A DNA stretch of 64,000 nucleotides from a virus: positions 50,809 to 114,808 of the IMG/VR virus record IMGVR_UViG_3300044642_000074, one strand, 5' to 3'. Positions 1 to 64,000 of this stretch are shown here, piece by piece. The notes under the pieces were generated by a model. That model made no database searches. It saw only the letters and a list, made by a program, of their open reading frames with translations, and had not been told where the DNA came from. The translations under genes were made by a program, and so were the position numbers. Each line of letters begins with the position of its first letter. The stretch's first letter is position 1.

Positions 1-354
1 AATCCTTTCTTTAATGTAGATCCTAGATCTGGTCTTTCTTATTTTACAAATGATGGGTATACTACAAAAGATCTTGGAAGAAGTTCTGCCGGTGCAGGTG
101 GAGGAGGTATAGATTGGTCTGAAATAAGCAGAGGCTTTCAAGATGCCAAAGGCAAGTTTCCTGGTCTTACTGAAGAGCAGTATCTCAGAATGACCAATCA
201 AAGAACTACATCTGTTGATACAAACAGAGACGGTCTACCTGACAGGACAAGTACTGCAAACATGGGACCCATGAGCTACATGTCTCAGATGCTTCCTATG
301 TATATGGCAATGTCTAACATTGCTAGATCAGCTAATCCTTTTACCGGGCAATAA
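1..354 (+). CDS. 3' end of a probable virion/cargo protein (partial)
   Basis: Frame 1 is open from base 1 to TAA at 352-354 (NPFFNVDPRSG...DTNRDGLPD...NPFTGQ*); not in the ORF track because it lacks a start. Confidence 0.7.
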   Translation, partial: NPFFNVDPRSGLSYFTNDGYTTKDLGRSSAGAGGGGIDWSEISRGFQDAKGKFPGLTEEQYLRMTNQRTTSVDTNRDGLPDRTSTANMGPMSYMSQMLPMYMAMSNIARSANPFTGQ

Positions 355-411
355 GTTTATTCACACGCTTTAAACCTGTTAAGTTTAGTATTAAACTTCA
401 GAGATTTTTTA

Positions 412-426
412 GTATATTATAATGTA
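412..426 (+). promoter_or_regulatory. Candidate late-promoter element GTATATTATAATGTA
   Basis: 14/15 identical to GTATATTATATTGTA at 38139-38153, which precedes the other plus-strand operon. Confidence 0.4.
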
Positions 427-431
427 CACCT

Positions 432-2792
432 ATGGCTACATACCTTCCTAATATTACTGACGCAATACCAGAGCCAGCGTTGTTTACGCCTGACTTTTCC
501 TTCTTAGATACTATGCTAAGGAGAAGGCAGGGTCTTTATGAGCAAGGCTTTGCTCAGGTAAACAGTGCGTACAACTTTCTTAACAGGGATGTAACGCAGG
601 CTTACAATGCTCAGACTAAACAAAGATATCTTAATGAAGCTCGTTCTCGTTTAAAGAACTTGTCTGCTATGGATTTGTCTCAAAGACAGAATGTTTCTAC
701 AGCAACAGGTGTATTTGAACCTTTTTATAAGAATAGTACTTTACTTGGTGACCAGGCTCTTACTGCTCACTGGAACCAGCAGTTAAGTGTAGCAGATTCC
801 TATCGTTTACAAGACGGAGGAAAAGAGTTTCATGAAGATAATGCTGCTCTTGTCCGAATGCAACAGGAAAAGTTCAGAAGTGATACTCCTGATTCATGGC
901 AAAGGTATTACGGTAACCGTGAATATTATACTCCTTTTTATGACGCAGATAAGGAGATGATAGAGCTGATGAAGAACTTTAAGCCTTCTTCTACAAAGAT
1001 TGAAAGGGTAAACGGTATGTACATGGTTACTACCAAAGATGCTTCTTGGACCAAGGAGGAGATTTCTAGATACCTGAACGCTACTTTGTCAGAAAAAGCA
1101 AAGAAGCAGTTAGGTATACATGCAAAAGTTAGATACTCTGATCCTGCTGCTGTAGCTGGTCTATATGTTAACCAGGCTCAGATGGAACTTCCTGTTATTG
1201 AACAGAAGATATCAGATGTTAATGCATCTATAAAGAGTGAAAGAAACAAAGAAAAGCTTGAACAGCTTAAGAGTCTGCGTGAAACATTTGTACAGAACAG
1301 AAACGAGATTGCTTCAAACTTAGAAAGTATTTCTAAAGGAGATATATCTTTTTTACAAGGTAATGCTGAAAAGTTTGCCAGAAACGTATATATGTCTCAG
1401 GCTGTAGACCGTATAGCCAAAGGGTTTTCTCATAAAGATATTGAGCAGACCATTGATGCTAACCAAGTAGCCATGATGTATGCCCGCATGGCTTTTGACC
1501 GTGCTGAAAACGAAAAGAACAGAAAGGCTCAACAAGGAACTGAACTTCCTATAGTACCTGTTACTAGGGAAGGTGAGACAGTAACTACTTCATACAGTAC
1601 TTTACAGAATGATATTAAGAATGCTAAGAAAGTATCTGATGCTAAGTTTAACGAACTTAAAGACTACATGACTACTCAAGATGCTTTCCGTGGAAGATCT
1701 TCTGCTAGTATTACAGGGGAGGAAGTACAAAAATGGGTTTCTTCTCATCAACAGAATGAAAAAGTAATAGCTTTTGTAAATGCAGAAACAGTACATAGTG
1801 CTAAGAATGACCAGCTTACTAACTGGCAAAAAGGTGCTGAGCAGTGGGCTGTTCAACAAATGGGCAGTGAATATGATCAGCTATTAACATACCGTGAAGA
1901 ACAAAAGAAACTTGAAAACAAAGCTGTAAATAATATTACAGGTACTCAAACTATGACTGTAAATGGTCGTACGTTTCAAGTTCCTTCCTCAGTAATACCG
2001 GCAGGAAAAGATAAGTATTATTTTGAAAGAGGACCTTATGGTAAATCTCGGTATGATATAGATAAAGACTTGGCTAAAGCAGGTAGTAAGATGGTTGCTA
2101 GACAACAAACAGGTATAAATGGAGAGGCTTTAGAAAAGAAGTTTACTGATTTGAAAAAGCAGTATAATAGTAAGCAGAATACTGTGGAGGTAAGTAAGAA
2201 TACTCAAGGGTTTACTTTGAGTACTGATGATAAAAGATATAAATCTGCGGTGGGTTATCTTGAATCTATTTCTGGAGCTGATGGTATGATTTCTGGTGTA
2301 AAATGGTTTCCGACTTTAGAAGGGTTTGACATGACCTTTAAGTTAAATGATGCTGATAAAACAAATCCTAAAGATAGAGAAAAGCTAAGGAATGATTTAA
2401 TAAGTACACTAGGAACTAATCAGGTTACTTATAATAAAGACACTGATGTTTTTACTGTTGGAAATTTGGCCCCTACAATATCTCCTAGGTTAGATCCTTA
2501 TGGAGGTATTCCACCTGTGCACAGACAAGCGTTATCTTCTATTGAGGGGCTTGCTGGTCAGCCCGGTATGACAAGATCAACTGTTGCTTTTCCGATGACA
2601 GGAAAAGCTGGTACACATGCTGTACAAGTTGTAAAGTTGTTTGGAACCACCCCAGAATCTGACAGTTATATATTATATATGAATAACAAGTCTATAGATA
2701 GACCCTATAGTTCTCCATTGGACGCTTATGGTGCTGCTTTTGGCTTGGTCAACAATCCTGTTGCTTTGAGTACAGTATTGTCTGGTAACTAA
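432..2792 (+). CDS. Virion cargo/ejection protein (first of the three large vRNAP-locus genes)
   Basis: 786 aa, largely helical/coiled-coil, directly upstream of the vRNAP as in crAss-like phages. Confidence 0.65.
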   Translation: MATYLPNITDAIPEPALFTPDFSFLDTMLRRRQGLYEQGFAQVNSAYNFLNRDVTQAYNAQTKQRYLNEARSRLKNLSAMDLSQRQNVSTATGVFEPFYKNSTLLGDQALTAHWNQQLSVADSYRLQDGGKEFHEDNAALVRMQQEKFRSDTPDSWQRYYGNREYYTPFYDADKEMIELMKNFKPSSTKIERVNGMYMVTTKDASWTKEEISRYLNATLSEKAKKQLGIHAKVRYSDPAAVAGLYVNQAQMELPVIEQKISDVNASIKSERNKEKLEQLKSLRETFVQNRNEIASNLESISKGDISFLQGNAEKFARNVYMSQAVDRIAKGFSHKDIEQTIDANQVAMMYARMAFDRAENEKNRKAQQGTELPIVPVTREGETVTTSYSTLQNDIKNAKKVSDAKFNELKDYMTTQDAFRGRSSASITGEEVQKWVSSHQQNEKVIAFVNAETVHSAKNDQLTNWQKGAEQWAVQQMGSEYDQLLTYREEQKKLENKAVNNITGTQTMTVNGRTFQVPSSVIPAGKDKYYFERGPYGKSRYDIDKDLAKAGSKMVARQQTGINGEALEKKFTDLKKQYNSKQNTVEVSKNTQGFTLSTDDKRYKSAVGYLESISGADGMISGVKWFPTLEGFDMTFKLNDADKTNPKDREKLRNDLISTLGTNQVTYNKDTDVFTVGNLAPTISPRLDPYGGIPPVHRQALSSIEGLAGQPGMTRSTVAFPMTGKAGTHAVQVVKLFGTTPESDSYILYMNNKSIDRPYSSPLDAYGAAFGLVNNPVALSTVLSGN

Positions 2793-2806
2793 ATATCCTA
2801 TACCCC

Positions 2807-5800
2807 ATGATAGAAAACCTTTTTGAACAAGGCTTAGATAACGTTGACGTTCCTGAAAACTTGGAAGAAACTCCAGGTTTAGAACTTGGTAATCTAGATC
2901 AGCCTGAAAGTCCTGAGCAAAGTCCATTAGGAACACCTGCTCCTGTTCAATCTACACCTTCGGTTGATCCTCCTACAAAGAAGTATAAGTCTTATGAGGC
3001 TGCTTTGGATGCTGCAGAACTTGGGGCTAAAAAGTTTTTTCCTTTTGCTGATACTGACTTCTTAAGATCCAAGACTGTTTCTGGTGATCGTGCCAGAAAG
3101 TATAACGATATGGAATATGGCTACCGTTATGGTGTAGACATGGATGACTTTTACGGGGAGATGGAAAGTCCGCTAACTACTTTTGCTAAAGGAGCAGGTA
3201 GATTTGTATTAGGTGTAGGAACCAAAGTAGGACAAGGTGCAGGTTTTCTTTTAGGTCTTGCAAACCCTCAGAATTGGGATGAAGATATTATTACAAAAGC
3301 TTCCGATAACGGTATTACATATTTATTTGACCAGCTGGACGAAAAGACCAAGCAAGATTGGTTACCTACTTTTCAAGAAGCAGCTGATAGAGACAAAGGT
3401 TTTTGGAATAAGTTTTTTACAGATGGGGATTTTTGGATGACTGATGCTGTAGACGGTGCTGCATTTCTAGTATCTGCATGGGTACCGGGTATGGCATTGT
3501 CTAAGTTAGGTCTAGGAACAAAGTTAGCTCAAAGTCTTTCAGGTCTTAGACTTGGTGTTGGCGGAGCTGAAGCTGCTGTAGAAGGAGCAGCCATGACACA
3601 GAACTATCTTACTAAAGCTAACAGTATCTTCAAAACAGGTATTGATAAGTTTAATGCTTGGGCTTTAGCAACAAGTTCTGAAGCTATGTTTGAAGCTGCA
3701 GAAGCAAGAAGGGGTATTATAGACTCATTGACTTATGATGAGTTTGGACGTTTGAAAATTAATCCTGTTACAGGAACTCCATATTCAGAAGATGAGAAAA
3801 GAAAGATTGCCGGTGGAGCTGCTCAGAATAGTTTCTTACTTAATGCTGCTTTGCTTGCTGGTACAAATGCTTTAGAACTTAGATGGATAGGCTCTATGTT
3901 TGGAGCTGGAGAAAGAGCTGCTGTTAGTGGAATAACCGGTGCAACTAATCTTACAGACCGTATGGTTGCAGAACAGGCAGTAGGTAAGTTTAGTAAGTTT
4001 TTATCATCTGGTAAGGGTGCTTTTTTAAGTGGAGCTACACAAGGTATTCTTGCAGAAGGTTTTGTAGAAGAGAATGCTCAGCTTGCTATACAGCGTGTAA
4101 ATCAGCAGTATGGTATGCAAGGTAAGGTTGCTGAATTTGGTAACCTTGGAGACTTTATAACTCAGTTTAAGAATCAAACCTTCAATGCTTTAATCGGCAA
4201 GGACCCAGAGGCTGCTACTAGTATAGGTATTGGTGGTATTCTTGGTACGCTAGGAGGTGGTATATCTTCTACAATACAACAGCGTAAAGATAGAACTCTT
4301 ACAGAACAGGTAATAAATGCATATAACTTAGCCCAGGATAACTGGCTTAAGTTTGGTAACATATATAAAACTCAAGATGTATTTACTGTAGATGAACAGG
4401 GTACTACTGTAAAAACACAGCAGGTAGTCTTTGATCAAAACGGGGAACCTGTAGTTGATCAAGAAAAACTGTCGGGTGCTTTAACAGGTTATACTGCAGT
4501 AACAGCTGCACTAGATGAAGCTTCAAAACTACAACCAGGTTTTCAAAGAGATATACTTAGAGACACTGCTTTTGCAGATTTTGTAACAGCTCATATTAAT
4601 GCTGGTATAGAAAACACTGTTATAGATAAACTTAACAGTCTTCAAAAAGCTTCACCTCAGGATCTTGCAAAGCTTGGATTTACTGTTGGTGAAAACGCAG
4701 AGCAGCAGATCAATAGGTATAAGAACCTAGCATCTGCTATTATCAATCAGAACAAACTGATTAACTCTGATATCTTGGTTGACAATAGCCAGGAAGATAA
4801 AGCCCGTAAAAATTATTTATTAAAGCTTGCTGCTGACCAGGCTGTATATAAGAGCTTGGTAAATGAGAACCAGACAGCCCTAACCGAGATACAGAATCAG
4901 TTAGTTACTTCTGAGAATTCTTCATTGTCAGATGGTTTAGTAGAACAGCTTAATGAGCTTGCTCAAAGGATCAAGTCTCAGGAAGAGATACTTCAGGAAA
5001 TGGGTACTAGTCCTGACACTGGTATTCGTAAGCAGGTAGCTAATCAAGTACTTGATGAGCTGAAGCAAAACTACGAACAGTTAGAAAAAGATAATACTAC
5101 AACTATTCAGAGTCTTAAAAAAGACAAGGATGGTTTTTATGAATATGAAAAACCAGGCCGTAATATACCTGGTGTATATGATCAGTACAAGAAGAAAGTA
5201 AGATTAAAAGGTGAACTGCAAAACCAGATTAAGTTAAATGGCCTTGAGTGGTCTAAGTATGCTGATACTAAAAACGGTAAGCAGAACTTTTTACAGATGT
5301 TCAAAGAGGACATTGTTGATCCTTTAACTCAAGCCGCAGCTGAAGCTCAGGACGCACAGTCTCAACTCGGAAAAACAATTACTCTTACTGGCACAGATGC
5401 TAACGGTAATCCTAAAGCAATAGATATAACCGTAGGTAAACTGTACGTTGGTAAGTTTACCAAGTCAGAAAGATACAGAGGCAAGCAGATTGTATCTGTA
5501 TTTAATAATGATAAGATTAAGATATTAGATATATCAGAGGATGGCTCTACCGTTACTATAAAGGCTAATGGAGAGGTTATGGAAATGTCAGCACAAGAGC
5601 TGGCAGATATTGCTATACCAGAAAACTGGAGAGCGTTTGATTCTTTAACTGATGATCAGAAACTTTATTTGACCCTGCGTAACCAAGTAATTGAGTACAG
5701 GGTTTTAGAACGAGATGCATCAGGTAAACCTATAAAACAAGCTAATGGTAAGTACAAGACACGCGTTGTAAAAGGACGTGTGGCTATGAATAAGAACAGA

Positions 5801-8800
5801 ACTGATCTTTTATTTACATATATAGACCCTACTACTAACAAGAAGAAGTTTGTGGACTTTGACATGAGGTATGTAGTAAATCAGGAGTCTCTTGAAAAAC
5901 TTCTTACCCCTCAGCAGTTTTCTGTTAAATCTCAGGAGGAAAAGGTTAAACAAAAGTATGAGACTCAAAAGCAGTTTCTTACAAACCTTATTACTGAAAC
6001 CGAAGCTAAGCTAGCTGATGCAGATACTCGTCGTCAGGCTAATGTTCAGGAGTTCCAGAAGCTGGAAGAAGATCTGAAAGGTATGAGAGAAATGCTTGAA
6101 GAAGCTGTTTCATTCCTTGAAAAGAATCCTTATACCCGTGGCAGAAAAAGCAATGCGTACAAGTCAATGGAAGAATTGTCTCAGCAGCTTACTGATGAGA
6201 TCAATAAAAAAGAGACCCAGCTTGCTGCTTTGCAAAAAGAAAAGGAAGATCTAACCAATCTTCTTGAAGCTCTTAAGAGCACTAATGAACTTTACTACCA
6301 AGGTCTTATTGAGTTGGAAGAGACTAGCCAGCCGTTTCTGGCTGATCAGTCCGGATCTATATTTGCTCAAGAACAGGCTGACTTGGAAACTGCACAAGAC
6401 AATCAGGTAACCAGACGCTTTAACAGCTCTGAGTTAGAACAGATGATTGAGCAGACTGAAACTGAGGTAGAACTTATTGACGATAGAGTAAACTATTTAC
6501 AGGGATATATTAACCAGCTGAAAAAAATGCTGGATAAAGTCCTGGTATTTAAAGATGTAGCTGATGCGTTGATGGAGATCACTGATCGTGAGCAGCTTCG
6601 TAACGCTCTGAAGATGCTAGAAGACCAGAGCTCTGTTCTTGCAGACAATACTGATGTAACCAAAGTTGGTGATATACTTTTACCTTCTGCTCCTGTTGAG
6701 AACATAGCTCCTCAGGTAACTGATGTAATAAAGAAAGAAATTGTGAAGGCTCTCCGTAAAGGACTTGCCCGTGGAGATAAAGGTATAGAAGCTCAGTACA
6801 CCCTTGAGTTGATTCAACGTTTAAAGGATTCTGTACAAGAGATGGATGATCTCATTCAGAAAAGAGATGAGCTTGCTCCTAAGTTAATCAGACTAGAAAC
6901 TGCCCTTCAGCAGAAGCAATTGCTTACTAGCTTGCAGGAAAGAGTAAACTTCTTAAAGACTATACAGGAAGGATTACTTGCCCAGTATGAAATACGTCAG
7001 CAGGAAATACTTACCCAGCGTCAAAGTAAGACAGCTGAGGTTGTACAGAACCAGATGATGGGGGACAAGCTTGCTGATGAGGAAGTATCTCAGGATTCTG
7101 AAACGTACAACTTTGATGTTAAGAAGCCTCTTTTAGCAGTACATGGATTATTTACTACTGCCGGTAGGCACTTTGTAGATGATGCGGATACAGAGCTGAA
7201 CATGGAAAACAATAACGCCCTGTTCTATAAGTTATCTGCAATGGCCGATTTGCTTACAGATGAGTTTTACTTGATGCCTGTAACTGCAGAGAATGATACG
7301 TTTGGTATCAGACGTCCTGATGTTTACGGGGATGATATCAAGTTGGTTGTAGTAAAGAAAGTAGGTAATGAGTTTAAGTTTGTAGATGCAAACGGTGAGG
7401 TTTTAGAAAATCCTACTAAAGAAACTTTAGTATATACTTCTATGCATGGTAATGCTACCATGTTTGGAGATAACGTACAGGCCGCAGTAGACAGTGTAAA
7501 GAACAGCTTTACTACAAAAGGTCTGACTGATGCTGAGATCCTGGATCATATTAAAAGATTCAAAGCATTCAGAGATAAGATCAAAGCTGATATAGAAGCC
7601 GGAAGACCTGCTTATGTACCTGTAATGGGTAAGAGCAAGGGTGTGCAAGTCTTTGTAGAAAAAGACGCTAGTGGTCTACCTCAGGAACTTCCTATGGAAG
7701 GAAGACTAATCAGTGAAGACACTGCTGACTATACTAACATGACCCACCCAGATGGGCAGGGTATATCTTTAGTAGTGTCTACTTTAAAAGATAACACTGC
7801 TGTGGATGTAAAACCCGGTCGTGTTATAATGCAAAAAGCAGACGGTACCGGATTCCGCGTATTTAACCGTCAGCTTTCACAAGAAGAAAAAGACAACTTT
7901 ATAAATACACTAAAGGTTCTTACTGGCTTATTGGCTAGAAAGAATTCTACTACAAGTCCTCTGTCTAAGCAAGAGGCTTTGGATCTTAGTGATGTTCTTA
8001 CTTACTTGAACGGTTTAGTATTCTGGACTAAGCAGGATAGTATAAGTCAAAGTGAGAATAAGTTTTATATTAACCAGGACAATGGTATGCTTTACCGCGG
8101 CACCAATGCTGTAGCACTTACAGCAGATGCTATTGAAGCAGCTAAAGAAACTCTTACCAAGGATCTTTACCACCAGGTTAATAACAACCTGGTTAAACTT
8201 AATGATCCTTTCTTCCAGGTTATTGTAGATGAGAACATGAAGATCAGTAAGGTAGAGTACCAAAACTATGTGCATTACTTACTGGGTACTCAGGACATGA
8301 AGGGACAGAATCGTAGACTCGGTACACCAGTGGTCTATACCAATACTCCTGCATATAGTCCTGATGACTTGACACCTCAACTTAAGAGCGTATTCTTTAC
8401 TTACCAGGATCCTGATAATCCGATCATCCCTAAGGTTACCGTTACACAGAATAACATAGCGTTTCCTGCTGCACAGGCTCAGCCAAACGGTCAGCCAGTA
8501 GTAGGTACTGCAGCTACTGGATTTGTAATTAATCCTGCTGCTTTTGGTGCAACGGCACCTGCAGCATCTCAGCAGCAGACTCCTGCTCCTGCAGTTGCTG
8601 CCCAGAATCCTTTTATATTTAATCCTGCCGGTTTTACAGCTCAGCCTCAGGCACAACCTGCAGCTCAGCCACAACCCGCTGTTCCTGGTTTTGTATTCAA
8701 TCCTAATCAGCCAGTACAACCTCAGTCTACTACTCAGGCTCCGGCCAATCCTTTTATCTTAAATACTGCAGAGTTTGTTGCTCCTCCTCAACCGGTATTT

Positions 8801-11800
8801 CCTACAACTCAGACAGCAACACCTGGTGCAAGTACTCTGATAAGTACCATACTTTCTGATCAATATCAGCAAAGTATGCCTAGCATGTCTGACCCTAGTA
8901 CCAAGGTTAGCAATGTGTACAGAGAAGCTCTGGATACTTTGAAGAAAAGAGAAGACTTTAAAAAGGTAGCTAAATGGTTTAGTGAGAAACTTCCACAGAT
9001 TTCTGTAGAGAAAGTAGCTGAGCTTATTGACGGTATTGCATGGGGGGCATTTAAAAACGGTGCGGTATATATATCTGAGAATGCAGAAGAAGGTACTGGT
9101 TTCCACGAAGCTTTTGAAGCAGTGTGGGGTAGTTATCTTACTGTAGAAGAACAGATGGAGCTTGCAAAAGCGTTCCGTTCTTTAGAAGGAGAGTTTACTA
9201 ATCCGTTTACTAAAGAGACCAAACCTTACAGCCAGGCTTCTATGTACGATGTACGTGAGATGTTAGCTGAGGGTATGAGAGATTATATGTTAGAAAGAAG
9301 TACTTACGGAGGTAAGATACTTGCTTTCTTTAAAGAACTATGGAATGCTATTAAAGCACTAGTAGGACTTGGAAACATTAATGAAGCTGAAGAGCTAATT
9401 AATAATGTCTATAAGTCTATTAATCAGGGTAAGTACGTCAATGCTAAACAGGTTCGTGACGTTAGCATGATGGGTACAGCTTACAGTCAGGCTATCCCAG
9501 GTACTACGCAGGAGTTTAGTACACAGTTTACTGAAGGACTTACCGGGTTCTTCTTTATGAATCTGTATGCTAGCCAAAAGAATATTGACAGCTTACTTGA
9601 TAAGTATTCAAATACCAACCAGCTTCTGAAACAACTCTTTGTTCAGAGTTTGGAAGACATGAAATCTTACCTGGTTGGACCTATGTCTAACTTTGCTCAG
9701 CGTTATGTTAACGTAGCAAGAAAGCAACTTGGTCGTGACCTTACACAGGATGAGCTGAACTTCTTATATACTCAGTATCTTAACCAGGATAGAAATGCAT
9801 ACCAGATAGAGCAGGCCTTCGGTCAGCCAAAGTATGTGTATGATAACCTAAAAGCATCTCTGAAGAAGTTTGGTTTGCAGTTTAAAGAATTGACAAGCCA
9901 GGAAGATGAGGAGTTTATTAATAATAAAGAAGAATCTGTAACTGATGCTTTAGGTATCCGTGATGCTATTTTCATAGACCCCCGCAGACTTACTGCAGTA
10001 AACTTCAGAATGTTACTTGGGTCTTTGACTTCAGATACCTATGACAGTGCATACAAGTCAGACACTAACCCGATGGGTATTGTGTTTGAAAAAAATAATC
10101 TTGGTCTTCCCAAGCTAATTGACTTTGATAATGTTCATAACATGCTTATCAATGAGCTTAATGGATCTGCTTCCCGTATTGAGGGAGGTAAGTTCATTGA
10201 CGCTTTGACCGAGATGATGAACAAGCTTGATAAGAAATATAAAAACATTAACGGTACTTATAAGCCTGGATACGTATGGATCCAGCGTCTGAAGAACCGT
10301 TTGAAATATGCCGGTACTGAAGGAAGTTATTTTACAACTGCTAACATTACTGCAGATGATATAGCCTTGATGATCGGTTTTGAGAAGAGTTTGCTTAACA
10401 AGCAGAACCTTCCTGTAAAGACTATTATTGGAGAGAACGGTTACATCTTTGATACAGATCCTATTCAGACAAACTCTGAAAGCAAGATCCGCGAAGAGTG
10501 GGAAAACAATGTGATGACAAGTACTCAGCCTTTGTCCCGTAAGAGTCAGTCTAGTTTATTGGGTGTGGATGACAAGGGTATGATCGTTATTGATCGTAGC
10601 AGCTACGCATATGCCGGTAACCCTGCTGATACAAGCAAGCCACACTTGTCTATGTCTAGACCTACGTTTAACCAGATAATAGAAATACTATCTGAGTTTG
10701 GAATTAAGTTTACGGCTAGCAATGAGGAGCTTAAGAAGCATAAGGTTGCTATTAACAGATCTTATAGTGCGATCAGGGAAAAGATCATAGACGGTACTAT
10801 TTCTACCATGCAAGATCTTTATGGTCGCAACGTAGTTAACAAGGCCATCACTGACCTAGTGGAAATCCAGGCAGAGTACAGTGCAGAGGATAATGTACTA
10901 ATGCATTTAACTGCAGAAGGTAAACCTCAGTACTCTATCACACTACCTTCCAACATTACATATGTACTTAACTCATTGAATGATGCTAAGAATCTTGCTG
11001 ACTTTGTAAGCAGCAATCCTCAGTTTGGTTTTGTAGACCAGAGCGGAAATGTTGCACTACATCCTTACCAAAGCAGAAGCTTGTTGTTAAAACCAGGTGG
11101 GCTGATATTTGATGCAGATGGAAACAAGCGTCTTGATATGGATGTAAAGTACCATCTTATTTCTGGTGTGGCTGCTCAGGACAGTGACGGTACAAATACG
11201 TCTGACCTGACTTACCCTGACCGTGTAATGCAGGAAATACATTACTTACTTAAGAATATTCACTATACTATTATCAACTCTGATAAGTCTACAGAGTTTG
11301 CTTTAGGACTGAACAATAGTTTTGTCAGCTTTAGAGAAGCATCTGCCGGCATTGATTCAGCTGACTTTAGTAAGGTAATTAATATTTACATGGATCAGCT
11401 AGAAGATGAAATAGATTCAGCTGTCCGTGAACAGGAGCTTCCTAGTAATATACAATACTATTCTAAAGAAGTTAAGCAGCTTGGTCACTACAGGGATATC
11501 CTGGGGCCCGCGTTAGTAAAAGAGTTTACTGATAAGGTTCTTAAAAAGAAGATGACCAAGCAGGACTTCATGAACAAGCCTGCTGTACAGGCTGCTATAA
11601 AGAACCATATTACTGGTCTTGCTAGTGAGACCTTACAAGGCCTGATTGATCTAGATATTATTAAAGCTACCCAGGTTGGAACAACAACTGCAGGAAAACC
11701 TGTATTTGAATACAGCACCAAGGCTATCAGTCAGGAGCAGTTGTCTTTACTGAAGCTTGATGGTAGCCAGATGAACCAGGCAGATATAGAATCATTGATG

Positions 11801-14800
11801 ACATATCTAGCTGTGAACAAAGAGATTGCGGTGGTAGAACAGCATAAGCTTATCTACGGTCATCCAGTTATGTATAAAGATTTGGCTAAGCGTGCAAACG
11901 GTGCCAACTCTAACAAAGATGCTATTGTAGATAACCACGAGATTGTCAAGTGGATGGATCAGAACATGCCGCGTTTGGATGGCAAGAAGCGTAGTAGCAA
12001 TACTACACAGACATTTAAGAATATTTCTTTCAAGGATGTTAATACGGTATCTGAGTTTTATAAAGAGATAGCAGAAAACATGTATGCTTCTATGAAGGAA
12101 GACATGTCAAAAGATGCTGCAGAAAAACGTATTGGTGTTAAGTTTGACGCCAAGGGTAAGTTCAAAAACTTTATCCTTGATGACAAGAAAGGATTTACCG
12201 GAGAGATCAAGGCTTATCTTAACCTTAATGAGGCGGACGCTCAGGCGTATATCATGCCTGATCTTTATAGAGACATGTTATACTTGTCTTCTAAGATCAG
12301 TAAGAACCAGCTTCGTCAGTGGGAGTATGAAAGAGCCTACGAGGTGGTAGCAAGAAGCTCAAAGCGTAAGGACCACCCTGCATATAAAAACTACTCTAAG
12401 ATTTATACTAAGGAACAAATGGCTGAGTTTAGGAAGATTGTTGAGGCCGGAAGCCCTGGTATAGTTATGCAGCCACTCAAACCTCAGTACTTTGGTTATG
12501 CTAATAACTCAAGCCTGATGCAGACCGTGTTCCTTAAACACTCGGTACAACCTAAGTTCTACCGTCAGGTAGAGGGCAGTCAGTTTGAAAAACTTTATTT
12601 GGCTGCACAGAACAATCAGGTAGATATTGTAGGCTTTGAGTCTGGAGAGAAAGTAGGTAACATGCTTAACAGCAAGGGAGAGTTCTTGCCTATATATAAT
12701 ACAGCCGGTGAAATTAACATACCGGTTCAGTATGATCAGAACGGAAACACCCAGTCTGTAAACCTTCCTGACGGCATGCCGGTACAGGAATTGTTTACCC
12801 GTTACTATGGTATTCAGCAGGAAGTACCTGCTCTTTCTAAGAGCAAGGTTGTACGCGGTACCCAGGTAACCAAGCTGGTTATGAGTAACTTCAAGGTAGA
12901 TGGTAAGTTTACATCTGCTGAAGCAGAAGCTAAGGTTAATGAGTACAATAGTATTCTAAGACAAATGATCCGTTTGGGTAAAGAGGAGTTATTAGAAGAG
13001 CTGGGTATGCAGAGACTTGGTGATGGAAGCTATATTGTTGCTGACATTAATAAGATGGTAAGCATGCTCAGGGAAGAGTTGGAAAAGAGAGATCTTCCAA
13101 ACAATTTGATTGATGGCTTACAGGCTACACCAGATGGTAGCAGCCTTATGTATAAGTTTGACACGCTGGCTAACCGTAATAAGATTGACAATATCCTGAA
13201 CTCTATTGTAGATAGCAGGGTAATTTCAGATAAGATGTTTGGTAAGTCTGCCGTACAGGTAGCTTCTACAGGTTTTGAAGGAGCTGGTCGTACAATGGTT
13301 TACCTAAATAATGGTGTATACGAAGAGGTTGCTGAAAATGAACTGACCGATGAACAGCGTGCAAGTGTACAGACTACATCCAATGAACTTAAGTTCTACC
13401 GTAATGAAAACGGCAGGATTCAAGGTATGGAAGTATACATATCCTGGTTCTTTGACGGAGTTAAACCTGAAGATGTTGGTTTAAAACTGGTTAACGGTAT
13501 TTACCAGATTCCGGAAAACTTTGACATGCGTTTACTGGAAGCTATCGGTTTTCGTATTCCTACTCAAGGTATGAACTCTATTGAGAACATCATCATCAAA
13601 GGATTCCTACCTAAGGAAGCCGGTGATATGGTGGTAGTTCCATCTGAGATTGTAGGTAAGGCCGGATCTGACTTTGACATAGATAAGCTAAACATGTACC
13701 TGTCTAACTACTATGTATTAGACGGAAAGATTAACTACCTGCAAGACGGGTTGACTACAGAACAGCTTACTGAAATAGCCAAGAAAATATATGCTGAGAA
13801 TACTGACACAAGAGTAGAAACTAATGAGTTTATTAACTCTGTTTTTGAAGGAATACCTAATGATGAAACAGAATTTGTTCAGTCTTTTGTAAAGAGTTAT
13901 GAGAAGAAGAATCTGCAGAACAAGTTTAAGAAAGTAATGCAGGATCTTGTTTCTCTACCTGAGAACTATCGTCAGTTGGTTGTACCTAACGGTGCCGCTA
14001 CACTGAAGTCTCTAGCTTCTGAGATCAATGAACTTAAGGGTAGAGATGATGCTGAGTCTTCATTCCTGGCCCTAAGAAAGTTTATTCCTATGGCTGAGGT
14101 ACGCCAACGTTACCTTACCGGTAAAGCAATGGTGGGTATCGCTGCCCTCCAGACTACCTCTCATACTATGAGTCAGGTATCTAGTATCAGACTTACCGGT
14201 ACATACGATCCTAAATCACTGTACTATCTTTTTGAAGGTACCCGTAAAAAAGAGATCATTGTTCGTCTGCCACATAACCGTACTGAAAACGGTGATCTAT
14301 ATCTCTATGCAAAGAAAGATCAGAGCGGACGTTGGATATCAGAACTTCTGTCTGAGGCATTGACTGGTTTCGTGGATGCAGCAAAAGATCCGTTTGTATT
14401 TGAACTTAACCTTAGTCTTGGTACAGCTGGTACCTGGTTTTATCTACAGAAGTTAGGTGTACCTGTTCAGGATATAGCTTACCTATTCAACCAGCCAATT
14501 GTTGACCAGTACATGAAGGAAGAGGCTAAGAACCGTTCTTACTTCAAGAAAGCCAACGATGAGTCACTGAGCAAGTTTTTGCTGATGATGAAGGTAGCTG
14601 CTCCTTATATGGATAACGTTCCTTCGTTAAGGGGAACTTATGAGAAGATCAACAACCTTCTTTCTGAAATAGAAAAGTTTGAGGACGCAGATATTCCTTT
14701 CCAGCTTAAGAATCAGCAGATCATTGGATTCAGAAAACAGATCAAGCAGCTTCGCCAGAAGACTGCAGATGAGCTTGCTTCTCTTAGAGACGAGTCTAAG

Positions 14801-16618
14801 ACACTTCGTACTGATGATCTAAGAGGTTCTATTGAACGCTATTATAGCAAAGGATATAAACTTAATGAGAAGGATTCAATCTTCCAGTTAGGTGTACTTT
14901 TAGATTATCTGGAATACAACTCTCAGGCTCAGTACTTGACTGAGTTTATTCGCTCTATTGGATATGATAATACCAAGACTAAGTCTATCATAGAGAACCA
15001 GTTGCAGAATACTCGTTGGGAAAAGATGCTGGGTAGTGAGTTTATTGCTAACCCAGAGGCTATTCTTGAGAATACTTTCATTGGTGAGATGAAAGAACAG
15101 AAGGAAGATCTTCCTAACCTGTTCCGTAATTTCTTTGTTTCTCTGCATCCTAAGGCTCAGCCGGTCTTTGAACCACTGAAAAGACAGATAAACAACCGGG
15201 ATATCTTTATGCTTCCTGATGCCCAGGCTGAGTTGATAAACAAATACCAGAACTTCTTTATAAATTATATTATACAGACTACTCCGTATATGAAGAACGG
15301 AATACAGACCAGCTTGAATGGTCAGTATGAAAACTTGATGAAAGGAGCAATGTCTATGGGTAAACAGCTGAAGATGCTTCGTGAGGTTCCTGATCCTAAT
15401 ATTTCTGAGAACCTAGTTGTAAAGGAACTCCTGCCTATCCTAACATCTGATTCTACGCAGGTAGATAATATCAAGCTGTTTAAGAATCGTATGGATACTT
15501 TTAAAAACAATATACTTATAGAGTCTGTAGACAATCTGTACAGCTATGCTAAGACTACTGGTAATATAGCTCTACAAAACTTTGTAGAAAATTTGGGAAC
15601 ATTTGCTATCTTGCAAACAGGTCTACAAGAAGGTGGTTTAAACTACACAAAGATTCTTCCAGTTCACCTCTATACAAAGGTTGTTAATGAGATCATGACC
15701 AACTTTACAGATGGTGTAGCAGAGGTTAATCCTCAGCTTGTTTGGAGACAGTTCCATCAGAACAACTGGAGAAACCAGAACATCACACCTAGAGTGAAGT
15801 TTGCAAAGAAAGATAAGCTTACCGGTAATTTATTACTTAGTGCAAGCTACAGTGATTCAGAGTATGACTATGTTTCTAAGACAACCATACGCCCTGACAT
15901 TGCCGGCCGTGCAAACGAGCAGAGAAGAGCTGAGCTCCTTAAGCAGAAGAGATACAATGAGGTGTTTGAGACTGTTATATATGAAAAGATTCAGAGTGAC
16001 CTGGATATGGGAGATGATACAAACGTAGCTTACCGACCTATACAAAAACTTGGAGACGTATATAAATTCGTGGAAGTATACGCAACAGACAGATCGTCTA
16101 TTATACCTCAGAACCTTACCGTGGATCTTACCACAGGAGCTCTTCAGGCTACTTATATTCCTCAAAGTGAAGTAAGTGTAGTAAGTGAAGCTAGTGCTGT
16201 AAAACCGGTACTGCCTCAGAATCAGGGTATGGCAATGCCTTCTAACTTAATCTTGAACCTAGGTGGAGTACAACCTGTTGCTGCTGAATCTAAAGTAGCA
16301 GAAGCTGCTTTAACACCAGTTGATAAAAATACTCTAAAAGATGGTGACGTTGTTTTTGACAAAAACGGAACCAGATTTACATTTAGAGGTTTAAGAGCTG
16401 AAGGACAAGTTGGTGCTCGTTCTCCAAGACTTGAAGAAGCCAATGGAAATATTGTTATTCCTGGTGAAAACATACAGCTTTTCCGTTCATCTGATCAGAA
16501 CATTTCCGATGCTCAGATCATTGCTAGCTCTGAATACAAAACCTGGGCTGCCAATAATGCTAATCCGTTAATGACTGACCAAGAGAATTTAGAATACTAT
16601 AAACAGTGTAAGTTATAA
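2807..16618 (+). CDS. Giant virion-packaged DNA-dependent RNA polymerase (crAss-type) with a degenerate zincin-like domain
   Basis: 4603 aa; RIPTQGMNS and GSDFDIDKL (DFDID at 13670-13684), ESGEKVG; Gly/Ala-rich hydrophobic N-terminal region; GFHEAFEAVW...EMLAE. Confidence 0.9.
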   Translation: MIENLFEQGLDNVDVPENLEETPGLELGNLDQPESPEQSPLGTPAPVQSTPSVDPPTKKYKSYEAALDAAELGAKKFFPFADTDFLRSKTVSGDRARKYNDMEYGYRYGVDMDDFYGEMESPLTTFAKGAGRFVLGVGTKVGQGAGFLLGLANPQNWDEDIITKASDNGITYLFDQLDEKTKQDWLPTFQEAADRDKGFWNKFFTDGDFWMTDAVDGAAFLVSAWVPGMALSKLGLGTKLAQSLSGLRLGVGGAEAAVEGAAMTQNYLTKANSIFKTGIDKFNAWALATSSEAMFEAAEARRGIIDSLTYDEFGRLKINPVTGTPYSEDEKRKIAGGAAQNSFLLNAALLAGTNALELRWIGSMFGAGERAAVSGITGATNLTDRMVAEQAVGKFSKFLSSGKGAFLSGATQGILAEGFVEENAQLAIQRVNQQYGMQGKVAEFGNLGDFITQFKNQTFNALIGKDPEAATSIGIGGILGTLGGGISSTIQQRKDRTLTEQVINAYNLAQDNWLKFGNIYKTQDVFTVDEQGTTVKTQQVVFDQNGEPVVDQEKLSGALTGYTAVTAALDEASKLQPGFQRDILRDTAFADFVTAHINAGIENTVIDKLNSLQKASPQDLAKLGFTVGENAEQQINRYKNLASAIINQNKLINSDILVDNSQEDKARKNYLLKLAADQAVYKSLVNENQTALTEIQNQLVTSENSSLSDGLVEQLNELAQRIKSQEEILQEMGTSPDTGIRKQVANQVLDELKQNYEQLEKDNTTTIQSLKKDKDGFYEYEKPGRNIPGVYDQYKKKVRLKGELQNQIKLNGLEWSKYADTKNGKQNFLQMFKEDIVDPLTQAAAEAQDAQSQLGKTITLTGTDANGNPKAIDITVGKLYVGKFTKSERYRGKQIVSVFNNDKIKILDISEDGSTVTIKANGEVMEMSAQELADIAIPENWRAFDSLTDDQKLYLTLRNQVIEYRVLERDASGKPIKQANGKYKTRVVKGRVAMNKNRTDLLFTYIDPTTNKKKFVDFDMRYVVNQESLEKLLTPQQFSVKSQEEKVKQKYETQKQFLTNLITETEAKLADADTRRQANVQEFQKLEEDLKGMREMLEEAVSFLEKNPYTRGRKSNAYKSMEELSQQLTDEINKKETQLAALQKEKEDLTNLLEALKSTNELYYQGLIELEETSQPFLADQSGSIFAQEQADLETAQDNQVTRRFNSSELEQMIEQTETEVELIDDRVNYLQGYINQLKKMLDKVLVFKDVADALMEITDREQLRNALKMLEDQSSVLADNTDVTKVGDILLPSAPVENIAPQVTDVIKKEIVKALRKGLARGDKGIEAQYTLELIQRLKDSVQEMDDLIQKRDELAPKLIRLETALQQKQLLTSLQERVNFLKTIQEGLLAQYEIRQQEILTQRQSKTAEVVQNQMMGDKLADEEVSQDSETYNFDVKKPLLAVHGLFTTAGRHFVDDADTELNMENNNALFYKLSAMADLLTDEFYLMPVTAENDTFGIRRPDVYGDDIKLVVVKKVGNEFKFVDANGEVLENPTKETLVYTSMHGNATMFGDNVQAAVDSVKNSFTTKGLTDAEILDHIKRFKAFRDKIKADIEAGRPAYVPVMGKSKGVQVFVEKDASGLPQELPMEGRLISEDTADYTNMTHPDGQGISLVVSTLKDNTAVDVKPGRVIMQKADGTGFRVFNRQLSQEEKDNFINTLKVLTGLLARKNSTTSPLSKQEALDLSDVLTYLNGLVFWTKQDSISQSENKFYINQDNGMLYRGTNAVALTADAIEAAKETLTKDLYHQVNNNLVKLNDPFFQVIVDENMKISKVEYQNYVHYLLGTQDMKGQNRRLGTPVVYTNTPAYSPDDLTPQLKSVFFTYQDPDNPIIPKVTVTQNNIAFPAAQAQPNGQPVVGTAATGFVINPAAFGATAPAASQQQTPAPAVAAQNPFIFNPAGFTAQPQAQPAAQPQPAVPGFVFNPNQPVQPQSTTQAPANPFILNTAEFVAPPQPVFPTTQTATPGASTLISTILSDQYQQSMPSMSDPSTKVSNVYREALDTLKKREDFKKVAKWFSEKLPQISVEKVAELIDGIAWGAFKNGAVYISENAEEGTGFHEAFEAVWGSYLTVEEQMELAKAFRSLEGEFTNPFTKETKPYSQASMYDVREMLAEGMRDYMLERSTYGGKILAFFKELWNAIKALVGLGNINEAEELINNVYKSINQGKYVNAKQVRDVSMMGTAYSQAIPGTTQEFSTQFTEGLTGFFFMNLYASQKNIDSLLDKYSNTNQLLKQLFVQSLEDMKSYLVGPMSNFAQRYVNVARKQLGRDLTQDELNFLYTQYLNQDRNAYQIEQAFGQPKYVYDNLKASLKKFGLQFKELTSQEDEEFINNKEESVTDALGIRDAIFIDPRRLTAVNFRMLLGSLTSDTYDSAYKSDTNPMGIVFEKNNLGLPKLIDFDNVHNMLINELNGSASRIEGGKFIDALTEMMNKLDKKYKNINGTYKPGYVWIQRLKNRLKYAGTEGSYFTTANITADDIALMIGFEKSLLNKQNLPVKTIIGENGYIFDTDPIQTNSESKIREEWENNVMTSTQPLSRKSQSSLLGVDDKGMIVIDRSSYAYAGNPADTSKPHLSMSRPTFNQIIEILSEFGIKFTASNEELKKHKVAINRSYSAIREKIIDGTISTMQDLYGRNVVNKAITDLVEIQAEYSAEDNVLMHLTAEGKPQYSITLPSNITYVLNSLNDAKNLADFVSSNPQFGFVDQSGNVALHPYQSRSLLLKPGGLIFDADGNKRLDMDVKYHLISGVAAQDSDGTNTSDLTYPDRVMQEIHYLLKNIHYTIINSDKSTEFALGLNNSFVSFREASAGIDSADFSKVINIYMDQLEDEIDSAVREQELPSNIQYYSKEVKQLGHYRDILGPALVKEFTDKVLKKKMTKQDFMNKPAVQAAIKNHITGLASETLQGLIDLDIIKATQVGTTTAGKPVFEYSTKAISQEQLSLLKLDGSQMNQADIESLMTYLAVNKEIAVVEQHKLIYGHPVMYKDLAKRANGANSNKDAIVDNHEIVKWMDQNMPRLDGKKRSSNTTQTFKNISFKDVNTVSEFYKEIAENMYASMKEDMSKDAAEKRIGVKFDAKGKFKNFILDDKKGFTGEIKAYLNLNEADAQAYIMPDLYRDMLYLSSKISKNQLRQWEYERAYEVVARSSKRKDHPAYKNYSKIYTKEQMAEFRKIVEAGSPGIVMQPLKPQYFGYANNSSLMQTVFLKHSVQPKFYRQVEGSQFEKLYLAAQNNQVDIVGFESGEKVGNMLNSKGEFLPIYNTAGEINIPVQYDQNGNTQSVNLPDGMPVQELFTRYYGIQQEVPALSKSKVVRGTQVTKLVMSNFKVDGKFTSAEAEAKVNEYNSILRQMIRLGKEELLEELGMQRLGDGSYIVADINKMVSMLREELEKRDLPNNLIDGLQATPDGSSLMYKFDTLANRNKIDNILNSIVDSRVISDKMFGKSAVQVASTGFEGAGRTMVYLNNGVYEEVAENELTDEQRASVQTTSNELKFYRNENGRIQGMEVYISWFFDGVKPEDVGLKLVNGIYQIPENFDMRLLEAIGFRIPTQGMNSIENIIIKGFLPKEAGDMVVVPSEIVGKAGSDFDIDKLNMYLSNYYVLDGKINYLQDGLTTEQLTEIAKKIYAENTDTRVETNEFINSVFEGIPNDETEFVQSFVKSYEKKNLQNKFKKVMQDLVSLPENYRQLVVPNGAATLKSLASEINELKGRDDAESSFLALRKFIPMAEVRQRYLTGKAMVGIAALQTTSHTMSQVSSIRLTGTYDPKSLYYLFEGTRKKEIIVRLPHNRTENGDLYLYAKKDQSGRWISELLSEALTGFVDAAKDPFVFELNLSLGTAGTWFYLQKLGVPVQDIAYLFNQPIVDQYMKEEAKNRSYFKKANDESLSKFLLMMKVAAPYMDNVPSLRGTYEKINNLLSEIEKFEDADIPFQLKNQQIIGFRKQIKQLRQKTADELASLRDESKTLRTDDLRGSIERYYSKGYKLNEKDSIFQLGVLLDYLEYNSQAQYLTEFIRSIGYDNTKTKSIIENQLQNTRWEKMLGSEFIANPEAILENTFIGEMKEQKEDLPNLFRNFFVSLHPKAQPVFEPLKRQINNRDIFMLPDAQAELINKYQNFFINYIIQTTPYMKNGIQTSLNGQYENLMKGAMSMGKQLKMLREVPDPNISENLVVKELLPILTSDSTQVDNIKLFKNRMDTFKNNILIESVDNLYSYAKTTGNIALQNFVENLGTFAILQTGLQEGGLNYTKILPVHLYTKVVNEIMTNFTDGVAEVNPQLVWRQFHQNNWRNQNITPRVKFAKKDKLTGNLLLSASYSDSEYDYVSKTTIRPDIAGRANEQRRAELLKQKRYNEVFETVIYEKIQSDLDMGDDTNVAYRPIQKLGDVYKFVEVYATDRSSIIPQNLTVDLTTGALQATYIPQSEVSVVSEASAVKPVLPQNQGMAMPSNLILNLGGVQPVAAESKVAEAALTPVDKNTLKDGDVVFDKNGTRFTFRGLRAEGQVGARSPRLEEANGNIVIPGENIQLFRSSDQNISDAQIIASSEYKTWAANNANPLMTDQENLEYYKQCKL
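8440..8830 (+). repeat. Pro/Ala/Gln-rich linker with four F-x-x-N-[PT] repeats inside the vRNAP
   Basis: GFVINPAAF, NPFIFNPAGF, GFVFNPNQP, NPFILNTAEF. Confidence 0.75.
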
Positions 16619-16622
16619 ACCT

Positions 16623-19600
16623 ATGAAGTGTCTTAATACATCTTTACCTACTGTACAAGAAAGTTTGGCAGTAATCAAGTCTGAGCCCATGGTGGCTAAG
16701 ATCTTGGATATGCTGGATGAAAACGCTACTTCCCAAGACGTTATAAAAAAGTACAATGACATGTACAATAAGTCTGAGGAAGGAACAAAACTGAACCAGA
16801 AAGTCATGAGCTTTCTGGACAAGATTGGTGTATCTGTAGAAAAGGTAAACCAGATCAAGGATGCTGAAGGTAATCCTTTGCAAGCTACAGCCAAGGCTGA
16901 TATGCTCAATAAGATTATTCAGGTTATTGAAGGTCGTGCTGATCTTAACACATTATCTGAGGAAGCCGCTCACTTTTTTGTAGAGATGCTGAACGATGAC
17001 AGTCCGTTGCTTAAAGAGATGATGGATAAGATCACCGGTTATGATCTGTATAGACAGACTGTAGAAAGATATAAGAATCTGCCTGAGTATAGACTTCAGG
17101 GAGGTGGTGTTAACTTTCCTAAGCTTAAGAAGGAAGCTATTGGTCAGCTGATAGCTCAGGCTATTATCAGACAGGAACAAGGGAATGAGACTGATGAACG
17201 TCTTGGTTTCTTGATGAAATGGTGGAGCAAGCTTTGGGACTTTGTTACTAAGTCTTTTAGCAGGGTAGAGGAGAATCCGTTTGAAACAGCTGCTCAGCAA
17301 ATTGTAGCCGGGGAAACTGCAGACTTAGAAGTAAACAAAGACATAGAAGGTGTATACTTTCAGCTTGATGATAGTATAAACAAACTAAAGGACGAGCAAA
17401 GCAGATTGACACTAGATAACAGTGTTGATCCGCGTACTGGACAGAAGCGTCACGTATACAATCGTGATGGCAAAGTTGTAAAGTTAAACGTTACTACAGC
17501 TAAAGTAGACCCATACTATAGAAGCATATTCCCTAATGACAAAAGAGACGAGCGTAAAAAGCAGGTTGACCTTGAAAAAGCTCAGTACGGGGACATGATC
17601 CACGCTACTATAGAAGCAATCATTGATACTTATATTGATCCAATAACAAAGAGACGCAGGGTTAGCCCGGCTCAGTCAAGATCTCAATACGTAGGTACTG
17701 ACTTCTATAATACCTTGGACGCTTATGTACGTGAGTTGATCAGTACATACGATCCTAATACCGTGTTTATGCGTGAGGTTAAGGTTTATGACCCAACTCA
17801 AGACATGGCAGGTAGTATTGACTTGATTGCCGTTACACCGGATGGTACCGTGAATGTTTATGACTGGAAGAGTCAGGAAGTAGGTAAAGGTAAAACTGAA
17901 CTTCCTTCTTATAAAGAAAAGGCATACAAGATTCAGCTGCAGGAATATGTAAACATACTTAGAAATGTATACGGCTTTAATAAGTTTGGTAAGATAAGAG
18001 CCATTCCTATTAAGACAAACTTTGCTTATACGGGTCCTGTAGGAGCTAAGCAGCTTTCCGGATTAAATAGTGTGGAGATCGCACCTGTTGACTCTCGTTT
18101 AACAGATCCATCTAAAGATTACTTGCTACCAATTACTTTAAAAGAAGATAAGGAAGAAGATGAAAGTCTTTCTGAAATGATTGGTAAGCTTAACAGCTTG
18201 TTAGAGCGTTTTGAAAACACAGCTAAGAATGCTAGAGCTTCCGAAAGAATTAAGATGCAGGATCAGATTGATCGTTACAGAAAAGCTATCAGGGATCTAC
18301 ATCTTAGAAAAGATATTAGGAAATTTATTGAGCTAGGTACTTTTGAAGTTAACCGCTACCAGAAGAAACTAAATGAAAACACCCTTACAGAAAAGGATGC
18401 TTTAGAATCACTAGATATCTTAAAGGTTTTCTCTGGTACTACCTATTACTTTAAGAACTATATGGGCCAGCTTCGTGCTGCATTAAATGCAGAGCAGGAT
18501 CCGAATGTAAAACAGATTTACCAGGATATCATCAATAACTATAACTCTCTTAACTCTAATGCTGAGATTACAGTAAAAGAAATGGAGAAGGCTATTTTGG
18601 AAATAGGTAAGAAGGTAGCTGAAGAAAAAGGAGGTATTCAGAATCTGATGATGTCAGAAAAAAAGATTGGTTCTGCTGCCGGATTCTTTGATGCTCTTAG
18701 CCAAATACCACAAAGAGCTTTTAAAGCTTTTTACAGAATACTTAGCGATGCTCAGAATAAACGTGACCTTTTATATGCAGAGTCTGTAAAAACCTTGGGT
18801 CAGCTTAAGACAGATCTTGATGCCTGGGCTAGAAATAAAGGTCTTGCTGGAGAAAGAATGTTTGACGGACTATTGGAAATAGATGAGAAAGGTAACTGGA
18901 ACGGTGAGTTTCTTAGAAAATATAATAAGCAAGCATATAAAGAACGTAAGAAAGCTATTGATGGTGCGGATATAAACTGGATCAAAGCTAATATGACTTT
19001 TGATAAAGCCTGGTATGAAAAAGACCTGGCTTCATACGTCAAGTATGTAGAGTCTATGCAGTATGATACAGATCCTCAGATAAACGCTGCTATTCAACAG
19101 CGTACAATCAATAACTGGATCTCTAACTTTAACGTTGCTGCAAACGGTCAGAATGACTTTGCGTTGTTAAATGTACAAAACAAGTACATGAGATTTAATG
19201 ATAACTGGATTACTGACAAGTGGAAGAACCTGCAGAAGCCAGAGAATGCACCGTTAAAGAAAGTGTATGATGAGTTCCAGAAACTTCTACGTAGGTCAGA
19301 AGACTTAGGTATGATAGATGAATACTCTTGGGACTTTATTCCGTCTATCTACAAAGGAAAGCTAGATCATATTGCTTTTGGTGGTAGTGTGTTTACCTCA
19401 AAAGGATTTTTAGAAGAGCTACAAGTAGCAACCGGAGACAACTATACACCACAGATAGATCCTATTACCGGTAAGGTTATGATGAACATACCTGTTCATT
19501 TTACCCAGGATATTGGGGTAGAAAAAGAAGATGGTACAGTTGATTACTCTCAGAAGAGTAGAGATCTTTTTAAAGTATTTGGTGTATGGTCTGCACAGAT

Positions 19601-21242
19601 GGCTTCCTACGAAGCTATGAGTGAGATAGAAGATGCTGCCAATATACTTGTCCATGTGGAAAAGAACAAGGATTCACTTGTTACTGATAACTGGGGTAAT
19701 GTAGTTATTGAGAATAACTCAGCTAAGGTTGCAAAAGGAAATGAGCGTAATGCTAAACTACTTGAGGACTTTGTAAACTTCTACATGTATAACAAGATGA
19801 GTGACAATACCTCTGATACTAAGTTTAAGTTCAGAGATAAAGAATACTCTCTTAATAAGACTGCCAGATGGTTTATGAAATTCTTCTCGTTAAAGACTCT
19901 TGCGTTAAACCCTATATCAGGTACAGCACAGTTTGTTGGTGGTACCGGTAACGCTTTGTTTCTTGCTGCCAAGAAAACTATATTTACTACAGGAGACTGG
20001 ACCAGCTCAGTTTATCAAGTTACAAAACGTGATCCTAAGACTATTGCACTATTACACTATGCGGATATTCTTTTAGAAGACCGTAAAGAGGCCAGGTCAA
20101 CAGAGCTTTCTGTATCTAAGATTGTACAGTTTAATACGATGGACAAAATGTATTTTATCCAACGTGCTTCAGATAAAGCTGTTCAGTATCCTGTTGCTAT
20201 TGCTACAATGATGAACCACATGGTTGATGAAAACGGTAATATTGTAGATATTACAAAGACAGTTAAGAAAGAGTTTGATTATGACAAAGTGTTTTATAAC
20301 GTATCTCCTGAGGAGCGTAATGCTCTTAAAGAAAAGATAGATGCTAAAGTAAAAGAACTAAAGGAAAACAAGTCAATCTATGCTACTACCAAGATTGTAA
20401 ATGACAAGCTTGAGATTCCAGGAATAGATATTAACTCTCAGGAGTGGGCCAAGTTCAGAGGTAAGATCAAGCAGGTTAATAAAACAATCCTGGGTAACTC
20501 TACCCGTGATGATATTAACTCAGTACGAACTACACAGTTAGGTATGGCTTTAATGCAGTTCCGTTCATGGATGCCTCAGATGGTTAAAGAGCGTTTTGGT
20601 AAACTGAATTATAACCAGGATCTTGATCTGTACTCAATGGGTAAGACTAGGTTATTTTTTGGAGAGATTATTAAACACCCGTTAACTATTGCTAAGTCTA
20701 TTATATCTAGTTCCGGAACAAACATGATTGAAGCTGCTAAGCAGCGTTATATTCAAGAAAGAGCTGATGCTGCTTTAGAGGGAAGAGACTTTACTTTAAG
20801 TGAAGCTGAGTTTATTGATATGTATGTTGGTAATATCAGGTCCCAGATCCGCGAGTTGGCTACAGTTATTGGGGTACTCTCATTGATTATGATGGCTAAG
20901 CCTGGGGATGATGATGACAAGCATGAGAAAGGTGTTAGAAAATACATAGCCCGAGCTTTAGAAAAATACTATGCGGAGTTTTCATTCTACTATCTACCTA
21001 CATCATTTACAGAACTAGTTAACTCACCATTTCCTGTGGTAGGTTTAGCTACTGATTTTATTAGCTTTACTGAAGCTAGTGGTAAACAGTTTTACGGATA
21101 TGTAACAGATGATGCCAAGATACAGAAAGACGCTAAACCTCTTAAGTATGGCTCAAGATTACTACCTATATTAAAAGAAGGTATCATGATGAGGGCCATC
21201 TTTGATGATGACTTTAGAAAAGAATGGGATATCAGATTATAA
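16623..21242 (+). CDS. Large virion cargo protein with zincin-like remnant and PD-(D/E)xK nuclease domain
   Basis: 1539 aa; LSEEAAHF; GDMIH...AGSIDL...VYDWKS...YKIQLQEY. Confidence 0.75.
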   Translation: MKCLNTSLPTVQESLAVIKSEPMVAKILDMLDENATSQDVIKKYNDMYNKSEEGTKLNQKVMSFLDKIGVSVEKVNQIKDAEGNPLQATAKADMLNKIIQVIEGRADLNTLSEEAAHFFVEMLNDDSPLLKEMMDKITGYDLYRQTVERYKNLPEYRLQGGGVNFPKLKKEAIGQLIAQAIIRQEQGNETDERLGFLMKWWSKLWDFVTKSFSRVEENPFETAAQQIVAGETADLEVNKDIEGVYFQLDDSINKLKDEQSRLTLDNSVDPRTGQKRHVYNRDGKVVKLNVTTAKVDPYYRSIFPNDKRDERKKQVDLEKAQYGDMIHATIEAIIDTYIDPITKRRRVSPAQSRSQYVGTDFYNTLDAYVRELISTYDPNTVFMREVKVYDPTQDMAGSIDLIAVTPDGTVNVYDWKSQEVGKGKTELPSYKEKAYKIQLQEYVNILRNVYGFNKFGKIRAIPIKTNFAYTGPVGAKQLSGLNSVEIAPVDSRLTDPSKDYLLPITLKEDKEEDESLSEMIGKLNSLLERFENTAKNARASERIKMQDQIDRYRKAIRDLHLRKDIRKFIELGTFEVNRYQKKLNENTLTEKDALESLDILKVFSGTTYYFKNYMGQLRAALNAEQDPNVKQIYQDIINNYNSLNSNAEITVKEMEKAILEIGKKVAEEKGGIQNLMMSEKKIGSAAGFFDALSQIPQRAFKAFYRILSDAQNKRDLLYAESVKTLGQLKTDLDAWARNKGLAGERMFDGLLEIDEKGNWNGEFLRKYNKQAYKERKKAIDGADINWIKANMTFDKAWYEKDLASYVKYVESMQYDTDPQINAAIQQRTINNWISNFNVAANGQNDFALLNVQNKYMRFNDNWITDKWKNLQKPENAPLKKVYDEFQKLLRRSEDLGMIDEYSWDFIPSIYKGKLDHIAFGGSVFTSKGFLEELQVATGDNYTPQIDPITGKVMMNIPVHFTQDIGVEKEDGTVDYSQKSRDLFKVFGVWSAQMASYEAMSEIEDAANILVHVEKNKDSLVTDNWGNVVIENNSAKVAKGNERNAKLLEDFVNFYMYNKMSDNTSDTKFKFRDKEYSLNKTARWFMKFFSLKTLALNPISGTAQFVGGTGNALFLAAKKTIFTTGDWTSSVYQVTKRDPKTIALLHYADILLEDRKEARSTELSVSKIVQFNTMDKMYFIQRASDKAVQYPVAIATMMNHMVDENGNIVDITKTVKKEFDYDKVFYNVSPEERNALKEKIDAKVKELKENKSIYATTKIVNDKLEIPGIDINSQEWAKFRGKIKQVNKTILGNSTRDDINSVRTTQLGMALMQFRSWMPQMVKERFGKLNYNQDLDLYSMGKTRLFFGEIIKHPLTIAKSIISSSGTNMIEAAKQRYIQERADAALEGRDFTLSEAEFIDMYVGNIRSQIRELATVIGVLSLIMMAKPGDDDDKHEKGVRKYIARALEKYYAEFSFYYLPTSFTELVNSPFPVVGLATDFISFTEASGKQFYGYVTDDAKIQKDAKPLKYGSRLLPILKEGIMMRAIFDDDFRKEWDIRL

Positions 21243-21276
21243 AAGAAAAGAGCACTAACTGTGCTCTTTCTTTTTT
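21241..21276. terminator. Bidirectional intrinsic terminator between the convergent late and early blocks
   Basis: AAAGAGCAC-TAACT-GTGCTCTTT hairpin with A-run before and T-run after. Confidence 0.8.
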
Positions 21277-21428
21277 CTTCCAAGACTTAGTGTAAAGCTC
21301 ATAAAAATAAGTCCTACACGAAGACTGTAGACAGGAACCTTATAGATGTTGTCTATACCTGTTATAAATTCAACGCCTAGTAAAGCTCGGGTAGAGCTTA
21401 ATAGCTCAAAGGTAAATGTCCAAAGCAT
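21255..21428 (-). CDS. Small hydrophobic hypothetical protein
   Basis: Internal ATG (MLWTFTF) lies 2 nt after the upstream stop; the ORF-track start overlaps the previous gene. Confidence 0.4.
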   Translation of the reverse strand: MLWTFTFELLSSTRALLGVEFITGIDNIYKVPVYSLRVGLIFMSFTLSLGRKKKEHS

Positions 21429-21430
21429 AG

Positions 21431-21874
21431 TTATTGTTTTTCTACGGTGAAAGGATGACGTCCCAGGTAGCAGTCTTCCGGCCAACCCATGTGACGTTTA
21501 AACCCGTTGATGAAGCTTTGTATATTACTAGCTCCAACAGGGTTATGGCTGTGGACTGAAACAGCATTAATTGTTTTCCCAGAATTTTGGGAAAACTCTA
21601 CTAGCCATCGGGCACAGTCTAACCCGGTTTTTTCCTTATAGCTTTCATAGTCTGGTTGTTGCCATCCAATGCTTAGCTTCTGTTTAAAGTAATCATCTAT
21701 GTGTTCCTCTGCCAGATCGTGATCAAAACTGATCAGGTCAGGTATGCCTTTTTCTATAATAAATCCTGTAAACTCTTCATAGTTCCGAACAACAGACCAG
21801 GGATTATACCCCGGTATTGTTGTTGTTGGTGTCCTCTGATCGTCCAGGTACAATGCTGTTTTTAAGGTGCTCAT
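21431..21874 (-). CDS. Cyclic-phosphate-processing receiver (cREC)-like protein
   Basis: LYLDDQRTP...ISFDHDL...TGLDCARWL...HSHNPVG pattern. Confidence 0.75.
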   Translation of the reverse strand: MSTLKTALYLDDQRTPTTTIPGYNPWSVVRNYEEFTGFIIEKGIPDLISFDHDLAEEHIDDYFKQKLSIGWQQPDYESYKEKTGLDCARWLVEFSQNSGKTINAVSVHSHNPVGASNIQSFINGFKRHMGWPEDCYLGRHPFTVEKQ

Positions 21875-22025
21875 AGAATGGATCTATATTTATGTTACCC
21901 TTGCTGTGCTTGGGTTCATAAGGGCAGTGTCTGCAGCCATTGCCACAGCACTGTCCACGGTTAATATGAAATAAGGGAGTGAGGATTACTCGGTCTCCCT
22001 CCATGTAGTAGAAGTCTTCTTTCAT
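21804..22025 (-). CDS. DUF5522-like Cys-rich protein
   Basis: HINRGQCCGNGCRHCPY. Confidence 0.75.
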   Translation of the reverse strand: MKEDFYYMEGDRVILTPLFHINRGQCCGNGCRHCPYEPKHSKGNINIDPFYEHLKNSIVPGRSEDTNNNNTGV

Positions 22026-22426
22026 ATAGCTTCATTAAGAAGGATATTACATTTTTCCATCCAGTTACCAGCTAATACGTCAACGATAATAGGGGCTTTC
22101 ATACCTTTTTTATAGGCTTCGTAGCTTTCTTGTTCGTTGTCATCCAGGTGCCAGACGAACTCTGTTCCTTCTAAATAGTTTACTTTCCACTGCATGCAAG
22201 TAAATCTTACCCGCCAGCGTGGGATACCTAATCTGTCTACTACTTCCCAGAGATCATCCAGGGTAGCGTTATGAGGATACTTGTGTTTGTGGTTCTCGTC
22301 CCAGCGTGTGGTGACAACCCAAACTTCTATGCCGGATTCTATTAGTTCTTTAGCATAGTCTTGTACGTTTTGAAACTCTAACGTTCCGTCAAAGTCAAAG
22401 CTTACTTTTTTAGGGATTACTTTCAT
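22022..22426 (-). CDS. HAD-superfamily hydrolase-like protein
   Basis: SFDFDGTL motif I, VVTTR motif II, HLDDN motif IV; start taken at MKVIPKK. Confidence 0.7.
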   Translation of the reverse strand: MKVIPKKVSFDFDGTLEFQNVQDYAKELIESGIEVWVVTTRWDENHKHKYPHNATLDDLWEVVDRLGIPRWRVRFTCMQWKVNYLEGTEFVWHLDDNEQESYEAYKKGMKAPIIVDVLAGNWMEKCNILLNEAI

Positions 22427-22510
22427 AGGATAAAGGATAATAACCAGCTCCATAGTCTGAAGCCGAGGTAAAAAATAATAGACCAGGTGATGATGAAGGT
22501 CCAGTTCAGA

Positions 22511-22780
22511 CTACTCAGTCTGTGTTTCCAGGTACGAATTATACTCTTCATATATTTTAGGGTATTTACGCAGTATATCTTCCCTAGTAATCTCATGTCT
22601 GCCTGCTTCTACACTAATTATAAACAGCTCATCATACAGACTATCTTTTATGCAGGATATAGAGTCTAGTTGTTTATTTAATTCAGGAATTTGTTTTACC
22701 TGCTGTTTTAAATCAAACAACGTGTAGAACAGTAGCCCTATGGTACTGATACTCAGTATCGGGCCTATATACTTTTTCAT
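22511..22780 (-). CDS. Hypothetical protein with N-terminal TM and coiled coil
   Basis: 89 aa, operon packing. Confidence 0.6.
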   Translation of the reverse strand: MKKYIGPILSISTIGLLFYTLFDLKQQVKQIPELNKQLDSISCIKDSLYDELFIISVEAGRHEITREDILRKYPKIYEEYNSYLETQTE

Positions 22781-23058
22781 AAGAATTGATATTTAGAACA
22801 TTTACTAATAAGATCTTCATCTTCAGGCTTAAGTTTAGATAACCTACAGGCTACCTCCTTACCGTATTTTGAAGAGAATACTCTGGTTTTTGTTGTACAT
22901 CTTTGTTGTACTTGGCTTGCACTTAGTCCTAGCTTATGTGCTGCTTTTGCAAAGCTGGGGTATACACCCACAAGCCGCTTATCTGTTGGATCATAGACTT
23001 TTATACAGGTGTCTTTATGCAATCCGTTCAGGTCATCTTTCATTGATATCATATCCAA
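22777..23058 (-). CDS. NUMOD1-like HTH DNA-binding protein
   Basis: IKVYD...LVGVYPSFAKAAHKLGLSASQV. Confidence 0.55.
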   Translation of the reverse strand: MDMISMKDDLNGLHKDTCIKVYDPTDKRLVGVYPSFAKAAHKLGLSASQVQQRCTTKTRVFSSKYGKEVACRLSKLKPEDEDLISKCSKYQFL

Positions 23059-23111
23059 TCTATAGAACTTGTAGAGGTAAAAGTAGAGAACTTATCTAAC
23101 ATCTACAAATA

Positions 23112-23142
23112 AATAAGGGGGAAAATTTACTTCCCCCTTATT
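23112..23142. terminator. Intrinsic terminator
   Basis: AATAAGGGGGAA / TTCCCCCTTATT inverted repeat. Confidence 0.7.
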
Positions 23143-23146
23143 GTTA

Positions 23147-23371
23147 TTAGTCAAAGCTTATATCTCTGTTACTCATGTACTCTCGTAGAAGATCTCGGAT
23201 CTCCTGGTACGCGTCATACTTGTCTTGAGATAGGTCGTCAGAAGCATATTTAGTTTTAGCTCTTAGTTCCTGATCAAGATCCCAGCATACTATATACCAG
23301 CTAGTAGCATTGGTTGCCATCTTAAAATCTTCTTGGTCATCGGGTAGATTGAACTCTAGAATTGCTTTCAT
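23147..23371 (-). CDS. Hypothetical phage protein
   Basis: 74 aa, MKAILEFNLPDD start typical of small phage proteins. Confidence 0.65.
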   Translation of the reverse strand: MKAILEFNLPDDQEDFKMATNATSWYIVCWDLDQELRAKTKYASDDLSQDKYDAYQEIRDLLREYMSNRDISFD

Positions 23372-23600
23372 CGGTAAGGATTTTACTGTGATTAAAAGGA
23401 TAATATTCTTCTAGAGCACGTTTGTAAAACTCCATCTCCAGGCTATCCTTTTTGTACAGGATTTCCTGGTGTGTGAGTTTACGAGTAGCTCTGTTTTCTT
23501 TTTCTCTTTGGTACAGCCAGTAGCAACACACGGCTAGTATACTAAAGAAGACAGCTGGTACTACATAAAAACTAAAGAAGTTACTAAGCTTTTGTTTCAT
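23337..23600 (-). CDS. Hypothetical membrane protein
   Basis: Single TM segment, operon packing. Confidence 0.55.
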   Translation of the reverse strand: MKQKLSNFFSFYVVPAVFFSILAVCCYWLYQREKENRATRKLTHQEILYKKDSLEMEFYKRALEEYYPFNHSKILTDESNSRVQSTR

Positions 23601-23814
23601 AGTATAGCTTTCTTACTTTTACTCCCAGTTCCATATCATTGGAAGTATTAATAATCATTTTTTCAGGTACCGCAATATGTGTACGGTTGGTTCCTTCCCT
23701 GTAACATTTGGAACAGAGTTGACCAAATCCTTCTATATAACCTATCCGTAAGTCTATATGGGTAGTGTCATCATAGGGAGTTTCTACTTTACATAGGATA
23801 CAACTGTCTTTCAT
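23584..23814 (-). CDS. Hypothetical Zn-ribbon protein
   Basis: CILC...GQLCSKC. Confidence 0.6.
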   Translation of the reverse strand: MKDSCILCKVETPYDDTTHIDLRIGYIEGFGQLCSKCYREGTNRTHIAVPEKMIINTSNDMELGVKVRKLYYETKA

Positions 23815-23826
23815 AGTAATTGGATT

Positions 23827-24084
23827 TTATAGGTCTACATTGATGTACTCATTTGTTTGTTTCCATCTAAGTTGTAAATCTTCCCAGTAACCTGTTTCAT
23901 CATTGAACCGGTTACAAATTGTAACCAACTCAGGAAAACCAAGAGCTATCTTAGCTCGGTTTTTTCTATCAAGTTTCCAAATGGCTTCTATAAGAGCAGT
24001 CATGCCGCTGCCTGCCATGCCTTTTTTGTAGTGCATAAATACTACTTCTGCTTCTGTCAATTGGGGTCTTTTTTCTGTGCTCAT
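23827..24084 (-). CDS. Hypothetical protein
   Basis: 85 aa, 4-nt overlap with the upstream gene. Confidence 0.6.
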   Translation of the reverse strand: MSTEKRPQLTEAEVVFMHYKKGMAGSGMTALIEAIWKLDRKNRAKIALGFPELVTICNRFNDETGYWEDLQLRWKQTNEYINVDL

Positions 24085-24773
24085 AATGTTAAAATATTTC
24101 CGTGTGATGTAAGTCCAAGGTCAAACCTGCCATCGTACACACAGGCTGCATTTGAGAATACAGTTTTGGTACGGGAATAGTGTGCCACTCCTTGGTTAGT
24201 GTCAACACCCTTCATATTATGTATATGACCGAAACAAACTAGCTTTAATGTGTCCTTTAGAGCCCAGCATCTTTTCATAAGAGACAGGTCTCCACACATT
24301 TCTAGGTCTCCTTCTCGGTCAAAGCTTAAGTCCCTGACTCCTTTCGGGGGTCCGTGGACTATTAATACATCTGTGTCATCAGGAATCATCTGCCACACTT
24401 TATGTGTTTTGTCTCTTGCTTTCATGAATGACCAGTCACAAAAGCTTGGGGTAATAGGACTACCGTAGAACTTGACTCCGTCTATAATAGTTGCTTGGTT
24501 TTCTAGGTAGATAATTCCGGCTTCAGCAAAATACCCAGGGGTAACTAGACGACGTTCTATGGAAGTATCATGATTACCTGCTACATAGATCTTGTGTTTT
24601 ACAGGTACATTTTTGTACCACTCTATAAAGTCTAGTACTTCGTTGCTGTTACGATACGGGTCTCTGTAGTTACTGCAGTCACCACTGTGCACTACTACGT
24701 CTATATCCTGAAATCTTTCATCAGGAAATGTACCATGAAACCCATGAGTATCAGATATGTGTAGGATCTTCAT
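24081..24773 (-). CDS. Calcineurin-like metallophosphoesterase
   Basis: SDTH, HSGD, AGNHD, HGPP, FGHIH motifs. Confidence 0.9.
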   Translation of the reverse strand: MKILHISDTHGFHGTFPDERFQDIDVVVHSGDCSNYRDPYRNSNEVLDFIEWYKNVPVKHKIYVAGNHDTSIERRLVTPGYFAEAGIIYLENQATIIDGVKFYGSPITPSFCDWSFMKARDKTHKVWQMIPDDTDVLIVHGPPKGVRDLSFDREGDLEMCGDLSLMKRCWALKDTLKLVCFGHIHNMKGVDTNQGVAHYSRTKTVFSNAACVYDGRFDLGLTSHGNILTL

Positions 24774-24975
24774 TGTTTAAATATTTTTCCTCATTAATGT
24801 AGTTTTCAGCATCATTAACATGATTACATTGAGCATCCGTATAACCCACATTATAGTCGGCTATTCGTTGCTGATACTCCATCTGTCTAGCTTGTTCTAT
24901 TAGTTCAGCTACTTTATCGTAACTGGTTCTATTAATTCTAGAAACTAGCCAATCAACTACAGTTTGCTTTATCAT
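24751..24975 (-). CDS. Hypothetical protein
   Basis: 74 aa, operon packing. Confidence 0.55.
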   Translation of the reverse strand: MIKQTVVDWLVSRINRTSYDKVAELIEQARQMEYQQRIADYNVGYTDAQCNHVNDAENYINEEKYLNNEDPTHI

Positions 24976-24985
24976 ATAATGATAT

Positions 24986-25702
24986 TCATATTAGTTTTTC
25001 TTTACGTAGTATACTACCTACAGTAAAGAGTAATGAAACCATGTCAGAGCCGTTCATAATCTTATGATCAAAGTCCCAGTTGTCTAGTCCAGTCTCAGAA
25101 GGGTGTGCATTTATTGCACTAACTCCAGGACGGTCTACTCGGATTACTATACCACCTGCATCTTTAATAGCTTTAGCTTCATTAGGAAAGCGTGTGTCTG
25201 TAATAATCCAGTTGTTACAGTCCCAACCATTAGGGGCACGGTCTGCAGGAACACATTCATAGTCTGCCATCAAAGCATTGACCCAGGTGTTTTCATGTAG
25301 TCCTGTACGGAGACCTTCTGTACCAAGTTTTTGTAAGAAGTCTCTTACAGTCATTGGTGTTTGTGTATCTGTCCAATCTTCTACATGCCCGTCATAATAT
25401 TCACCGAATGTTCTTACTGTTTTATTCCATTCAGGTCCAAGGTTGGTCTTCTTGAATTCCTGGTCTTCAAACTTCTCTTCCGGGATTCCGGTAAGTAGTG
25501 ACGCTATGGTCTTAAGCTTACCGGCCCATTTCTTAATTTCCCATCCGGACTTTTCTTCTATCCACCACTCGTTGTGAGCGTAGTCTTTAAGTATGTCATC
25601 TATGTCTTGACCTTCGGGTAGATCATTACATGCGGCTATTTGTATTAGTTTGCCTACTGTGTCTTTACCAGATCCAGAGTAGCCGTTTATACCGATTATC
25701 AT
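24986..25702 (-). CDS. Deoxynucleoside monophosphate kinase (T4 gp1-like)
   Basis: GYSGSGKDT P-loop, RDFLQKLGTE, ITDTRFPNE, HPSE. Confidence 0.85.
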   Translation of the reverse strand: MIIGINGYSGSGKDTVGKLIQIAACNDLPEGQDIDDILKDYAHNEWWIEEKSGWEIKKWAGKLKTIASLLTGIPEEKFEDQEFKKTNLGPEWNKTVRTFGEYYDGHVEDWTDTQTPMTVRDFLQKLGTEGLRTGLHENTWVNALMADYECVPADRAPNGWDCNNWIITDTRFPNEAKAIKDAGGIVIRVDRPGVSAINAHPSETGLDNWDFDHKIMNGSDMVSLLFTVGSILRKEKLI

Positions 25703-26046
25703 AGTTCATTTAGTTTTATATCAGGGAAAGGGATTGAGTTCTTTTTCCATTCTGCTGCTTCTTCTTTATTCAGGAGTACATCTTTGATCTGGATCTTTCT
25801 ATCTTCTTTTAACTTTCTTAAGGACTTGGATTGTTCTTTACTAGTGAGGTGCCAGCCATGGCAATGCTTACAATAGTAGTACCTGCACTGTCCTGGCTTA
25901 CCAGCCCGTCTGTTAACCCTTTTACCTTGTATGTGATCATAGAATCTACCTGTTGATTTTATTCTTGTTATGGCTTCCTTAGCAGCTCCTGGATCAGGAT
26001 ACCTCATTTTCCCTGTAGCTTTGCATTTGTTGCTCAGGTTCTCCAT
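25699..26046 (-). CDS. Zn-finger hypothetical protein
   Basis: CKATGK...YYCKHCHGWHLTS. Confidence 0.6.
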   Translation of the reverse strand: MENLSNKCKATGKMRYPDPGAAKEAITRIKSTGRFYDHIQGKRVNRRAGKPGQCRYYYCKHCHGWHLTSKEQSKSLRKLKEDRKIQIKDVLLNKEEAAEWKKNSIPFPDIKLNEL

Positions 26047-26380
26047 ATTTCTCTATTAGAAATTTATCTATGACGTCTACTATTTCTTCCATATCATCTG
26101 GTTTAATCCTCATAAGCTGTTCTGTAAGAACCATTACATAAACCAGGTCAGACTTATCTAGATCTTTCTTTACTTTCAGTACACTGTCAGAACTGGGAAG
26201 CAGATCACAGATTGTGTTGATAGCTCCAGTTACTTTAGTTAGTGCACTGTTTAATACATGTTTTTGTTTCTGACTGGTCAGGGCTTTTGCATAGTCTATT
26301 CTGATCTCTATACACTTGGCGTGCTGGAGTACTGACTGAAATAACTCACTAACCGTATGTTGACTTAGTACTTCTGCCAT
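25994..26380 (-). CDS. Hypothetical protein
   Basis: 128 aa, helical. Confidence 0.6.
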   Translation of the reverse strand: MAEVLSQHTVSELFQSVLQHAKCIEIRIDYAKALTSQKQKHVLNSALTKVTGAINTICDLLPSSDSVLKVKKDLDKSDLVYVMVLTEQLMRIKPDDMEEIVDVIDKFLIEKYGEPEQQMQSYRENEVS

Positions 26381-26383
26381 AGG

Positions 26384-26418
26384 AAAAGGCGGGGGTAGAA
26401 GAACTACCCCCTTCTTTT
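26384..26418. terminator. Intrinsic terminator
   Basis: GGGGGTAG-AAGAA-CTACCCCC hairpin with flanking A/T runs. Confidence 0.65.
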
Positions 26419-26419
26419 A

Positions 26420-27244
26420 TTAGTTAAACATTACACCGTAAGCGGTATTGAATTCCTGTTCCTCCTCTGTTTCTACTATATTCAGAATTTCTTCAGTATC
26501 TTCTTCTACAGCAGCGTAAGTGTTTTGAAGCTGACCCAACTCGTTCACAAAAAAGTTGTGGACTTTCTGGTGATCACTGAGATAGTTCAGTGGATGAGAA
26601 TCTTTAAGAGCCAGTGTGACGTGGTTATAAAGATCCCAAGCTGAGTTAGGATTAATACTGTACTGGTGAGTAGGCTTTTCAATCTCTCTTTGTACCATAC
26701 CGATTTGTGTGAGCGTGAGAATCTCCTGCTCTATAAATAACCTGCCTATCATAGAACCTTGTTGTGACTTGGTTAAGTGTACCTGTTTAAGCATCTCTTT
26801 GTCTGCTACCAGGTTATTATAATATTCCTTGGCATGATTAATCTGAAACTGGATAGAATTGGTTACATCTACTAATGCAGAGCCGGTATGCTTGCGTTTA
26901 TAGTTAGCCAAATCTCCTGAGACTACTCCGTTCATACAGATAAAGACCTGTGCACCAACGGCACACTTGAACCTCATCATCTTGTTATAAGAGTTAGACC
27001 AGGCAAACATGAGACCCATGTCTTGGTCTGTTCCGTAGTTCAGGTGATAAACACCTTGAGCTACTTGTCCATCAAGGCTGGTTTTATACAGCTCTTGGTT
27101 GATTACAAAGCCAGCGTTGGCTAGTTCTGCACGGGTCTGGTCAATGACGTACCCATGTGGGATTACTGTGTAACGCTTACCATGTTGAGGTAATGCTGCG
27201 TTACGGATGTGCTGCTCAGTTACAAATTGTGTTTTTACTGGCAT
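26420..27244 (-). CDS. DUF932-like protein
   Basis: NSYNK...VGAQVFICMNGVV...KRKHTG...SAWDLYNHVT. Confidence 0.7.
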   Translation of the reverse strand: MPVKTQFVTEQHIRNAALPQHGKRYTVIPHGYVIDQTRAELANAGFVINQELYKTSLDGQVAQGVYHLNYGTDQDMGLMFAWSNSYNKMMRFKCAVGAQVFICMNGVVSGDLANYKRKHTGSALVDVTNSIQFQINHAKEYYNNLVADKEMLKQVHLTKSQQGSMIGRLFIEQEILTLTQIGMVQREIEKPTHQYSINPNSAWDLYNHVTLALKDSHPLNYLSDHQKVHNFFVNELGQLQNTYAAVEEDTEEILNIVETEEEQEFNTAYGVMFN

Positions 27245-27254
27245 AACTGTGGTT

Positions 27255-29192
27255 TTAAAAAAGTGATAGTTGTGTAAATGACTTGGGTTTGACCTTTTCT
27301 ATCTGGGCTATCTGCTTGTATATCTCCTCTAGATAGTACTGTAGGTTGATGTCGTAAGAACTAAAAGGTTTGTCATTGTCTATGAAATTGACTACAGTTT
27401 GTAGCCACTGTCCTGACTCTACTTGGATCTCTCTTCCGTCCTTATGACACTTTACAAGCTTGCCTCCTGTATTAGATACATAGTATCTTACGATCTTCTG
27501 AAGACGTTCTATTGTTAGCTGACCTTCTACTATATTTCTTTCTTCATAGTACCAGCCGGCTTTAGCTTTTACACCTGCACAATAGTCTGTGATATCTTGA
27601 TTCTGAGCCAAGAAGTCTTCAGGCATAATACCGTTTACAAAATAGGCGTAGATAGCTTTGGGGATTATCAGAAAGCTTTTGTTCTTATGAAAGACAGCTA
27701 CTTTCTTTTTATCTAGATCCTCCCATTCAAACGCACCCTTGCATTTTACTTTGTCTTTGGTAGTGATGGCTATGTAGTTATTCACGTCCCTGATAATCAT
27801 CTTCTTGTACTGGTCGTGTTCAAGTGCGAGCTGGGTCATCTGCTCCCATTTGGAACAGATATCCATGTACTTGCCTACGGCAGCAGAAGGAATCATTGTT
27901 TCCAGACCGTCTGTGTTTTGCATTAGCGGTATGGCGTCAGGTATCTCCGTACAGATCATTTCATAAAGCATGCTGAGTAACAGCTGCCCGTTAATAGTAA
28001 TCTGCATAGTCATCCGGGGATCGTACAGAAAAGAGTTTTCATCACCTGTGAGACCGTAGGTTGAGTTCAGGATGATCTTGTAGACGTAGTTCTTGGGATC
28101 CGTTTTAGGAATCTTCTTACGTTCTTCAAAGAACCATTCGTACAATTCTCCAAACTCTTTCTTAGGAAGGTGTTCGGGATGAAACCCATTTTTGATAGCA
28201 AGATTAGGATAGAAGCTAGTAACATCTGAAGTCATTATTGTCCAACCAGGTTCAGCTTCATACAGACCTGCATCAGCTGCACCATGGATACCGCCAAGAC
28301 CATAGTCTGTGCGTATACCACGATATGTAACACTGTGCTTGAAACCTTCCTTAGTAGAAGTGATAACTTTTTTTCTGAAGTAATCCAGTACTTCCTGGAA
28401 CTCTGGCGTTTTAAACTGTACATAGGGAAGTATGCAGTCAGCCAAAATAATGTACGGTCTGGGAGTACGCAGCTGTTTGATATCAGCCTTGGCCCATCCG
28501 ATCTTTTGATGCAGGAAGTGTAGGAATAGTTCTTTAGATATTCTTGGCTCTGAAGCACTGTATAGATCAATACCGTATTCTCTGGTCAGAGTCTGACGCA
28601 GAACGATCTGTTCTTTACTATGCTCTAGAATTTTCTTTGTAGACAGTACGTCGTTAAGACAATACTTGACTATCATTCCTAATTGGTTACTGTCTGTAAC
28701 AGGTTGATAGTGCGGATGTGGCATCTCTTCTACATTCTGCCAATCCATAGAGTACTGTATCCATTTAAGAGAGCTCATCTTAGCACGGTTATCCCAGTGG
28801 TTCATCTTAAAGAGATCAATTTGTCTGATCTTTAGTTTGAATAGGGGATACTCGGCAAACTCTCCTCTGTCAGTACGATTAATAGTCTTCTGAGCATAAT
28901 CATATATGGCTTTGATTAACTCCTCTGTATTTAGTTTGAGAAGTTCTTGTTGATTGTCCAGCATCCATTGAGTTATCTGGGCATCAAAAGCAAGACCGTT
29001 ATATGAGATATGCCATTCTTTATCTTTCTTACACCGGTTCAGAAACTTTACAAACTTTGCAAAGTCATTTCTGTCTTGGTGTATTACAAAGACGTGTCTT
29101 ACGTTATCATCTTTGTAATGCTGGAATACTGCCACGAAACAGTTTATAAGTGTTTCGTAGTCCATTACCCAGTGTGTTTTTTGGTTGGTCAT
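27255..29192 (-). CDS. polB: DNA polymerase family B with 3'-5' exonuclease
   Basis: Exo motifs DYET, YNGLAFD, YCLNDV; polymerase motifs SDVTSFYPN, KIILNSTYG, NTDG. Confidence 0.93.
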   Translation of the reverse strand: MTNQKTHWVMDYETLINCFVAVFQHYKDDNVRHVFVIHQDRNDFAKFVKFLNRCKKDKEWHISYNGLAFDAQITQWMLDNQQELLKLNTEELIKAIYDYAQKTINRTDRGEFAEYPLFKLKIRQIDLFKMNHWDNRAKMSSLKWIQYSMDWQNVEEMPHPHYQPVTDSNQLGMIVKYCLNDVLSTKKILEHSKEQIVLRQTLTREYGIDLYSASEPRISKELFLHFLHQKIGWAKADIKQLRTPRPYIILADCILPYVQFKTPEFQEVLDYFRKKVITSTKEGFKHSVTYRGIRTDYGLGGIHGAADAGLYEAEPGWTIMTSDVTSFYPNLAIKNGFHPEHLPKKEFGELYEWFFEERKKIPKTDPKNYVYKIILNSTYGLTGDENSFLYDPRMTMQITINGQLLLSMLYEMICTEIPDAIPLMQNTDGLETMIPSAAVGKYMDICSKWEQMTQLALEHDQYKKMIIRDVNNYIAITTKDKVKCKGAFEWEDLDKKKVAVFHKNKSFLIIPKAIYAYFVNGIMPEDFLAQNQDITDYCAGVKAKAGWYYEERNIVEGQLTIERLQKIVRYYVSNTGGKLVKCHKDGREIQVESGQWLQTVVNFIDNDKPFSSYDINLQYYLEEIYKQIAQIEKVKPKSFTQLSLF

Positions 29193-29236
29193 GATACGGA
29201 TGTTCAGTTAAGCTGTTCCCCCTTTTTACTGTTGCC

Positions 29237-29262
29237 AAAAAAAGGCAGAGTTAACTGCCTTG
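29237..29262 (-). terminator. Intrinsic terminator
   Basis: Minus strand AAGGCAG-TTAACT-CTGCCTT followed by T-run. Confidence 0.75.
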
Positions 29263-29287
29263 GTTGGTTTTGGTCATAGGGCTGTCC

Positions 29288-29692
29288 TTAAACAGTAATA
29301 AGATTGGACGATGGAGCTTCTGTATAAGCCTGCTCCATGTATTGAGCATAGTCAAACACATCTGCGTTTATTGCAAAAGAGTTAACTATGTCTTTGATAT
29401 CTTCTGGATTTTCTATGTAGTACTCGTAATAACTTTCTAATGTCTTACGCTCTTCAGCATAATCTTTACCATTAGCTCTACGTCCTACTTTCATTGTTTT
29501 AACATCACCATGGTCATCAAGCTTGGCAACCATATGCATACTTTGTTTCTTTTCTTTACCGATCAAAGCAAGTACTTTACTATCACGGTCAAAAATTGCT
29601 TCGTTGTATGGGCAGTCAGCTTCAATAGGGATCATTTTAAATGTCTTATTGTTACCCCAGCTGCCGGTAACGAGCATCATTGATTTATTCAT
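29288..29692 (-). CDS. Hypothetical protein
   Basis: 134 aa, preceded by a TAATTTTG promoter-like element. Confidence 0.65.
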   Translation of the reverse strand: MNKSMMLVTGSWGNNKTFKMIPIEADCPYNEAIFDRDSKVLALIGKEKKQSMHMVAKLDDHGDVKTMKVGRRANGKDYAEERKTLESYYEYYIENPEDIKDIVNSFAINADVFDYAQYMEQAYTEAPSSNLITV

Positions 29693-29717
29693 AGTTCTAC
29701 AGATTAGTTCTACAAAA

Positions 29718-30278
29718 TTAAGTGGTTTTCTGCAAGATCTCCAAATCTTCTACAGGTATTTTTAAAGTTTCTTTTTTTAAGTCACATGGGTCACATAGTT
29801 CCCCGATCTTTTGTAACATGTACAAGTCAACATCTAGTAGCTTGGCATAGACTTCATAGAACCTATCTGGAAACAGGTAAGATTCTATATACTTATACTC
29901 ACTAGATGTATCTCCATAGTAAGTCTTGATAGCCCGTTTTAACACAGGGGACAATTTGGAGTATTTACCCAGCATGAAGTTAAACCAGTCATCCATATAT
30001 GTTTGATAATCAAACAGATACAAATTGTAATCACGGATGTGAAGTACTTGGCTAAATAGTGGATTAGTTATGAGCATCTGCTCTTCAAAAATCTTGTAGC
30101 CTTCACTCTCGTTTTCTTTATACGCACATACTAATTTCATATCCTCCGGCTCTACTATACCGTTAATTGATATATAGGTACCGGCAGGGGAGAAGTTCGC
30201 AGTCTTTTTTACTCCCAGGGCAGGGAATAAAAAAGACCTTGACTTCTGAAAATACTTGGTATACAAGCTATCTATCAT
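29718..30278 (-). CDS. Hypothetical protein (replication module)
   Basis: 186 aa, operon packing. Confidence 0.65.
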   Translation of the reverse strand: MIDSLYTKYFQKSRSFLFPALGVKKTANFSPAGTYISINGIVEPEDMKLVCAYKENESEGYKIFEEQMLITNPLFSQVLHIRDYNLYLFDYQTYMDDWFNFMLGKYSKLSPVLKRAIKTYYGDTSSEYKYIESYLFPDRFYEVYAKLLDVDLYMLQKIGELCDPCDLKKETLKIPVEDLEILQKTT

Positions 30279-30289
30279 TCCGTTCTCTT

Positions 30290-31318
30290 TTAGAGAACTA
30301 CGAGACCTTGAGCAAACTCATAAGGAAGATCGTAGCTCCTGTTTTGATAATGCCATTCTGCTTTCTTTATACATTCTGTGAACCGGTCCAACCAACTGTT
30401 CAGGGTTTTTTCAGATACAGGGAAAGCATAACTTTGGAACGTACGATCAATTACCACAAAGTGGAACTTGACCTGGTATCCATTGTTTAAAAGTTGAGCG
30501 TATACTTGACTTACCATGATCATGTAGACCACAGCTTGAAGCCAGTAAGAATAATACTCTATACTCTCAGGAAAATCCTTGAGATCTTTGGATGTAGTCT
30601 TGATATCATTAACAAAGATTGTTCTATTATCATGATCTATAACCAGGTTGTCTATTATACCTTTAAGTCCATAAGCTTGGTTAGGTAAGTCTATCAGTAT
30701 GTTTTTTTCATTGATAACTTCTTTGTTATCAAAATCAGTTACATTACAACCGATAAGGCTGCATACCTGCTGGTTGGTCTTTATAATTTCTACTGCGTCT
30801 TGGCAGAACTTTAAGGTGTCAGGATCTACAAGAGTCTTGTTACCTTTAGTTTTTAAGAACTCCCAGTAGCTTACTGCTTCTGCAGTGATGATTTTATCAA
30901 GACGCTGCTGGTCAGTCTTCAGGTTCTGGAAGTAGTTCATATCTGCCATAACATCCAGAATAGCTCCGTCAAACTGTGCAAGTTCTGTACGGTCGTCACC
31001 GTTGCGAGAGAGTTCTGCATAGTGACGAAACACACGGTCTATTACTGTTCTTAAGTTGCCACTAGGAATAGTACCAGGGGTCATCATAAACTCCTCAGCA
31101 AACATTTCAGGTTCTAAAAGCAGAAGATGTATAAGCTTACCTTGAACAAGGTGTTGCTCTAGCTTTTCTTCTTTTAGTCCTAGTACATACATCTGATAAA
31201 AGATCTGAGGATTCCAGATCAGTTTATTCAGGCTACTATAAGAGTAATAAAACTTTTTACTGTAAAAGTCTTTTTCTAAGATCCCTACGGATTCTTGCAT
31301 GATAGATTCTAGTTCCAT
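30290..31318 (-). CDS. PD-(D/E)xK exonuclease (RecE/Cas4-like)
   Basis: SYSSL, GKLIH, LKGIIDNL...VNDIKTT, YWLQAVVY. Confidence 0.85.
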   Translation of the reverse strand: MELESIMQESVGILEKDFYSKKFYYSYSSLNKLIWNPQIFYQMYVLGLKEEKLEQHLVQGKLIHLLLLEPEMFAEEFMMTPGTIPSGNLRTVIDRVFRHYAELSRNGDDRTELAQFDGAILDVMADMNYFQNLKTDQQRLDKIITAEAVSYWEFLKTKGNKTLVDPDTLKFCQDAVEIIKTNQQVCSLIGCNVTDFDNKEVINEKNILIDLPNQAYGLKGIIDNLVIDHDNRTIFVNDIKTTSKDLKDFPESIEYYSYWLQAVVYMIMVSQVYAQLLNNGYQVKFHFVVIDRTFQSYAFPVSEKTLNSWLDRFTECIKKAEWHYQNRSYDLPYEFAQGLVVL

Positions 31319-31635
31319 CCTTCTTCGGGTTTTTGTTTTAGTAATTTCATAGCGGCATCACATAGTTGCATGCCGCTGATTTGGTTACCTGCTACTATAC
31401 TGTGTTCATCGGAAAACTCCGGATACTTTTCTACAAAGAGTCTAGCTACTCCTCTCCAGCTGTGTGTGTTTATATCTTCAGGACCGTCACCTACACGCCA
31501 GTTTCGGATGTCGGTTACCATACTTTGAGAAAGATCATTGTTTAGTCCGTTTATAATCTTTTCTTCTGCTTCTTGCATGAACTTATTTAACTGCTGGTAT
31601 TCTTCAGATTGAAACCATTCTTTAAAAGTTGACAT
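31309..31635 (-). CDS. Hypothetical protein
   Basis: 108 aa, operon packing. Confidence 0.6.
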   Translation of the reverse strand: MSTFKEWFQSEEYQQLNKFMQEAEEKIINGLNNDLSQSMVTDIRNWRVGDGPEDINTHSWRGVARLFVEKYPEFSDEHSIVAGNQISGMQLCDAAMKLLKQKPEEGWN

Positions 31636-32062
31636 CTGGTTTAGCGTTTAAGGGTTTCCAGTTATGTTTATCTCTAGCACAATTTTGACAGAGTACAGTA
31701 ATCCATCCGCTAGTATGGCCGATATTATCTTCTGACCCACACTCTTGACAAGTATATGAGCAGATATACTCAGCCATGTTAATCATACCTTCTACAACTT
31801 CATCATGTCCGTCAGTATAGAAGCGTAAGCCTCCAAACTTTTCTTTCATTTGACTGCAGGTAACTTGGGCCGGTCTGTACTCACCATTTTTTGTATAGGA
31901 AATATGATTGTCTATATACCTTTGCATAGAACCACAGAGCTTATCTATTACTGGTAACCAACCGTCTGGTACACCAAACCAGTTTACCATACCAGGGTTC
32001 CCTTCGTACTGCTGAAATATCTTTGGATACTTCTGTATTAGTTGTTCTGTGGTGATGGCCAT
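31622..32062 (-). CDS. Conserved phage protein with KEKFGGLRFY motif and Zn ribbon
   Basis: GWLPVI...QMKEKFGGLRFY...CQECG...GWITVLCQNC. Confidence 0.75.
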   Translation of the reverse strand: MAITTEQLIQKYPKIFQQYEGNPGMVNWFGVPDGWLPVIDKLCGSMQRYIDNHISYTKNGEYRPAQVTCSQMKEKFGGLRFYTDGHDEVVEGMINMAEYICSYTCQECGSEDNIGHTSGWITVLCQNCARDKHNWKPLNAKPDVNF

Positions 32063-32217
32063 ACTCCTAATTCTATTAGTTTTACACGGATACGTTTTTC
32101 AGATTTAGTATCTACGGTATAAGCGTTCTCGTATTGGAGGAACTCTACTAGTTCATCGTATTTACTTTGCAGGTCTGCCACACTACTAGGGCATGCTTTT
32201 ACTTCTACGTTTTGCAT
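32038..32217 (-). CDS. Small hypothetical protein (59 aa, below the ORF-track cutoff)
   Basis: MQNVEVKACPSS...GVWPSPQNN*; ATG overlaps the upstream TAA and fills the gap. Confidence 0.5.
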   Translation of the reverse strand: MQNVEVKACPSSVADLQSKYDELVEFLQYENAYTVDTKSEKRIRVKLIELGVWPSPQNN

Positions 32218-32666
32218 TAGAAACAGTTTTCCATATCCCGGGGATAATAACGGCCCAAGATGTTTCCGTTGTAGTTGTTAAGTCTAAGTACATCTAGCTT
32301 GATCTGCCAGGCTACTTCTGCGTACGTAAGGTATTTTTTAGAGCAGCAGAGTTCTATGATAGTTCTCTTAAACCGCTGCTTACCATACTTCTGAATATCT
32401 GCAAGGAGTACTTTAGAAGATCCATAGTAATCCTTCCAGTCAGACTCTTTTACTGTACGTTCGTACGTCTTACGGGTCTTTGTAACTTTTTTTACTTTCT
32501 GTGAAATCTTCTTCTTACGTGTATTACGCAGGATCTTTTTGCCTATATAGCTTTTGAATGTTACAGTATCCTGTATCATGTATACAAACCCTTGGACCTT
32601 TTCATAATCCGGCAGGTCTTCTATATTGTTTATAGGCTTGTCTTTATAGAACCAAGGTTCTTGCAT
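32217..32666 (-). CDS. GIY-YIG nuclease, T4 endonuclease II-like
   Basis: GFVYMI...SYIGKK...ESDWKDYYGSS...YNGNI. Confidence 0.8.
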   Translation of the reverse strand: MQEPWFYKDKPINNIEDLPDYEKVQGFVYMIQDTVTFKSYIGKKILRNTRKKKISQKVKKVTKTRKTYERTVKESDWKDYYGSSKVLLADIQKYGKQRFKRTIIELCCSKKYLTYAEVAWQIKLDVLRLNNYNGNILGRYYPRDMENCF

Positions 32667-32708
32667 AGGGTTGGATATTAAGTTCTACAAATATACTGTA
32701 GAATATAA

Positions 32709-33680
32709 TTAGTTCTCCAACTTTCTGTTTAGTATTGGTACTATTCTTAAGAACACTTCTTTGGGTCCAAAGTCCTTAATAGAATCAGAAGGATCTTTAC
32801 TCATAGGTAAGACTGTTGTCACCAGTTCAGGATAGAGTTCTTTATATCTTTCCATGGCTTTGATACCGGCATCATCATAGTCAAACATGACGATGATCTT
32901 TTTATAGTTTTTCAGATACTCGGTCATCGTTTCCTTCTTGATTAGAGAGTTCTCAGAGTCTGGAGCTATTACGTCCAGTTTAAGTTTAAGGCTTTTTAAA
33001 GACATGATGTCTTTTAGAGAGCTTGTGATTAACAGGAAATCATTGTTCTTTACTTGCTCAGAGCCTTGTACGTAGTCAGTTACTTTGATGAATTTCTTGT
33101 CCAGGGTTTTGGGCTGGTAGATTTTATACAAGGTACCGTCAGCTTTAAAGTATCCATACATGTAGTTACCTGTAATACGCAGTTCTTTATCATCTTTTAC
33201 CATTAGGTAAGACTCTAGGGGTACTACGTTATGTTCAGTCAAGAGTCGCGTACCAATATTATACTGGGTCCAGTAGTACTGGTCCTGTGTACTCCACTGA
33301 CGTTTCTTAAAGCTGACTACTTTGTACTTAGATGCCTGTTTAAATTCCTGCACATCATAACCACCGTTATTGTGTAGTACAAAGTCATTGTACTTTTCTA
33401 CCACTTGCTGGCAAGCTTTATGATATGGCAGTTCTGTAAGTTCTTTAACCAGATCTATGGCTGAACCACCTTTACCAGAAGAAAAATCTTTATACCGGTA
33501 CATCTTTTTGTTTGCATCAAAATAGATACACATGCTAGGAGTACGTTCCTTGGAATTAAAAAGACTTTTGATTTTTACATCATGTCCGTTTAGTTTCTCT
33601 TTTAGTTTGCAGTAGTGCTCAAATATCCAGGGTGTTGGTACATCTTTCATGTCATGTACCAGGTTCTTTGTTTTAAACAT
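32709..33680 (-). CDS. DNA primase (TOPRIM)
   Basis: ERTPS...YKDFSSGKGG, ITSSLKD, FDYDDAG, KDPSD. Confidence 0.85.
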   Translation of the reverse strand: MFKTKNLVHDMKDVPTPWIFEHYCKLKEKLNGHDVKIKSLFNSKERTPSMCIYFDANKKMYRYKDFSSGKGGSAIDLVKELTELPYHKACQQVVEKYNDFVLHNNGGYDVQEFKQASKYKVVSFKKRQWSTQDQYYWTQYNIGTRLLTEHNVVPLESYLMVKDDKELRITGNYMYGYFKADGTLYKIYQPKTLDKKFIKVTDYVQGSEQVKNNDFLLITSSLKDIMSLKSLKLKLDVIAPDSENSLIKKETMTEYLKNYKKIIVMFDYDDAGIKAMERYKELYPELVTTVLPMSKDPSDSIKDFGPKEVFLRIVPILNRKLEN

Positions 33681-33701
33681 AAACCATCCATTTTAAAGGA
33701 G

Positions 33702-33734
33702 AAAAAAAATGAGGGGAGTGTAGAAACACCCCCC
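33702..33734 (-). terminator. Intrinsic terminator
   Basis: Minus strand GGGGGGTG-TTTCTA-CACTCCCC followed by T-run. Confidence 0.7.
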
Positions 33735-33760
33735 GTTGAATGGATAGAGAAATAAGATGA

Positions 33761-34372
33761 TTACATCTCAAAATCATCAGTAGCCGGCTCAAAGCTGCTC
33801 ACTGGTCTAGTGATCAAAGCTTTATAGTGGTACTTATTGTTTTTATCAAACTTGTCTAGTTTGTCTTCTTCTGCAGACACAAACTTGTACTTAGGAAGAG
33901 ACAGCTTGATAATGGTTTTACCGTTGTACTCTTCTTCGGTGCCCTTAAGGAACCAGTACAGTTTCTTTCCTTTTACTAGATTTAGAGCCTGTGTAGCCCA
34001 GTCTTCAATAGAAGAAGCCTGGATACGGTTTAGTTCATCACGAAGACCCAACTCTGTGGCAATCATGGTAAGTTTGTACATGATCTCATTGCGAGATACG
34101 TTTCCGTTGTTGAACTCATCTGTCCAGATGGTTGCACTAACACGACCAGTTTGACCCTTGTACTTAGGTCCATCTGGATTGTCTTTGTCTATAGACCAGC
34201 CCTCAAAGTTCTCTAACTCAGGTCCTTCAAGATAAAGCTCTAGGCTTTTCTTGTCACCCTTGTTTGAGGTTCTTAACTGGCCACTGTTGATGTGGGCATA
34301 AACTACCCCTGGTTGTAACGACTTTGCTAAGCCGCCTCCTGTCTTGACTTCTTGTCCTTGTGTACTGAACAT
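33761..34372 (-). CDS. Putative single-stranded DNA-binding protein
   Basis: Between AAA ATPase and primase; beta-rich; acidic/aromatic tail DDFEM. Confidence 0.5.
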   Translation of the reverse strand: MFSTQGQEVKTGGGLAKSLQPGVVYAHINSGQLRTSNKGDKKSLELYLEGPELENFEGWSIDKDNPDGPKYKGQTGRVSATIWTDEFNNGNVSRNEIMYKLTMIATELGLRDELNRIQASSIEDWATQALNLVKGKKLYWFLKGTEEEYNGKTIIKLSLPKYKFVSAEEDKLDKFDKNNKYHYKALITRPVSSFEPATDDFEM

Positions 34373-34407
34373 ACTGTCTGTTTTGTATTTGTTAGAAAAA
34401 ATAGATA

Positions 34408-35091
34408 CTAGTTTTCATAGGCCTGCATTGCATCTTTGACGTATGCCAGGTTATTAGGTATTTCAAAATCAGGGAACATTCCCTTGGGACTCTTGCAGGT
34501 ATTGTCACCGGTAGTCTGAGTCTCAAACACATACCGGATAGTACCATCTTTATCTTTCTTTACTTTACCGAAAAGAACCATAGAAAACAGACCTTCAAAG
34601 GTCAGCTTCTCATCTACCATACGACCGATAGTCTTGGCTTTAAACTTACGTTTGCCTTCCATGTCGGTAGATTCTTCTGCGTGAGTTAAGAAAAAGATAG
34701 TCAGGTCATCTCTGAGATCTTTAGGCATTCGTGCAATACGAGCTAGGTGTCCACCAATCTGGGTGAACTTTTCGTAACCTTTCTCATCTACACGGTCAAA
34801 GAACTCAAAGGAACTCATATACTGAAAGTCATCTATAACTATAGTCTTGATCTCTTGACGCTTAGTATTTACATAGCCAAGACATGCTTCTATTTGCTGT
34901 GCAGTAGAACCTGAATAAAGGTTACCACTAGGGTTGTCTTTACTCCAGAGCACATACTTCTTTTTCCAGCCTTTGAAAGGCAAGGGTTTGTTAGCTACGT
35001 TAATAATAAATGTCTCTTTAGGATCTAGTGATTCTATAGAGGTAGACTTGCCAGCACCGCTTTCCGCGATAACTAAGATTCCATTTGCCAT
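34408..35091 (-). CDS. AAA_24/Sak4-like P-loop ATPase
   Basis: AESGAGKST, KPLPFKG, IVIDDFQY, KSPKGMF. Confidence 0.85.
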   Translation of the reverse strand: MANGILVIAESGAGKSTSIESLDPKETFIINVANKPLPFKGWKKKYVLWSKDNPSGNLYSGSTAQQIEACLGYVNTKRQEIKTIVIDDFQYMSSFEFFDRVDEKGYEKFTQIGGHLARIARMPKDLRDDLTIFFLTHAEESTDMEGKRKFKAKTIGRMVDEKLTFEGLFSMVLFGKVKKDKDGTIRYVFETQTTGDNTCKSPKGMFPDFEIPNNLAYVKDAMQAYEN

Positions 35092-35092
35092 A

Positions 35093-35710
35093 TTACTTCT
35101 GTGATTTTATTAGTTCGTTAAGCCAAGACTTAGAGCTTACAGGTTTTCCTGTATGGATAGCATAGAAATCCCTTATAGTCATTTCTTGATAAAGGGCATC
35201 TTCCATTGGTCCAGGAGCTTTGTAAGCAACAGAAGGTTTAGGAGCAGCTACCGTTTTTGTTGGGACATCTTCTAGTATGGCAGATGTACCGCTGATAGCA
35301 ATACTGCTGGCGTTAACTATTCTAAGTTCTTCTAGAGGAACTAGATAAGAACCTCTTTCGTTAAGCTCATACTCTTCCTCAAAGTTTGGATTGTATGGAA
35401 TCTTGTAAACTGTTCGGCTTGAATCTAGTGGTTCAAACTCATTTGTAATTAGTTCAAAATAGAAACCTTTTTCTTTCTTGAACTCTGATGAAAAGATACC
35501 TACTACGTTACGAGCTTGCTTGTCGTAGAAAGGCATCTTCATGTTAAAGTCCAAACGGCTGATACCAAGATTTTCTATAAGCCTATAATGATGCTCACGA
35601 AAATCTTCTAGGATTTCTGCCTTGTACTTTTTTTGTTCATCTTGACTTAAGGCTTTGTACTCCTGGTACGTCAGCCTCTTACGTGTTGGTGGGTGTGCTG
35701 TTGTAAACAT
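35093..35710 (-). CDS. Hypothetical protein
   Basis: 205 aa; C-terminal MTIRDFYAI...PVSSKSWLNELI. Confidence 0.65.
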   Translation of the reverse strand: MFTTAHPPTRKRLTYQEYKALSQDEQKKYKAEILEDFREHHYRLIENLGISRLDFNMKMPFYDKQARNVVGIFSSEFKKEKGFYFELITNEFEPLDSSRTVYKIPYNPNFEEEYELNERGSYLVPLEELRIVNASSIAISGTSAILEDVPTKTVAAPKPSVAYKAPGPMEDALYQEMTIRDFYAIHTGKPVSSKSWLNELIKSQK

Positions 35711-35721
35711 GATATTGTGTT

Positions 35722-36777
35722 TTAGATCTCTTCTCCAATAGGAGCTGATATGTTTCTTTGATTACCGTTACCGGCTCTTTCTGTAAACCTTACAAAACCA
35801 TTTGGTCTTGCAGCAGTAGGTTCTGGTACTTCTGCCATGCGTTGCTGCTTACCAAACATCTTTAGAAATATGATGCTTTTCTTTTCATCACCGTTTCTTA
35901 CTTTGAGCAGGTGTAGGAAAACATCATCTTCTTTAGCTTCGTAAGCATACGGACCATAGCTTTTTATATCAGATTTCCAGGGTCTTGACAGAACTACTAC
36001 CATGTCTGAACCCTGCATCAAAGCGTCACCGCCAAAGATGTCAGAGCTTGTTGGGTAGTTTGCAATAGAACCGGATACCTTACGAGCAGCTTCATCTATA
36101 CTTCTGTTTAGCTGGGTGATCATCAGAACAATGATTGGTATTTTGTTCTTAAGCTTCATCAGCATTTCAGTAGTATTGTAGAGTACATCAAATTTGTCTT
36201 TGTCAGCACCACTTTTTTTGATAAGCCAGCTATGGTCTATCGTAACAATAAGTGGTTTGCTGCCTCCTTCTAGATATACTTCCTTGATGACTTCTTCCAT
36301 TTCAGCAGAAGTGATTGATTCGGATATAAGGTCTCGTTTGATACCTTGTTTTTCCATATACTCACACTCTGCTAGGTACTGCTTCATTTTTTCTATAATA
36401 AATTCATCCAGCTGTCTGTCAGTGCTTAGAACAACACCATAGTCCTGTGCTACTTCACCTGCAAACTGACGGGCTGCGTACTGTTCATCACCCATCTCAA
36501 ACTGAAACTCCAGTATGTTAAACTGCTGATCAGGATTAAGACGGTGGGCTTCACGGAGTATCTGTGATACAAGCATTGTCTTACCGGCACCAGGTCTGGC
36601 ACCGATAGTAAGCATAGATCCCCATTCGAGTCCTGCTATACCGGCTGAGTTAAACCCAGGCCATGGTGTTCGCAGACTCTTGATGTCTCCGTTACGTCTT
36701 TTTTCTATATACTTAAGTCCTTTTCTTAAAACGGATACGTAGCTTTTACGTCCAAACTTTTTTTGTTCAGTACTCAT
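35722..36777 (-). CDS. dnaB: DnaB-like replicative helicase
   Basis: GARPGAGKT, FQFEM, TIDH, TQLNR, SDIFGGD, LLKVRNG. Confidence 0.9.
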   Translation of the reverse strand: MSTEQKKFGRKSYVSVLRKGLKYIEKRRNGDIKSLRTPWPGFNSAGIAGLEWGSMLTIGARPGAGKTMLVSQILREAHRLNPDQQFNILEFQFEMGDEQYAARQFAGEVAQDYGVVLSTDRQLDEFIIEKMKQYLAECEYMEKQGIKRDLISESITSAEMEEVIKEVYLEGGSKPLIVTIDHSWLIKKSGADKDKFDVLYNTTEMLMKLKNKIPIIVLMITQLNRSIDEAARKVSGSIANYPTSSDIFGGDALMQGSDMVVVLSRPWKSDIKSYGPYAYEAKEDDVFLHLLKVRNGDEKKSIIFLKMFGKQQRMAEVPEPTAARPNGFVRFTERAGNGNQRNISAPIGEEI

Positions 36778-36788
36778 CTATAAATGAT

Positions 36789-37016
36789 CTAATATTGGCT
36801 GAATGTTTCACTAACCATAGACTCTAGTTCGTTTAACCCATCGTTTTTGCCATTGTAGTAAGCTTGAGTCATCATCTTATCTACGAGCGTTTCAAGAAGA
36901 CCGAAGTTTATAAGCTTAACTTCTTCTTTAATATCTCCATAAAGTTTAGCTGAGGGCAGCTGATCAAAAATCTTTCTAAGTTCTTGCTGATGTGGGGTTG
37001 TGTTTTCTGTGGACAT
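36789..37016 (-). CDS. Hypothetical protein
   Basis: 75 aa, operon packing. Confidence 0.55.
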   Translation of the reverse strand: MSTENTTPHQQELRKIFDQLPSAKLYGDIKEEVKLINFGLLETLVDKMMTQAYYNGKNDGLNELESMVSETFSQY

Positions 37017-37083
37017 GTTCTTTTTTAGGGGATGTAAATTTAGATAACTTGTTGTAGAACTCCAAAAATAATCTGTAGAAGTT

Positions 37084-37662
37084 TTAGGTTTCTGAAAGAA
37101 TTTCTGGGTTGTCTACAATCATCTGGCAATAGTCAGCCAGGAGGGATCTGCTAGTCTTAGTAGAGGTATCTGTACGCTGGATAAAGTAGCTGCTGGTAGT
37201 AATATACTCCAGGTTTTCTCTACCCTTGGTGTAGATATAATAGTCTGTGGCATCTAGTACAAGTGCCCAGTCAAATTCAGGGTAGGTTTTGAAGAACCAG
37301 ATAAACTTTTGTTTAAGTTCCTGGACCGTCTGTCTTAAGAGGCCTACCCGGGGAACTCTTTTAGCAGGGAACATTTCACGATAAGTGTTGATGCATTGTA
37401 AAGCATTCATACCCAATACTTCAGAGGCTACCTTCTTCTTAGTTTTGACCAGAAGAGTCTCAAATTCATCTAGTACAAACAGGGCTCCTGAGGTCAGGTT
37501 ACCGTTTGCATCTAGGTGTCCTCTGTTCTGTGCTACCAGTCTTTCTGCGTCTTCATTGATAATACCGGTGGGTTTGATTTTGTTCCGGCAGCAATCAAGG
37601 AAGTACAGCTGGTTCGGGCTCACATTGTACTTGATCAGTGTCGTCCAAAGTTGATGACTCAT
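37084..37662 (-). CDS. Hypothetical replication-associated protein (possible initiator/loader)
   Basis: 192 aa upstream of DnaB; YREMFP...ATDYY...YFI pattern. Confidence 0.45.
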   Translation of the reverse strand: MSHQLWTTLIKYNVSPNQLYFLDCCRNKIKPTGIINEDAERLVAQNRGHLDANGNLTSGALFVLDEFETLLVKTKKKVASEVLGMNALQCINTYREMFPAKRVPRVGLLRQTVQELKQKFIWFFKTYPEFDWALVLDATDYYIYTKGRENLEYITTSSYFIQRTDTSTKTSRSLLADYCQMIVDNPEILSET

Positions 37663-38089
37663 AATTACTCTTTAAGGTTTTAAGGATACTAGTGTACTTG
37701 TGTTGGAAAGGCTCACAGGTTTCTAACAGGTTTTTGCAGGCTGTTATGGCATGGATCACTGTTGTATGATCTTTACCCAGAAACTTACCAATGACGGTAA
37801 GGTTATACCCCATTTGCCTGGCCAGTAGGCAGAAGATGTTTCTTAGTTCTACTAAAGGCCGGTTCCTGCTTCTGCTTTGCAGACACGTGGGTTTGTCAAA
37901 GAAAACAGGCATGAAAGGTTTAAGGTTATCCTCTAACATTTCAAGAGACATGATTGGTATTTCAGCGTTTTCTGAGGTATACATTTGGGTTATTACTGTT
38001 GGGTAATAGCCCAGTTTGTTATAAAACACTGACTTAAATTCTGTAATCAGTTTTTTTTCAAGCATAGCTGCGTAGCTTTTTGAATCCAT
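37595..38089 (-). CDS. Stand-alone DnaA C-terminal (domain IV) HTH protein
   Basis: SRSRNRPLVELRNIFCLLARQ...IGKFLGKDHTTVIHA matches the DnaA domain IV DHTTV signature; no AAA+ domain. Confidence 0.8.
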   Translation of the reverse strand: MDSKSYAAMLEKKLITEFKSVFYNKLGYYPTVITQMYTSENAEIPIMSLEMLEDNLKPFMPVFFDKPTCLQSRSRNRPLVELRNIFCLLARQMGYNLTVIGKFLGKDHTTVIHAITACKNLLETCEPFQHKYTSILKTLKSNYESSTLDDTDQVQCEPEPAVLP

Positions 38090-38106
38090 AAATCTTGGAG
38101 GTTTAG

Positions 38107-38173
38107 TCTACAAATATAGGTTAGTTCTACAATATTACGTATATTATATTGTAGAGTATTTAAAAAGTCTACA
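38107..38173. promoter_or_regulatory. Divergent control region between the replication and lysis operons
   Basis: Minus-strand TATATTTG (Bacteroidetes -7 element), four TCTACA/TGTAGA copies, inverted repeat TCTACAATAT...ATATTGTAGA, GTATATTATATTGTA element. Confidence 0.65.
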
Positions 38174-38200
38174 TAATTTAAGTTTATAAACCTTTATATA

Positions 38201-38473
38201 ATGGCAAAGAAGTTTTACGCCCAGAAGGATGTCCTGGGTTTTCCTATTCCTGGTACTATGATGAGTGGAGAAAAGGTTCCTGCCAACTTGATTGAGATTC
38301 CTGCACAGAATGTTGCTCCTGGAGCTGGTCAAGTAGCTGTACCACACCCTGGTGATCTTCGCTATTTCGTACGTAAGGACAAGAGTGGAAAGATCATCCC
38401 TAACTCACTGATTATCAGTTTAAAAAAGCCTGCTGGGGATGTTTATGAGTTTAAACTTATAAAGGCTAGCTAA
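38201..38473 (+). CDS. Hypothetical protein
   Basis: 90 aa, first gene of the plus-strand operon. Confidence 0.7.
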   Translation: MAKKFYAQKDVLGFPIPGTMMSGEKVPANLIEIPAQNVAPGAGQVAVPHPGDLRYFVRKDKSGKIIPNSLIISLKKPAGDVYEFKLIKAS

Positions 38474-38475
38474 TC

Positions 38476-38781
38476 ATGCAGAGAGAAAGTTCAGCTATAG
38501 CAGCATTTAAAGTCTGGGTTTTCCCTAGTCTTGTGTCTATTATAAGTCTGTTAATCTGGAATGACGTCAACGAGATAAAGGCTGATGTCAAGGCTCTTAT
38601 GGCCCAGTCTAACATTGATAAGACCAGGATTGATAATCTTGAGCGACAGGTTTACGGATCTAAGACTGCTAGTCTACCTGAGAAACCTGCTCAGAAGCCT
38701 CCGTTTTTGAATGAACTGTACGCAGTTCTACCGTCTCCGGAGAAGAAACATAAATATAAAAAGATACTATATGACTTTTAA
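38476..38781 (+). CDS. Single-TM coiled-coil protein, possible holin/antiholin
   Basis: N-terminal TM plus coiled coil, within the lysis cassette. Confidence 0.5.
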   Translation: MQRESSAIAAFKVWVFPSLVSIISLLIWNDVNEIKADVKALMAQSNIDKTRIDNLERQVYGSKTASLPEKPAQKPPFLNELYAVLPSPEKKHKYKKILYDF

Positions 38782-39019
38782 ACAATGGATTCTAGATCTA
38801 TTCAAAGATGAGAGAGGTTCTACCTCGATCAAACCTGTTGTAGGTTTTATGGGGGCCTTGTTTCTCTGTATAACTCTTACTGCTAACTCTTTTACTCACG
38901 GTGATATTAAACCTTCTGATGCTCTTGTGGATGCTGTACTGATTATGACCTGTGTAGGTATTGGAGCAGACAGTGTAGATAAATTTAGCCACAAGAAAAA
39001 GAAAGAAGATGAAGCTTAG
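38771..39019 (+). CDS. Putative holin (2 TM)
   Basis: Start at MTFKQWIL; two TM segments and a highly charged C-terminus (KKKKEDEA). Confidence 0.55.
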   Translation: MTFKQWILDLFKDERGSTSIKPVVGFMGALFLCITLTANSFTHGDIKPSDALVDAVLIMTCVGIGADSVDKFSHKKKKEDEA

Positions 39020-39641
39020 TAAATATGCCATTATAGTTCTAGCAGTAATTGGTCTGATTATTTTATCCAGATTAGGTTGTAACAACGGTCTTGGGTTTTT
39101 TGATAAACCTACAGCAGACACTGTAGTTACTATTGATACTTTATGGCAAGAACATGATACAGTAATCTATAAAAAGGTACCTGTAAAAGAAATCATTTAC
39201 GACATAGATACTTTGCCTCCTCAGTATATTCCAGATACAAACTATGATAAGTTAAAAGAACAGTATGAGCTTCTTGTAAAAGAGCATGCTTCTAAAGTAA
39301 TTCAGTTTGATACACTTAGAATACCCCAGCTTAAAGGCGGATTTTATATAAAGGATACTGTTCAGTTTAATAAAATATCTGGAAGATCATTTGAAGCTGA
39401 TTATGTTATACCTGTTGTAAAAGAAACAATTACTATTACAAAAGAAACTCCTAAAAGGAATCAGCTATATATTGGAGGTGGTGTAAATACTGCTAAAACA
39501 TTTGTGCCTCAGTCACTAGAAGCGGGGCTTTTACTCAAAACTAAACGTGATCAGATAATGGGTGTAAAAGCCGGATCTGATATTAACGGTAATATAACAT
39601 ACGGCTTCCAGAGTTACTGGAAGATTGGATCTAAAAAATAA
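39009..39641 (+). CDS. Putative spanin-like envelope protein
   Basis: N-terminal TM/lipobox-like LGC, DT-rich segments, beta-rich C-terminus ending YWKIGSKK; lysis cassette. Confidence 0.5.
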   Translation: MKLSKYAIIVLAVIGLIILSRLGCNNGLGFFDKPTADTVVTIDTLWQEHDTVIYKKVPVKEIIYDIDTLPPQYIPDTNYDKLKEQYELLVKEHASKVIQFDTLRIPQLKGGFYIKDTVQFNKISGRSFEADYVIPVVKETITITKETPKRNQLYIGGGVNTAKTFVPQSLEAGLLLKTKRDQIMGVKAGSDINGNITYGFQSYWKIGSKK

Positions 39642-39647
39642 ATAAAC

Positions 39648-39809
39648 ATGAAAAGTATCGTAAAGATGCTTCTTGGTCTGTTTAAGAAAAAAGTTTCTAA
39701 ACAGGTTGAAGAAGTTAAAGAAAAGGTTATGCCTGTAGAGGTAGCTCCTGCACAAGAAAAAAAGAAGAAGAAATATTATCATCCTAAGCCTAAGAAAGCT
39801 AATATCTAA
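39648..39809 (+). CDS. Small Lys-rich protein (53 aa)
   Basis: MKSIVKMLLGLFKKK...KPKKANI*; fills the gap between spanin-like gene and lysin. Confidence 0.55.
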   Translation: MKSIVKMLLGLFKKKVSKQVEEVKEKVMPVEVAPAQEKKKKKYYHPKPKKANI

Positions 39810-39823
39810 TTAATCTGTATCCT

Positions 39824-40423
39824 ATGAATCTTGAAAAACTTAAAGGCCACGTGCCGGATTCTGTTATTGCACAGATTCCTGGTGTGATTGATAGCTTTGC
39901 TGTTAATACCCCACTTCGTTTGGCTCATTTTTTAGCTCAGTGTGGTCACGAGTCTGGTGGTTTCAGGCTTACGCAAGAGAATCTAAACTATTCAGCTAAA
40001 GGTCTTATGGGAATCTTCAAGAAGTATTTCCCTACAGAAGCTTTAGCTAATGCTTATGCACGTAAACCTGAAAAGATTGCTAACCGCGTTTATGGTTCAC
40101 GCATGGGTAATGGTCCCGAAGCTAGTGGTGAGGGTTACAAGTTCCGCGGTCGTGGTTATATTCAATTGACTGGTAAACAGAACTATACTGCATTTGATGC
40201 TACAGTACCTGAAAGTATTGTAGATAATCCAGACTTAGTGGCTACTAAATATCCTTTAGCTTCTGCTGCATGGTTCTGGAGCAAGAACGGTCTTAACACT
40301 CTTGCTGACAAAGGAGCTTCTGATATTAATGTTACTGCTATTACAAAGCGTGTAAACGGTGGTACAATCGGTTTGACAGATAGAATTAAACACTTCAAAG
40401 AATATCATAACCTGCTGGTATGA
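39824..40423 (+). CDS. Endolysin, glycoside hydrolase family 19
   Basis: HFLAQCGHESGGF, ENLNYS, FRGRGYIQLTGKQNY, SAAWFW, TKRVNGG. Confidence 0.92.
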   Translation: MNLEKLKGHVPDSVIAQIPGVIDSFAVNTPLRLAHFLAQCGHESGGFRLTQENLNYSAKGLMGIFKKYFPTEALANAYARKPEKIANRVYGSRMGNGPEASGEGYKFRGRGYIQLTGKQNYTAFDATVPESIVDNPDLVATKYPLASAAWFWSKNGLNTLADKGASDINVTAITKRVNGGTIGLTDRIKHFKEYHNLLV

Positions 40424-40463
40424 TAGGACATGTTATTAAAAACATACCTAAAAACTATAAGAT

Positions 40464-40598
40464 ATGGCTAAGGCCAAAGGCTCCAAAGCCGGAGAATCTA
40501 GAAAGGTCACCTTCGGTAAACGTAAAACAGGAAGAGCTGCTAAAAGCAGAGGACCTAAAGACAAAAAAGTCTCTAAGTACCAAGGACAGGGAAGATAA
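40464..40598 (+). CDS. Small basic peptide ending KYQGQGR (44 aa)
   Basis: MAKAKGSKAG...KKVSKYQGQGR*; resembles K-Y-R-G-Q-G-ending small phage proteins; better start context than the 40420 frame. Confidence 0.65.
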   Translation: MAKAKGSKAGESRKVTFGKRKTGRAAKSRGPKDKKVSKYQGQGR

Positions 40599-40632
40599 TT
40601 GTTTATAAAAACCAACCTCTAAAACTTATACT

Positions 40633-41115
40633 ATGAATCTTAGGGGTTTTTTTATTGTATTATTTTCTTTTTTGTGTGTATCAGTATACTCACAAAATAT
40701 TTTTATTGATAGTGTCCGTAATAACATAGCTACTGGTCCACTAACAGCTAACAAAAATCTGAGTTTTGGTGTGAAGAATATTCTAGCCGAAGTACTTCAG
40801 GATAAAGGTTTGGACTTACTTCCAAAAAAACAAGAAGCAGAACTTAGTCTAGTAACTGAGATCTACTTTTTTGATATTACACAAACCAATGCAGGTGTAT
40901 CTGTTTTTAAAAAGCAGAGTAACACTACAGTAATGGGTTTAAAGGGTAGCCTTTATAAAAACGGGAAACTAGTTAGTTCTAAAAAAGTAGAAGAATCCTC
41001 TTCAGAGGTAGTGATGGCTAATCTGGTAATTCCCGAAGACGGAAAACCTAATCAGCAATCAGTTAGTAATGTTATAAAAAAAGCCTGTCAAGCTTTAATT
41101 GACAAACTTCTATGA
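40633..41115 (+). CDS. Exported protein, possibly CsgG/LpoB-like alpha/beta fold
   Basis: Signal peptide SVYS|Q; LSFGVKNILAEVL resembles VGLGVTNIIVEYL of the 44221 protein. Confidence 0.5.
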   Translation: MNLRGFFIVLFSFLCVSVYSQNIFIDSVRNNIATGPLTANKNLSFGVKNILAEVLQDKGLDLLPKKQEAELSLVTEIYFFDITQTNAGVSVFKKQSNTTVMGLKGSLYKNGKLVSSKKVEESSSEVVMANLVIPEDGKPNQQSVSNVIKKACQALIDKLL

Positions 41116-43013
41116 AAAAACTTTTGCTTGCCTGCTTAGCTATAGTGTTTACTAGTTTGGGTTATTCTCAAACTATTGGTCATTTCCAACAGTTAGCTTC
41201 TGTTAAAAGAGGGGACACTTTAGATGTGGCCTGGTATTATCAACCAAGTGGTTCAGTTGATGTCAGAACATTTCAGGTAGATTTTCAGTTTAAAAAGCAT
41301 CTGTTTACTCACATAAGTACTACTATTGATACACCATATGTTACTGTTGGTAGACAACCGCAGCTTGGGTACAATCAGTTTAATAACTTTAAGTATGACA
41401 ACTACGTAAACGGAAACTATACTTATGGAGCTGATACTAACTGGGCAGTTGGACGTAACTATTTAACACTTCCTGCTGGCAGTGGTTTTGGTACTGGTAA
41501 TGGATATATTATCCATAATAAGTTTAAGATTAATGAAGTACAGTCTAACTTTGTATCTGATACAATTACTGTTAACTGGGCTCGTCTCTTTAAAGTAGAT
41601 GGAACTACTATTGGAGATAACGTAGCAACTCTTACAAATAAGAAGCTTGCTATTTTCTTACAGGGTAACTTGACTATCTCAGGAAAGATCTGGATGGGGT
41701 CTAATACCGGCTTGCCAACGATTATTGCATATGCTGATAATACAGGTATTGAGGTTTCTCGTACAGTTCCTGCAGCCAATGGTACATATACTCTGACAAA
41801 TATAGAACAGAATACTAAGTATAAGATAAAGGTTGTTTTCTCAAGAGATAGTCTAATCACAATGCGTGATCGTGCAGTAACTATTGCTGATGCTGTGAAG
41901 ACTTATAATGAATTTACCGGAGCTAATGTTAGCCAGACATTCCCAAGAACTTTCTTGACAAACGGTCTTGCTTATTTGATTGCAGATGTCAGCCGAAACG
42001 GAGTCTTAGATGGTGGTGATCCTTATGGAATTTATGCTTCTGTATCAGGTCTAAGACCAATTGATACTGCACGTCTTGTAAATGTTTTCTTAAAGAATGA
42101 GTTTGATTCTTTGGCCATAGCAGCAAATCAGTGGACTAGTTGGGCAAGTAATGTAGACAAGGGTCTGTTTGTATTTGACTCTGTAGGTACTGTTAATAAT
42201 ACTAACGTAGACATTAAATACTTCTTATTGGGTGACGTAGACCGCTCACATTCTTCACCTGTGTTTAATGCACAAGGTCAGCAAGTTGCCCGTACAATCT
42301 ATAAGGGAAATATAAATGTTAGAATCCCAGATACTTATACAAACTCTAGTGATCCTCTCTATGTACCCTTCAATGTAAGTTATGCTAGTTATAAAAATAC
42401 AGGGTTACAGTTTGAGATGAAGTATGATCCTGCTGTTGTTAGGTTTGACCAGATTCAGTCTAACATAGATGGTCCATGGCTTCAATATGTGACTAACGAT
42501 AGTATTGCTGGTATCATCAGATTTGGTGGTATGAACAACCAAACAACCGGATATTTAAGTGGTGACTTTACTCCTTATAAGCTAAAGTTTTCTCCTAAAA
42601 ATCTAGGAACAAACATAACAAGTTACGTATATGTTAGACGTCTTATGGATGCTAGTGATGAGAACGGTGATCATTATAACATCGTACTTCAGTCAGATAG
42701 AATTGTTCTTAGCTACCGTATGAACGGTGCTACCTCTGTCTTTACAAATATGGAGCCTACTGTAAATGTTAGTCCTAATCCTAATACAGGTCAGTTTGAA
42801 CTAGTGGTATTTGTACCGCGTAACTCAACTATGAAAGCCGTGGTGTATGATATGAACGGAAAATTGATTAGAGAGTTAGGCAACTTTAAGACTGAAGATG
42901 CTGAGCAAAAATTTCGTAAAACCGTACCTACAGGGGACCTTCCTGCCGGTATGTATAATATAGTACTCTTTGATAACCGTAAGAGATATACTACTAAAAT
43001 GATTAAATCCTAA
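41112..43013 (+). CDS. T9SS substrate with cohesin-like, Ig-like and dockerin-like domains (scaffoldin-like)
   Basis: Signal LGYS|Q; GDTLDV...TFQVDFQF; ADVSRNGVLDGGD...LGDVDRSHS; TGLQFEMKYDPAVVRF; type A CTD SPNPNTGQF...VYDMNGKLI...LPAGMY...TTKMIKS. Confidence 0.8.
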   Translation: MKKLLLACLAIVFTSLGYSQTIGHFQQLASVKRGDTLDVAWYYQPSGSVDVRTFQVDFQFKKHLFTHISTTIDTPYVTVGRQPQLGYNQFNNFKYDNYVNGNYTYGADTNWAVGRNYLTLPAGSGFGTGNGYIIHNKFKINEVQSNFVSDTITVNWARLFKVDGTTIGDNVATLTNKKLAIFLQGNLTISGKIWMGSNTGLPTIIAYADNTGIEVSRTVPAANGTYTLTNIEQNTKYKIKVVFSRDSLITMRDRAVTIADAVKTYNEFTGANVSQTFPRTFLTNGLAYLIADVSRNGVLDGGDPYGIYASVSGLRPIDTARLVNVFLKNEFDSLAIAANQWTSWASNVDKGLFVFDSVGTVNNTNVDIKYFLLGDVDRSHSSPVFNAQGQQVARTIYKGNINVRIPDTYTNSSDPLYVPFNVSYASYKNTGLQFEMKYDPAVVRFDQIQSNIDGPWLQYVTNDSIAGIIRFGGMNNQTTGYLSGDFTPYKLKFSPKNLGTNITSYVYVRRLMDASDENGDHYNIVLQSDRIVLSYRMNGATSVFTNMEPTVNVSPNPNTGQFELVVFVPRNSTMKAVVYDMNGKLIRELGNFKTEDAEQKFRKTVPTGDLPAGMYNIVLFDNRKRYTTKMIKS

Positions 43014-43017
43014 TACT

Positions 43018-43335
43018 ATGTCAGAAGAACAAGTTCAACAAGAAGAAGGTACCTGGTCAAGTCTTAAGAAGACTATTGTAGGTACACTTGCTACAGTTAT
43101 TACTGGTGGTGGAGCTTATGTAGCTACCACATTATTTGGTGGAGGTGACGCTGCTCAACCTGCAGCTCCTGCTCAGCCAAGTATCATCATTAATAATACA
43201 CAGCAACAACAGCAGCAACAGGCTGCCGGTAAGACCGTTATAATTAAAGAGGCAGCTCCTGCCGCAGCTAAACCTGCAGAAGAGAAACCTAAGCCTAAGA
43301 AAGATGACTGGGCTAAAGAAGAACCAAAGTGGTAA
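43018..43335 (+). CDS. Single-TM protein with Pro/Ala/Gln-rich tail
   Basis: TIVGTLATVITGGGAYVATTLF, poly-Q, PAA repeats. Confidence 0.7.
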   Translation: MSEEQVQQEEGTWSSLKKTIVGTLATVITGGGAYVATTLFGGGDAAQPAAPAQPSIIINNTQQQQQQQAAGKTVIIKEAAPAAAKPAEEKPKPKKDDWAKEEPKW

Positions 43336-43351
43336 TTTATAAACAAACTAT

Positions 43352-43969
43352 ATGACTAAGGAAAAAACAAACGAAACTGGTTTTCAAGCTTTATTGAACG
43401 CTATGATGAAAAGACGCTGGTTTATTACAGCGTTAGTACTAGGATCTTTTATGTTGATAATCGGTGGTATATTCTCCGCTATCACATATAGCACTCCGAT
43501 TCAGGGTGAATGGAAAGAACTTTTACTACTCTTACTTGGTGCCTTTATTGGTAGTTATGGTAAGATCATTGACTACTGGTTTTCTGATACAGACAAAGAC
43601 AAGATGCTTGTCCAGAAGATGGATGAGGAAGACGGTGTTAGTCTGTCTCATACCAACGACATGAAAGAGTCAGCTAAACCTGCTAGTACCAGTCTTGTAG
43701 ACCCAACCTTTGCCGCATTTGCCGCAAAAGCTGCGGAGAATAAAGAACCAATCACCGCAGAAACAAAATCTGCTGAAGCTGCACCTGCTAAAAAAGGTGT
43801 AGAGATTGATGAAGATGGAGACGGTGTTATGGACGGTCTTGACTTTGATGGTGACGGTAAGATTGACGAATACTTTGCACACAGACAGTGTGAGCATATT
43901 TGGGGTGACGCTGATGGAGACGGTGATGAAGAGTGCCTTAAGTGTGGCAAGATAAAAGATCCGGAATAA
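43352..43969 (+). CDS. Two-TM membrane protein with DxDxDG Ca-binding-like repeats and a Cys/His tail
   Basis: LLLGAFIGSYGKIIDYWF; DEDGDG, DFDGDG, DADGDG; CEH...CLKC. Confidence 0.75.
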   Translation: MTKEKTNETGFQALLNAMMKRRWFITALVLGSFMLIIGGIFSAITYSTPIQGEWKELLLLLLGAFIGSYGKIIDYWFSDTDKDKMLVQKMDEEDGVSLSHTNDMKESAKPASTSLVDPTFAAFAAKAAENKEPITAETKSAEAAPAKKGVEIDEDGDGVMDGLDFDGDGKIDEYFAHRQCEHIWGDADGDGDEECLKCGKIKDPE

Positions 43970-44002
43970 TATTTTTCACTTAATCCTGTAACATGGAAGC
44001 TG

Positions 44003-44224
44003 ATGAACAAAAGAAACAGACTAAAGATTTTACGTTCCTCTCGGGATATAAGCTTGATGTTGGCAATGTTCTTTTTGCCATTAGGTTACGATCTTTTATT
44101 CAAGACGCTCTTAAACATCACGGGCAGTTTTTGGGTTACCGATATCATATTTTATTGTATATCAGGCTTATTCTGGCTGCTTTACTTTTTATTATCCAAG
44201 ACTTTAAAGTCTAATAATGTATGA
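44003..44224 (+). CDS. Small two-TM membrane protein
   Basis: 73 aa, basic N-terminus and two hydrophobic segments; 4-nt overlap with the next gene. Confidence 0.6.
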   Translation: MNKRNRLKILRSSRDISLMLAMFFLPLGYDLLFKTLLNITGSFWVTDIIFYCISGLFWLLYFLLSKTLKSNNV

Positions 44225-44982
44225 AAACTACCAAAGAAAATCTAAGAATAATCCTATTGGTTGGTTTATGGTTCTTGTTTATGTTTTTAATCAGTTCTGT
44301 ACTAACTAAGTGTACTGCTCAAACTGTAGGATCTACAAAAACAGAACAATACCAAGCTGGTTTTGAAAAGAAAGTAAACATTGATTCCTTGATGGACTAT
44401 GACGGTCCAACTATTCCTGTTCAGTTGTTGAATATAGGAATCAGTGAAGAGGTGTATGCTATATACCCAGAACTTAAAGACAAACGTGTCGGTCTGGGCG
44501 TTACTAATATCATTGTTGAGTATCTGGAGGAAACCGGTAGGTTCACCTTTACAGAAGATAAGACAGAGATCAAGAACCGTATGGTAAAACAGTTTCAGGC
44601 ATCTGCCTCAGGTTTTACCGAGAATAAGCTTGACGGTAAAGGCAAGATAAAACTTGCCCGTTATTTTGTTTACATAGAAGTGTATGACTTCTCTGTATCT
44701 GTAGATGAGGAGTTGAAGCTTAAAGATGGTGTTAAAGAAACTATGGTTACACGCCTTGGTCTACAAGCCAAGTTTGTAGATGCTGAAACAGGAGAATACT
44801 TCACTGCCTCAGGTCTTGGAGAAGCTAAAACAGTTAGAGAGCTTACTCTTCTTAATGATGATAACCTCTCTGAGATTAAGTTCAACCAATCAACGATTGG
44901 TATCACTACTAAGAAAGCTCTGGAAACAGCGGCTTCAAGAGTAGTTCTGCGTATGATAAAGAAGCAGATCTTTAAAAACTAG
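44221..44982 (+). CDS. CsgG/HfaB-family protein (curli assembly/transport-like)
   Basis: Signal KCTA|Q; GLGVTNIIVEYLEETGRFTFTE...LARYFVYIEVYDF...LGLQAKFVDAETGEY...KKALETA. Confidence 0.7.
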   Translation: MKTTKENLRIILLVGLWFLFMFLISSVLTKCTAQTVGSTKTEQYQAGFEKKVNIDSLMDYDGPTIPVQLLNIGISEEVYAIYPELKDKRVGLGVTNIIVEYLEETGRFTFTEDKTEIKNRMVKQFQASASGFTENKLDGKGKIKLARYFVYIEVYDFSVSVDEELKLKDGVKETMVTRLGLQAKFVDAETGEYFTASGLGEAKTVRELTLLNDDNLSEIKFNQSTIGITTKKALETAASRVVLRMIKKQIFKN

Positions 44983-46367
44983 TGTGGCACCGCGCCTTTT
45001 ATATCATATTATTGCTTGCTTTTACTTTGACTGCAAGAAGTCAGGTGTTGACGTATCCGTTTACAGATCCTTGTACAAAGGTCGTGACTACGTTTACAAT
45101 ACCTGTAACGGGTAATACTACTATTTACTTTCTGGGAAAATCAGCCTCGTTTACTGCAGCAGATGTCAGTAGCGGGGCTTTTGCTGTTTGGATCAATACT
45201 ACTTATACTGACTATAGAAAGATCTCACCGTGTGGTCAGCAATCTGGGCAGGTTACACAGAATCAGATTACCAGTCAGATAATAGGTAACACTGTACAAA
45301 GCGTGGTGGGGTCTATAATGAGTTCTGCACAGAGTCAGGCTACTTCATCAGTAGTTTCTAGTGGAACAGGTTCATCTGGAGGTGCATCTAATGCAAGCTC
45401 TAAGGATAATAAAGATTCTAAATCTAATAAAAATGGGAATTCTTCTAATAGCTCTACTAATAGTTCTTCTAATAATCAGTCTGAAAGTTCGACAAGCTCT
45501 TCTAGTTCTGGGGAAACTACTTCTAGTAATGGTGGCTCTAGCAGTAGCAATAGCAGTGGCTCATCTTCATCTAATAAAAAGTCTTCTACAGAAGAGTCTC
45601 AAGAAGTTGCAGCATCAACCACGATGAGTGCTGATGCGTCTGCTGATAAATCAGGAGGGGATAACAGTTCTTCTTCAAAAGGTAGTGGTAAATCAGGCGG
45701 TAAAGGTGGAGTTAATAATCCAATAATTGTTTCATCTGACTTTACTACGGCACAGAACCTGGATAAAACTTTTACTCCCATCTTGAATCTTTCTATGAGT
45801 CAGTCATCTTTGACTGGTAAGACAAGTTGGGGAATGACCGGGATGATTTGGTTTAACTTTAAGCAGTTTGCTCTTAGTGGTAAGTATACCAAAATGAGTG
45901 TAAACAAGAGCGGTAAGCTGAAGTATATATCTAATGTTGCTCTCACTGCAGTGTATAGCTACGGAAACATCTTGGGTTTTATTGGGTACAGTGGTATTCT
46001 AAATGCCGGCAAGTATGGTGTTACAGGTTTCAACTTATCAGGTGCAGCAAGTGTAATATCTGAAGATGATAATACATTTTTTAGTCCTTCTATCACTGCG
46101 TTCTATACTAAGCCTTTTTACTTAAATAAACGAAAGAGGCTCACTATTTCACCTGAACTGTATATTATTTCCACACCGCTAATTTATTCTACTAAAGATA
46201 AAGTGACTCAAAGTGACAGAACTTTTAGTTTCTTTGCAGGAAGTGGTTTTGACTATCAGATAAGCAAGCGGTTTAAAGTTAATCTAAACTATAAGCTAAA
46301 TGCTAGTACAAACCGTGAGTTTCCTATTCTAAGCTTCTTTTTAATAGGAAGTAAAGTAAACCTATGA
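44982..46367 (+). CDS. Exported protein with Ser-rich linker and predicted C-terminal outer-membrane beta-barrel
   Basis: GTG start, signal TARS|Q, paired Cys, long S/N/G/K linker, amphipathic strands ending FFLIGSKVNL. Confidence 0.65.
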   Translation: MWHRAFYIILLLAFTLTARSQVLTYPFTDPCTKVVTTFTIPVTGNTTIYFLGKSASFTAADVSSGAFAVWINTTYTDYRKISPCGQQSGQVTQNQITSQIIGNTVQSVVGSIMSSAQSQATSSVVSSGTGSSGGASNASSKDNKDSKSNKNGNSSNSSTNSSSNNQSESSTSSSSSGETTSSNGGSSSSNSSGSSSSNKKSSTEESQEVAASTTMSADASADKSGGDNSSSSKGSGKSGGKGGVNNPIIVSSDFTTAQNLDKTFTPILNLSMSQSSLTGKTSWGMTGMIWFNFKQFALSGKYTKMSVNKSGKLKYISNVALTAVYSYGNILGFIGYSGILNAGKYGVTGFNLSGAASVISEDDNTFFSPSITAFYTKPFYLNKRKRLTISPELYIISTPLIYSTKDKVTQSDRTFSFFAGSGFDYQISKRFKVNLNYKLNASTNREFPILSFFLIGSKVNL

Positions 46368-47809
46368 GAACCCTACTTGTCATATTATTTGGCTTGATGA
46401 CTTTGTGTACACAGGCTCAATCAATCACAGCTCCTCCTGGTAGAACATACCAGGTTAGCGTGACTGGGCAAGACGCAAGCGGTTTTGTTATTAGTGGGTA
46501 CAATACACAGACTTTGTTAACTTCTATAGGATTAGTTAATCCACCTGCAGGTGTATCATTTAGTATTACAACTACTACAGGTTTATCTTTTACAACAGGT
46601 TATAACTCTTGGACTAATCAAACCCGCGTGAGTTTTACTGGTACGCAAGCTAACATAAACAATGCGTTAGCTTCTTTAAAAATCAATACTGGATCTACAG
46701 TGGGAAATGTCCAGATATCTGTGTCTACTACAGAAAACCCATCCGGTTACTTTTATAATCCAATCAACGGTCACTTTTACAGACCTATATCTGCTGCTGC
46801 TACATATGATAATGCTAAGTCTTTGTCTGCTGGTCAGATATTTAAAGGTCAGACTGGCTATCTTGTAACAATCACTTCATCTAATGAAGAGTCTTTTATT
46901 ATAACAAATGTACCTCAGAGTAATATATGGTTTGCTCTTACAGATCGAGCTCAAGAAGGTTACTGGCGTATAGATGCAGGTCCTGAAAACGGCACTTTAA
47001 TAAAAACAGCAAACGGTCAGCTTAATGGTAACATTTCAGGCCAGTATAATAACTGGTGTGCCGGTGAACCCAATAACGCTGGTGACGAAGACTTTGCTGT
47101 AACCAAGTGGGGTGGGGGCAGTTGTTGGAATGACTTACCAGGAACTTCTAGTTGGTCTAATCCATATATAGTTGAGTTTGGTACTTGGACTAATCCAGCA
47201 GATGCTACTTTTACAGGATTTTATACAGCAAACACTACTAATACAGTAGCCGTAACTAACACTCTTACAGGAACTGTAAGTATACCCGCGGGATTAACGT
47301 CAAGACCGTTACTTACACTTTATAGAGTAGTAAACGGATCAGATGTATTGGTTGATTATAGAACAGTTAACACTGATGGTACATTTACTTTTACTCTTCC
47401 TAATCAGAACTCTACGTATAAACTAGTACCCTCACTTGCTATACAGGGTGTTACTTCTGTTGACTTTACACCAACCTTAAGTGAATGTTTGAATATTAAC
47501 ACTCCTAATAACATTAGTCCAGGTCTTTCTTTAACAGGGACCAAGCAGTGGAAAGCTGCAGACGTAAATAAGAATGGTATATTAGACCTAGGGGATGCTT
47601 TTTTGATCCTGGCACATACTACTGGATTAAGATTAATTACAGATGTCTTATGGTTTAACCCATCGGACTATGATAGTATAACAAGATCTAATTATTCTAG
47701 TATAAATCCAGTTAGCTTGTTTACTATAAATGTAGCTACTAGTAATGTTACACAGAATATAAAGTTTTGTATACTGGGTGATGTGAATTTATCCCACAGC
47801 TCAAACTAA
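46364..47809 (+). CDS. Exported C-type lectin domain protein with C-terminal dockerin-like domain
   Basis: Signal TQA|Q; NGHFY...GYLVTITSSNEESFI...WFALTD...EGYWR...YNNWCAGEPNN...CWNDLP; ADVNKNGILDLGD...LGDVNLSHS. Confidence 0.82.
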   Translation: MRTLLVILFGLMTLCTQAQSITAPPGRTYQVSVTGQDASGFVISGYNTQTLLTSIGLVNPPAGVSFSITTTTGLSFTTGYNSWTNQTRVSFTGTQANINNALASLKINTGSTVGNVQISVSTTENPSGYFYNPINGHFYRPISAAATYDNAKSLSAGQIFKGQTGYLVTITSSNEESFIITNVPQSNIWFALTDRAQEGYWRIDAGPENGTLIKTANGQLNGNISGQYNNWCAGEPNNAGDEDFAVTKWGGGSCWNDLPGTSSWSNPYIVEFGTWTNPADATFTGFYTANTTNTVAVTNTLTGTVSIPAGLTSRPLLTLYRVVNGSDVLVDYRTVNTDGTFTFTLPNQNSTYKLVPSLAIQGVTSVDFTPTLSECLNINTPNNISPGLSLTGTKQWKAADVNKNGILDLGDAFLILAHTTGLRLITDVLWFNPSDYDSITRSNYSSINPVSLFTINVATSNVTQNIKFCILGDVNLSHSSN

Positions 47810-47859
47810 AAAAGAAAAAGGTCTCAGGACTAGTCTATTTACTAATCCTGAGATACCTA
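47808..47859. terminator. Hairpin/terminator between convergent operons
   Basis: AGGT-CTCAGGA...TCCTGAG-AT-ACCT with an upstream A-run. Confidence 0.6.
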
Positions 47860-47978
47860 TATTATAGTTTGTTATACTTAGTTCTAAATAAACTTATAAC
47901 TACATATAACCTCTGCCTGACTTAGTCATGCATTCTATTCTTTTTTCTTCTACTAGCTTGAGAAAAGCTATGAACTTT

Positions 47979-49487
47979 TTAGACCACTGTATTACCTTCT
48001 TCATTTACTTTAGATATTTTATTGCCGTCAAAGACTATTACTTGTCCACGTTGAGAGTATTGCTTGATAACATCACCTTCAAAGTGGTTAAATCTAGCTC
48101 CTTCTAAGCCTATAAAGAAAGCTTTGTCTGTAAATACTCTGCAACGATCTTCTGCATCTGTAATAACTAGTGCGTTACGATCGTTTCTCTGGATACTACT
48201 TACAGCTGCGTCAATTGATGTACCGCCACAACAGTCTATCATAGAGATAGATATCAGATCATTGCGGTATTTCTTAACGCGGGTATCAAAGAGATATACA
48301 TCGTTTAGCATATCCATTTCTTTTAGCTTAGCTATCATAGATTTTGCAAAGTCTATACGGCTAATAGAATGACCATCATCAGTGCGGGACCCGCAACCGG
48401 ATGACATGGATCCGGATATGTCAACGTATACATCTATCTTACCTACAGCTTTAGTATCCTTTATTTGGATATCTTCTGCAAAGATCTTACGCAGTTTTGG
48501 ATGTAGTAGTTCATAGTCTTCAAGACCAGATACATCTTGAGCATTGAATAGATCCTCGTAGGTAGTGATCTTTCTGGATGAGAAATAACTAGCACTTTTG
48601 TCTAAGATCTTCTTGAGTTTTTCTTTCAATGCACCCATAGAGAGCTTGATATTAGCGAGTCTACCTGCTACTTGACGCATATAGTCAGGGCTTAGCTTAC
48701 TTGCTTCACCACCACCAGATTGGTTAGATTCATCAAACATTTTTTCTTGAATATCCTGTTCAAGATTTTCATCCATCATCTTACAAGTGTCTTGTGCATC
48801 CTGCATAGCACGATCCAGAGAGTTCTTACTAGTCTGGCTACCGAATATTTTGTCCATAGCTTTATCAGCGTCATCGTTGTTAAACTCTGAATCACCGTTT
48901 AACCCATTCATCAAGTCTTGTGCAGCATTCGGATCAACATACTCCATCTGGGTATATTGCATCAGATAGTACATCATCATGTTACGGGTAAATATGCTGG
49001 ATTTAAGGTTTGCACTTTCAGTCATGATCTTACCAACAGGATTGTTTGCTTTTTCCAGAAACTTAAACCTGGTATGGTTAGCATCAGTCCGCTCTTCAAA
49101 CTCAAGTTTATCTATCTTGTTGTAATACATCTTGAAGATATCATACTTAAGATGCTTAGGAAACTTATCATAGTTTTCTCTAAGCTTAGTATAAAACTTA
49201 CTAAAGTCTGGCTTCTTGTCATCTTGTATTTTTGCATACGCAGATGTCTTGCTAAAGTAGTCAAACTCTTTTTTGACTTTGGACTGATCTTGAAGTGATC
49301 CTTCTACTATACGAGAGATCTTACCTTCGTCTATATAGTGGACATAAGGTTTGATCAGGTCAGCTTTCTTATAAAAGTTTAGCTTACCAAATAAACCCTG
49401 GCTCTCTTTGTAGTGAGTTTGTATCTCACCTTTCTTTACTTTTTCAAGAATGGTATATACATTCTTGTATTGTTTACTTGAAGCCAT
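47979..49487 (-). CDS. vWA (MIDAS) domain protein, ViaA-like partner of the MoxR ATPase
   Basis: VYVDISGSMS, GGTSID, VITDAED. Confidence 0.85.
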   Translation of the reverse strand: MASSKQYKNVYTILEKVKKGEIQTHYKESQGLFGKLNFYKKADLIKPYVHYIDEGKISRIVEGSLQDQSKVKKEFDYFSKTSAYAKIQDDKKPDFSKFYTKLRENYDKFPKHLKYDIFKMYYNKIDKLEFEERTDANHTRFKFLEKANNPVGKIMTESANLKSSIFTRNMMMYYLMQYTQMEYVDPNAAQDLMNGLNGDSEFNNDDADKAMDKIFGSQTSKNSLDRAMQDAQDTCKMMDENLEQDIQEKMFDESNQSGGGEASKLSPDYMRQVAGRLANIKLSMGALKEKLKKILDKSASYFSSRKITTYEDLFNAQDVSGLEDYELLHPKLRKIFAEDIQIKDTKAVGKIDVYVDISGSMSSGCGSRTDDGHSISRIDFAKSMIAKLKEMDMLNDVYLFDTRVKKYRNDLISISMIDCCGGTSIDAAVSSIQRNDRNALVITDAEDRCRVFTDKAFFIGLEGARFNHFEGDVIKQYSQRGQVIVFDGNKISKVNEEGNTVV

Positions 49488-49579
49488 GTTAAAATTGTAT
49501 TAGCAGGTCATGAAGTTCTTGAAGAGTGGCCGGATTGGTTACCGGCACACTATCAAGATTAGGACTACTATGACCTATT

Positions 49580-50908
49580 TTAAAAAGTATTAGATACTGA
49601 AACTTCTTCCATCAAAGTGTCAAACTCTTCTGCAGACTGGTAGTCTTTACGTGCAGGGTGAGAAGATAAGATGTATTGCATAGACAGTTCGATCTCTTCT
49701 ACCTGAGTTTCATCCATGATACCACGGGAAACATAAGTATTAATAAGAGACTCTACGTCTGCAATAGCTAGTTCCAGTTGTTCATTGGTAGTATAGCTGT
49801 GCAGCATTTCTACCTTAGACATGACAGCTTTCACTTCTGGGCTCATCAGTTTATTCTGAAGTTCAGAACCGGCTGACTGACCAATCATGATCTGTGCTGT
49901 TTTTACAAGGGCTTTGTCCACACTGATGTCCCAGATATAACTTACTGCTTTAGTAAGTTTAGGTACAAATGTCAGTGTACGGTCAGAGCTGTGTTGGTAA
50001 CCAACCTCAAGATATTTCTCCAGTTTGTTTACTGGAATCTCTACTTTATCGATCTCAGCGTTATTGGGTACACCAATGCTGAATTTCTCACGGTAGTTAC
50101 GTGCACCTTTGTTGTAGTACTTTACAAGCTCACCGGCAGATACGCGGTTAACTGTCATCTTAAGCATGAAACGGTCCCAGAAAGGAGAGTCTGCTTCATC
50201 CTTAGGGATTTCATTACAGGTAGCAATGAATAGCTTCCATTTACAAGGAAGTTTGTGCTTGCCGTTAAATAAGAACTTCTCGTTCATTACACCCAGCATA
50301 GCGTTACGAATAGCTGAGCTGGCTTTATCTACTTCGTTAATAATAACGATCTCTGCATCTGCAATGGGAGCTGAAAGCTCATACTTGTTCTCGGTAAATA
50401 ACTTACCTAAGTCCGGCATACCCTTGATTTCAGAAGCTTTGGTACCTTCATCAGTCTCGAGGATATAGATCTTGTTAGCAAAGTCCTGGGCAGTCATCTT
50501 ACCATCTTTGTTAAGCCACGCTTTTGCGTACTCAATAACAGTTTTTGTTTTTGCTACACCTGGTTCACCTACTAATAAGCAAGGTAGACCTGTAGATTCT
50601 GCCAGGGCTAACATTTTAAATACTTCTTCCTTGTTAATCAAAGAAGTTTCAATGGTACGTACCTCTTGGGTAGTTTTTTTAGTGATAGTCTTCACTTTAG
50701 ACATGTTTACTTTGTTTGTAATGTTAGGACTTGGATTTACTTGTGTCTGCACAGGTTGCTGTGCCATGACGTTACTTGTTGGGCTTATGTGTTTTACCCA
50801 TCGTTGGATGCCGTTATAGTTCTTGGTAATCCACCAATTACCGTCGTTACCTCTGCGTATAGTGCCTTCTTTAAATATAGTAGCACTTTCTGTTGGACTC
50901 TGTCTCAT
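49580..50908 (-). CDS. MoxR/RavA-family AAA+ ATPase with an extra N-terminal GNDGN domain
   Basis: GEPGVAKT Walker A, IINEVDKASSAIRNAML, ATCNEIP, FWDRF; start taken at MRQSP (50908) after the upstream stop; MSKVK (50704) is an alternative. Confidence 0.85.
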   Translation of the reverse strand: MRQSPTESATIFKEGTIRRGNDGNWWITKNYNGIQRWVKHISPTSNVMAQQPVQTQVNPSPNITNKVNMSKVKTITKKTTQEVRTIETSLINKEEVFKMLALAESTGLPCLLVGEPGVAKTKTVIEYAKAWLNKDGKMTAQDFANKIYILETDEGTKASEIKGMPDLGKLFTENKYELSAPIADAEIVIINEVDKASSAIRNAMLGVMNEKFLFNGKHKLPCKWKLFIATCNEIPKDEADSPFWDRFMLKMTVNRVSAGELVKYYNKGARNYREKFSIGVPNNAEIDKVEIPVNKLEKYLEVGYQHSSDRTLTFVPKLTKAVSYIWDISVDKALVKTAQIMIGQSAGSELQNKLMSPEVKAVMSKVEMLHSYTTNEQLELAIADVESLINTYVSRGIMDETQVEEIELSMQYILSSHPARKDYQSAEEFDTLMEEVSVSNTF

Positions 50909-50909
50909 A

Positions 50910-51308
50910 TTAGAGGCTGGCGAAAGCAGCAAGCTCGTCTTCTGCTGTAGCAGATGTTTCTCCATTACTTTCTTTGTGCTCTGGTAAAGTACTTCCGCTT
51001 GAGATGGTACTGCTTGTATCAAAGCTAAGTATGCGTTCCAAAGACTCATCAGTCTTTGATCCGTCAGAGGATAAGGTGGTTGCTGCTCTTTCATTCTTAG
51101 TGTCGTCAATAATGTTAAATACTGTGATGTTGGTCTCTGCATCTTTAAGAGCAGGATGCTTACGGATCATAACAATCTGCTGATCTTTTGCATTGTACTT
51201 GTCTTGGATACTTCCATATCCTACGTCATCACGTTTTAGCCAAGTCAGGCCATTGTCGAGGTCTTCAAGGATCTGTGATACATACAGATCTACTTTGTTT
51301 ACTGCCAT
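50910..51308 (-). CDS. Hypothetical protein
   Basis: 132 aa with acidic low-complexity tail. Confidence 0.65.
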   Translation of the reverse strand: MAVNKVDLYVSQILEDLDNGLTWLKRDDVGYGSIQDKYNAKDQQIVMIRKHPALKDAETNITVFNIIDDTKNERAATTLSSDGSKTDESLERILSFDTSSTISSGSTLPEHKESNGETSATAEDELAAFASL

Positions 51309-51338
51309 AGTAGTTGTGTTTAATATATGATTGATTAA

Positions 51339-51914
51339 TTAATAGATTGCAAAACCTCCGCAGTTTCTGAGGAAGGCTATCCAGTTTTTGATTCTGCCGT
51401 AACTGGTACCGTGAGATGGTTGCACAATCATTCCGTCTTCTAGTACAATAGATGCATGTAGTATTGTACCGATAGGATATTTTTCAGTAAGCTTTTCTTC
51501 TATCTCTGATGGAATGAACGTCCCTTCGTTTGTATTCCAGCAATCAAGACAGAAATATATTATGTCATCATCTTCTTTTAGCTGATCACCAAGATTCTTA
51601 CTGATATAGTCTTCTAAAGCATCAGCTAGTTTGTTACATGTTTTAGGATTACGTAACCCTCCCCCGGAGTTGTCACCCCAACGAGATGTATTAATCCTTA
51701 GCTTATACTTACTCTGTACAATGTCACAGAGTGCATGTATTGGTCTCCAACCCCACCAGTTTGATTGGAAATACTCACCGGGGTTTTCTTCTCTATATTT
51801 GTCCATTGCTTCCCAATAAGATTCCTTTTCTGGTTCAGAAGCAGTACGGTAATCTATATGAGCTGGACGTTCTGTTGTAATTACAGGGTTAAGTCCTGTG
51901 ATATCTACTCCCAT
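51339..51914 (-). CDS. Hypothetical phage protein
   Basis: Start at MGVDITG just after the ung stop; YFQSNWWGWRPI...FLRNCGGFAIY. Confidence 0.7.
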   Translation of the reverse strand: MGVDITGLNPVITTERPAHIDYRTASEPEKESYWEAMDKYREENPGEYFQSNWWGWRPIHALCDIVQSKYKLRINTSRWGDNSGGGLRNPKTCNKLADALEDYISKNLGDQLKEDDDIIYFCLDCWNTNEGTFIPSEIEEKLTEKYPIGTILHASIVLEDGMIVQPSHGTSYGRIKNWIAFLRNCGGFAIY

Positions 51915-51915
51915 G

Positions 51916-52632
51916 TTACCATTGGATTTTGTACTGGGGACCGTTATTCTTTCCAAGAATCTCATTAGCCTTGTTGAAAATGTCGTTACAGTCCCAGGTA
52001 GTTTTAGTATATGCAGCCGATGCAGGATGGCTGGCTTTTAGAACATAGTGATGCTGGCTAATCAGAGGCTCTAATTCTTGGGCTTTAGAACCTAACAGCA
52101 TAAAAATCAGTCCTGAGTTAGTCAAGCTGAGCATGTCAAGTACGTATGCTATAAAGTCTTTCCAGATATCATAGTGAGTACCTACTTTGTCTACCTGTGT
52201 TGTTAGTGCACTATTAAGCATGAGTACACCTTGGTTAGCCCATCTGGTTAGATCAGGATCCTGATGTGTAGGATATCCATAAAATACTGTTTCTTCTATA
52301 GCTTCAAACATGTTGTTTAGACTGGGCTGAGGTTTGCCAGTAAGACCACAGGAAAATGCTATCCCATCTGCTACACCGAAGTGAGGGTAGGGGTCTTGTC
52401 CAATCATAACAATCTTAAGATCTTTCTCTGGGCATTCTTGAAAAGCTCTAAATACAAGCTTTAAAGGAGGAGTAAATCTTTTACCAGCATCTCTTTCTTT
52501 TAAGAGTTCATCAAGGATTTGATCAAAGTCTGAGCTTTGAATAAACCCTCGGAGTTTGGTTGCCCACCCAGATGGGGTAAGCTTTTCTATAAGCTTACAT
52601 TTTATTTCAGTAAGGTCTACAGTTTGTGTCAT
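51916..52632 (-). CDS. ung: Uracil-DNA glycosylase family 1
   Basis: GQDPYPH, ADGIAFS, WANQGVLMLNSALT, SHPAS; start at MTQTVDL. Confidence 0.93.
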   Translation of the reverse strand: MTQTVDLTEIKCKLIEKLTPSGWATKLRGFIQSSDFDQILDELLKERDAGKRFTPPLKLVFRAFQECPEKDLKIVMIGQDPYPHFGVADGIAFSCGLTGKPQPSLNNMFEAIEETVFYGYPTHQDPDLTRWANQGVLMLNSALTTQVDKVGTHYDIWKDFIAYVLDMLSLTNSGLIFMLLGSKAQELEPLISQHHYVLKASHPASAAYTKTTWDCNDIFNKANEILGKNNGPQYKIQW

Positions 52633-52665
52633 AAAGTTCTCTAAATTTGTAGTAAATAATATTCT

Positions 52666-52947
52666 ATGTCTACAGTTAAGTTGATCAAAAGTGATGCTCA
52701 GATATCTATTACTTTTGGTGCACCATTTATTCAGAAGATTCAAGCACTTATGCTTTATCTTACTGAGAACCATAGTGTTGAGGAGCTCACTGCTTTAAGT
52801 GAAGCAATCAAAAGCCAAGAAGAGTTATCTGAACCCTGGATGGAACATTTGCAAACTGTTATCACTCTGCTCAGAGAAATAGAAACTACAGCTGAAACTC
52901 AAGGTCAGACTGTAGAAACTAATGTTGATGATATTACCAAAGAGTAA
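52666..52947 (+). CDS. Lone plus-strand hypothetical protein
   Basis: 93 aa, fills the gap; TAAATTTG (-7 element) at 52642-52649. Confidence 0.65.
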   Translation: MSTVKLIKSDAQISITFGAPFIQKIQALMLYLTENHSVEELTALSEAIKSQEELSEPWMEHLQTVITLLREIETTAETQGQTVETNVDDITKE

Positions 52948-53329
52948 AGCCAACATTTTCTCCTATTTCCATAGCAGCTTGTATTGCCAGGGAGAGTTCT
53001 TCTTTAGAACACTCTGAAAAGCTTTTGGCTAAGAAGTATTCTTTTCCAGATACTTCCCTGGCTATACACAAACCTGCTCTATCTTTCACTAACAATTTCA
53101 TATTTTCTACGGTCTCACCTACGTGTGCAGAAAGTTGCTTGATTAATACATGCAGTTTAGCTAACTGTGGTAGGGTACCATCATCGTGTTGTTCTTCATA
53201 GAATACTTCTACGATCTGTCCTTCAGGTATATGTGATACAAACAGTTCAAACTGTTTAGAGGCAGCTAGTGTACTAAACTCCAAACGTCCGTTTTGTTTT
53301 ATATATTTACCTGTGAAGTGTAGGTTCAT
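52934..53329 (-). CDS. NinB/YbcN-like protein
   Basis: TLPQLAKLHVLIKQLS...KSFSECSKEELSLAI pattern. Confidence 0.5.
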   Translation of the reverse strand: MNLHFTGKYIKQNGRLEFSTLAASKQFELFVSHIPEGQIVEVFYEEQHDDGTLPQLAKLHVLIKQLSAHVGETVENMKLLVKDRAGLCIAREVSGKEYFLAKSFSECSKEELSLAIQAAMEIGENVGFTLW

Positions 53330-54431
53330 AGTCGGATACTTTTACTTCGTGATATTTGATTTTTCTAGGATCTAGATCTCTAAGAGCTTCTGCAACCCAG
53401 CGTTCGTCTACTGTGCCAGAATAGCAAAGTATGTGTATGATAGCTGTATCATCTGGGTTAAGTCTTAGTAGTCTTCCTATTCTTTGGGATGACTTTCGTT
53501 CGTTACCATATGCATGCATAATGATTCCGGCTCTGAGATTAGGGATGTTTACACCTTCATTAAGCTGTAATACACAAGAGAGTTCGTTGATCCTATCTCT
53601 CTTAAACATCTCAAGATTAGCTTCGGCATCTGGATTTTCTGAGTGTACACTGTACCTACAGATTCTATCTGCTTGAGCCTGCGTGTTACAAAAGACGATA
53701 CACTTGTCTTCTATTTCGTTAAGTAAATACTTAGCGTAAGTTTCTTTTGTTCTAAAGTCCATCATAACTCTCATCCGCATAACAGATGCTATCTGTTCTT
53801 GCTTCTTGGTCTGGGCTTCTACAATACGTTTGCTCCAGTAGTCATAACTTTTCTTTTCAGAAGTGTAGAAATCATTGTTTTTTACTTTAACAAGTAGATT
53901 GGTTATAAGATTGAGCGGCATCTTGTGTACGATGATTCTATAATCATTTAGAATATCATCACCAATAGCGTCATCAGTAATGTACTTATAAAGTATAGGA
54001 CAGTACTTTGCTACCATTTGACCTTTCTCAGTATTTCCGTACCTAGGTGGAGTACCTGTTAATCCAAGTATTCTTCCTTTGTAGTTAGCTAAGAAAGTTT
54101 CGTGTGTATCTAATAAACTATGACACTCATCTAGTACAATGAGATCATAGTTATGCGGGTTCTGCTTGTGTAACGACAAATATGTTGTGTAATCAGCAGA
54201 CTCTATATCTATGCCAAACTTTTCTGCGTCTGTCTTCCAAGTATCAAATATGCTAAGTTTAGGGGCTACAATCAGCACATTTAGCTTATCCATATTTGTT
54301 TTCTGAAAGTGATCTATGTAGCGTAATCCTATAAGAGTTTTACCAACTCCCATGGATATACCTAGGCCTACACGTCTTTGCTTTACGGCTATATCTAAGG
54401 CTTGCTGCTGGATTTCGTTACGTTTACTCAT
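53307..54431 (-). CDS. Superfamily 2 DExH helicase
   Basis: GVGKT, LDECH, GLTGT, LNEGVN, QRIGRLLR. Confidence 0.9.
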   Translation of the reverse strand: MSKRNEIQQQALDIAVKQRRVGLGISMGVGKTLIGLRYIDHFQKTNMDKLNVLIVAPKLSIFDTWKTDAEKFGIDIESADYTTYLSLHKQNPHNYDLIVLDECHSLLDTHETFLANYKGRILGLTGTPPRYGNTEKGQMVAKYCPILYKYITDDAIGDDILNDYRIIVHKMPLNLITNLLVKVKNNDFYTSEKKSYDYWSKRIVEAQTKKQEQIASVMRMRVMMDFRTKETYAKYLLNEIEDKCIVFCNTQAQADRICRYSVHSENPDAEANLEMFKRDRINELSCVLQLNEGVNIPNLRAGIIMHAYGNERKSSQRIGRLLRLNPDDTAIIHILCYSGTVDERWVAEALRDLDPRKIKYHEVKVSDYEPTLHR

Positions 54432-54906
54432 AGTTATTATCTTCTTCGTAATCGTCTTGGAATACTACTTCTACTTTTACTAGGTATCCGTTATTATCAT
54501 AAGTTGCTAAAACTGGATACATACCATCACCAAAAGCTGTACGGAATGCTACACCTACACCAGGATGACCCAGATTAAAGTTTAACTGTCCGTAACCTTC
54601 ATCTGATAGCGTGGCTTTAGCACAAGCATTATAACTGAACGGATGCTTTGGTGCGTGGTAATACTTTTGAGATTCCCACTCACCAGTAGCGTTAAGCTCG
54701 TTCATCGTCTTGCCGTACTGATCAATGATAGCTTCATAGTGTGGAAAGTCCACACGGTACTGAAGAATATCTCCAGTAGTTTTATGCATATATACTCTGA
54801 TGTCCTCAAAGTCTTCTTTGTTCCATTCAGAGTCTATATAACAGGGATCACATAACAGAAGCTGACCTGAGTCTACTCCTACGTGTCCTATTAGTCTTTG
54901 TTCCAT
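54424..54906 (-). CDS. DUF4241-like protein
   Basis: VGVDSGQLLLCDPCY...TAFGDGMYPV. Confidence 0.6.
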   Translation of the reverse strand: MEQRLIGHVGVDSGQLLLCDPCYIDSEWNKEDFEDIRVYMHKTTGDILQYRVDFPHYEAIIDQYGKTMNELNATGEWESQKYYHAPKHPFSYNACAKATLSDEGYGQLNFNLGHPGVGVAFRTAFGDGMYPVLATYDNNGYLVKVEVVFQDDYEEDNNYE

Positions 54907-54912
54907 AAATAA

Positions 54913-55305
54913 TTAGTTTAATCTGTTATCAGATAAACCAAGTTCCTTAGCTTCTTCTGGGTTTTCTTCTACCCATCTGTGGCAGTTTCTACAAAGTGCT
55001 TTCCAGGTAGACATGTTTAAATAGTTATCTCCTACACGTCCCATCATATGGTGTACATCAGTAGCTTTACTGGTACATCCAACTAGTTTAGCATGGCAGG
55101 TAGGATTGGCTATTAGAAACAAGTCACGTTTTTTGGAATATTCGTCCATCTCAACCCGTCTTTTTTTAGAGACAGGTGAGATAGACTTAGGCTTTTCCAT
55201 AGTATACCAGCACTCTTTACAGTACTTGTCTTTACCATGGGATTTCCATATTACTTTGCTTTGACTGCAGCCATTACAGATCTTGGTTTTTGTCAGTAGC
55301 ATCAT
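54913..55305 (-). CDS. HNH endonuclease-like protein with N-terminal Zn ribbon
   Basis: CNGC...CKEC; C...ATDVHH...LCRNCHRWV; start at MMLLTK. Confidence 0.75.
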   Translation of the reverse strand: MMLLTKTKICNGCSQSKVIWKSHGKDKYCKECWYTMEKPKSISPVSKKRRVEMDEYSKKRDLFLIANPTCHAKLVGCTSKATDVHHMMGRVGDNYLNMSTWKALCRNCHRWVEENPEEAKELGLSDNRLN

Positions 55306-55492
55306 GCTGTATTTTAGGTTGAAGAACCAGGGCATCTTTTACAGACTGCCCCAGGATACCTATAGGTTGACTAATCAATTCCAGAGATACAGGACCTGAT
55401 TCAGTCAGTTTGGATAGAAGTATTCTATCTAGCTCATTCTTGGGAACAAGAACAAGCCGTACATCTCCATTAGTTATAAATATGGTTTCCAT
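55274..55492 (-). CDS. Hypothetical protein
   Basis: 72 aa, operon packing. Confidence 0.55.
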   Translation of the reverse strand: METIFITNGDVRLVLVPKNELDRILLSKLTESGPVSLELISQPIGILGQSVKDALVLQPKIQHDATDKNQDL

Positions 55493-55505
55493 AGTGCGGA
55501 TTTAG

Positions 55506-56021
55506 TTATGCTAACTCAAAAAAGTTTGATGGTAATAAGCCAGCATTAACTAGCTTCTCAGCAATCTTTTCTTGAGTCAGTCCTAATTCTTTAAATGTGT
55601 GACGATCTTTGTACCCACGATCGTAAGACTTAACCTCACACATTTGTTTAATAAATAATGACTTGTGAAATAATGCAGACAATAGTGCATTCACCTGCTC
55701 GTTTATTACTTCCTGTTTCAGCTTATTAAGGAAATGTTGTACACGTTTGTACACTGAGATAATCTCATGTTTACGTTTAGGGGAGAGTTCCTTAATTTGC
55801 TCAGCTGATAGTACCGTAAGTCCATAAACGGTTTCTGCATAGAGTTTTTGTTGTGTTTTATTAAACACAGGTCTGTCAAGCTGTTGGTACTTAGCCTTTC
55901 CTAACTGTATTTCTTGTACAGCTTTGGATTGATAGGGTATGTACTTGTGCTTGTTACAGTCTCTGAAGGATATAATAATACCTTTAGAGTTGGCGGTAAC
56001 GGTTTTGTTAGGGTTGTACAT
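55506..56021 (-). CDS. Hypothetical protein
   Basis: 171 aa, directly downstream of a TTGTAGAAC motif. Confidence 0.65.
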   Translation of the reverse strand: MYNPNKTVTANSKGIIISFRDCNKHKYIPYQSKAVQEIQLGKAKYQQLDRPVFNKTQQKLYAETVYGLTVLSAEQIKELSPKRKHEIISVYKRVQHFLNKLKQEVINEQVNALLSALFHKSLFIKQMCEVKSYDRGYKDRHTFKELGLTQEKIAEKLVNAGLLPSNFFELA

Positions 56022-56072
56022 GTTCTACAAATTAGAGAGGTGAAGTTAGAGAATTTATACGAGTTCTACAAG

Positions 56073-56102
56073 AAAAAAGCCCAGGATTTCTCCCGGGCTT
56101 TT
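56073..56102 (-). terminator. Intrinsic terminator
   Basis: AAAAGCCC...GGGCTTTT hairpin. Confidence 0.7.
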
Positions 56103-56122
56103 AGTTGTTTTTATGCTAACTA

Positions 56123-56590
56123 TTATAACTGAACTGCTTCAGTTTTTAAGGTTAATGCAGAAATAGAACGTTGTGCTGCTTGTACTTCTTTGATTTCCTG
56201 TGAGTTAGTATGCACAATGAACTGGTCATTAGCATTCAAGTTAGATGTATAGAAGCTTTGACGATAAATAGGCTGATCATCATAGCGGCATATTACACCT
56301 GTATCACCTGCAATCTTGAGATCTCTTTCAGGATTCTCTGAGTTAAATGGAGTCAAAGACTCTATAACTACAATCTTACCTGGAATTTCCTGGCCTGCAG
56401 AAAAACCGGTTTCTACTAAGTCTTTTACAAGACCTTTGATTAATGCAGAACGTCTGCTGATACGGAGCCAACCTTGGTCATTGATAAAACTTCCAGTCTG
56501 CTCTACACGTACGTAACCGTACTCGGGATTGTTTTCTGATATGCCAATCACATTACCGTTTTGATCGGCTGAAACTACTACTTTACCCAT
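56123..56590 (-). CDS. Hypothetical protein
   Basis: Start at MGKVVV; the ORF-track start lies inside a terminator hairpin. Confidence 0.7.
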   Translation of the reverse strand: MGKVVVSADQNGNVIGISENNPEYGYVRVEQTGSFINDQGWLRISRRSALIKGLVKDLVETGFSAGQEIPGKIVVIESLTPFNSENPERDLKIAGDTGVICRYDDQPIYRQSFYTSNLNANDQFIVHTNSQEIKEVQAAQRSISALTLKTEAVQL

Positions 56591-56674
56591 TGTTAGGTAT
56601 TTTAGTTGATTAAAAAATAAAACCCCCAAGGACAGTTAGTCCCCAGGGGCTTGATTACTTGAATAATAAAGAAG

Positions 56675-56935
56675 TTAGTCCTCTTCAGGATTATAGTCTA
56701 TATCACTATAGGATATCTTATCTGTATCAGGTATGTCAGTTAAGTCCGGTGCTACATCTAATATATCTTCTGATATGGTGTTATCTTTCTTACTAAGGAC
56801 GGATCCAAACCATGGATCTTCCATGACGTCTCCGTAGTTATATGCAATAAGATATTCCAGTTCTTCATCGGACATTTCAACATACTGCTCGGTGCTTATC
56901 TCAATTACCTTACCATTTGGTAACTGGTAGAGCAT
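56675..56935 (-). CDS. Small acidic hypothetical protein
   Basis: 86 aa, D/E-rich. Confidence 0.65.
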   Translation of the reverse strand: MLYQLPNGKVIEISTEQYVEMSDEELEYLIAYNYGDVMEDPWFGSVLSKKDNTISEDILDVAPDLTDIPDTDKISYSDIDYNPEED

Positions 56936-57029
56936 GGGTTAGCATTTATATTAGTATAAAGCTAACTTGTAGAACTAACATAACCAAAGGTCTACAAATA
57001 GAACTATGGATAATAGAGCTATAATATTT

Positions 57030-57224
57030 TTAGTGGGTAGTTTTACTACGCATAAGGTCGTTGAAACGACGTTTCCAGTATGCATTAGTTTTGTTGATGT
57101 GTTCTTGCCTCTCCACCAGTTTTTCCCTGAGCTCTTTGTTTTCCTGCTCAAGTACTTTTACCTTGGTCCACGGAAATAGCTTGTTCAACCATTCTAGCAT
57201 AGTGTGTTTAGTATTTAATGTCAA
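57030..57224 (-). CDS. Small coiled-coil hypothetical protein
   Basis: 64 aa (MLEWLN is a possible start). Confidence 0.5.
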   Translation of the reverse strand: MTLNTKHTMLEWLNKLFPWTKVKVLEQENKELREKLVERQEHINKTNAYWKRRFNDLMRSKTTH

Positions 57225-57555
57225 CTACTTCAGGAGATACGTATACACTTTTAACATTTTGAATATCTAGTGTAGTTCCGTTAACCATAAGTTTAAATCC
57301 TTGATTAGTAGATGACGGGTTAACGATAGTTTGATTTGTTGCTGCGTTCGTCTTTGTTTGACGTGTAGCTCTTTTTTTCCTCGCTGTTCTGTACAACGGT
57401 TGCAGGGCTCCTGCTTTTACTAGTTTCTTTCGGATATAAGATACTTGAGCATAACTTAATCCGGATACTGAAGCTACGTCACTTAGTTTTTCACCACTAA
57501 CCAGCATTTTATTTACTTCTTGCTGAGTGTTTGAGTCTACTTTACTTGTAAACAT
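57208..57555 (-). CDS. HTH DNA-binding protein (paralog B)
   Basis: GEKLSDVASVSGLSYAQVSYIRKKL; C-terminal FKLMVNGTTLDI. Confidence 0.75.
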   Translation of the reverse strand: MFTSKVDSNTQQEVNKMLVSGEKLSDVASVSGLSYAQVSYIRKKLVKAGALQPLYRTARKKRATRQTKTNAATNQTIVNPSSTNQGFKLMVNGTTLDIQNVKSVYVSPEVVDIKY

Positions 57556-57580
57556 GTTCTAGGATATTAGATTTTGAAAT

Positions 57581-57608
57581 AAAAAAAACCGTGATATTTT
57601 ATCACGGC
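57581..57608 (-). terminator. Intrinsic terminator
   Basis: Minus strand CCGTGATA-AAA-TATCACGG followed by T-run. Confidence 0.8.
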
Positions 57609-57634
57609 TTGCTTTAACTAGTATGTGTACTAGT

Positions 57635-57991
57635 TTAGAAGTTGATTTCCATGCTATCTTTATTTATGTTAATATTTTTAGCATGGCCAGATATTTTAAC
57701 AGAGGTTCCGTTAACTATAAAATTATACTCTTCAGAATTTATCTGTTGAGATGATGAGCTAATTTGTCCTGTAGCATTAGAAACTGGTCTTATTGTTTCT
57801 ACTGAACCAGTAGGACGTTTACCTCTAACTGAAGGGAATTTAAACCCATCAGCTTTAAACCTAGCTTTATAATTGTGTACGGATGAAATAGCTACTCCAA
57901 AATGTTTGGCTATATCTTCAGGAGAATTACCGTTTTTAACCATCAGTTTCATCTGTTCTACCTGATCATGTGAAAGACGTTTGTGTGCCAT
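57635..57991 (-). CDS. HTH DNA-binding protein (paralog A)
   Basis: GNSPEDIAKHFGVAISSVHNYKARF; C-terminal YNFIVNGTSVKI; start at MAHKRL; TAATTTTG at 58016-58023. Confidence 0.75.
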   Translation of the reverse strand: MAHKRLSHDQVEQMKLMVKNGNSPEDIAKHFGVAISSVHNYKARFKADGFKFPSVRGKRPTGSVETIRPVSNATGQISSSSQQINSEEYNFIVNGTSVKISGHAKNININKDSMEINF

Positions 57992-58085
57992 AAAGTTCTT
58001 CTTTTTAGACCAAAACAAAATTACATCTTTTCACAGGATTATTAGATTTTGTATATTTACATGTACGTTTTCTGTTAATAAGCCT

Positions 58086-58183
58086 ACGTAACTAATTGAT
58101 TATCAACGTGTGCATCTGCCTTACAAGCAGAGGGTCGGCGGTTCGATCCCGTCAACTCCCACTTGATTATCAATGAGTTACGT
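58086..58183 (+). other. attP site: 3' 51 nt of tRNA-Val(TAC) (58112-58162) between 21-bp inverted repeats with IHF-like sites
   Basis: TCTGC-CTTACAA-GCAGA anticodon arm, GGCGG-TTCGATC-CCGTC T-arm, AACTCCCAC; no 5' acceptor strand or D-arm; both arms match WATCAANNNNTTR; adjacent to the integrase. Confidence 0.85.
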
Positions 58184-58208
58184 GGTATAACTACTAAAAA
58201 AGTTAACC

Positions 58209-59078
58209 ATGTTTCTTACGAAATCTTTAGATTACGCTTTTTCAAAGCTAAAAGTGGAGCCACATACCCGAGAGTGTGTGGCTTCTTCATTGAAATATAT
58301 CCAACTTTCTATACGGGCTCTGGGATATAATCAGATAGAAGCACATCGTATAACGCGTAAGCATGTTCGTTTGATAATGGATCAGTGTGAGCAAGATAGA
58401 AATCTTTCTGCTCGTAGCTGGAACGCATACAGAACCTACCTGGGCATGCTGTTTGAACAGCTTATGGAGTACGAACTGATAGAAAATAATCCAGTATTAC
58501 AACTCCGTAAAAAGCAGGAAGATGAGGTTGTGCGTACCGTTCTGACGCTAGAACAAAGAAAATTACTGATAGAACACTTAAAAGAAACCGACCCGGTCTT
58601 CTTAAGATTCATACAAATCTTCTTTCACTCTGGTGCCAGGCGTACTGAGCTACTTGATTTACGTATAGAAAACATACACTTAGATAAAGGATATTACCAG
58701 GTCTTTGTCAAAAAGGGACGAAAGAAACGCTGGGTAACCAAGGTAATTAAGGAAATAGCCCTGCCCTTCTGGAGGGAACAGATTGGTAATCACATATCCG
58801 GTTATATATTTTCTATAGGCTTATTACCTGGTGGTAAACCTATTCGTCCAGAACAGGTTACCCGCAGGTGGAAACGTCATGTAAAGGATAAACTTGACAT
58901 TACAGCAGATCTGTATAGTTTGAAGCATCTTAATACAGATGAAGTATCATCTGAGCTATCTCTTATAGAGGCAGCTAAGCATAACTCTCACTCTGTGCAG
59001 ATGGCCAAAAAACATTATGCTGTTAATGAAACGTTGCGTGAATTGGAACGAGTCAGGAAGATCAAGAATGAGCTTTAA
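58209..59078 (+). CDS. int: Tyrosine recombinase/integrase
   Basis: SAM-like N-terminal part, HSGARRTELL, VKKGR, LYSLKHL, HNSHS, KKHY. Confidence 0.9.
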   Translation: MFLTKSLDYAFSKLKVEPHTRECVASSLKYIQLSIRALGYNQIEAHRITRKHVRLIMDQCEQDRNLSARSWNAYRTYLGMLFEQLMEYELIENNPVLQLRKKQEDEVVRTVLTLEQRKLLIEHLKETDPVFLRFIQIFFHSGARRTELLDLRIENIHLDKGYYQVFVKKGRKKRWVTKVIKEIALPFWREQIGNHISGYIFSIGLLPGGKPIRPEQVTRRWKRHVKDKLDITADLYSLKHLNTDEVSSELSLIEAAKHNSHSVQMAKKHYAVNETLRELERVRKIKNEL

Positions 59079-59607
59079 CAAACTTACTTAGTAATCCGCT
59101 AAACCTTCCGCTTATATTATCAGCACCTGACATAGTCTGATCTTCTATGAGATCAATTTGGTCTATTAGGTCACCTTCTTCGTTGACTTGTTTACCCATC
59201 CGTTTGATATCATAGACAATTGCTTCTGTCTTGTGTTCAAACTCCAGGTTGATAAACAGTACTTCCCTTTTGATTGGGAGATCCTTCCAGTTATCTGGAA
59301 GTTTATCATTTTTAGGTGATGTTCTGACCCAAGCTTCTGTTGCCCAGCCCACACCATAAGGTATAAACTTTTCATGTATACCGTCAGCTATACCAGGTAA
59401 GACAACATCAACGAAAGTATCTTTCATGTCTTCTGACTTTAGAAACTCGTCAGGTATGGGGATGTGGATGATAGCATCTTTATCATTACCATCTTTATGT
59501 GCACCGAATACGGTGACATGAGGAAATAGATCTCCTACAGAAAGCATATATCTCTTGATATTGTCAAGATATCCTTTCTTAATCTCTTCATATTTTTCTT
59601 CTGTCAT
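59062..59607 (-). CDS. Hypothetical protein
   Basis: 181 aa with ATEAW motif. Confidence 0.7.
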   Translation of the reverse strand: MTEEKYEEIKKGYLDNIKRYMLSVGDLFPHVTVFGAHKDGNDKDAIIHIPIPDEFLKSEDMKDTFVDVVLPGIADGIHEKFIPYGVGWATEAWVRTSPKNDKLPDNWKDLPIKREVLFINLEFEHKTEAIVYDIKRMGKQVNEEGDLIDQIDLIEDQTMSGADNISGRFSGLLSKFVKAHS

Positions 59608-59616
59608 AAGATTGAT

Positions 59617-60201
59617 TTAGTCCCACCAGTGGTTTAGTTTATAATGGATGAGCTTCCAAAAGATACGCTCACACTTTTGTTGGTTGTAATCAGATACTCT
59701 AAAAGCTAGTTTTTCTGTATCTGCTACTTTTAGTTTGTATTTCTTACGAAGTTTCTTGGCCGTACGTTTATATTTAGCCAGATAGTCTTCAAGATTGTCT
59801 TCTAGGATGGTTAATTCCATAGTGACATACTCACCAGTAACATCAGCCGGTACAAAGTCGTATGACTTTTTGATGTACTCAGACATTTCAAGTTCATAGT
59901 AGCTGTGTTTAATACGTTCCAATAAGTTTAGAGCTAGAGTAATGTCTTTGTTAACAGCTTCTACGCCAACAAATCTGTTTGCGTTTACTAATTCTTCTCT
60001 TGTAAACTCAAGCTTTTTCTGAAGTATATCAGTTATAAAACTATGGTCCCAGTGTCTGTCTTTGTAGATGGTTGGCATCCATCTAATGATGTTACGCAGT
60101 CCTTGTAAGAACTGTTTAAGCCATATGGGTACATAACGTAACCATTTGTTTCTTTCCCAGGCTGAGTCTTTAGGAATTGGAAGTGGTTTATACTGTTTCA
60201 T
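59617..60201 (-). CDS. Conserved hypothetical phage protein
   Basis: NIIRWMPTIYKDRHWD...NHWWD. Confidence 0.7.
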   Translation of the reverse strand: MKQYKPLPIPKDSAWERNKWLRYVPIWLKQFLQGLRNIIRWMPTIYKDRHWDHSFITDILQKKLEFTREELVNANRFVGVEAVNKDITLALNLLERIKHSYYELEMSEYIKKSYDFVPADVTGEYVTMELTILEDNLEDYLAKYKRTAKKLRKKYKLKVADTEKLAFRVSDYNQQKCERIFWKLIHYKLNHWWD

Positions 60202-60463
60202 CTTTTAGATGTTGGATTACTTGTTCAAGATCTTTGACGTGAGAGTTATCAAGTATAAACTCATCCCATGCACCGTATCTGGATTTATATCCAAAGATGT
60301 ATTTCAGACCGTACTTGAGACGGTACCAGAAAGAACGTCTTACTAGGTGTACGTGTACATACACTTCTGGTGGAAACCATTCTGTTCCATCTGATTTATA
60401 CATGACCATTTGATGTTCTGTACTATGACAGCTGCATATAAACAATTGGTTAGTTTGTTCCAT
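60188..60463 (-). CDS. Hypothetical protein
   Basis: FICSCHSTEH...RLKYGLKYIFGYKSRYGAWDEF; start taken at MEQTNQ. Confidence 0.65.
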   Translation of the reverse strand: MEQTNQLFICSCHSTEHQMVMYKSDGTEWFPPEVYVHVHLVRRSFWYRLKYGLKYIFGYKSRYGAWDEFILDNSHVKDLEQVIQHLKDETV

Positions 60464-60644
60464 CTCTATCTGTTTCATAAAACCCGGCAGAGTCATACGC
60501 AGGTCCCTTGTCTTCTAGATAATCCATGTTACAGGTGTCTCCCTGACAGCATGGTTGGATATTACTTTTACAAATACTGCACTGTACGTGACCATGTACA
60601 TCTACAGGCACATAAGGCTGGTTACAAATAGGGCATAAGTTCAT
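60450..60644 (-). CDS. Small Cys/His Zn-finger protein
   Basis: CPIC...VHGHVQCSICKSNIQPCCQG. Confidence 0.6.
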   Translation of the reverse strand: MNLCPICNQPYVPVDVHGHVQCSICKSNIQPCCQGDTCNMDYLEDKGPAYDSAGFYETDRDGTN

Positions 60645-60668
60645 AAGCTTGTGATGTTTTAAAAGTGA

Positions 60669-61106
60669 TTAGTGACCTTGGTTTATTCTTTGTAAAGCTC
60701 CTTTACTAAAGGTTTTTCTTTCTCTTTCTATAAGAGCTTTGTACTTAGATCTGAAATAACCTTTTGATCTAGTAGACATAGCTGCTAGAATACCTGCCTT
60801 ATTAGGTTCTTTATTATTACCAGATTTGGTTTTTATTAATGACTTGGTAGATACATACAGATTTCTGTTCTGATAATAGTCAAACTTTTCAGGATCTTTA
60901 CCTGGCTTCTGTATATAATCTTCTTCTCTGATGTTGAGCTGTTCAAGAACAGCCTTGGTAAAAGTTATATTACCGTAATGAAAATACATGTAAATCAGTG
61001 AGATCTTTGACCGCATTATGAGTTCTGCTACAGTAGAACCTGCATTCTTGCCGGCAGAGATTACTGACTTTTCAGTAAGTGTTTTTAATAGTATTTTTCC
61101 TTCCAT
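60669..61106 (-). CDS. Basic hypothetical protein
   Basis: Start at MEGKILL; the ORF-track start runs into the tmRNA. Confidence 0.65.
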   Translation of the reverse strand: MEGKILLKTLTEKSVISAGKNAGSTVAELIMRSKISLIYMYFHYGNITFTKAVLEQLNIREEDYIQKPGKDPEKFDYYQNRNLYVSTKSLIKTKSGNNKEPNKAGILAAMSTRSKGYFRSKYKALIERERKTFSKGALQRINQGH

Positions 61107-61122
61107 AAAAAATAAGATTGTT

Positions 61123-61150
61123 AAAACCCCAGTGTAGAAACACCAGGGGT
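61123..61150 (-). terminator. Terminator after the tmRNA
   Basis: Minus strand ACCCCTGGTG-TTTCTA-CACTGGGGT-TTT. Confidence 0.7.
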
Positions 61151-61174
61151 ACGATTGCTTGCCATATGAAAAAG

Positions 61175-61686
61175 TGGAGGTGAGGGGAATCGAACCCCTG
61201 TCCAGAATAGAAGTCAATACGTAAAACGTATCACATGCTTAGTACTGTATTTCTACTGCACCGTAGGGGTTGAACCGATATGGTCGGACTCCACCACCTG
61301 ATTTAAGTTCAGGAACTTTGATAAATGTCAGCACGCCATCAGTATCCGGCAACGTAAGTGCTATCATAGGACTCTGTACCATTTATCAATGTAAGGCTGG
61401 GGCGATGTAGTCATTTAACTTAGTTTCACACCCATCACTCCTAAAGAGCTGTCAGTACTAAGTTACCTTACGGTTTACTATTTTCTGTTGCCAGGGATAG
61501 ATCCCCCGTAGGTTAGGCAGCTACTGCTACTTCACCGAAGATAGAAGCTAAGATAGCTTCACCTTCTGCTACACGGTCAGACTGTGTCTTGCCGTTTAAT
61601 TGTTTGCAGTTTGTTTAAGGACCACTTCTACCAACGGTCCGCATGTTTACGTACCACTTAACTACCTGTCAAATCCAGGCACCCCC
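61175..61686 (-). ncRNA. ssrA: tmRNA (SsrA), 512 nt; tag (A)GKTQSDRVAEGEAILASIFGEVAVAA*
   Basis: 5' GGGGGTGCCTGGATTTGACAGG; 3' AAGCATGTG...GGACAGGGGTTCGATTCCCCTCACCTCCA; acceptor stem with G3-U70; tag frame 61593-61513 ends AA-TAA. Confidence 0.92.
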
Positions 61687-61692
61687 ATGGTA

Positions 61693-61848
61693 TTATTTGT
61701 CTACCAGAATAAAGTCTAGGCTCCACTTGAGCCAGAATATTTCTATAGAAAGAAAGCACAGCTCTCCTTCGTAGAAGTTATCATATACCACCCGTAAGCC
61801 GGGTAGTATATAATAACAGTCTAAATGATTACTGATTTTCAGCTTCAT
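61693..61848 (-). CDS. Small hypothetical protein (51 aa)
   Basis: MKLKISNHLDCYYILPG...LKWSLDFILVDK*; fills the gap between NADAR and tmRNA. Confidence 0.5.
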   Translation of the reverse strand: MKLKISNHLDCYYILPGLRVVYDNFYEGELCFLSIEIFWLKWSLDFILVDK

Positions 61849-61849
61849 A

Positions 61850-62341
61850 TTATGCGTTGTATAGTTCGTATCTTAAAACAGCACGAACATTCATGATAGC
61901 TTGACCTAACAGATTAAGTCCACGCCACTTAGTAATATCTTCAACATCAGGATCTGTTTCGTGCATACCAATACCCCATATTTTATCAGTAGGGGAGGCT
62001 TCTACTATGATTCTGTTATCTGTTACACGTAACTCTTTTTCAAGATCTGGATGCTGAGAAAACTTAGCATAGTTTGCCTTGAATACTATATTCATACAGT
62101 GCTGATCCCATACATCTCGGTTAAAGTTTTTAACTTGTCTACCCAATGCTTTCTGTTCATCAGGGTAAGTTGTTTTCATAATAGCTTTAGCTGCATCTTT
62201 ATCATTAAAGAGCAAAGCTTTCTGTTCCATCATGTATTGTTCACAGCATGAATACATTACACCGTCTATTTGCATAGGACGTTGTAACCATTGGGAGTAA
62301 GGACCATCCCAGAAAAAAACAAATTTGTCTGTTATCTTCAT
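61850..62341 (-). CDS. NADAR-family N-glycosidase (YbiA-like)
   Basis: YSQW, EQYMMEQKALLF, KALGRQVKNF, KFSQH, VEASPTDKIWGIG, GLNLLGQAIM. Confidence 0.92.
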   Translation of the reverse strand: MKITDKFVFFWDGPYSQWLQRPMQIDGVMYSCCEQYMMEQKALLFNDKDAAKAIMKTTYPDEQKALGRQVKNFNRDVWDQHCMNIVFKANYAKFSQHPDLEKELRVTDNRIIVEASPTDKIWGIGMHETDPDVEDITKWRGLNLLGQAIMNVRAVLRYELYNA

Positions 62342-62364
62342 TTTATTAGTTTTTATAAATACAA

Positions 62365-62529
62365 AAAGTCTATCTCAGGGACTGCTTTTGGAGCTCATCG
62401 AACAGGCTACTAAGCGTGGCAACGTTTCATGGACCGGGATCCTTTTCTCTAGCTGCGGTCATTACTCAATTACTGTTCCGTTTGCGGTTACCCAGAAAAC
62501 CTACTTACAGGCTCCTGAGATCAGACTTT
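62365..62529 (-). ncRNA. Candidate rod-shaped ncRNA (6S-like architecture)
   Basis: Closing stem AAAGTCTGATCTCAGG/CCTGAGATAGACTTT with nested GAACAG/CTGTTC, GCAGC/GTTGC, GGAT/GTCC helices. Confidence 0.45.
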
Positions 62530-62530
62530 G

Positions 62531-62607
62531 TTTTTTAACTACTGTAACAGACCAATGCTGGACGAATCCATTTGACTTACTCGGTGTTGATACAGTCAGT
62601 TAAAAAA
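62531..62607 (-). ncRNA. Candidate hairpin ncRNA, SRP (4.5S)-like apex
   Basis: 77-nt rod; apex CAAAT-GGA-TTCG-TCC-AGCA. Confidence 0.35.
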
Positions 62608-62613
62608 GTTTAA

Positions 62614-62901
62614 TTACTTTAGTATGATAGTAGTCTTAGGTTCATCACGAGATACAAATACCCGTTTGATGATATGACTTGATTCCAATCTTTTCAAAGA
62701 TCTTATGATAGTTTGTTTAGAAACCGATAGTTCTGCAGCCATAGTAAATACACTGACTTGTAATTGGTTAGATTGACTATCAGCAAATGTGCATAGATAT
62801 GCATATATAGCTTTGTCATTCAAGTTAACAGCAGGATCTCTCATCACTGTACTTGTAGATTGACCAAAGCCATTCTTAAGTCTGGGATTATTGTATGACA
62901 T
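62614..62901 (-). CDS. Winged HTH (HTH_36-like) protein
   Basis: VMRDPAVNLNDKAIYAYLCTFA...MAAELSVSKQTIIRSLKRLE. Confidence 0.8.
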   Translation of the reverse strand: MSYNNPRLKNGFGQSTSTVMRDPAVNLNDKAIYAYLCTFADSQSNQLQVSVFTMAAELSVSKQTIIRSLKRLESSHIIKRVFVSRDEPKTTIILK

Positions 62902-62954
62902 AGAAATTGTAGAACAATATTAGAGAACTTTTCTGAGTTCTACAAATAATTCTT

Positions 62955-62984
62955 AAAAAAAAGGGGACCTGTTTCCAGATCCCC
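62955..62984 (-). terminator. Intrinsic terminator
   Basis: Minus strand GGGGATCTG-GAAA-CAGGTCCCC followed by T8. Confidence 0.85.
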
Positions 62985-63002
62985 GTACTTACCAACCCTA
63001 AA

Positions 63003-63602
63003 CTAATCCTCATTACCTGAGAATAAATTTCTTAAGAAGTCATCTATATCCGGTTTACCGTTATTATTAGGTTCACCATTAGCCCATTTATAGAGCATAT
63101 TCATATAAGTATCAAAGTTGTAATGACTGTTTTTTATAAGTTTGATACGTTTAACCATAGTCTTTTTGTTCAGTTTATCTACTGGAGCTTCATCTGCATC
63201 CTCATCATCATCGTCATCTTTGCTACCACGGATTTCTTCCATAAGTTCCAAGATCTTCATCTTAACGCGGTCTTCCCTGTTGTTCTGGCTTTCCAACATG
63301 TGTTTGTAATAAGCCATAGTTTCTGTAGCCATACGTTGAGCGTTGTTAAAGATCATTAAGGTATACTCATACTCTAAAGGATCAGTTATCATACGCAGAC
63401 AACGCTGAAGGTCACCTGTAACGGTAAGCATTTCTTTTGGTGCGTCATTTTTGTCTTCAAAAAGTTCTTGTACATGAAGAACATTACTTATTGTAGAGAA
63501 GAAAACACGTTCTCTGCATTTGGTACGGGTATCATCAGAGATACCCATAGCTTGATGAAAGTTTTCAATCTCATGATTGAATTGTTTGGTTGCTAATACC
63601 AT
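63003..63602 (-). CDS. Hypothetical protein with acidic tract
   Basis: Start at MVLATKQ; the ORF-track start lies inside a terminator. Confidence 0.7.
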   Translation of the reverse strand: MVLATKQFNHEIENFHQAMGISDDTRTKCRERVFFSTISNVLHVQELFEDKNDAPKEMLTVTGDLQRCLRMITDPLEYEYTLMIFNNAQRMATETMAYYKHMLESQNNREDRVKMKILELMEEIRGSKDDDDDEDADEAPVDKLNKKTMVKRIKLIKNSHYNFDTYMNMLYKWANGEPNNNGKPDIDDFLRNLFSGNED

Positions 63603-63631
63603 AAAAAGGTTTTTAGGATGATTGGATAAAG

Positions 63632-63658
63632 AAAAAACCGGCTTCACGTACCGGTTTT
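63632..63658 (-). terminator. Intrinsic terminator
   Basis: AAAACCGG...CCGGTTTTTT. Confidence 0.75.
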
Positions 63659-63662
63659 GATT

Positions 63663-63885
63663 GGAGTTTCCTACGTCTATACAGCTATGCTGTCAGGTTC
63701 AGTATTATATAATTACTGGCTTCCACTTATCTTATGTGAAGTTAATCACTGTAAGCTTCTGCGTTCAAAACCTCCGTCACGGCAGTCGTTATCAACTGCA
63801 GCAGCTCATGGTTGATCAGTGTCCTGAGTCCAATTGGTTCGGGCAAGAGCGTGCCCATGATAGCTATTGCTACCCTCACCGAGTT
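63663..63885 (-). ncRNA. Candidate multi-branched structured ncRNA
   Basis: Many nested helices in a GC-richer stretch between a CDS stop and a terminator (see findings). Confidence 0.5.
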
Positions 63886-63889
63886 TATA

Positions 63890-64000
63890 CTATAAGGCAA
63901 AATACTGTCTTACAGTAACTATTTTCATTCCATCGTAAGACTTAGACGATAGAATAGTTTGATGAATAGGTTGTCCATTAGTTGTTGTCCGAGGATTGTT
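63890..64000 (-). CDS. 3' end of a hypothetical protein (partial)
   Basis: Open frame NNPRTTTNG...VRQYFAL* from the window edge. Confidence 0.45.
   Translation of the reverse strand, partial: NNPRTTTNGQPIHQTILSSKSYDGMKIVTVRQYFAL

Follow-up and report, generated by a model that had tools for sequence, protein, structure and literature searches.

A conserved attP with a tRNA-Val 3' part and an arm-less tyrosine integrase suggest tRNA-directed integration of a freshwater, distantly crAss-like phage in Chitinophagaceae

crAss-like phages are mostly described as non-integrating, and the way in which they persist is debated; a carrier state, host phase variation and a phage-plasmid lifestyle have been proposed. 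The locus analyzed here raises the question whether such a phage carries a working integration module and in which bacteria it would insert, because an initial annotation proposed an intact attP beside a tyrosine recombinase and, hence, a temperate crAss-like phage targeting tRNA-Val(TAC). The window, i.e. the whole stretch of 64,000 nucleotides that was analyzed, represents the last 64 kb of a 114,808-bp IMG/VR virus record, which is classed as linear and 88% complete. The record opens with a tRNA-Met followed by the genes for TerL, portal and major capsid protein (MCP). The phage-encoded tRNA-Met(CAT) is situated at genome positions 330-401, just before TerL and outside the window, while TerL, portal and MCP follow in conserved order (genome positions 866-8942), with matches to phrogs 6681, 6547 and 11589. 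Aligned over more than 90% of its length, the TerL protein shows 24-26% identity to its counterparts in crAss-like phages; crAssphage, Carjivirus and uncultured 'cr' phages supply the best TerL matches listed. For the MCP, identity amounts to 22-24% with crAss-like phages and to 28% with the Leptolyngbya phage Lbo-JY46. The proposed crAss-like affiliation therefore holds only at a distance (TerL about 25%, MCP 22-24% to Crassvirales), and judged from these proteins the phage is crAss-like only in a broad sense. It is recurrent in lake and other freshwater metagenomes (about 19 studies), and its genome size is roughly 115-128 kb. Two giant open reading frames of 4603 and 1539 aa without an informative PHROG match occupy window positions 2807-21242; they may represent the virion RNA polymerase block of crAss-type phages.

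The features of the locus are as follows, with coordinates referring to the window:

57208..57555, minus strand: HTH protein of 115 aa, weak HTH_28 match
57635..57991, minus strand: HTH protein of about 118 aa from the ATG at 57991, HTH_23 and HTH_7 matches
58052..58066, plus strand: conserved intergenic block, nearly invariant in a three-phage alignment
58086..58106: left arm, AGTTAC (minus strand), 3 nt and the palindrome TGATTATCA
58112..58162, plus strand: 3' portion of a tRNA-Val(TAC), starting where the D stem ends and including the discriminator and one further nt; identity block of attP and attB
58113..58133, plus strand: proposed core, in which the 7-nt anticodon loop 58120-58126 is enclosed by inverted half-sites (58113-58119 and 58127-58133, complementary at 6 of 7 positions)
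58163..58183: right arm, TGATTATCA, 3 nt and AGTTAC, the mirror image of the left arm
58209..59078, plus strand: tyrosine integrase of 289 aa, arm-less (core-binding and catalytic domains only), PF00589 and phrog_1 matches

The tRNA piece, the arms and the integrase of the initial annotation were thus all recovered at their positions. The two arms of 21 bp each are complementary at 19 of 21 positions, which agrees with the inverted arrangement with two mismatches described before; 56 nt lie between them, and a weaker dyad reaches out to 39 nt per side. The tRNA piece comprises the anticodon stem-loop, the variable loop, the T arm, the 3' strand of the acceptor, the discriminator A and one extra C, and its anticodon loop CTTACAA contains the anticodon TAC. 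A whole tRNA was not detected in the window by ARAGORN, and the Rfam tRNA model recognized on the piece only the anticodon and T arms with 21 bits, below the gathering score. The integrase reading frame begins 25 bp past the right arm, as had been noted. The loop 58120-58126 is taken as the putative overlap or crossover region. The intergenic block at 58052..58066, which we take to resemble the -7 element of Bacteroidota, could possibly be a promoter directed towards attP and int.

The sequence WATCAANNNNTTR is found in both arms, on the minus strand at 58089-58101 and on the plus strand at 58168-58180. Such matches to the IHF consensus are indeed present in both arms but do not exceed expectation in the window as a whole (5 found versus 5.0 expected), and they are regarded only as a lead. 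A third exact copy of TGATTATCA occurs at window positions 38409-38417 between the open reading frames 37595-38089 (minus strand) and 39009-39641 (plus strand); either chance or a shared operator may account for it. Direct repeats of the arm type are missing from the window, in which only single GTTAC- or GTTAAC-like words exist inside the dyad.

The tRNA piece permits statements on the host. Its 50-nt exact match was found in at least 120 contigs of GTDB species-representative genomes, nearly all of them belonging to Chitinophagaceae or other Chitinophagales; the remaining exact matches come from a few Sphingobacteriales, Saprospiraceae and one Pseudolactococcus. Among the matches listed, every copy of the 50 nt is part of a complete tRNA-Val(TAC), so that the expected match to a host tRNA does exist in many Chitinophagaceae; a strain of Pollutibacter soli is one example of an isolate with the exact sequence. 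Identity between phage and bacteria spans 58112 to 58162, after which the bacterial loci run into ordinary terminators. In an even sample of 381 Chitinophagales genomes, the tRNA 3' part was present in 18 genomes if T-loop variants are allowed, 6 with the T loop of the window and 12 with a one-base variant. Because only 18 of these 381 genomes share it, the core points, as far as the sequence match can tell, to a subset of Chitinophagaceae and not to a species; the earlier expectation that the core identifies the host is therefore satisfied at about the family level but not at the species level. The T-loop variant of two related phages (L126 and L127, see below) was not found in the 381 genomes, and searching the viral contig collection with the exact 50-mer gave no match. 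As a side observation, the Firmicute Pseudolactococcus insecticola (L029, L091) has an identical 50-nt 3' part of tRNA-Val in combination with a different D loop.

The integrase was identified by its profile matches to PF00589 (E 4e-8, 33.6 bits versus a cut-off of 27.1) and phrog_1 (E 1e-23). Its AlphaFold model (pLDDT 88) superimposes best on residues 75-356 of lambda Int (TM 0.70-0.73), and Foldseek assigned a probability of 1.00 to lambda Int, XerA, Tn1549 Int and Cre; PDB entry 5vfz is also among the fold matches. The assumed lack of an arm-binding domain was verified in several ways, since residue 1 aligns just after the N-terminal extension of about 75-110 aa of the long relatives, the fold corresponds to lambda Int 75-356, and a stop codon at 58188-58190 before the ATG blocks any N-terminal extension of the reading frame. 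A separate arm-binding domain was searched for in the phage genome by tblastn, which returned nothing better than E = 0.16. The database relatives include 289-aa proteins with 67-99% identity on contigs of up to 127 kb as well as longer proteins of 336-450 aa with 35-67% identity, some of which are encoded on megabase bacterial contigs.

The catalytic residues deserve attention, because the initial annotation had pointed to YSLKH at the position of the HxxR box. In an alignment of 15 sequences R144, K169, Y236, K239, H240, H261 and Y270 are invariant, and in the profile search YxLKH aligns with HxLRH of XerA, and H261 and Y270 correspond to His-II and the catalytic Tyr. Arg-I (R144), the catalytic Lys (K169), His-II and the nucleophilic Tyr are thus all in place. 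Hence, the motif does occupy the HxxR position and the canonical box is absent, Y236 and K239 replacing His-I and Arg-II in the entire family, but no sign of inactivity is connected with it. Since YxLKH is invariant across the family, integrated members included, the Tyr/Lys catalytic box is, according to the alignment, a family trait and not a lesion.

The locus is conserved in related phages. Four IMG/VR contigs (L126, L127, L128 and L129) encode TerL proteins that are 80-93% identical to that of the phage, and they share with it the same order of opposite-strand HTH gene, intergenic block, left arm, tRNA-Val 3' part, right arm and int. One of these contigs is 127.7 kb long and 99% complete, and it carries int about 23 kb upstream of TerL; because int and attP are found inside a 99%-complete contig, the site is internal to the free phage genome. 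Together with the phage genes on both sides of the site, this supports the view that the attP is intact and represents the unintegrated form. The dN/dS of int amounts to 0.06-0.14, which means strong purifying selection. Compared with L127, the window has reached saturation at the synonymous sites of int (dS > 2), but in the tRNA piece the two differ at no more than 2 nt, both in the T loop. The attP layout is therefore not due to chance, since it has been kept in four diverged relatives despite the saturated synonymous sites of the adjacent gene.

The same comparison bears on the nature of the arms. The blocks AGTTAC and TGATWATCA are fixed in L126, L127 and L128, and the 3-nt spacer between them varies without compensation, a pattern that by sequence comparison fits protein-binding sites. 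The arms were also considered as a selected DNA or RNA stem, which was rejected on account of the uncompensated spacers and the fixed blocks. Moreover, L128 and L129 (TerL 92-93%) harbor a 364-aa allele of the integrase with an arm-binding domain, although they have the same arms and the same tRNA-Val piece as the window. In these two phages extra repeats of CTCTAACA exist twice on the right side and as an inverted copy on the left side, and the window is devoid of them. Because L128 and L129 keep both arms besides the extra repeats, the mirror-image arms are distinct from the sites of the arm-binding domain. The attP region of the 364-aa allele with the extra CTCTAACA repeats is located at L128:2590-2790 (L128 TerL 93%). 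The 289-aa form is the commoner allele and occurs on dozens of contigs. Judged from the alignments, the short allele seems to have arisen by deletion, and yet it is common and has been conserved.

Relatives of the integrase also exist in bacterial chromosomes. They were found in 26 of 401 Chitinophagaceae genomes as proteins of about 400 aa with 35-45% identity. A tRNA gene is situated directly upstream in the same orientation at 22 of the 30 loci that were fetched; these tRNAs are specific for Val, Met, His, Arg, Lys, Ser, Ala or Gln. At most of these loci, tRNA gene and int are separated by a hairpin and tandem direct repeats, often of the GTTAAC or GTTACC type, after which the start codon follows. 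Several loci reveal the borders of elements. In genome G183, tRNA positions 32-76 recur as an exact 45-nt repeat at a distance of 47.4 kb from tRNA-Val plus int. A 43-kb element in G118 is bounded by tRNA-Val and a 60-nt repeat that starts at tRNA position 17, 5' of the loop. In G179, the attL-type and attP-type sites of related elements (C67 versus C77) are similar from tRNA position 33. Loci of this kind and their attL/attR repeats lead to the conclusion that the integrase family, judged from locus structure, integrates at tRNA genes. Regarding the position of strand exchange, the identity blocks of G183 (attR repeat) and G179:C67 (attP-like) begin at tRNA positions 30-33, and the block in the phage clade begins at tRNA position 24-26, that of the window reaching from position 24 to the end of the tRNA. 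The crossover was placed at the anticodon loop because two of the three family identity blocks start there. G179, a 2.2-Mb Chitinophagaceae MAG, harbors six copies of the integrase family on small contigs (C13, C67, C77 and others).

As for the integrated form of the phage itself, searches with MCP and TerL detected no integrated copy in about 800 Chitinophagaceae and Chitinophagales genomes. TerL was present in none of 401 Chitinophagales genomes, and an MCP relative was found in one of 401 Chitinophagaceae genomes, namely on a 23-kb fragment of G179 with about 30% identity, which is collinear with the TerL-to-tail block of the phage. At the bacterial tRNA-Val loci (at least 120 in the collection), the phage arm was found in 0 of 120. 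In the contigs of four lake runs neither attL nor attR was seen; the contigs either break in the tRNA piece or bridge the intact attP, as does one lake contig of 9.7 kb. The breaks inside the tRNA piece are explained by its sequence being common to bacterial tRNAs, so they do not represent evidence of absence. A search of the viral contig collection for the attL-type pattern returned only the two known attP contigs. Hence, the attL/attR junctions that the initial annotation had suggested to look for did not turn up for this phage at tRNA-Val loci, in about 800 genomes or in the contigs of four lake runs, and its temperate character is deduced from the intact attP and the conserved integrase but not from a prophage or attL/attR. 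No repressor or excisionase was identified in the variant of the window, in the case of the repressor without a systematic search.

A junction scan of metagenome contigs with a pattern of tRNA 5' side, core and start of the right arm gave six contigs (L140-L145), in which a whole tRNA-Val is directly followed by TGATWATCA. Five of the six junctions continue with AGTTAC or GGTTAC (L143 differs), and in all of them a hairpin and direct repeats come next. The upstream side carries bacterial genes at L140, L142, L143 and L144, where flanking sequence is present, and the downstream genes of the elements, where identifiable, include an AbiE toxin-antitoxin pair and a gp3 packaging protein. These junctions were considered as copies of the phage under study, which was rejected, because there is no Int within 0.2-2.4 kb, the downstream genes differ, and there is no match beyond 70 nt. 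As far as can be read from these contigs, they show elements with the arm motif of the phage sitting integrated at tRNA-Val. The gene for tRNA-Val(TAC) appears as an insertion hot spot, the six junctions having a common arm motif combined with different cargo and different direct repeats.

Further information comes from the neighboring genes. The HTH gene at 57635..57991 is divergent from attP and int, and it is adjacent to this slot in all relatives of the clade (58-74% identity); its product is a candidate regulator or accessory factor. The 115-aa HTH protein is a paralog of its 127-aa neighbor protein (24% identity, E 8e-5) and has been kept in L126 and L128. Beside the chromosomal relatives of the integrase, the two HTH proteins were not found. 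In two more distant IMG/VR members of the clade, L198 and L199, whose HTH proteins are 58-60% identical, an unrelated cassette has been placed between the same flanking genes (L198:844-2437, L199:842-2437); L199 encodes a TerL with 81% identity and its record is 97% complete. This alternative cassette consists of an IntDOT-like integrase, an HTH_17 gene and an intergenic attP. Its integrase of 370 aa has a canonical catalytic box and contains the domains Arm-DNA-bind_5 and SAM_5, its Xis-like HTH_17 protein comprises 82 aa, and its attP combines TTTACAAC repeats with the 3'-terminal 22 nt of tRNA-Asp(GTC). Of 201 Chitinophagaceae genomes, 117 contain this tRNA-Asp 22-mer. The occurrence of three versions of a tRNA-targeting module at one position argues for selection for integration in this lineage and for Chitinophagaceae as the host family.

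Collectively, our data support the notion that the locus is a working site-specific integration module that inserts at the tRNA-Val of Chitinophagaceae, a reading that we regard as likely. The attP and the integrase are real and conserved and very probably functional, whereas the lysogenic lifestyle, the crossover position and the activity of the short form are what we infer from them. According to the proposed mechanism, the integrase would bind two inverted half-sites, which are formed by the anticodon stem of tRNA-Val(TAC), in attP as well as in attB, and strands would be exchanged across the 7-nt anticodon loop via Tyr270. The phage would supply the rest of the tRNA, leaving the host gene intact after insertion. 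The predicted attL then would consist of the whole tRNA-Val, the right arm and int, and the predicted attR of the left arm, the duplicated 3' part of the tRNA and the host terminator. The mirror-image arms (AGTTAC, 3 nt, TGATWATCA) most likely would serve as sites for an accessory or architectural protein; putative binders are the adjacent phage HTH protein or an IHF/HU-like protein of the host. The arm-less enzyme probably acts as a simple integrase of the Brujita type. A more special version of this scenario assumes that a heterobivalent integrase naturally shed its arm-binding domain together with the arm repeats, remained active under purifying selection, and uses the dyad accessory sites bound by another protein, either the phage HTH protein or an IHF/HU-like protein of the host; this version is put forward as a rather doubtful suggestion.

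Features counted against integration at tRNA-Val, besides the failure to find an integrated copy or junction, are the Lys/Tyr residues in place of Arg-II/His-I, the missing arm domain and repeats, the failure to identify a repressor or excisionase, and the lack of the T-loop variant of L126 and L127 in the 381 genomes. It might be possible that the integrase lost its ability to integrate along with the domain and repeats, which would make the locus a decaying relic and the phage effectively lytic. Such a loss would be in line with the failure to find a prophage or junction and with the fact that the closest long-form allele keeps the domain and the repeats that the short form is devoid of. However, the 289-aa form is the commoner one on dozens of contigs, it is under strong purifying selection, and its att site has stayed exact to the host tRNA across saturated synonymous divergence; furthermore, arm-less integrases can be active, for example that of Brujita in the account of Lunt and Hatfull (2016) given in PMC8138268. 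We therefore consider decay to be improbable. Somewhat less probable still is that the recombinase serves the phage genome itself in the circularization or multimer resolution of a plasmid-like prophage, comparable to Cre/lox in P1. An arm-less enzyme at a dyad-symmetric site would suit this function, and non-integrative persistence as a phage-plasmid is described for the prototypic crAssphage (PMC10983915). But a resolution site would not need an exact 51-nt copy of a host tRNA reaching to its 3' end, the sister phages hold the full arm-dependent form on the same site, and in other clade members the same slot is occupied by a classical module of Int, Xis and tRNA-Asp.

The tRNA piece and the arms could also be imagined as a landing pad or decoy for other elements, or as a leader structure of int. 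The region folds well as single-stranded DNA (z = -5.1), and tRNA-Val is a hot spot for several different elements. The uncompensated 3-nt spacers and fixed blocks, however, fit protein sites and not a stem, and the order of tRNA 3' part and int is the layout of the integrated family members, which leaves this idea with hardly any probability. Insertion at the tRNA-Val of Chitinophagaceae thus remains the preferred reading.

Several implications arise from this reading. Interchangeable tRNA-targeting cassettes at one position argue for integration as a selected trait of this freshwater branch, and a host family, Chitinophagaceae, can be named for an uncultured phage that is widespread in lakes. 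The allele pair with and without the arm-binding domain on the same att site provides a direct test of the roles of domain and arms, and the family-wide Tyr/Lys catalytic box represents a testable departure from the canonical pentad. If the more special version with the shed arm-binding domain is true, the long and short alleles in one species group (TerL 92-93%) and the unrelated cassette of Int, Xis and tRNA-Asp would constitute a natural experiment, in a lysogenic crAss-like phage infecting Chitinophagaceae of lakes, on how the architecture of attP and the control of directionality evolve.

Regarding known systems, the cultured Cellulophaga phage phi46:1 encodes an integrase of the same family with 33.6% identity and the same YxLKH motif. 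The integrases of about 400 aa from Chitinophagaceae and Flavobacteriia and those from metagenomes show 35-53% identity and have YxLKH and the tRNA-then-int layout in common with the locus. However, the enzymes of phi46:1 and the relatives of about 400 aa begin with about 100 aa that form an arm-binding domain, and tandem repeats of the GTTAAC or GTTACC type directly precede their start codons; both are missing from the window. Like the lambda-type heterobivalent systems, the locus has an attP with a tRNA 3' part that restores the gene and an int gene beside it. It differs from them in that an arm-binding domain and arm-type repeats are absent, mirror-image bipartite arms abut the tRNA piece, and Tyr/Lys replace His-I/Arg-II; the RKHRH pentad of tyrosine recombinases is otherwise strictly preserved (PMC8138268). 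The integrase of the mycobacteriophage Brujita, which is characterized as arm-less, active and directionless where PMC8138268 cites Lunt and Hatfull (2016), is similar to the enzyme of the window in consisting of core-binding and catalytic domains only and in its appearance (5vfz) among the fold matches. The likeness concerns domain content and fold; the enzyme of the window originates from an arm-dependent family of Bacteroidota and not from the Xer-like simple recombinases.

Among crAss-like phages, integrase-bearing Crassvirales have already been published, and the general idea has precedents. Integrative lysogeny was stated to occur at low rates in Crassvirales (PMC10983915), epsilon-group crAss-like prophages have been reported in Parabacteroides (PMC11054128), and modules of integrase, excisionase and repressor are known from mouse-gut Intestiviridae and the Zeta group (PMC13503771). 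A literature search did not find a link of crAss-like phages with Chitinophagaceae. The particular traits of the present case are an integrase allele without the arm-binding domain, arms in mirror image, a catalytic box with Tyr and Lys, and the exchange of cassettes. Compared to the published integrase-bearing crAss-like phages, the present phage is thus distinguished by its freshwater habitat, a host among the Chitinophagaceae, its distant relation to Crassvirales, its arm-less integrase and the swapping of modules in a single slot.
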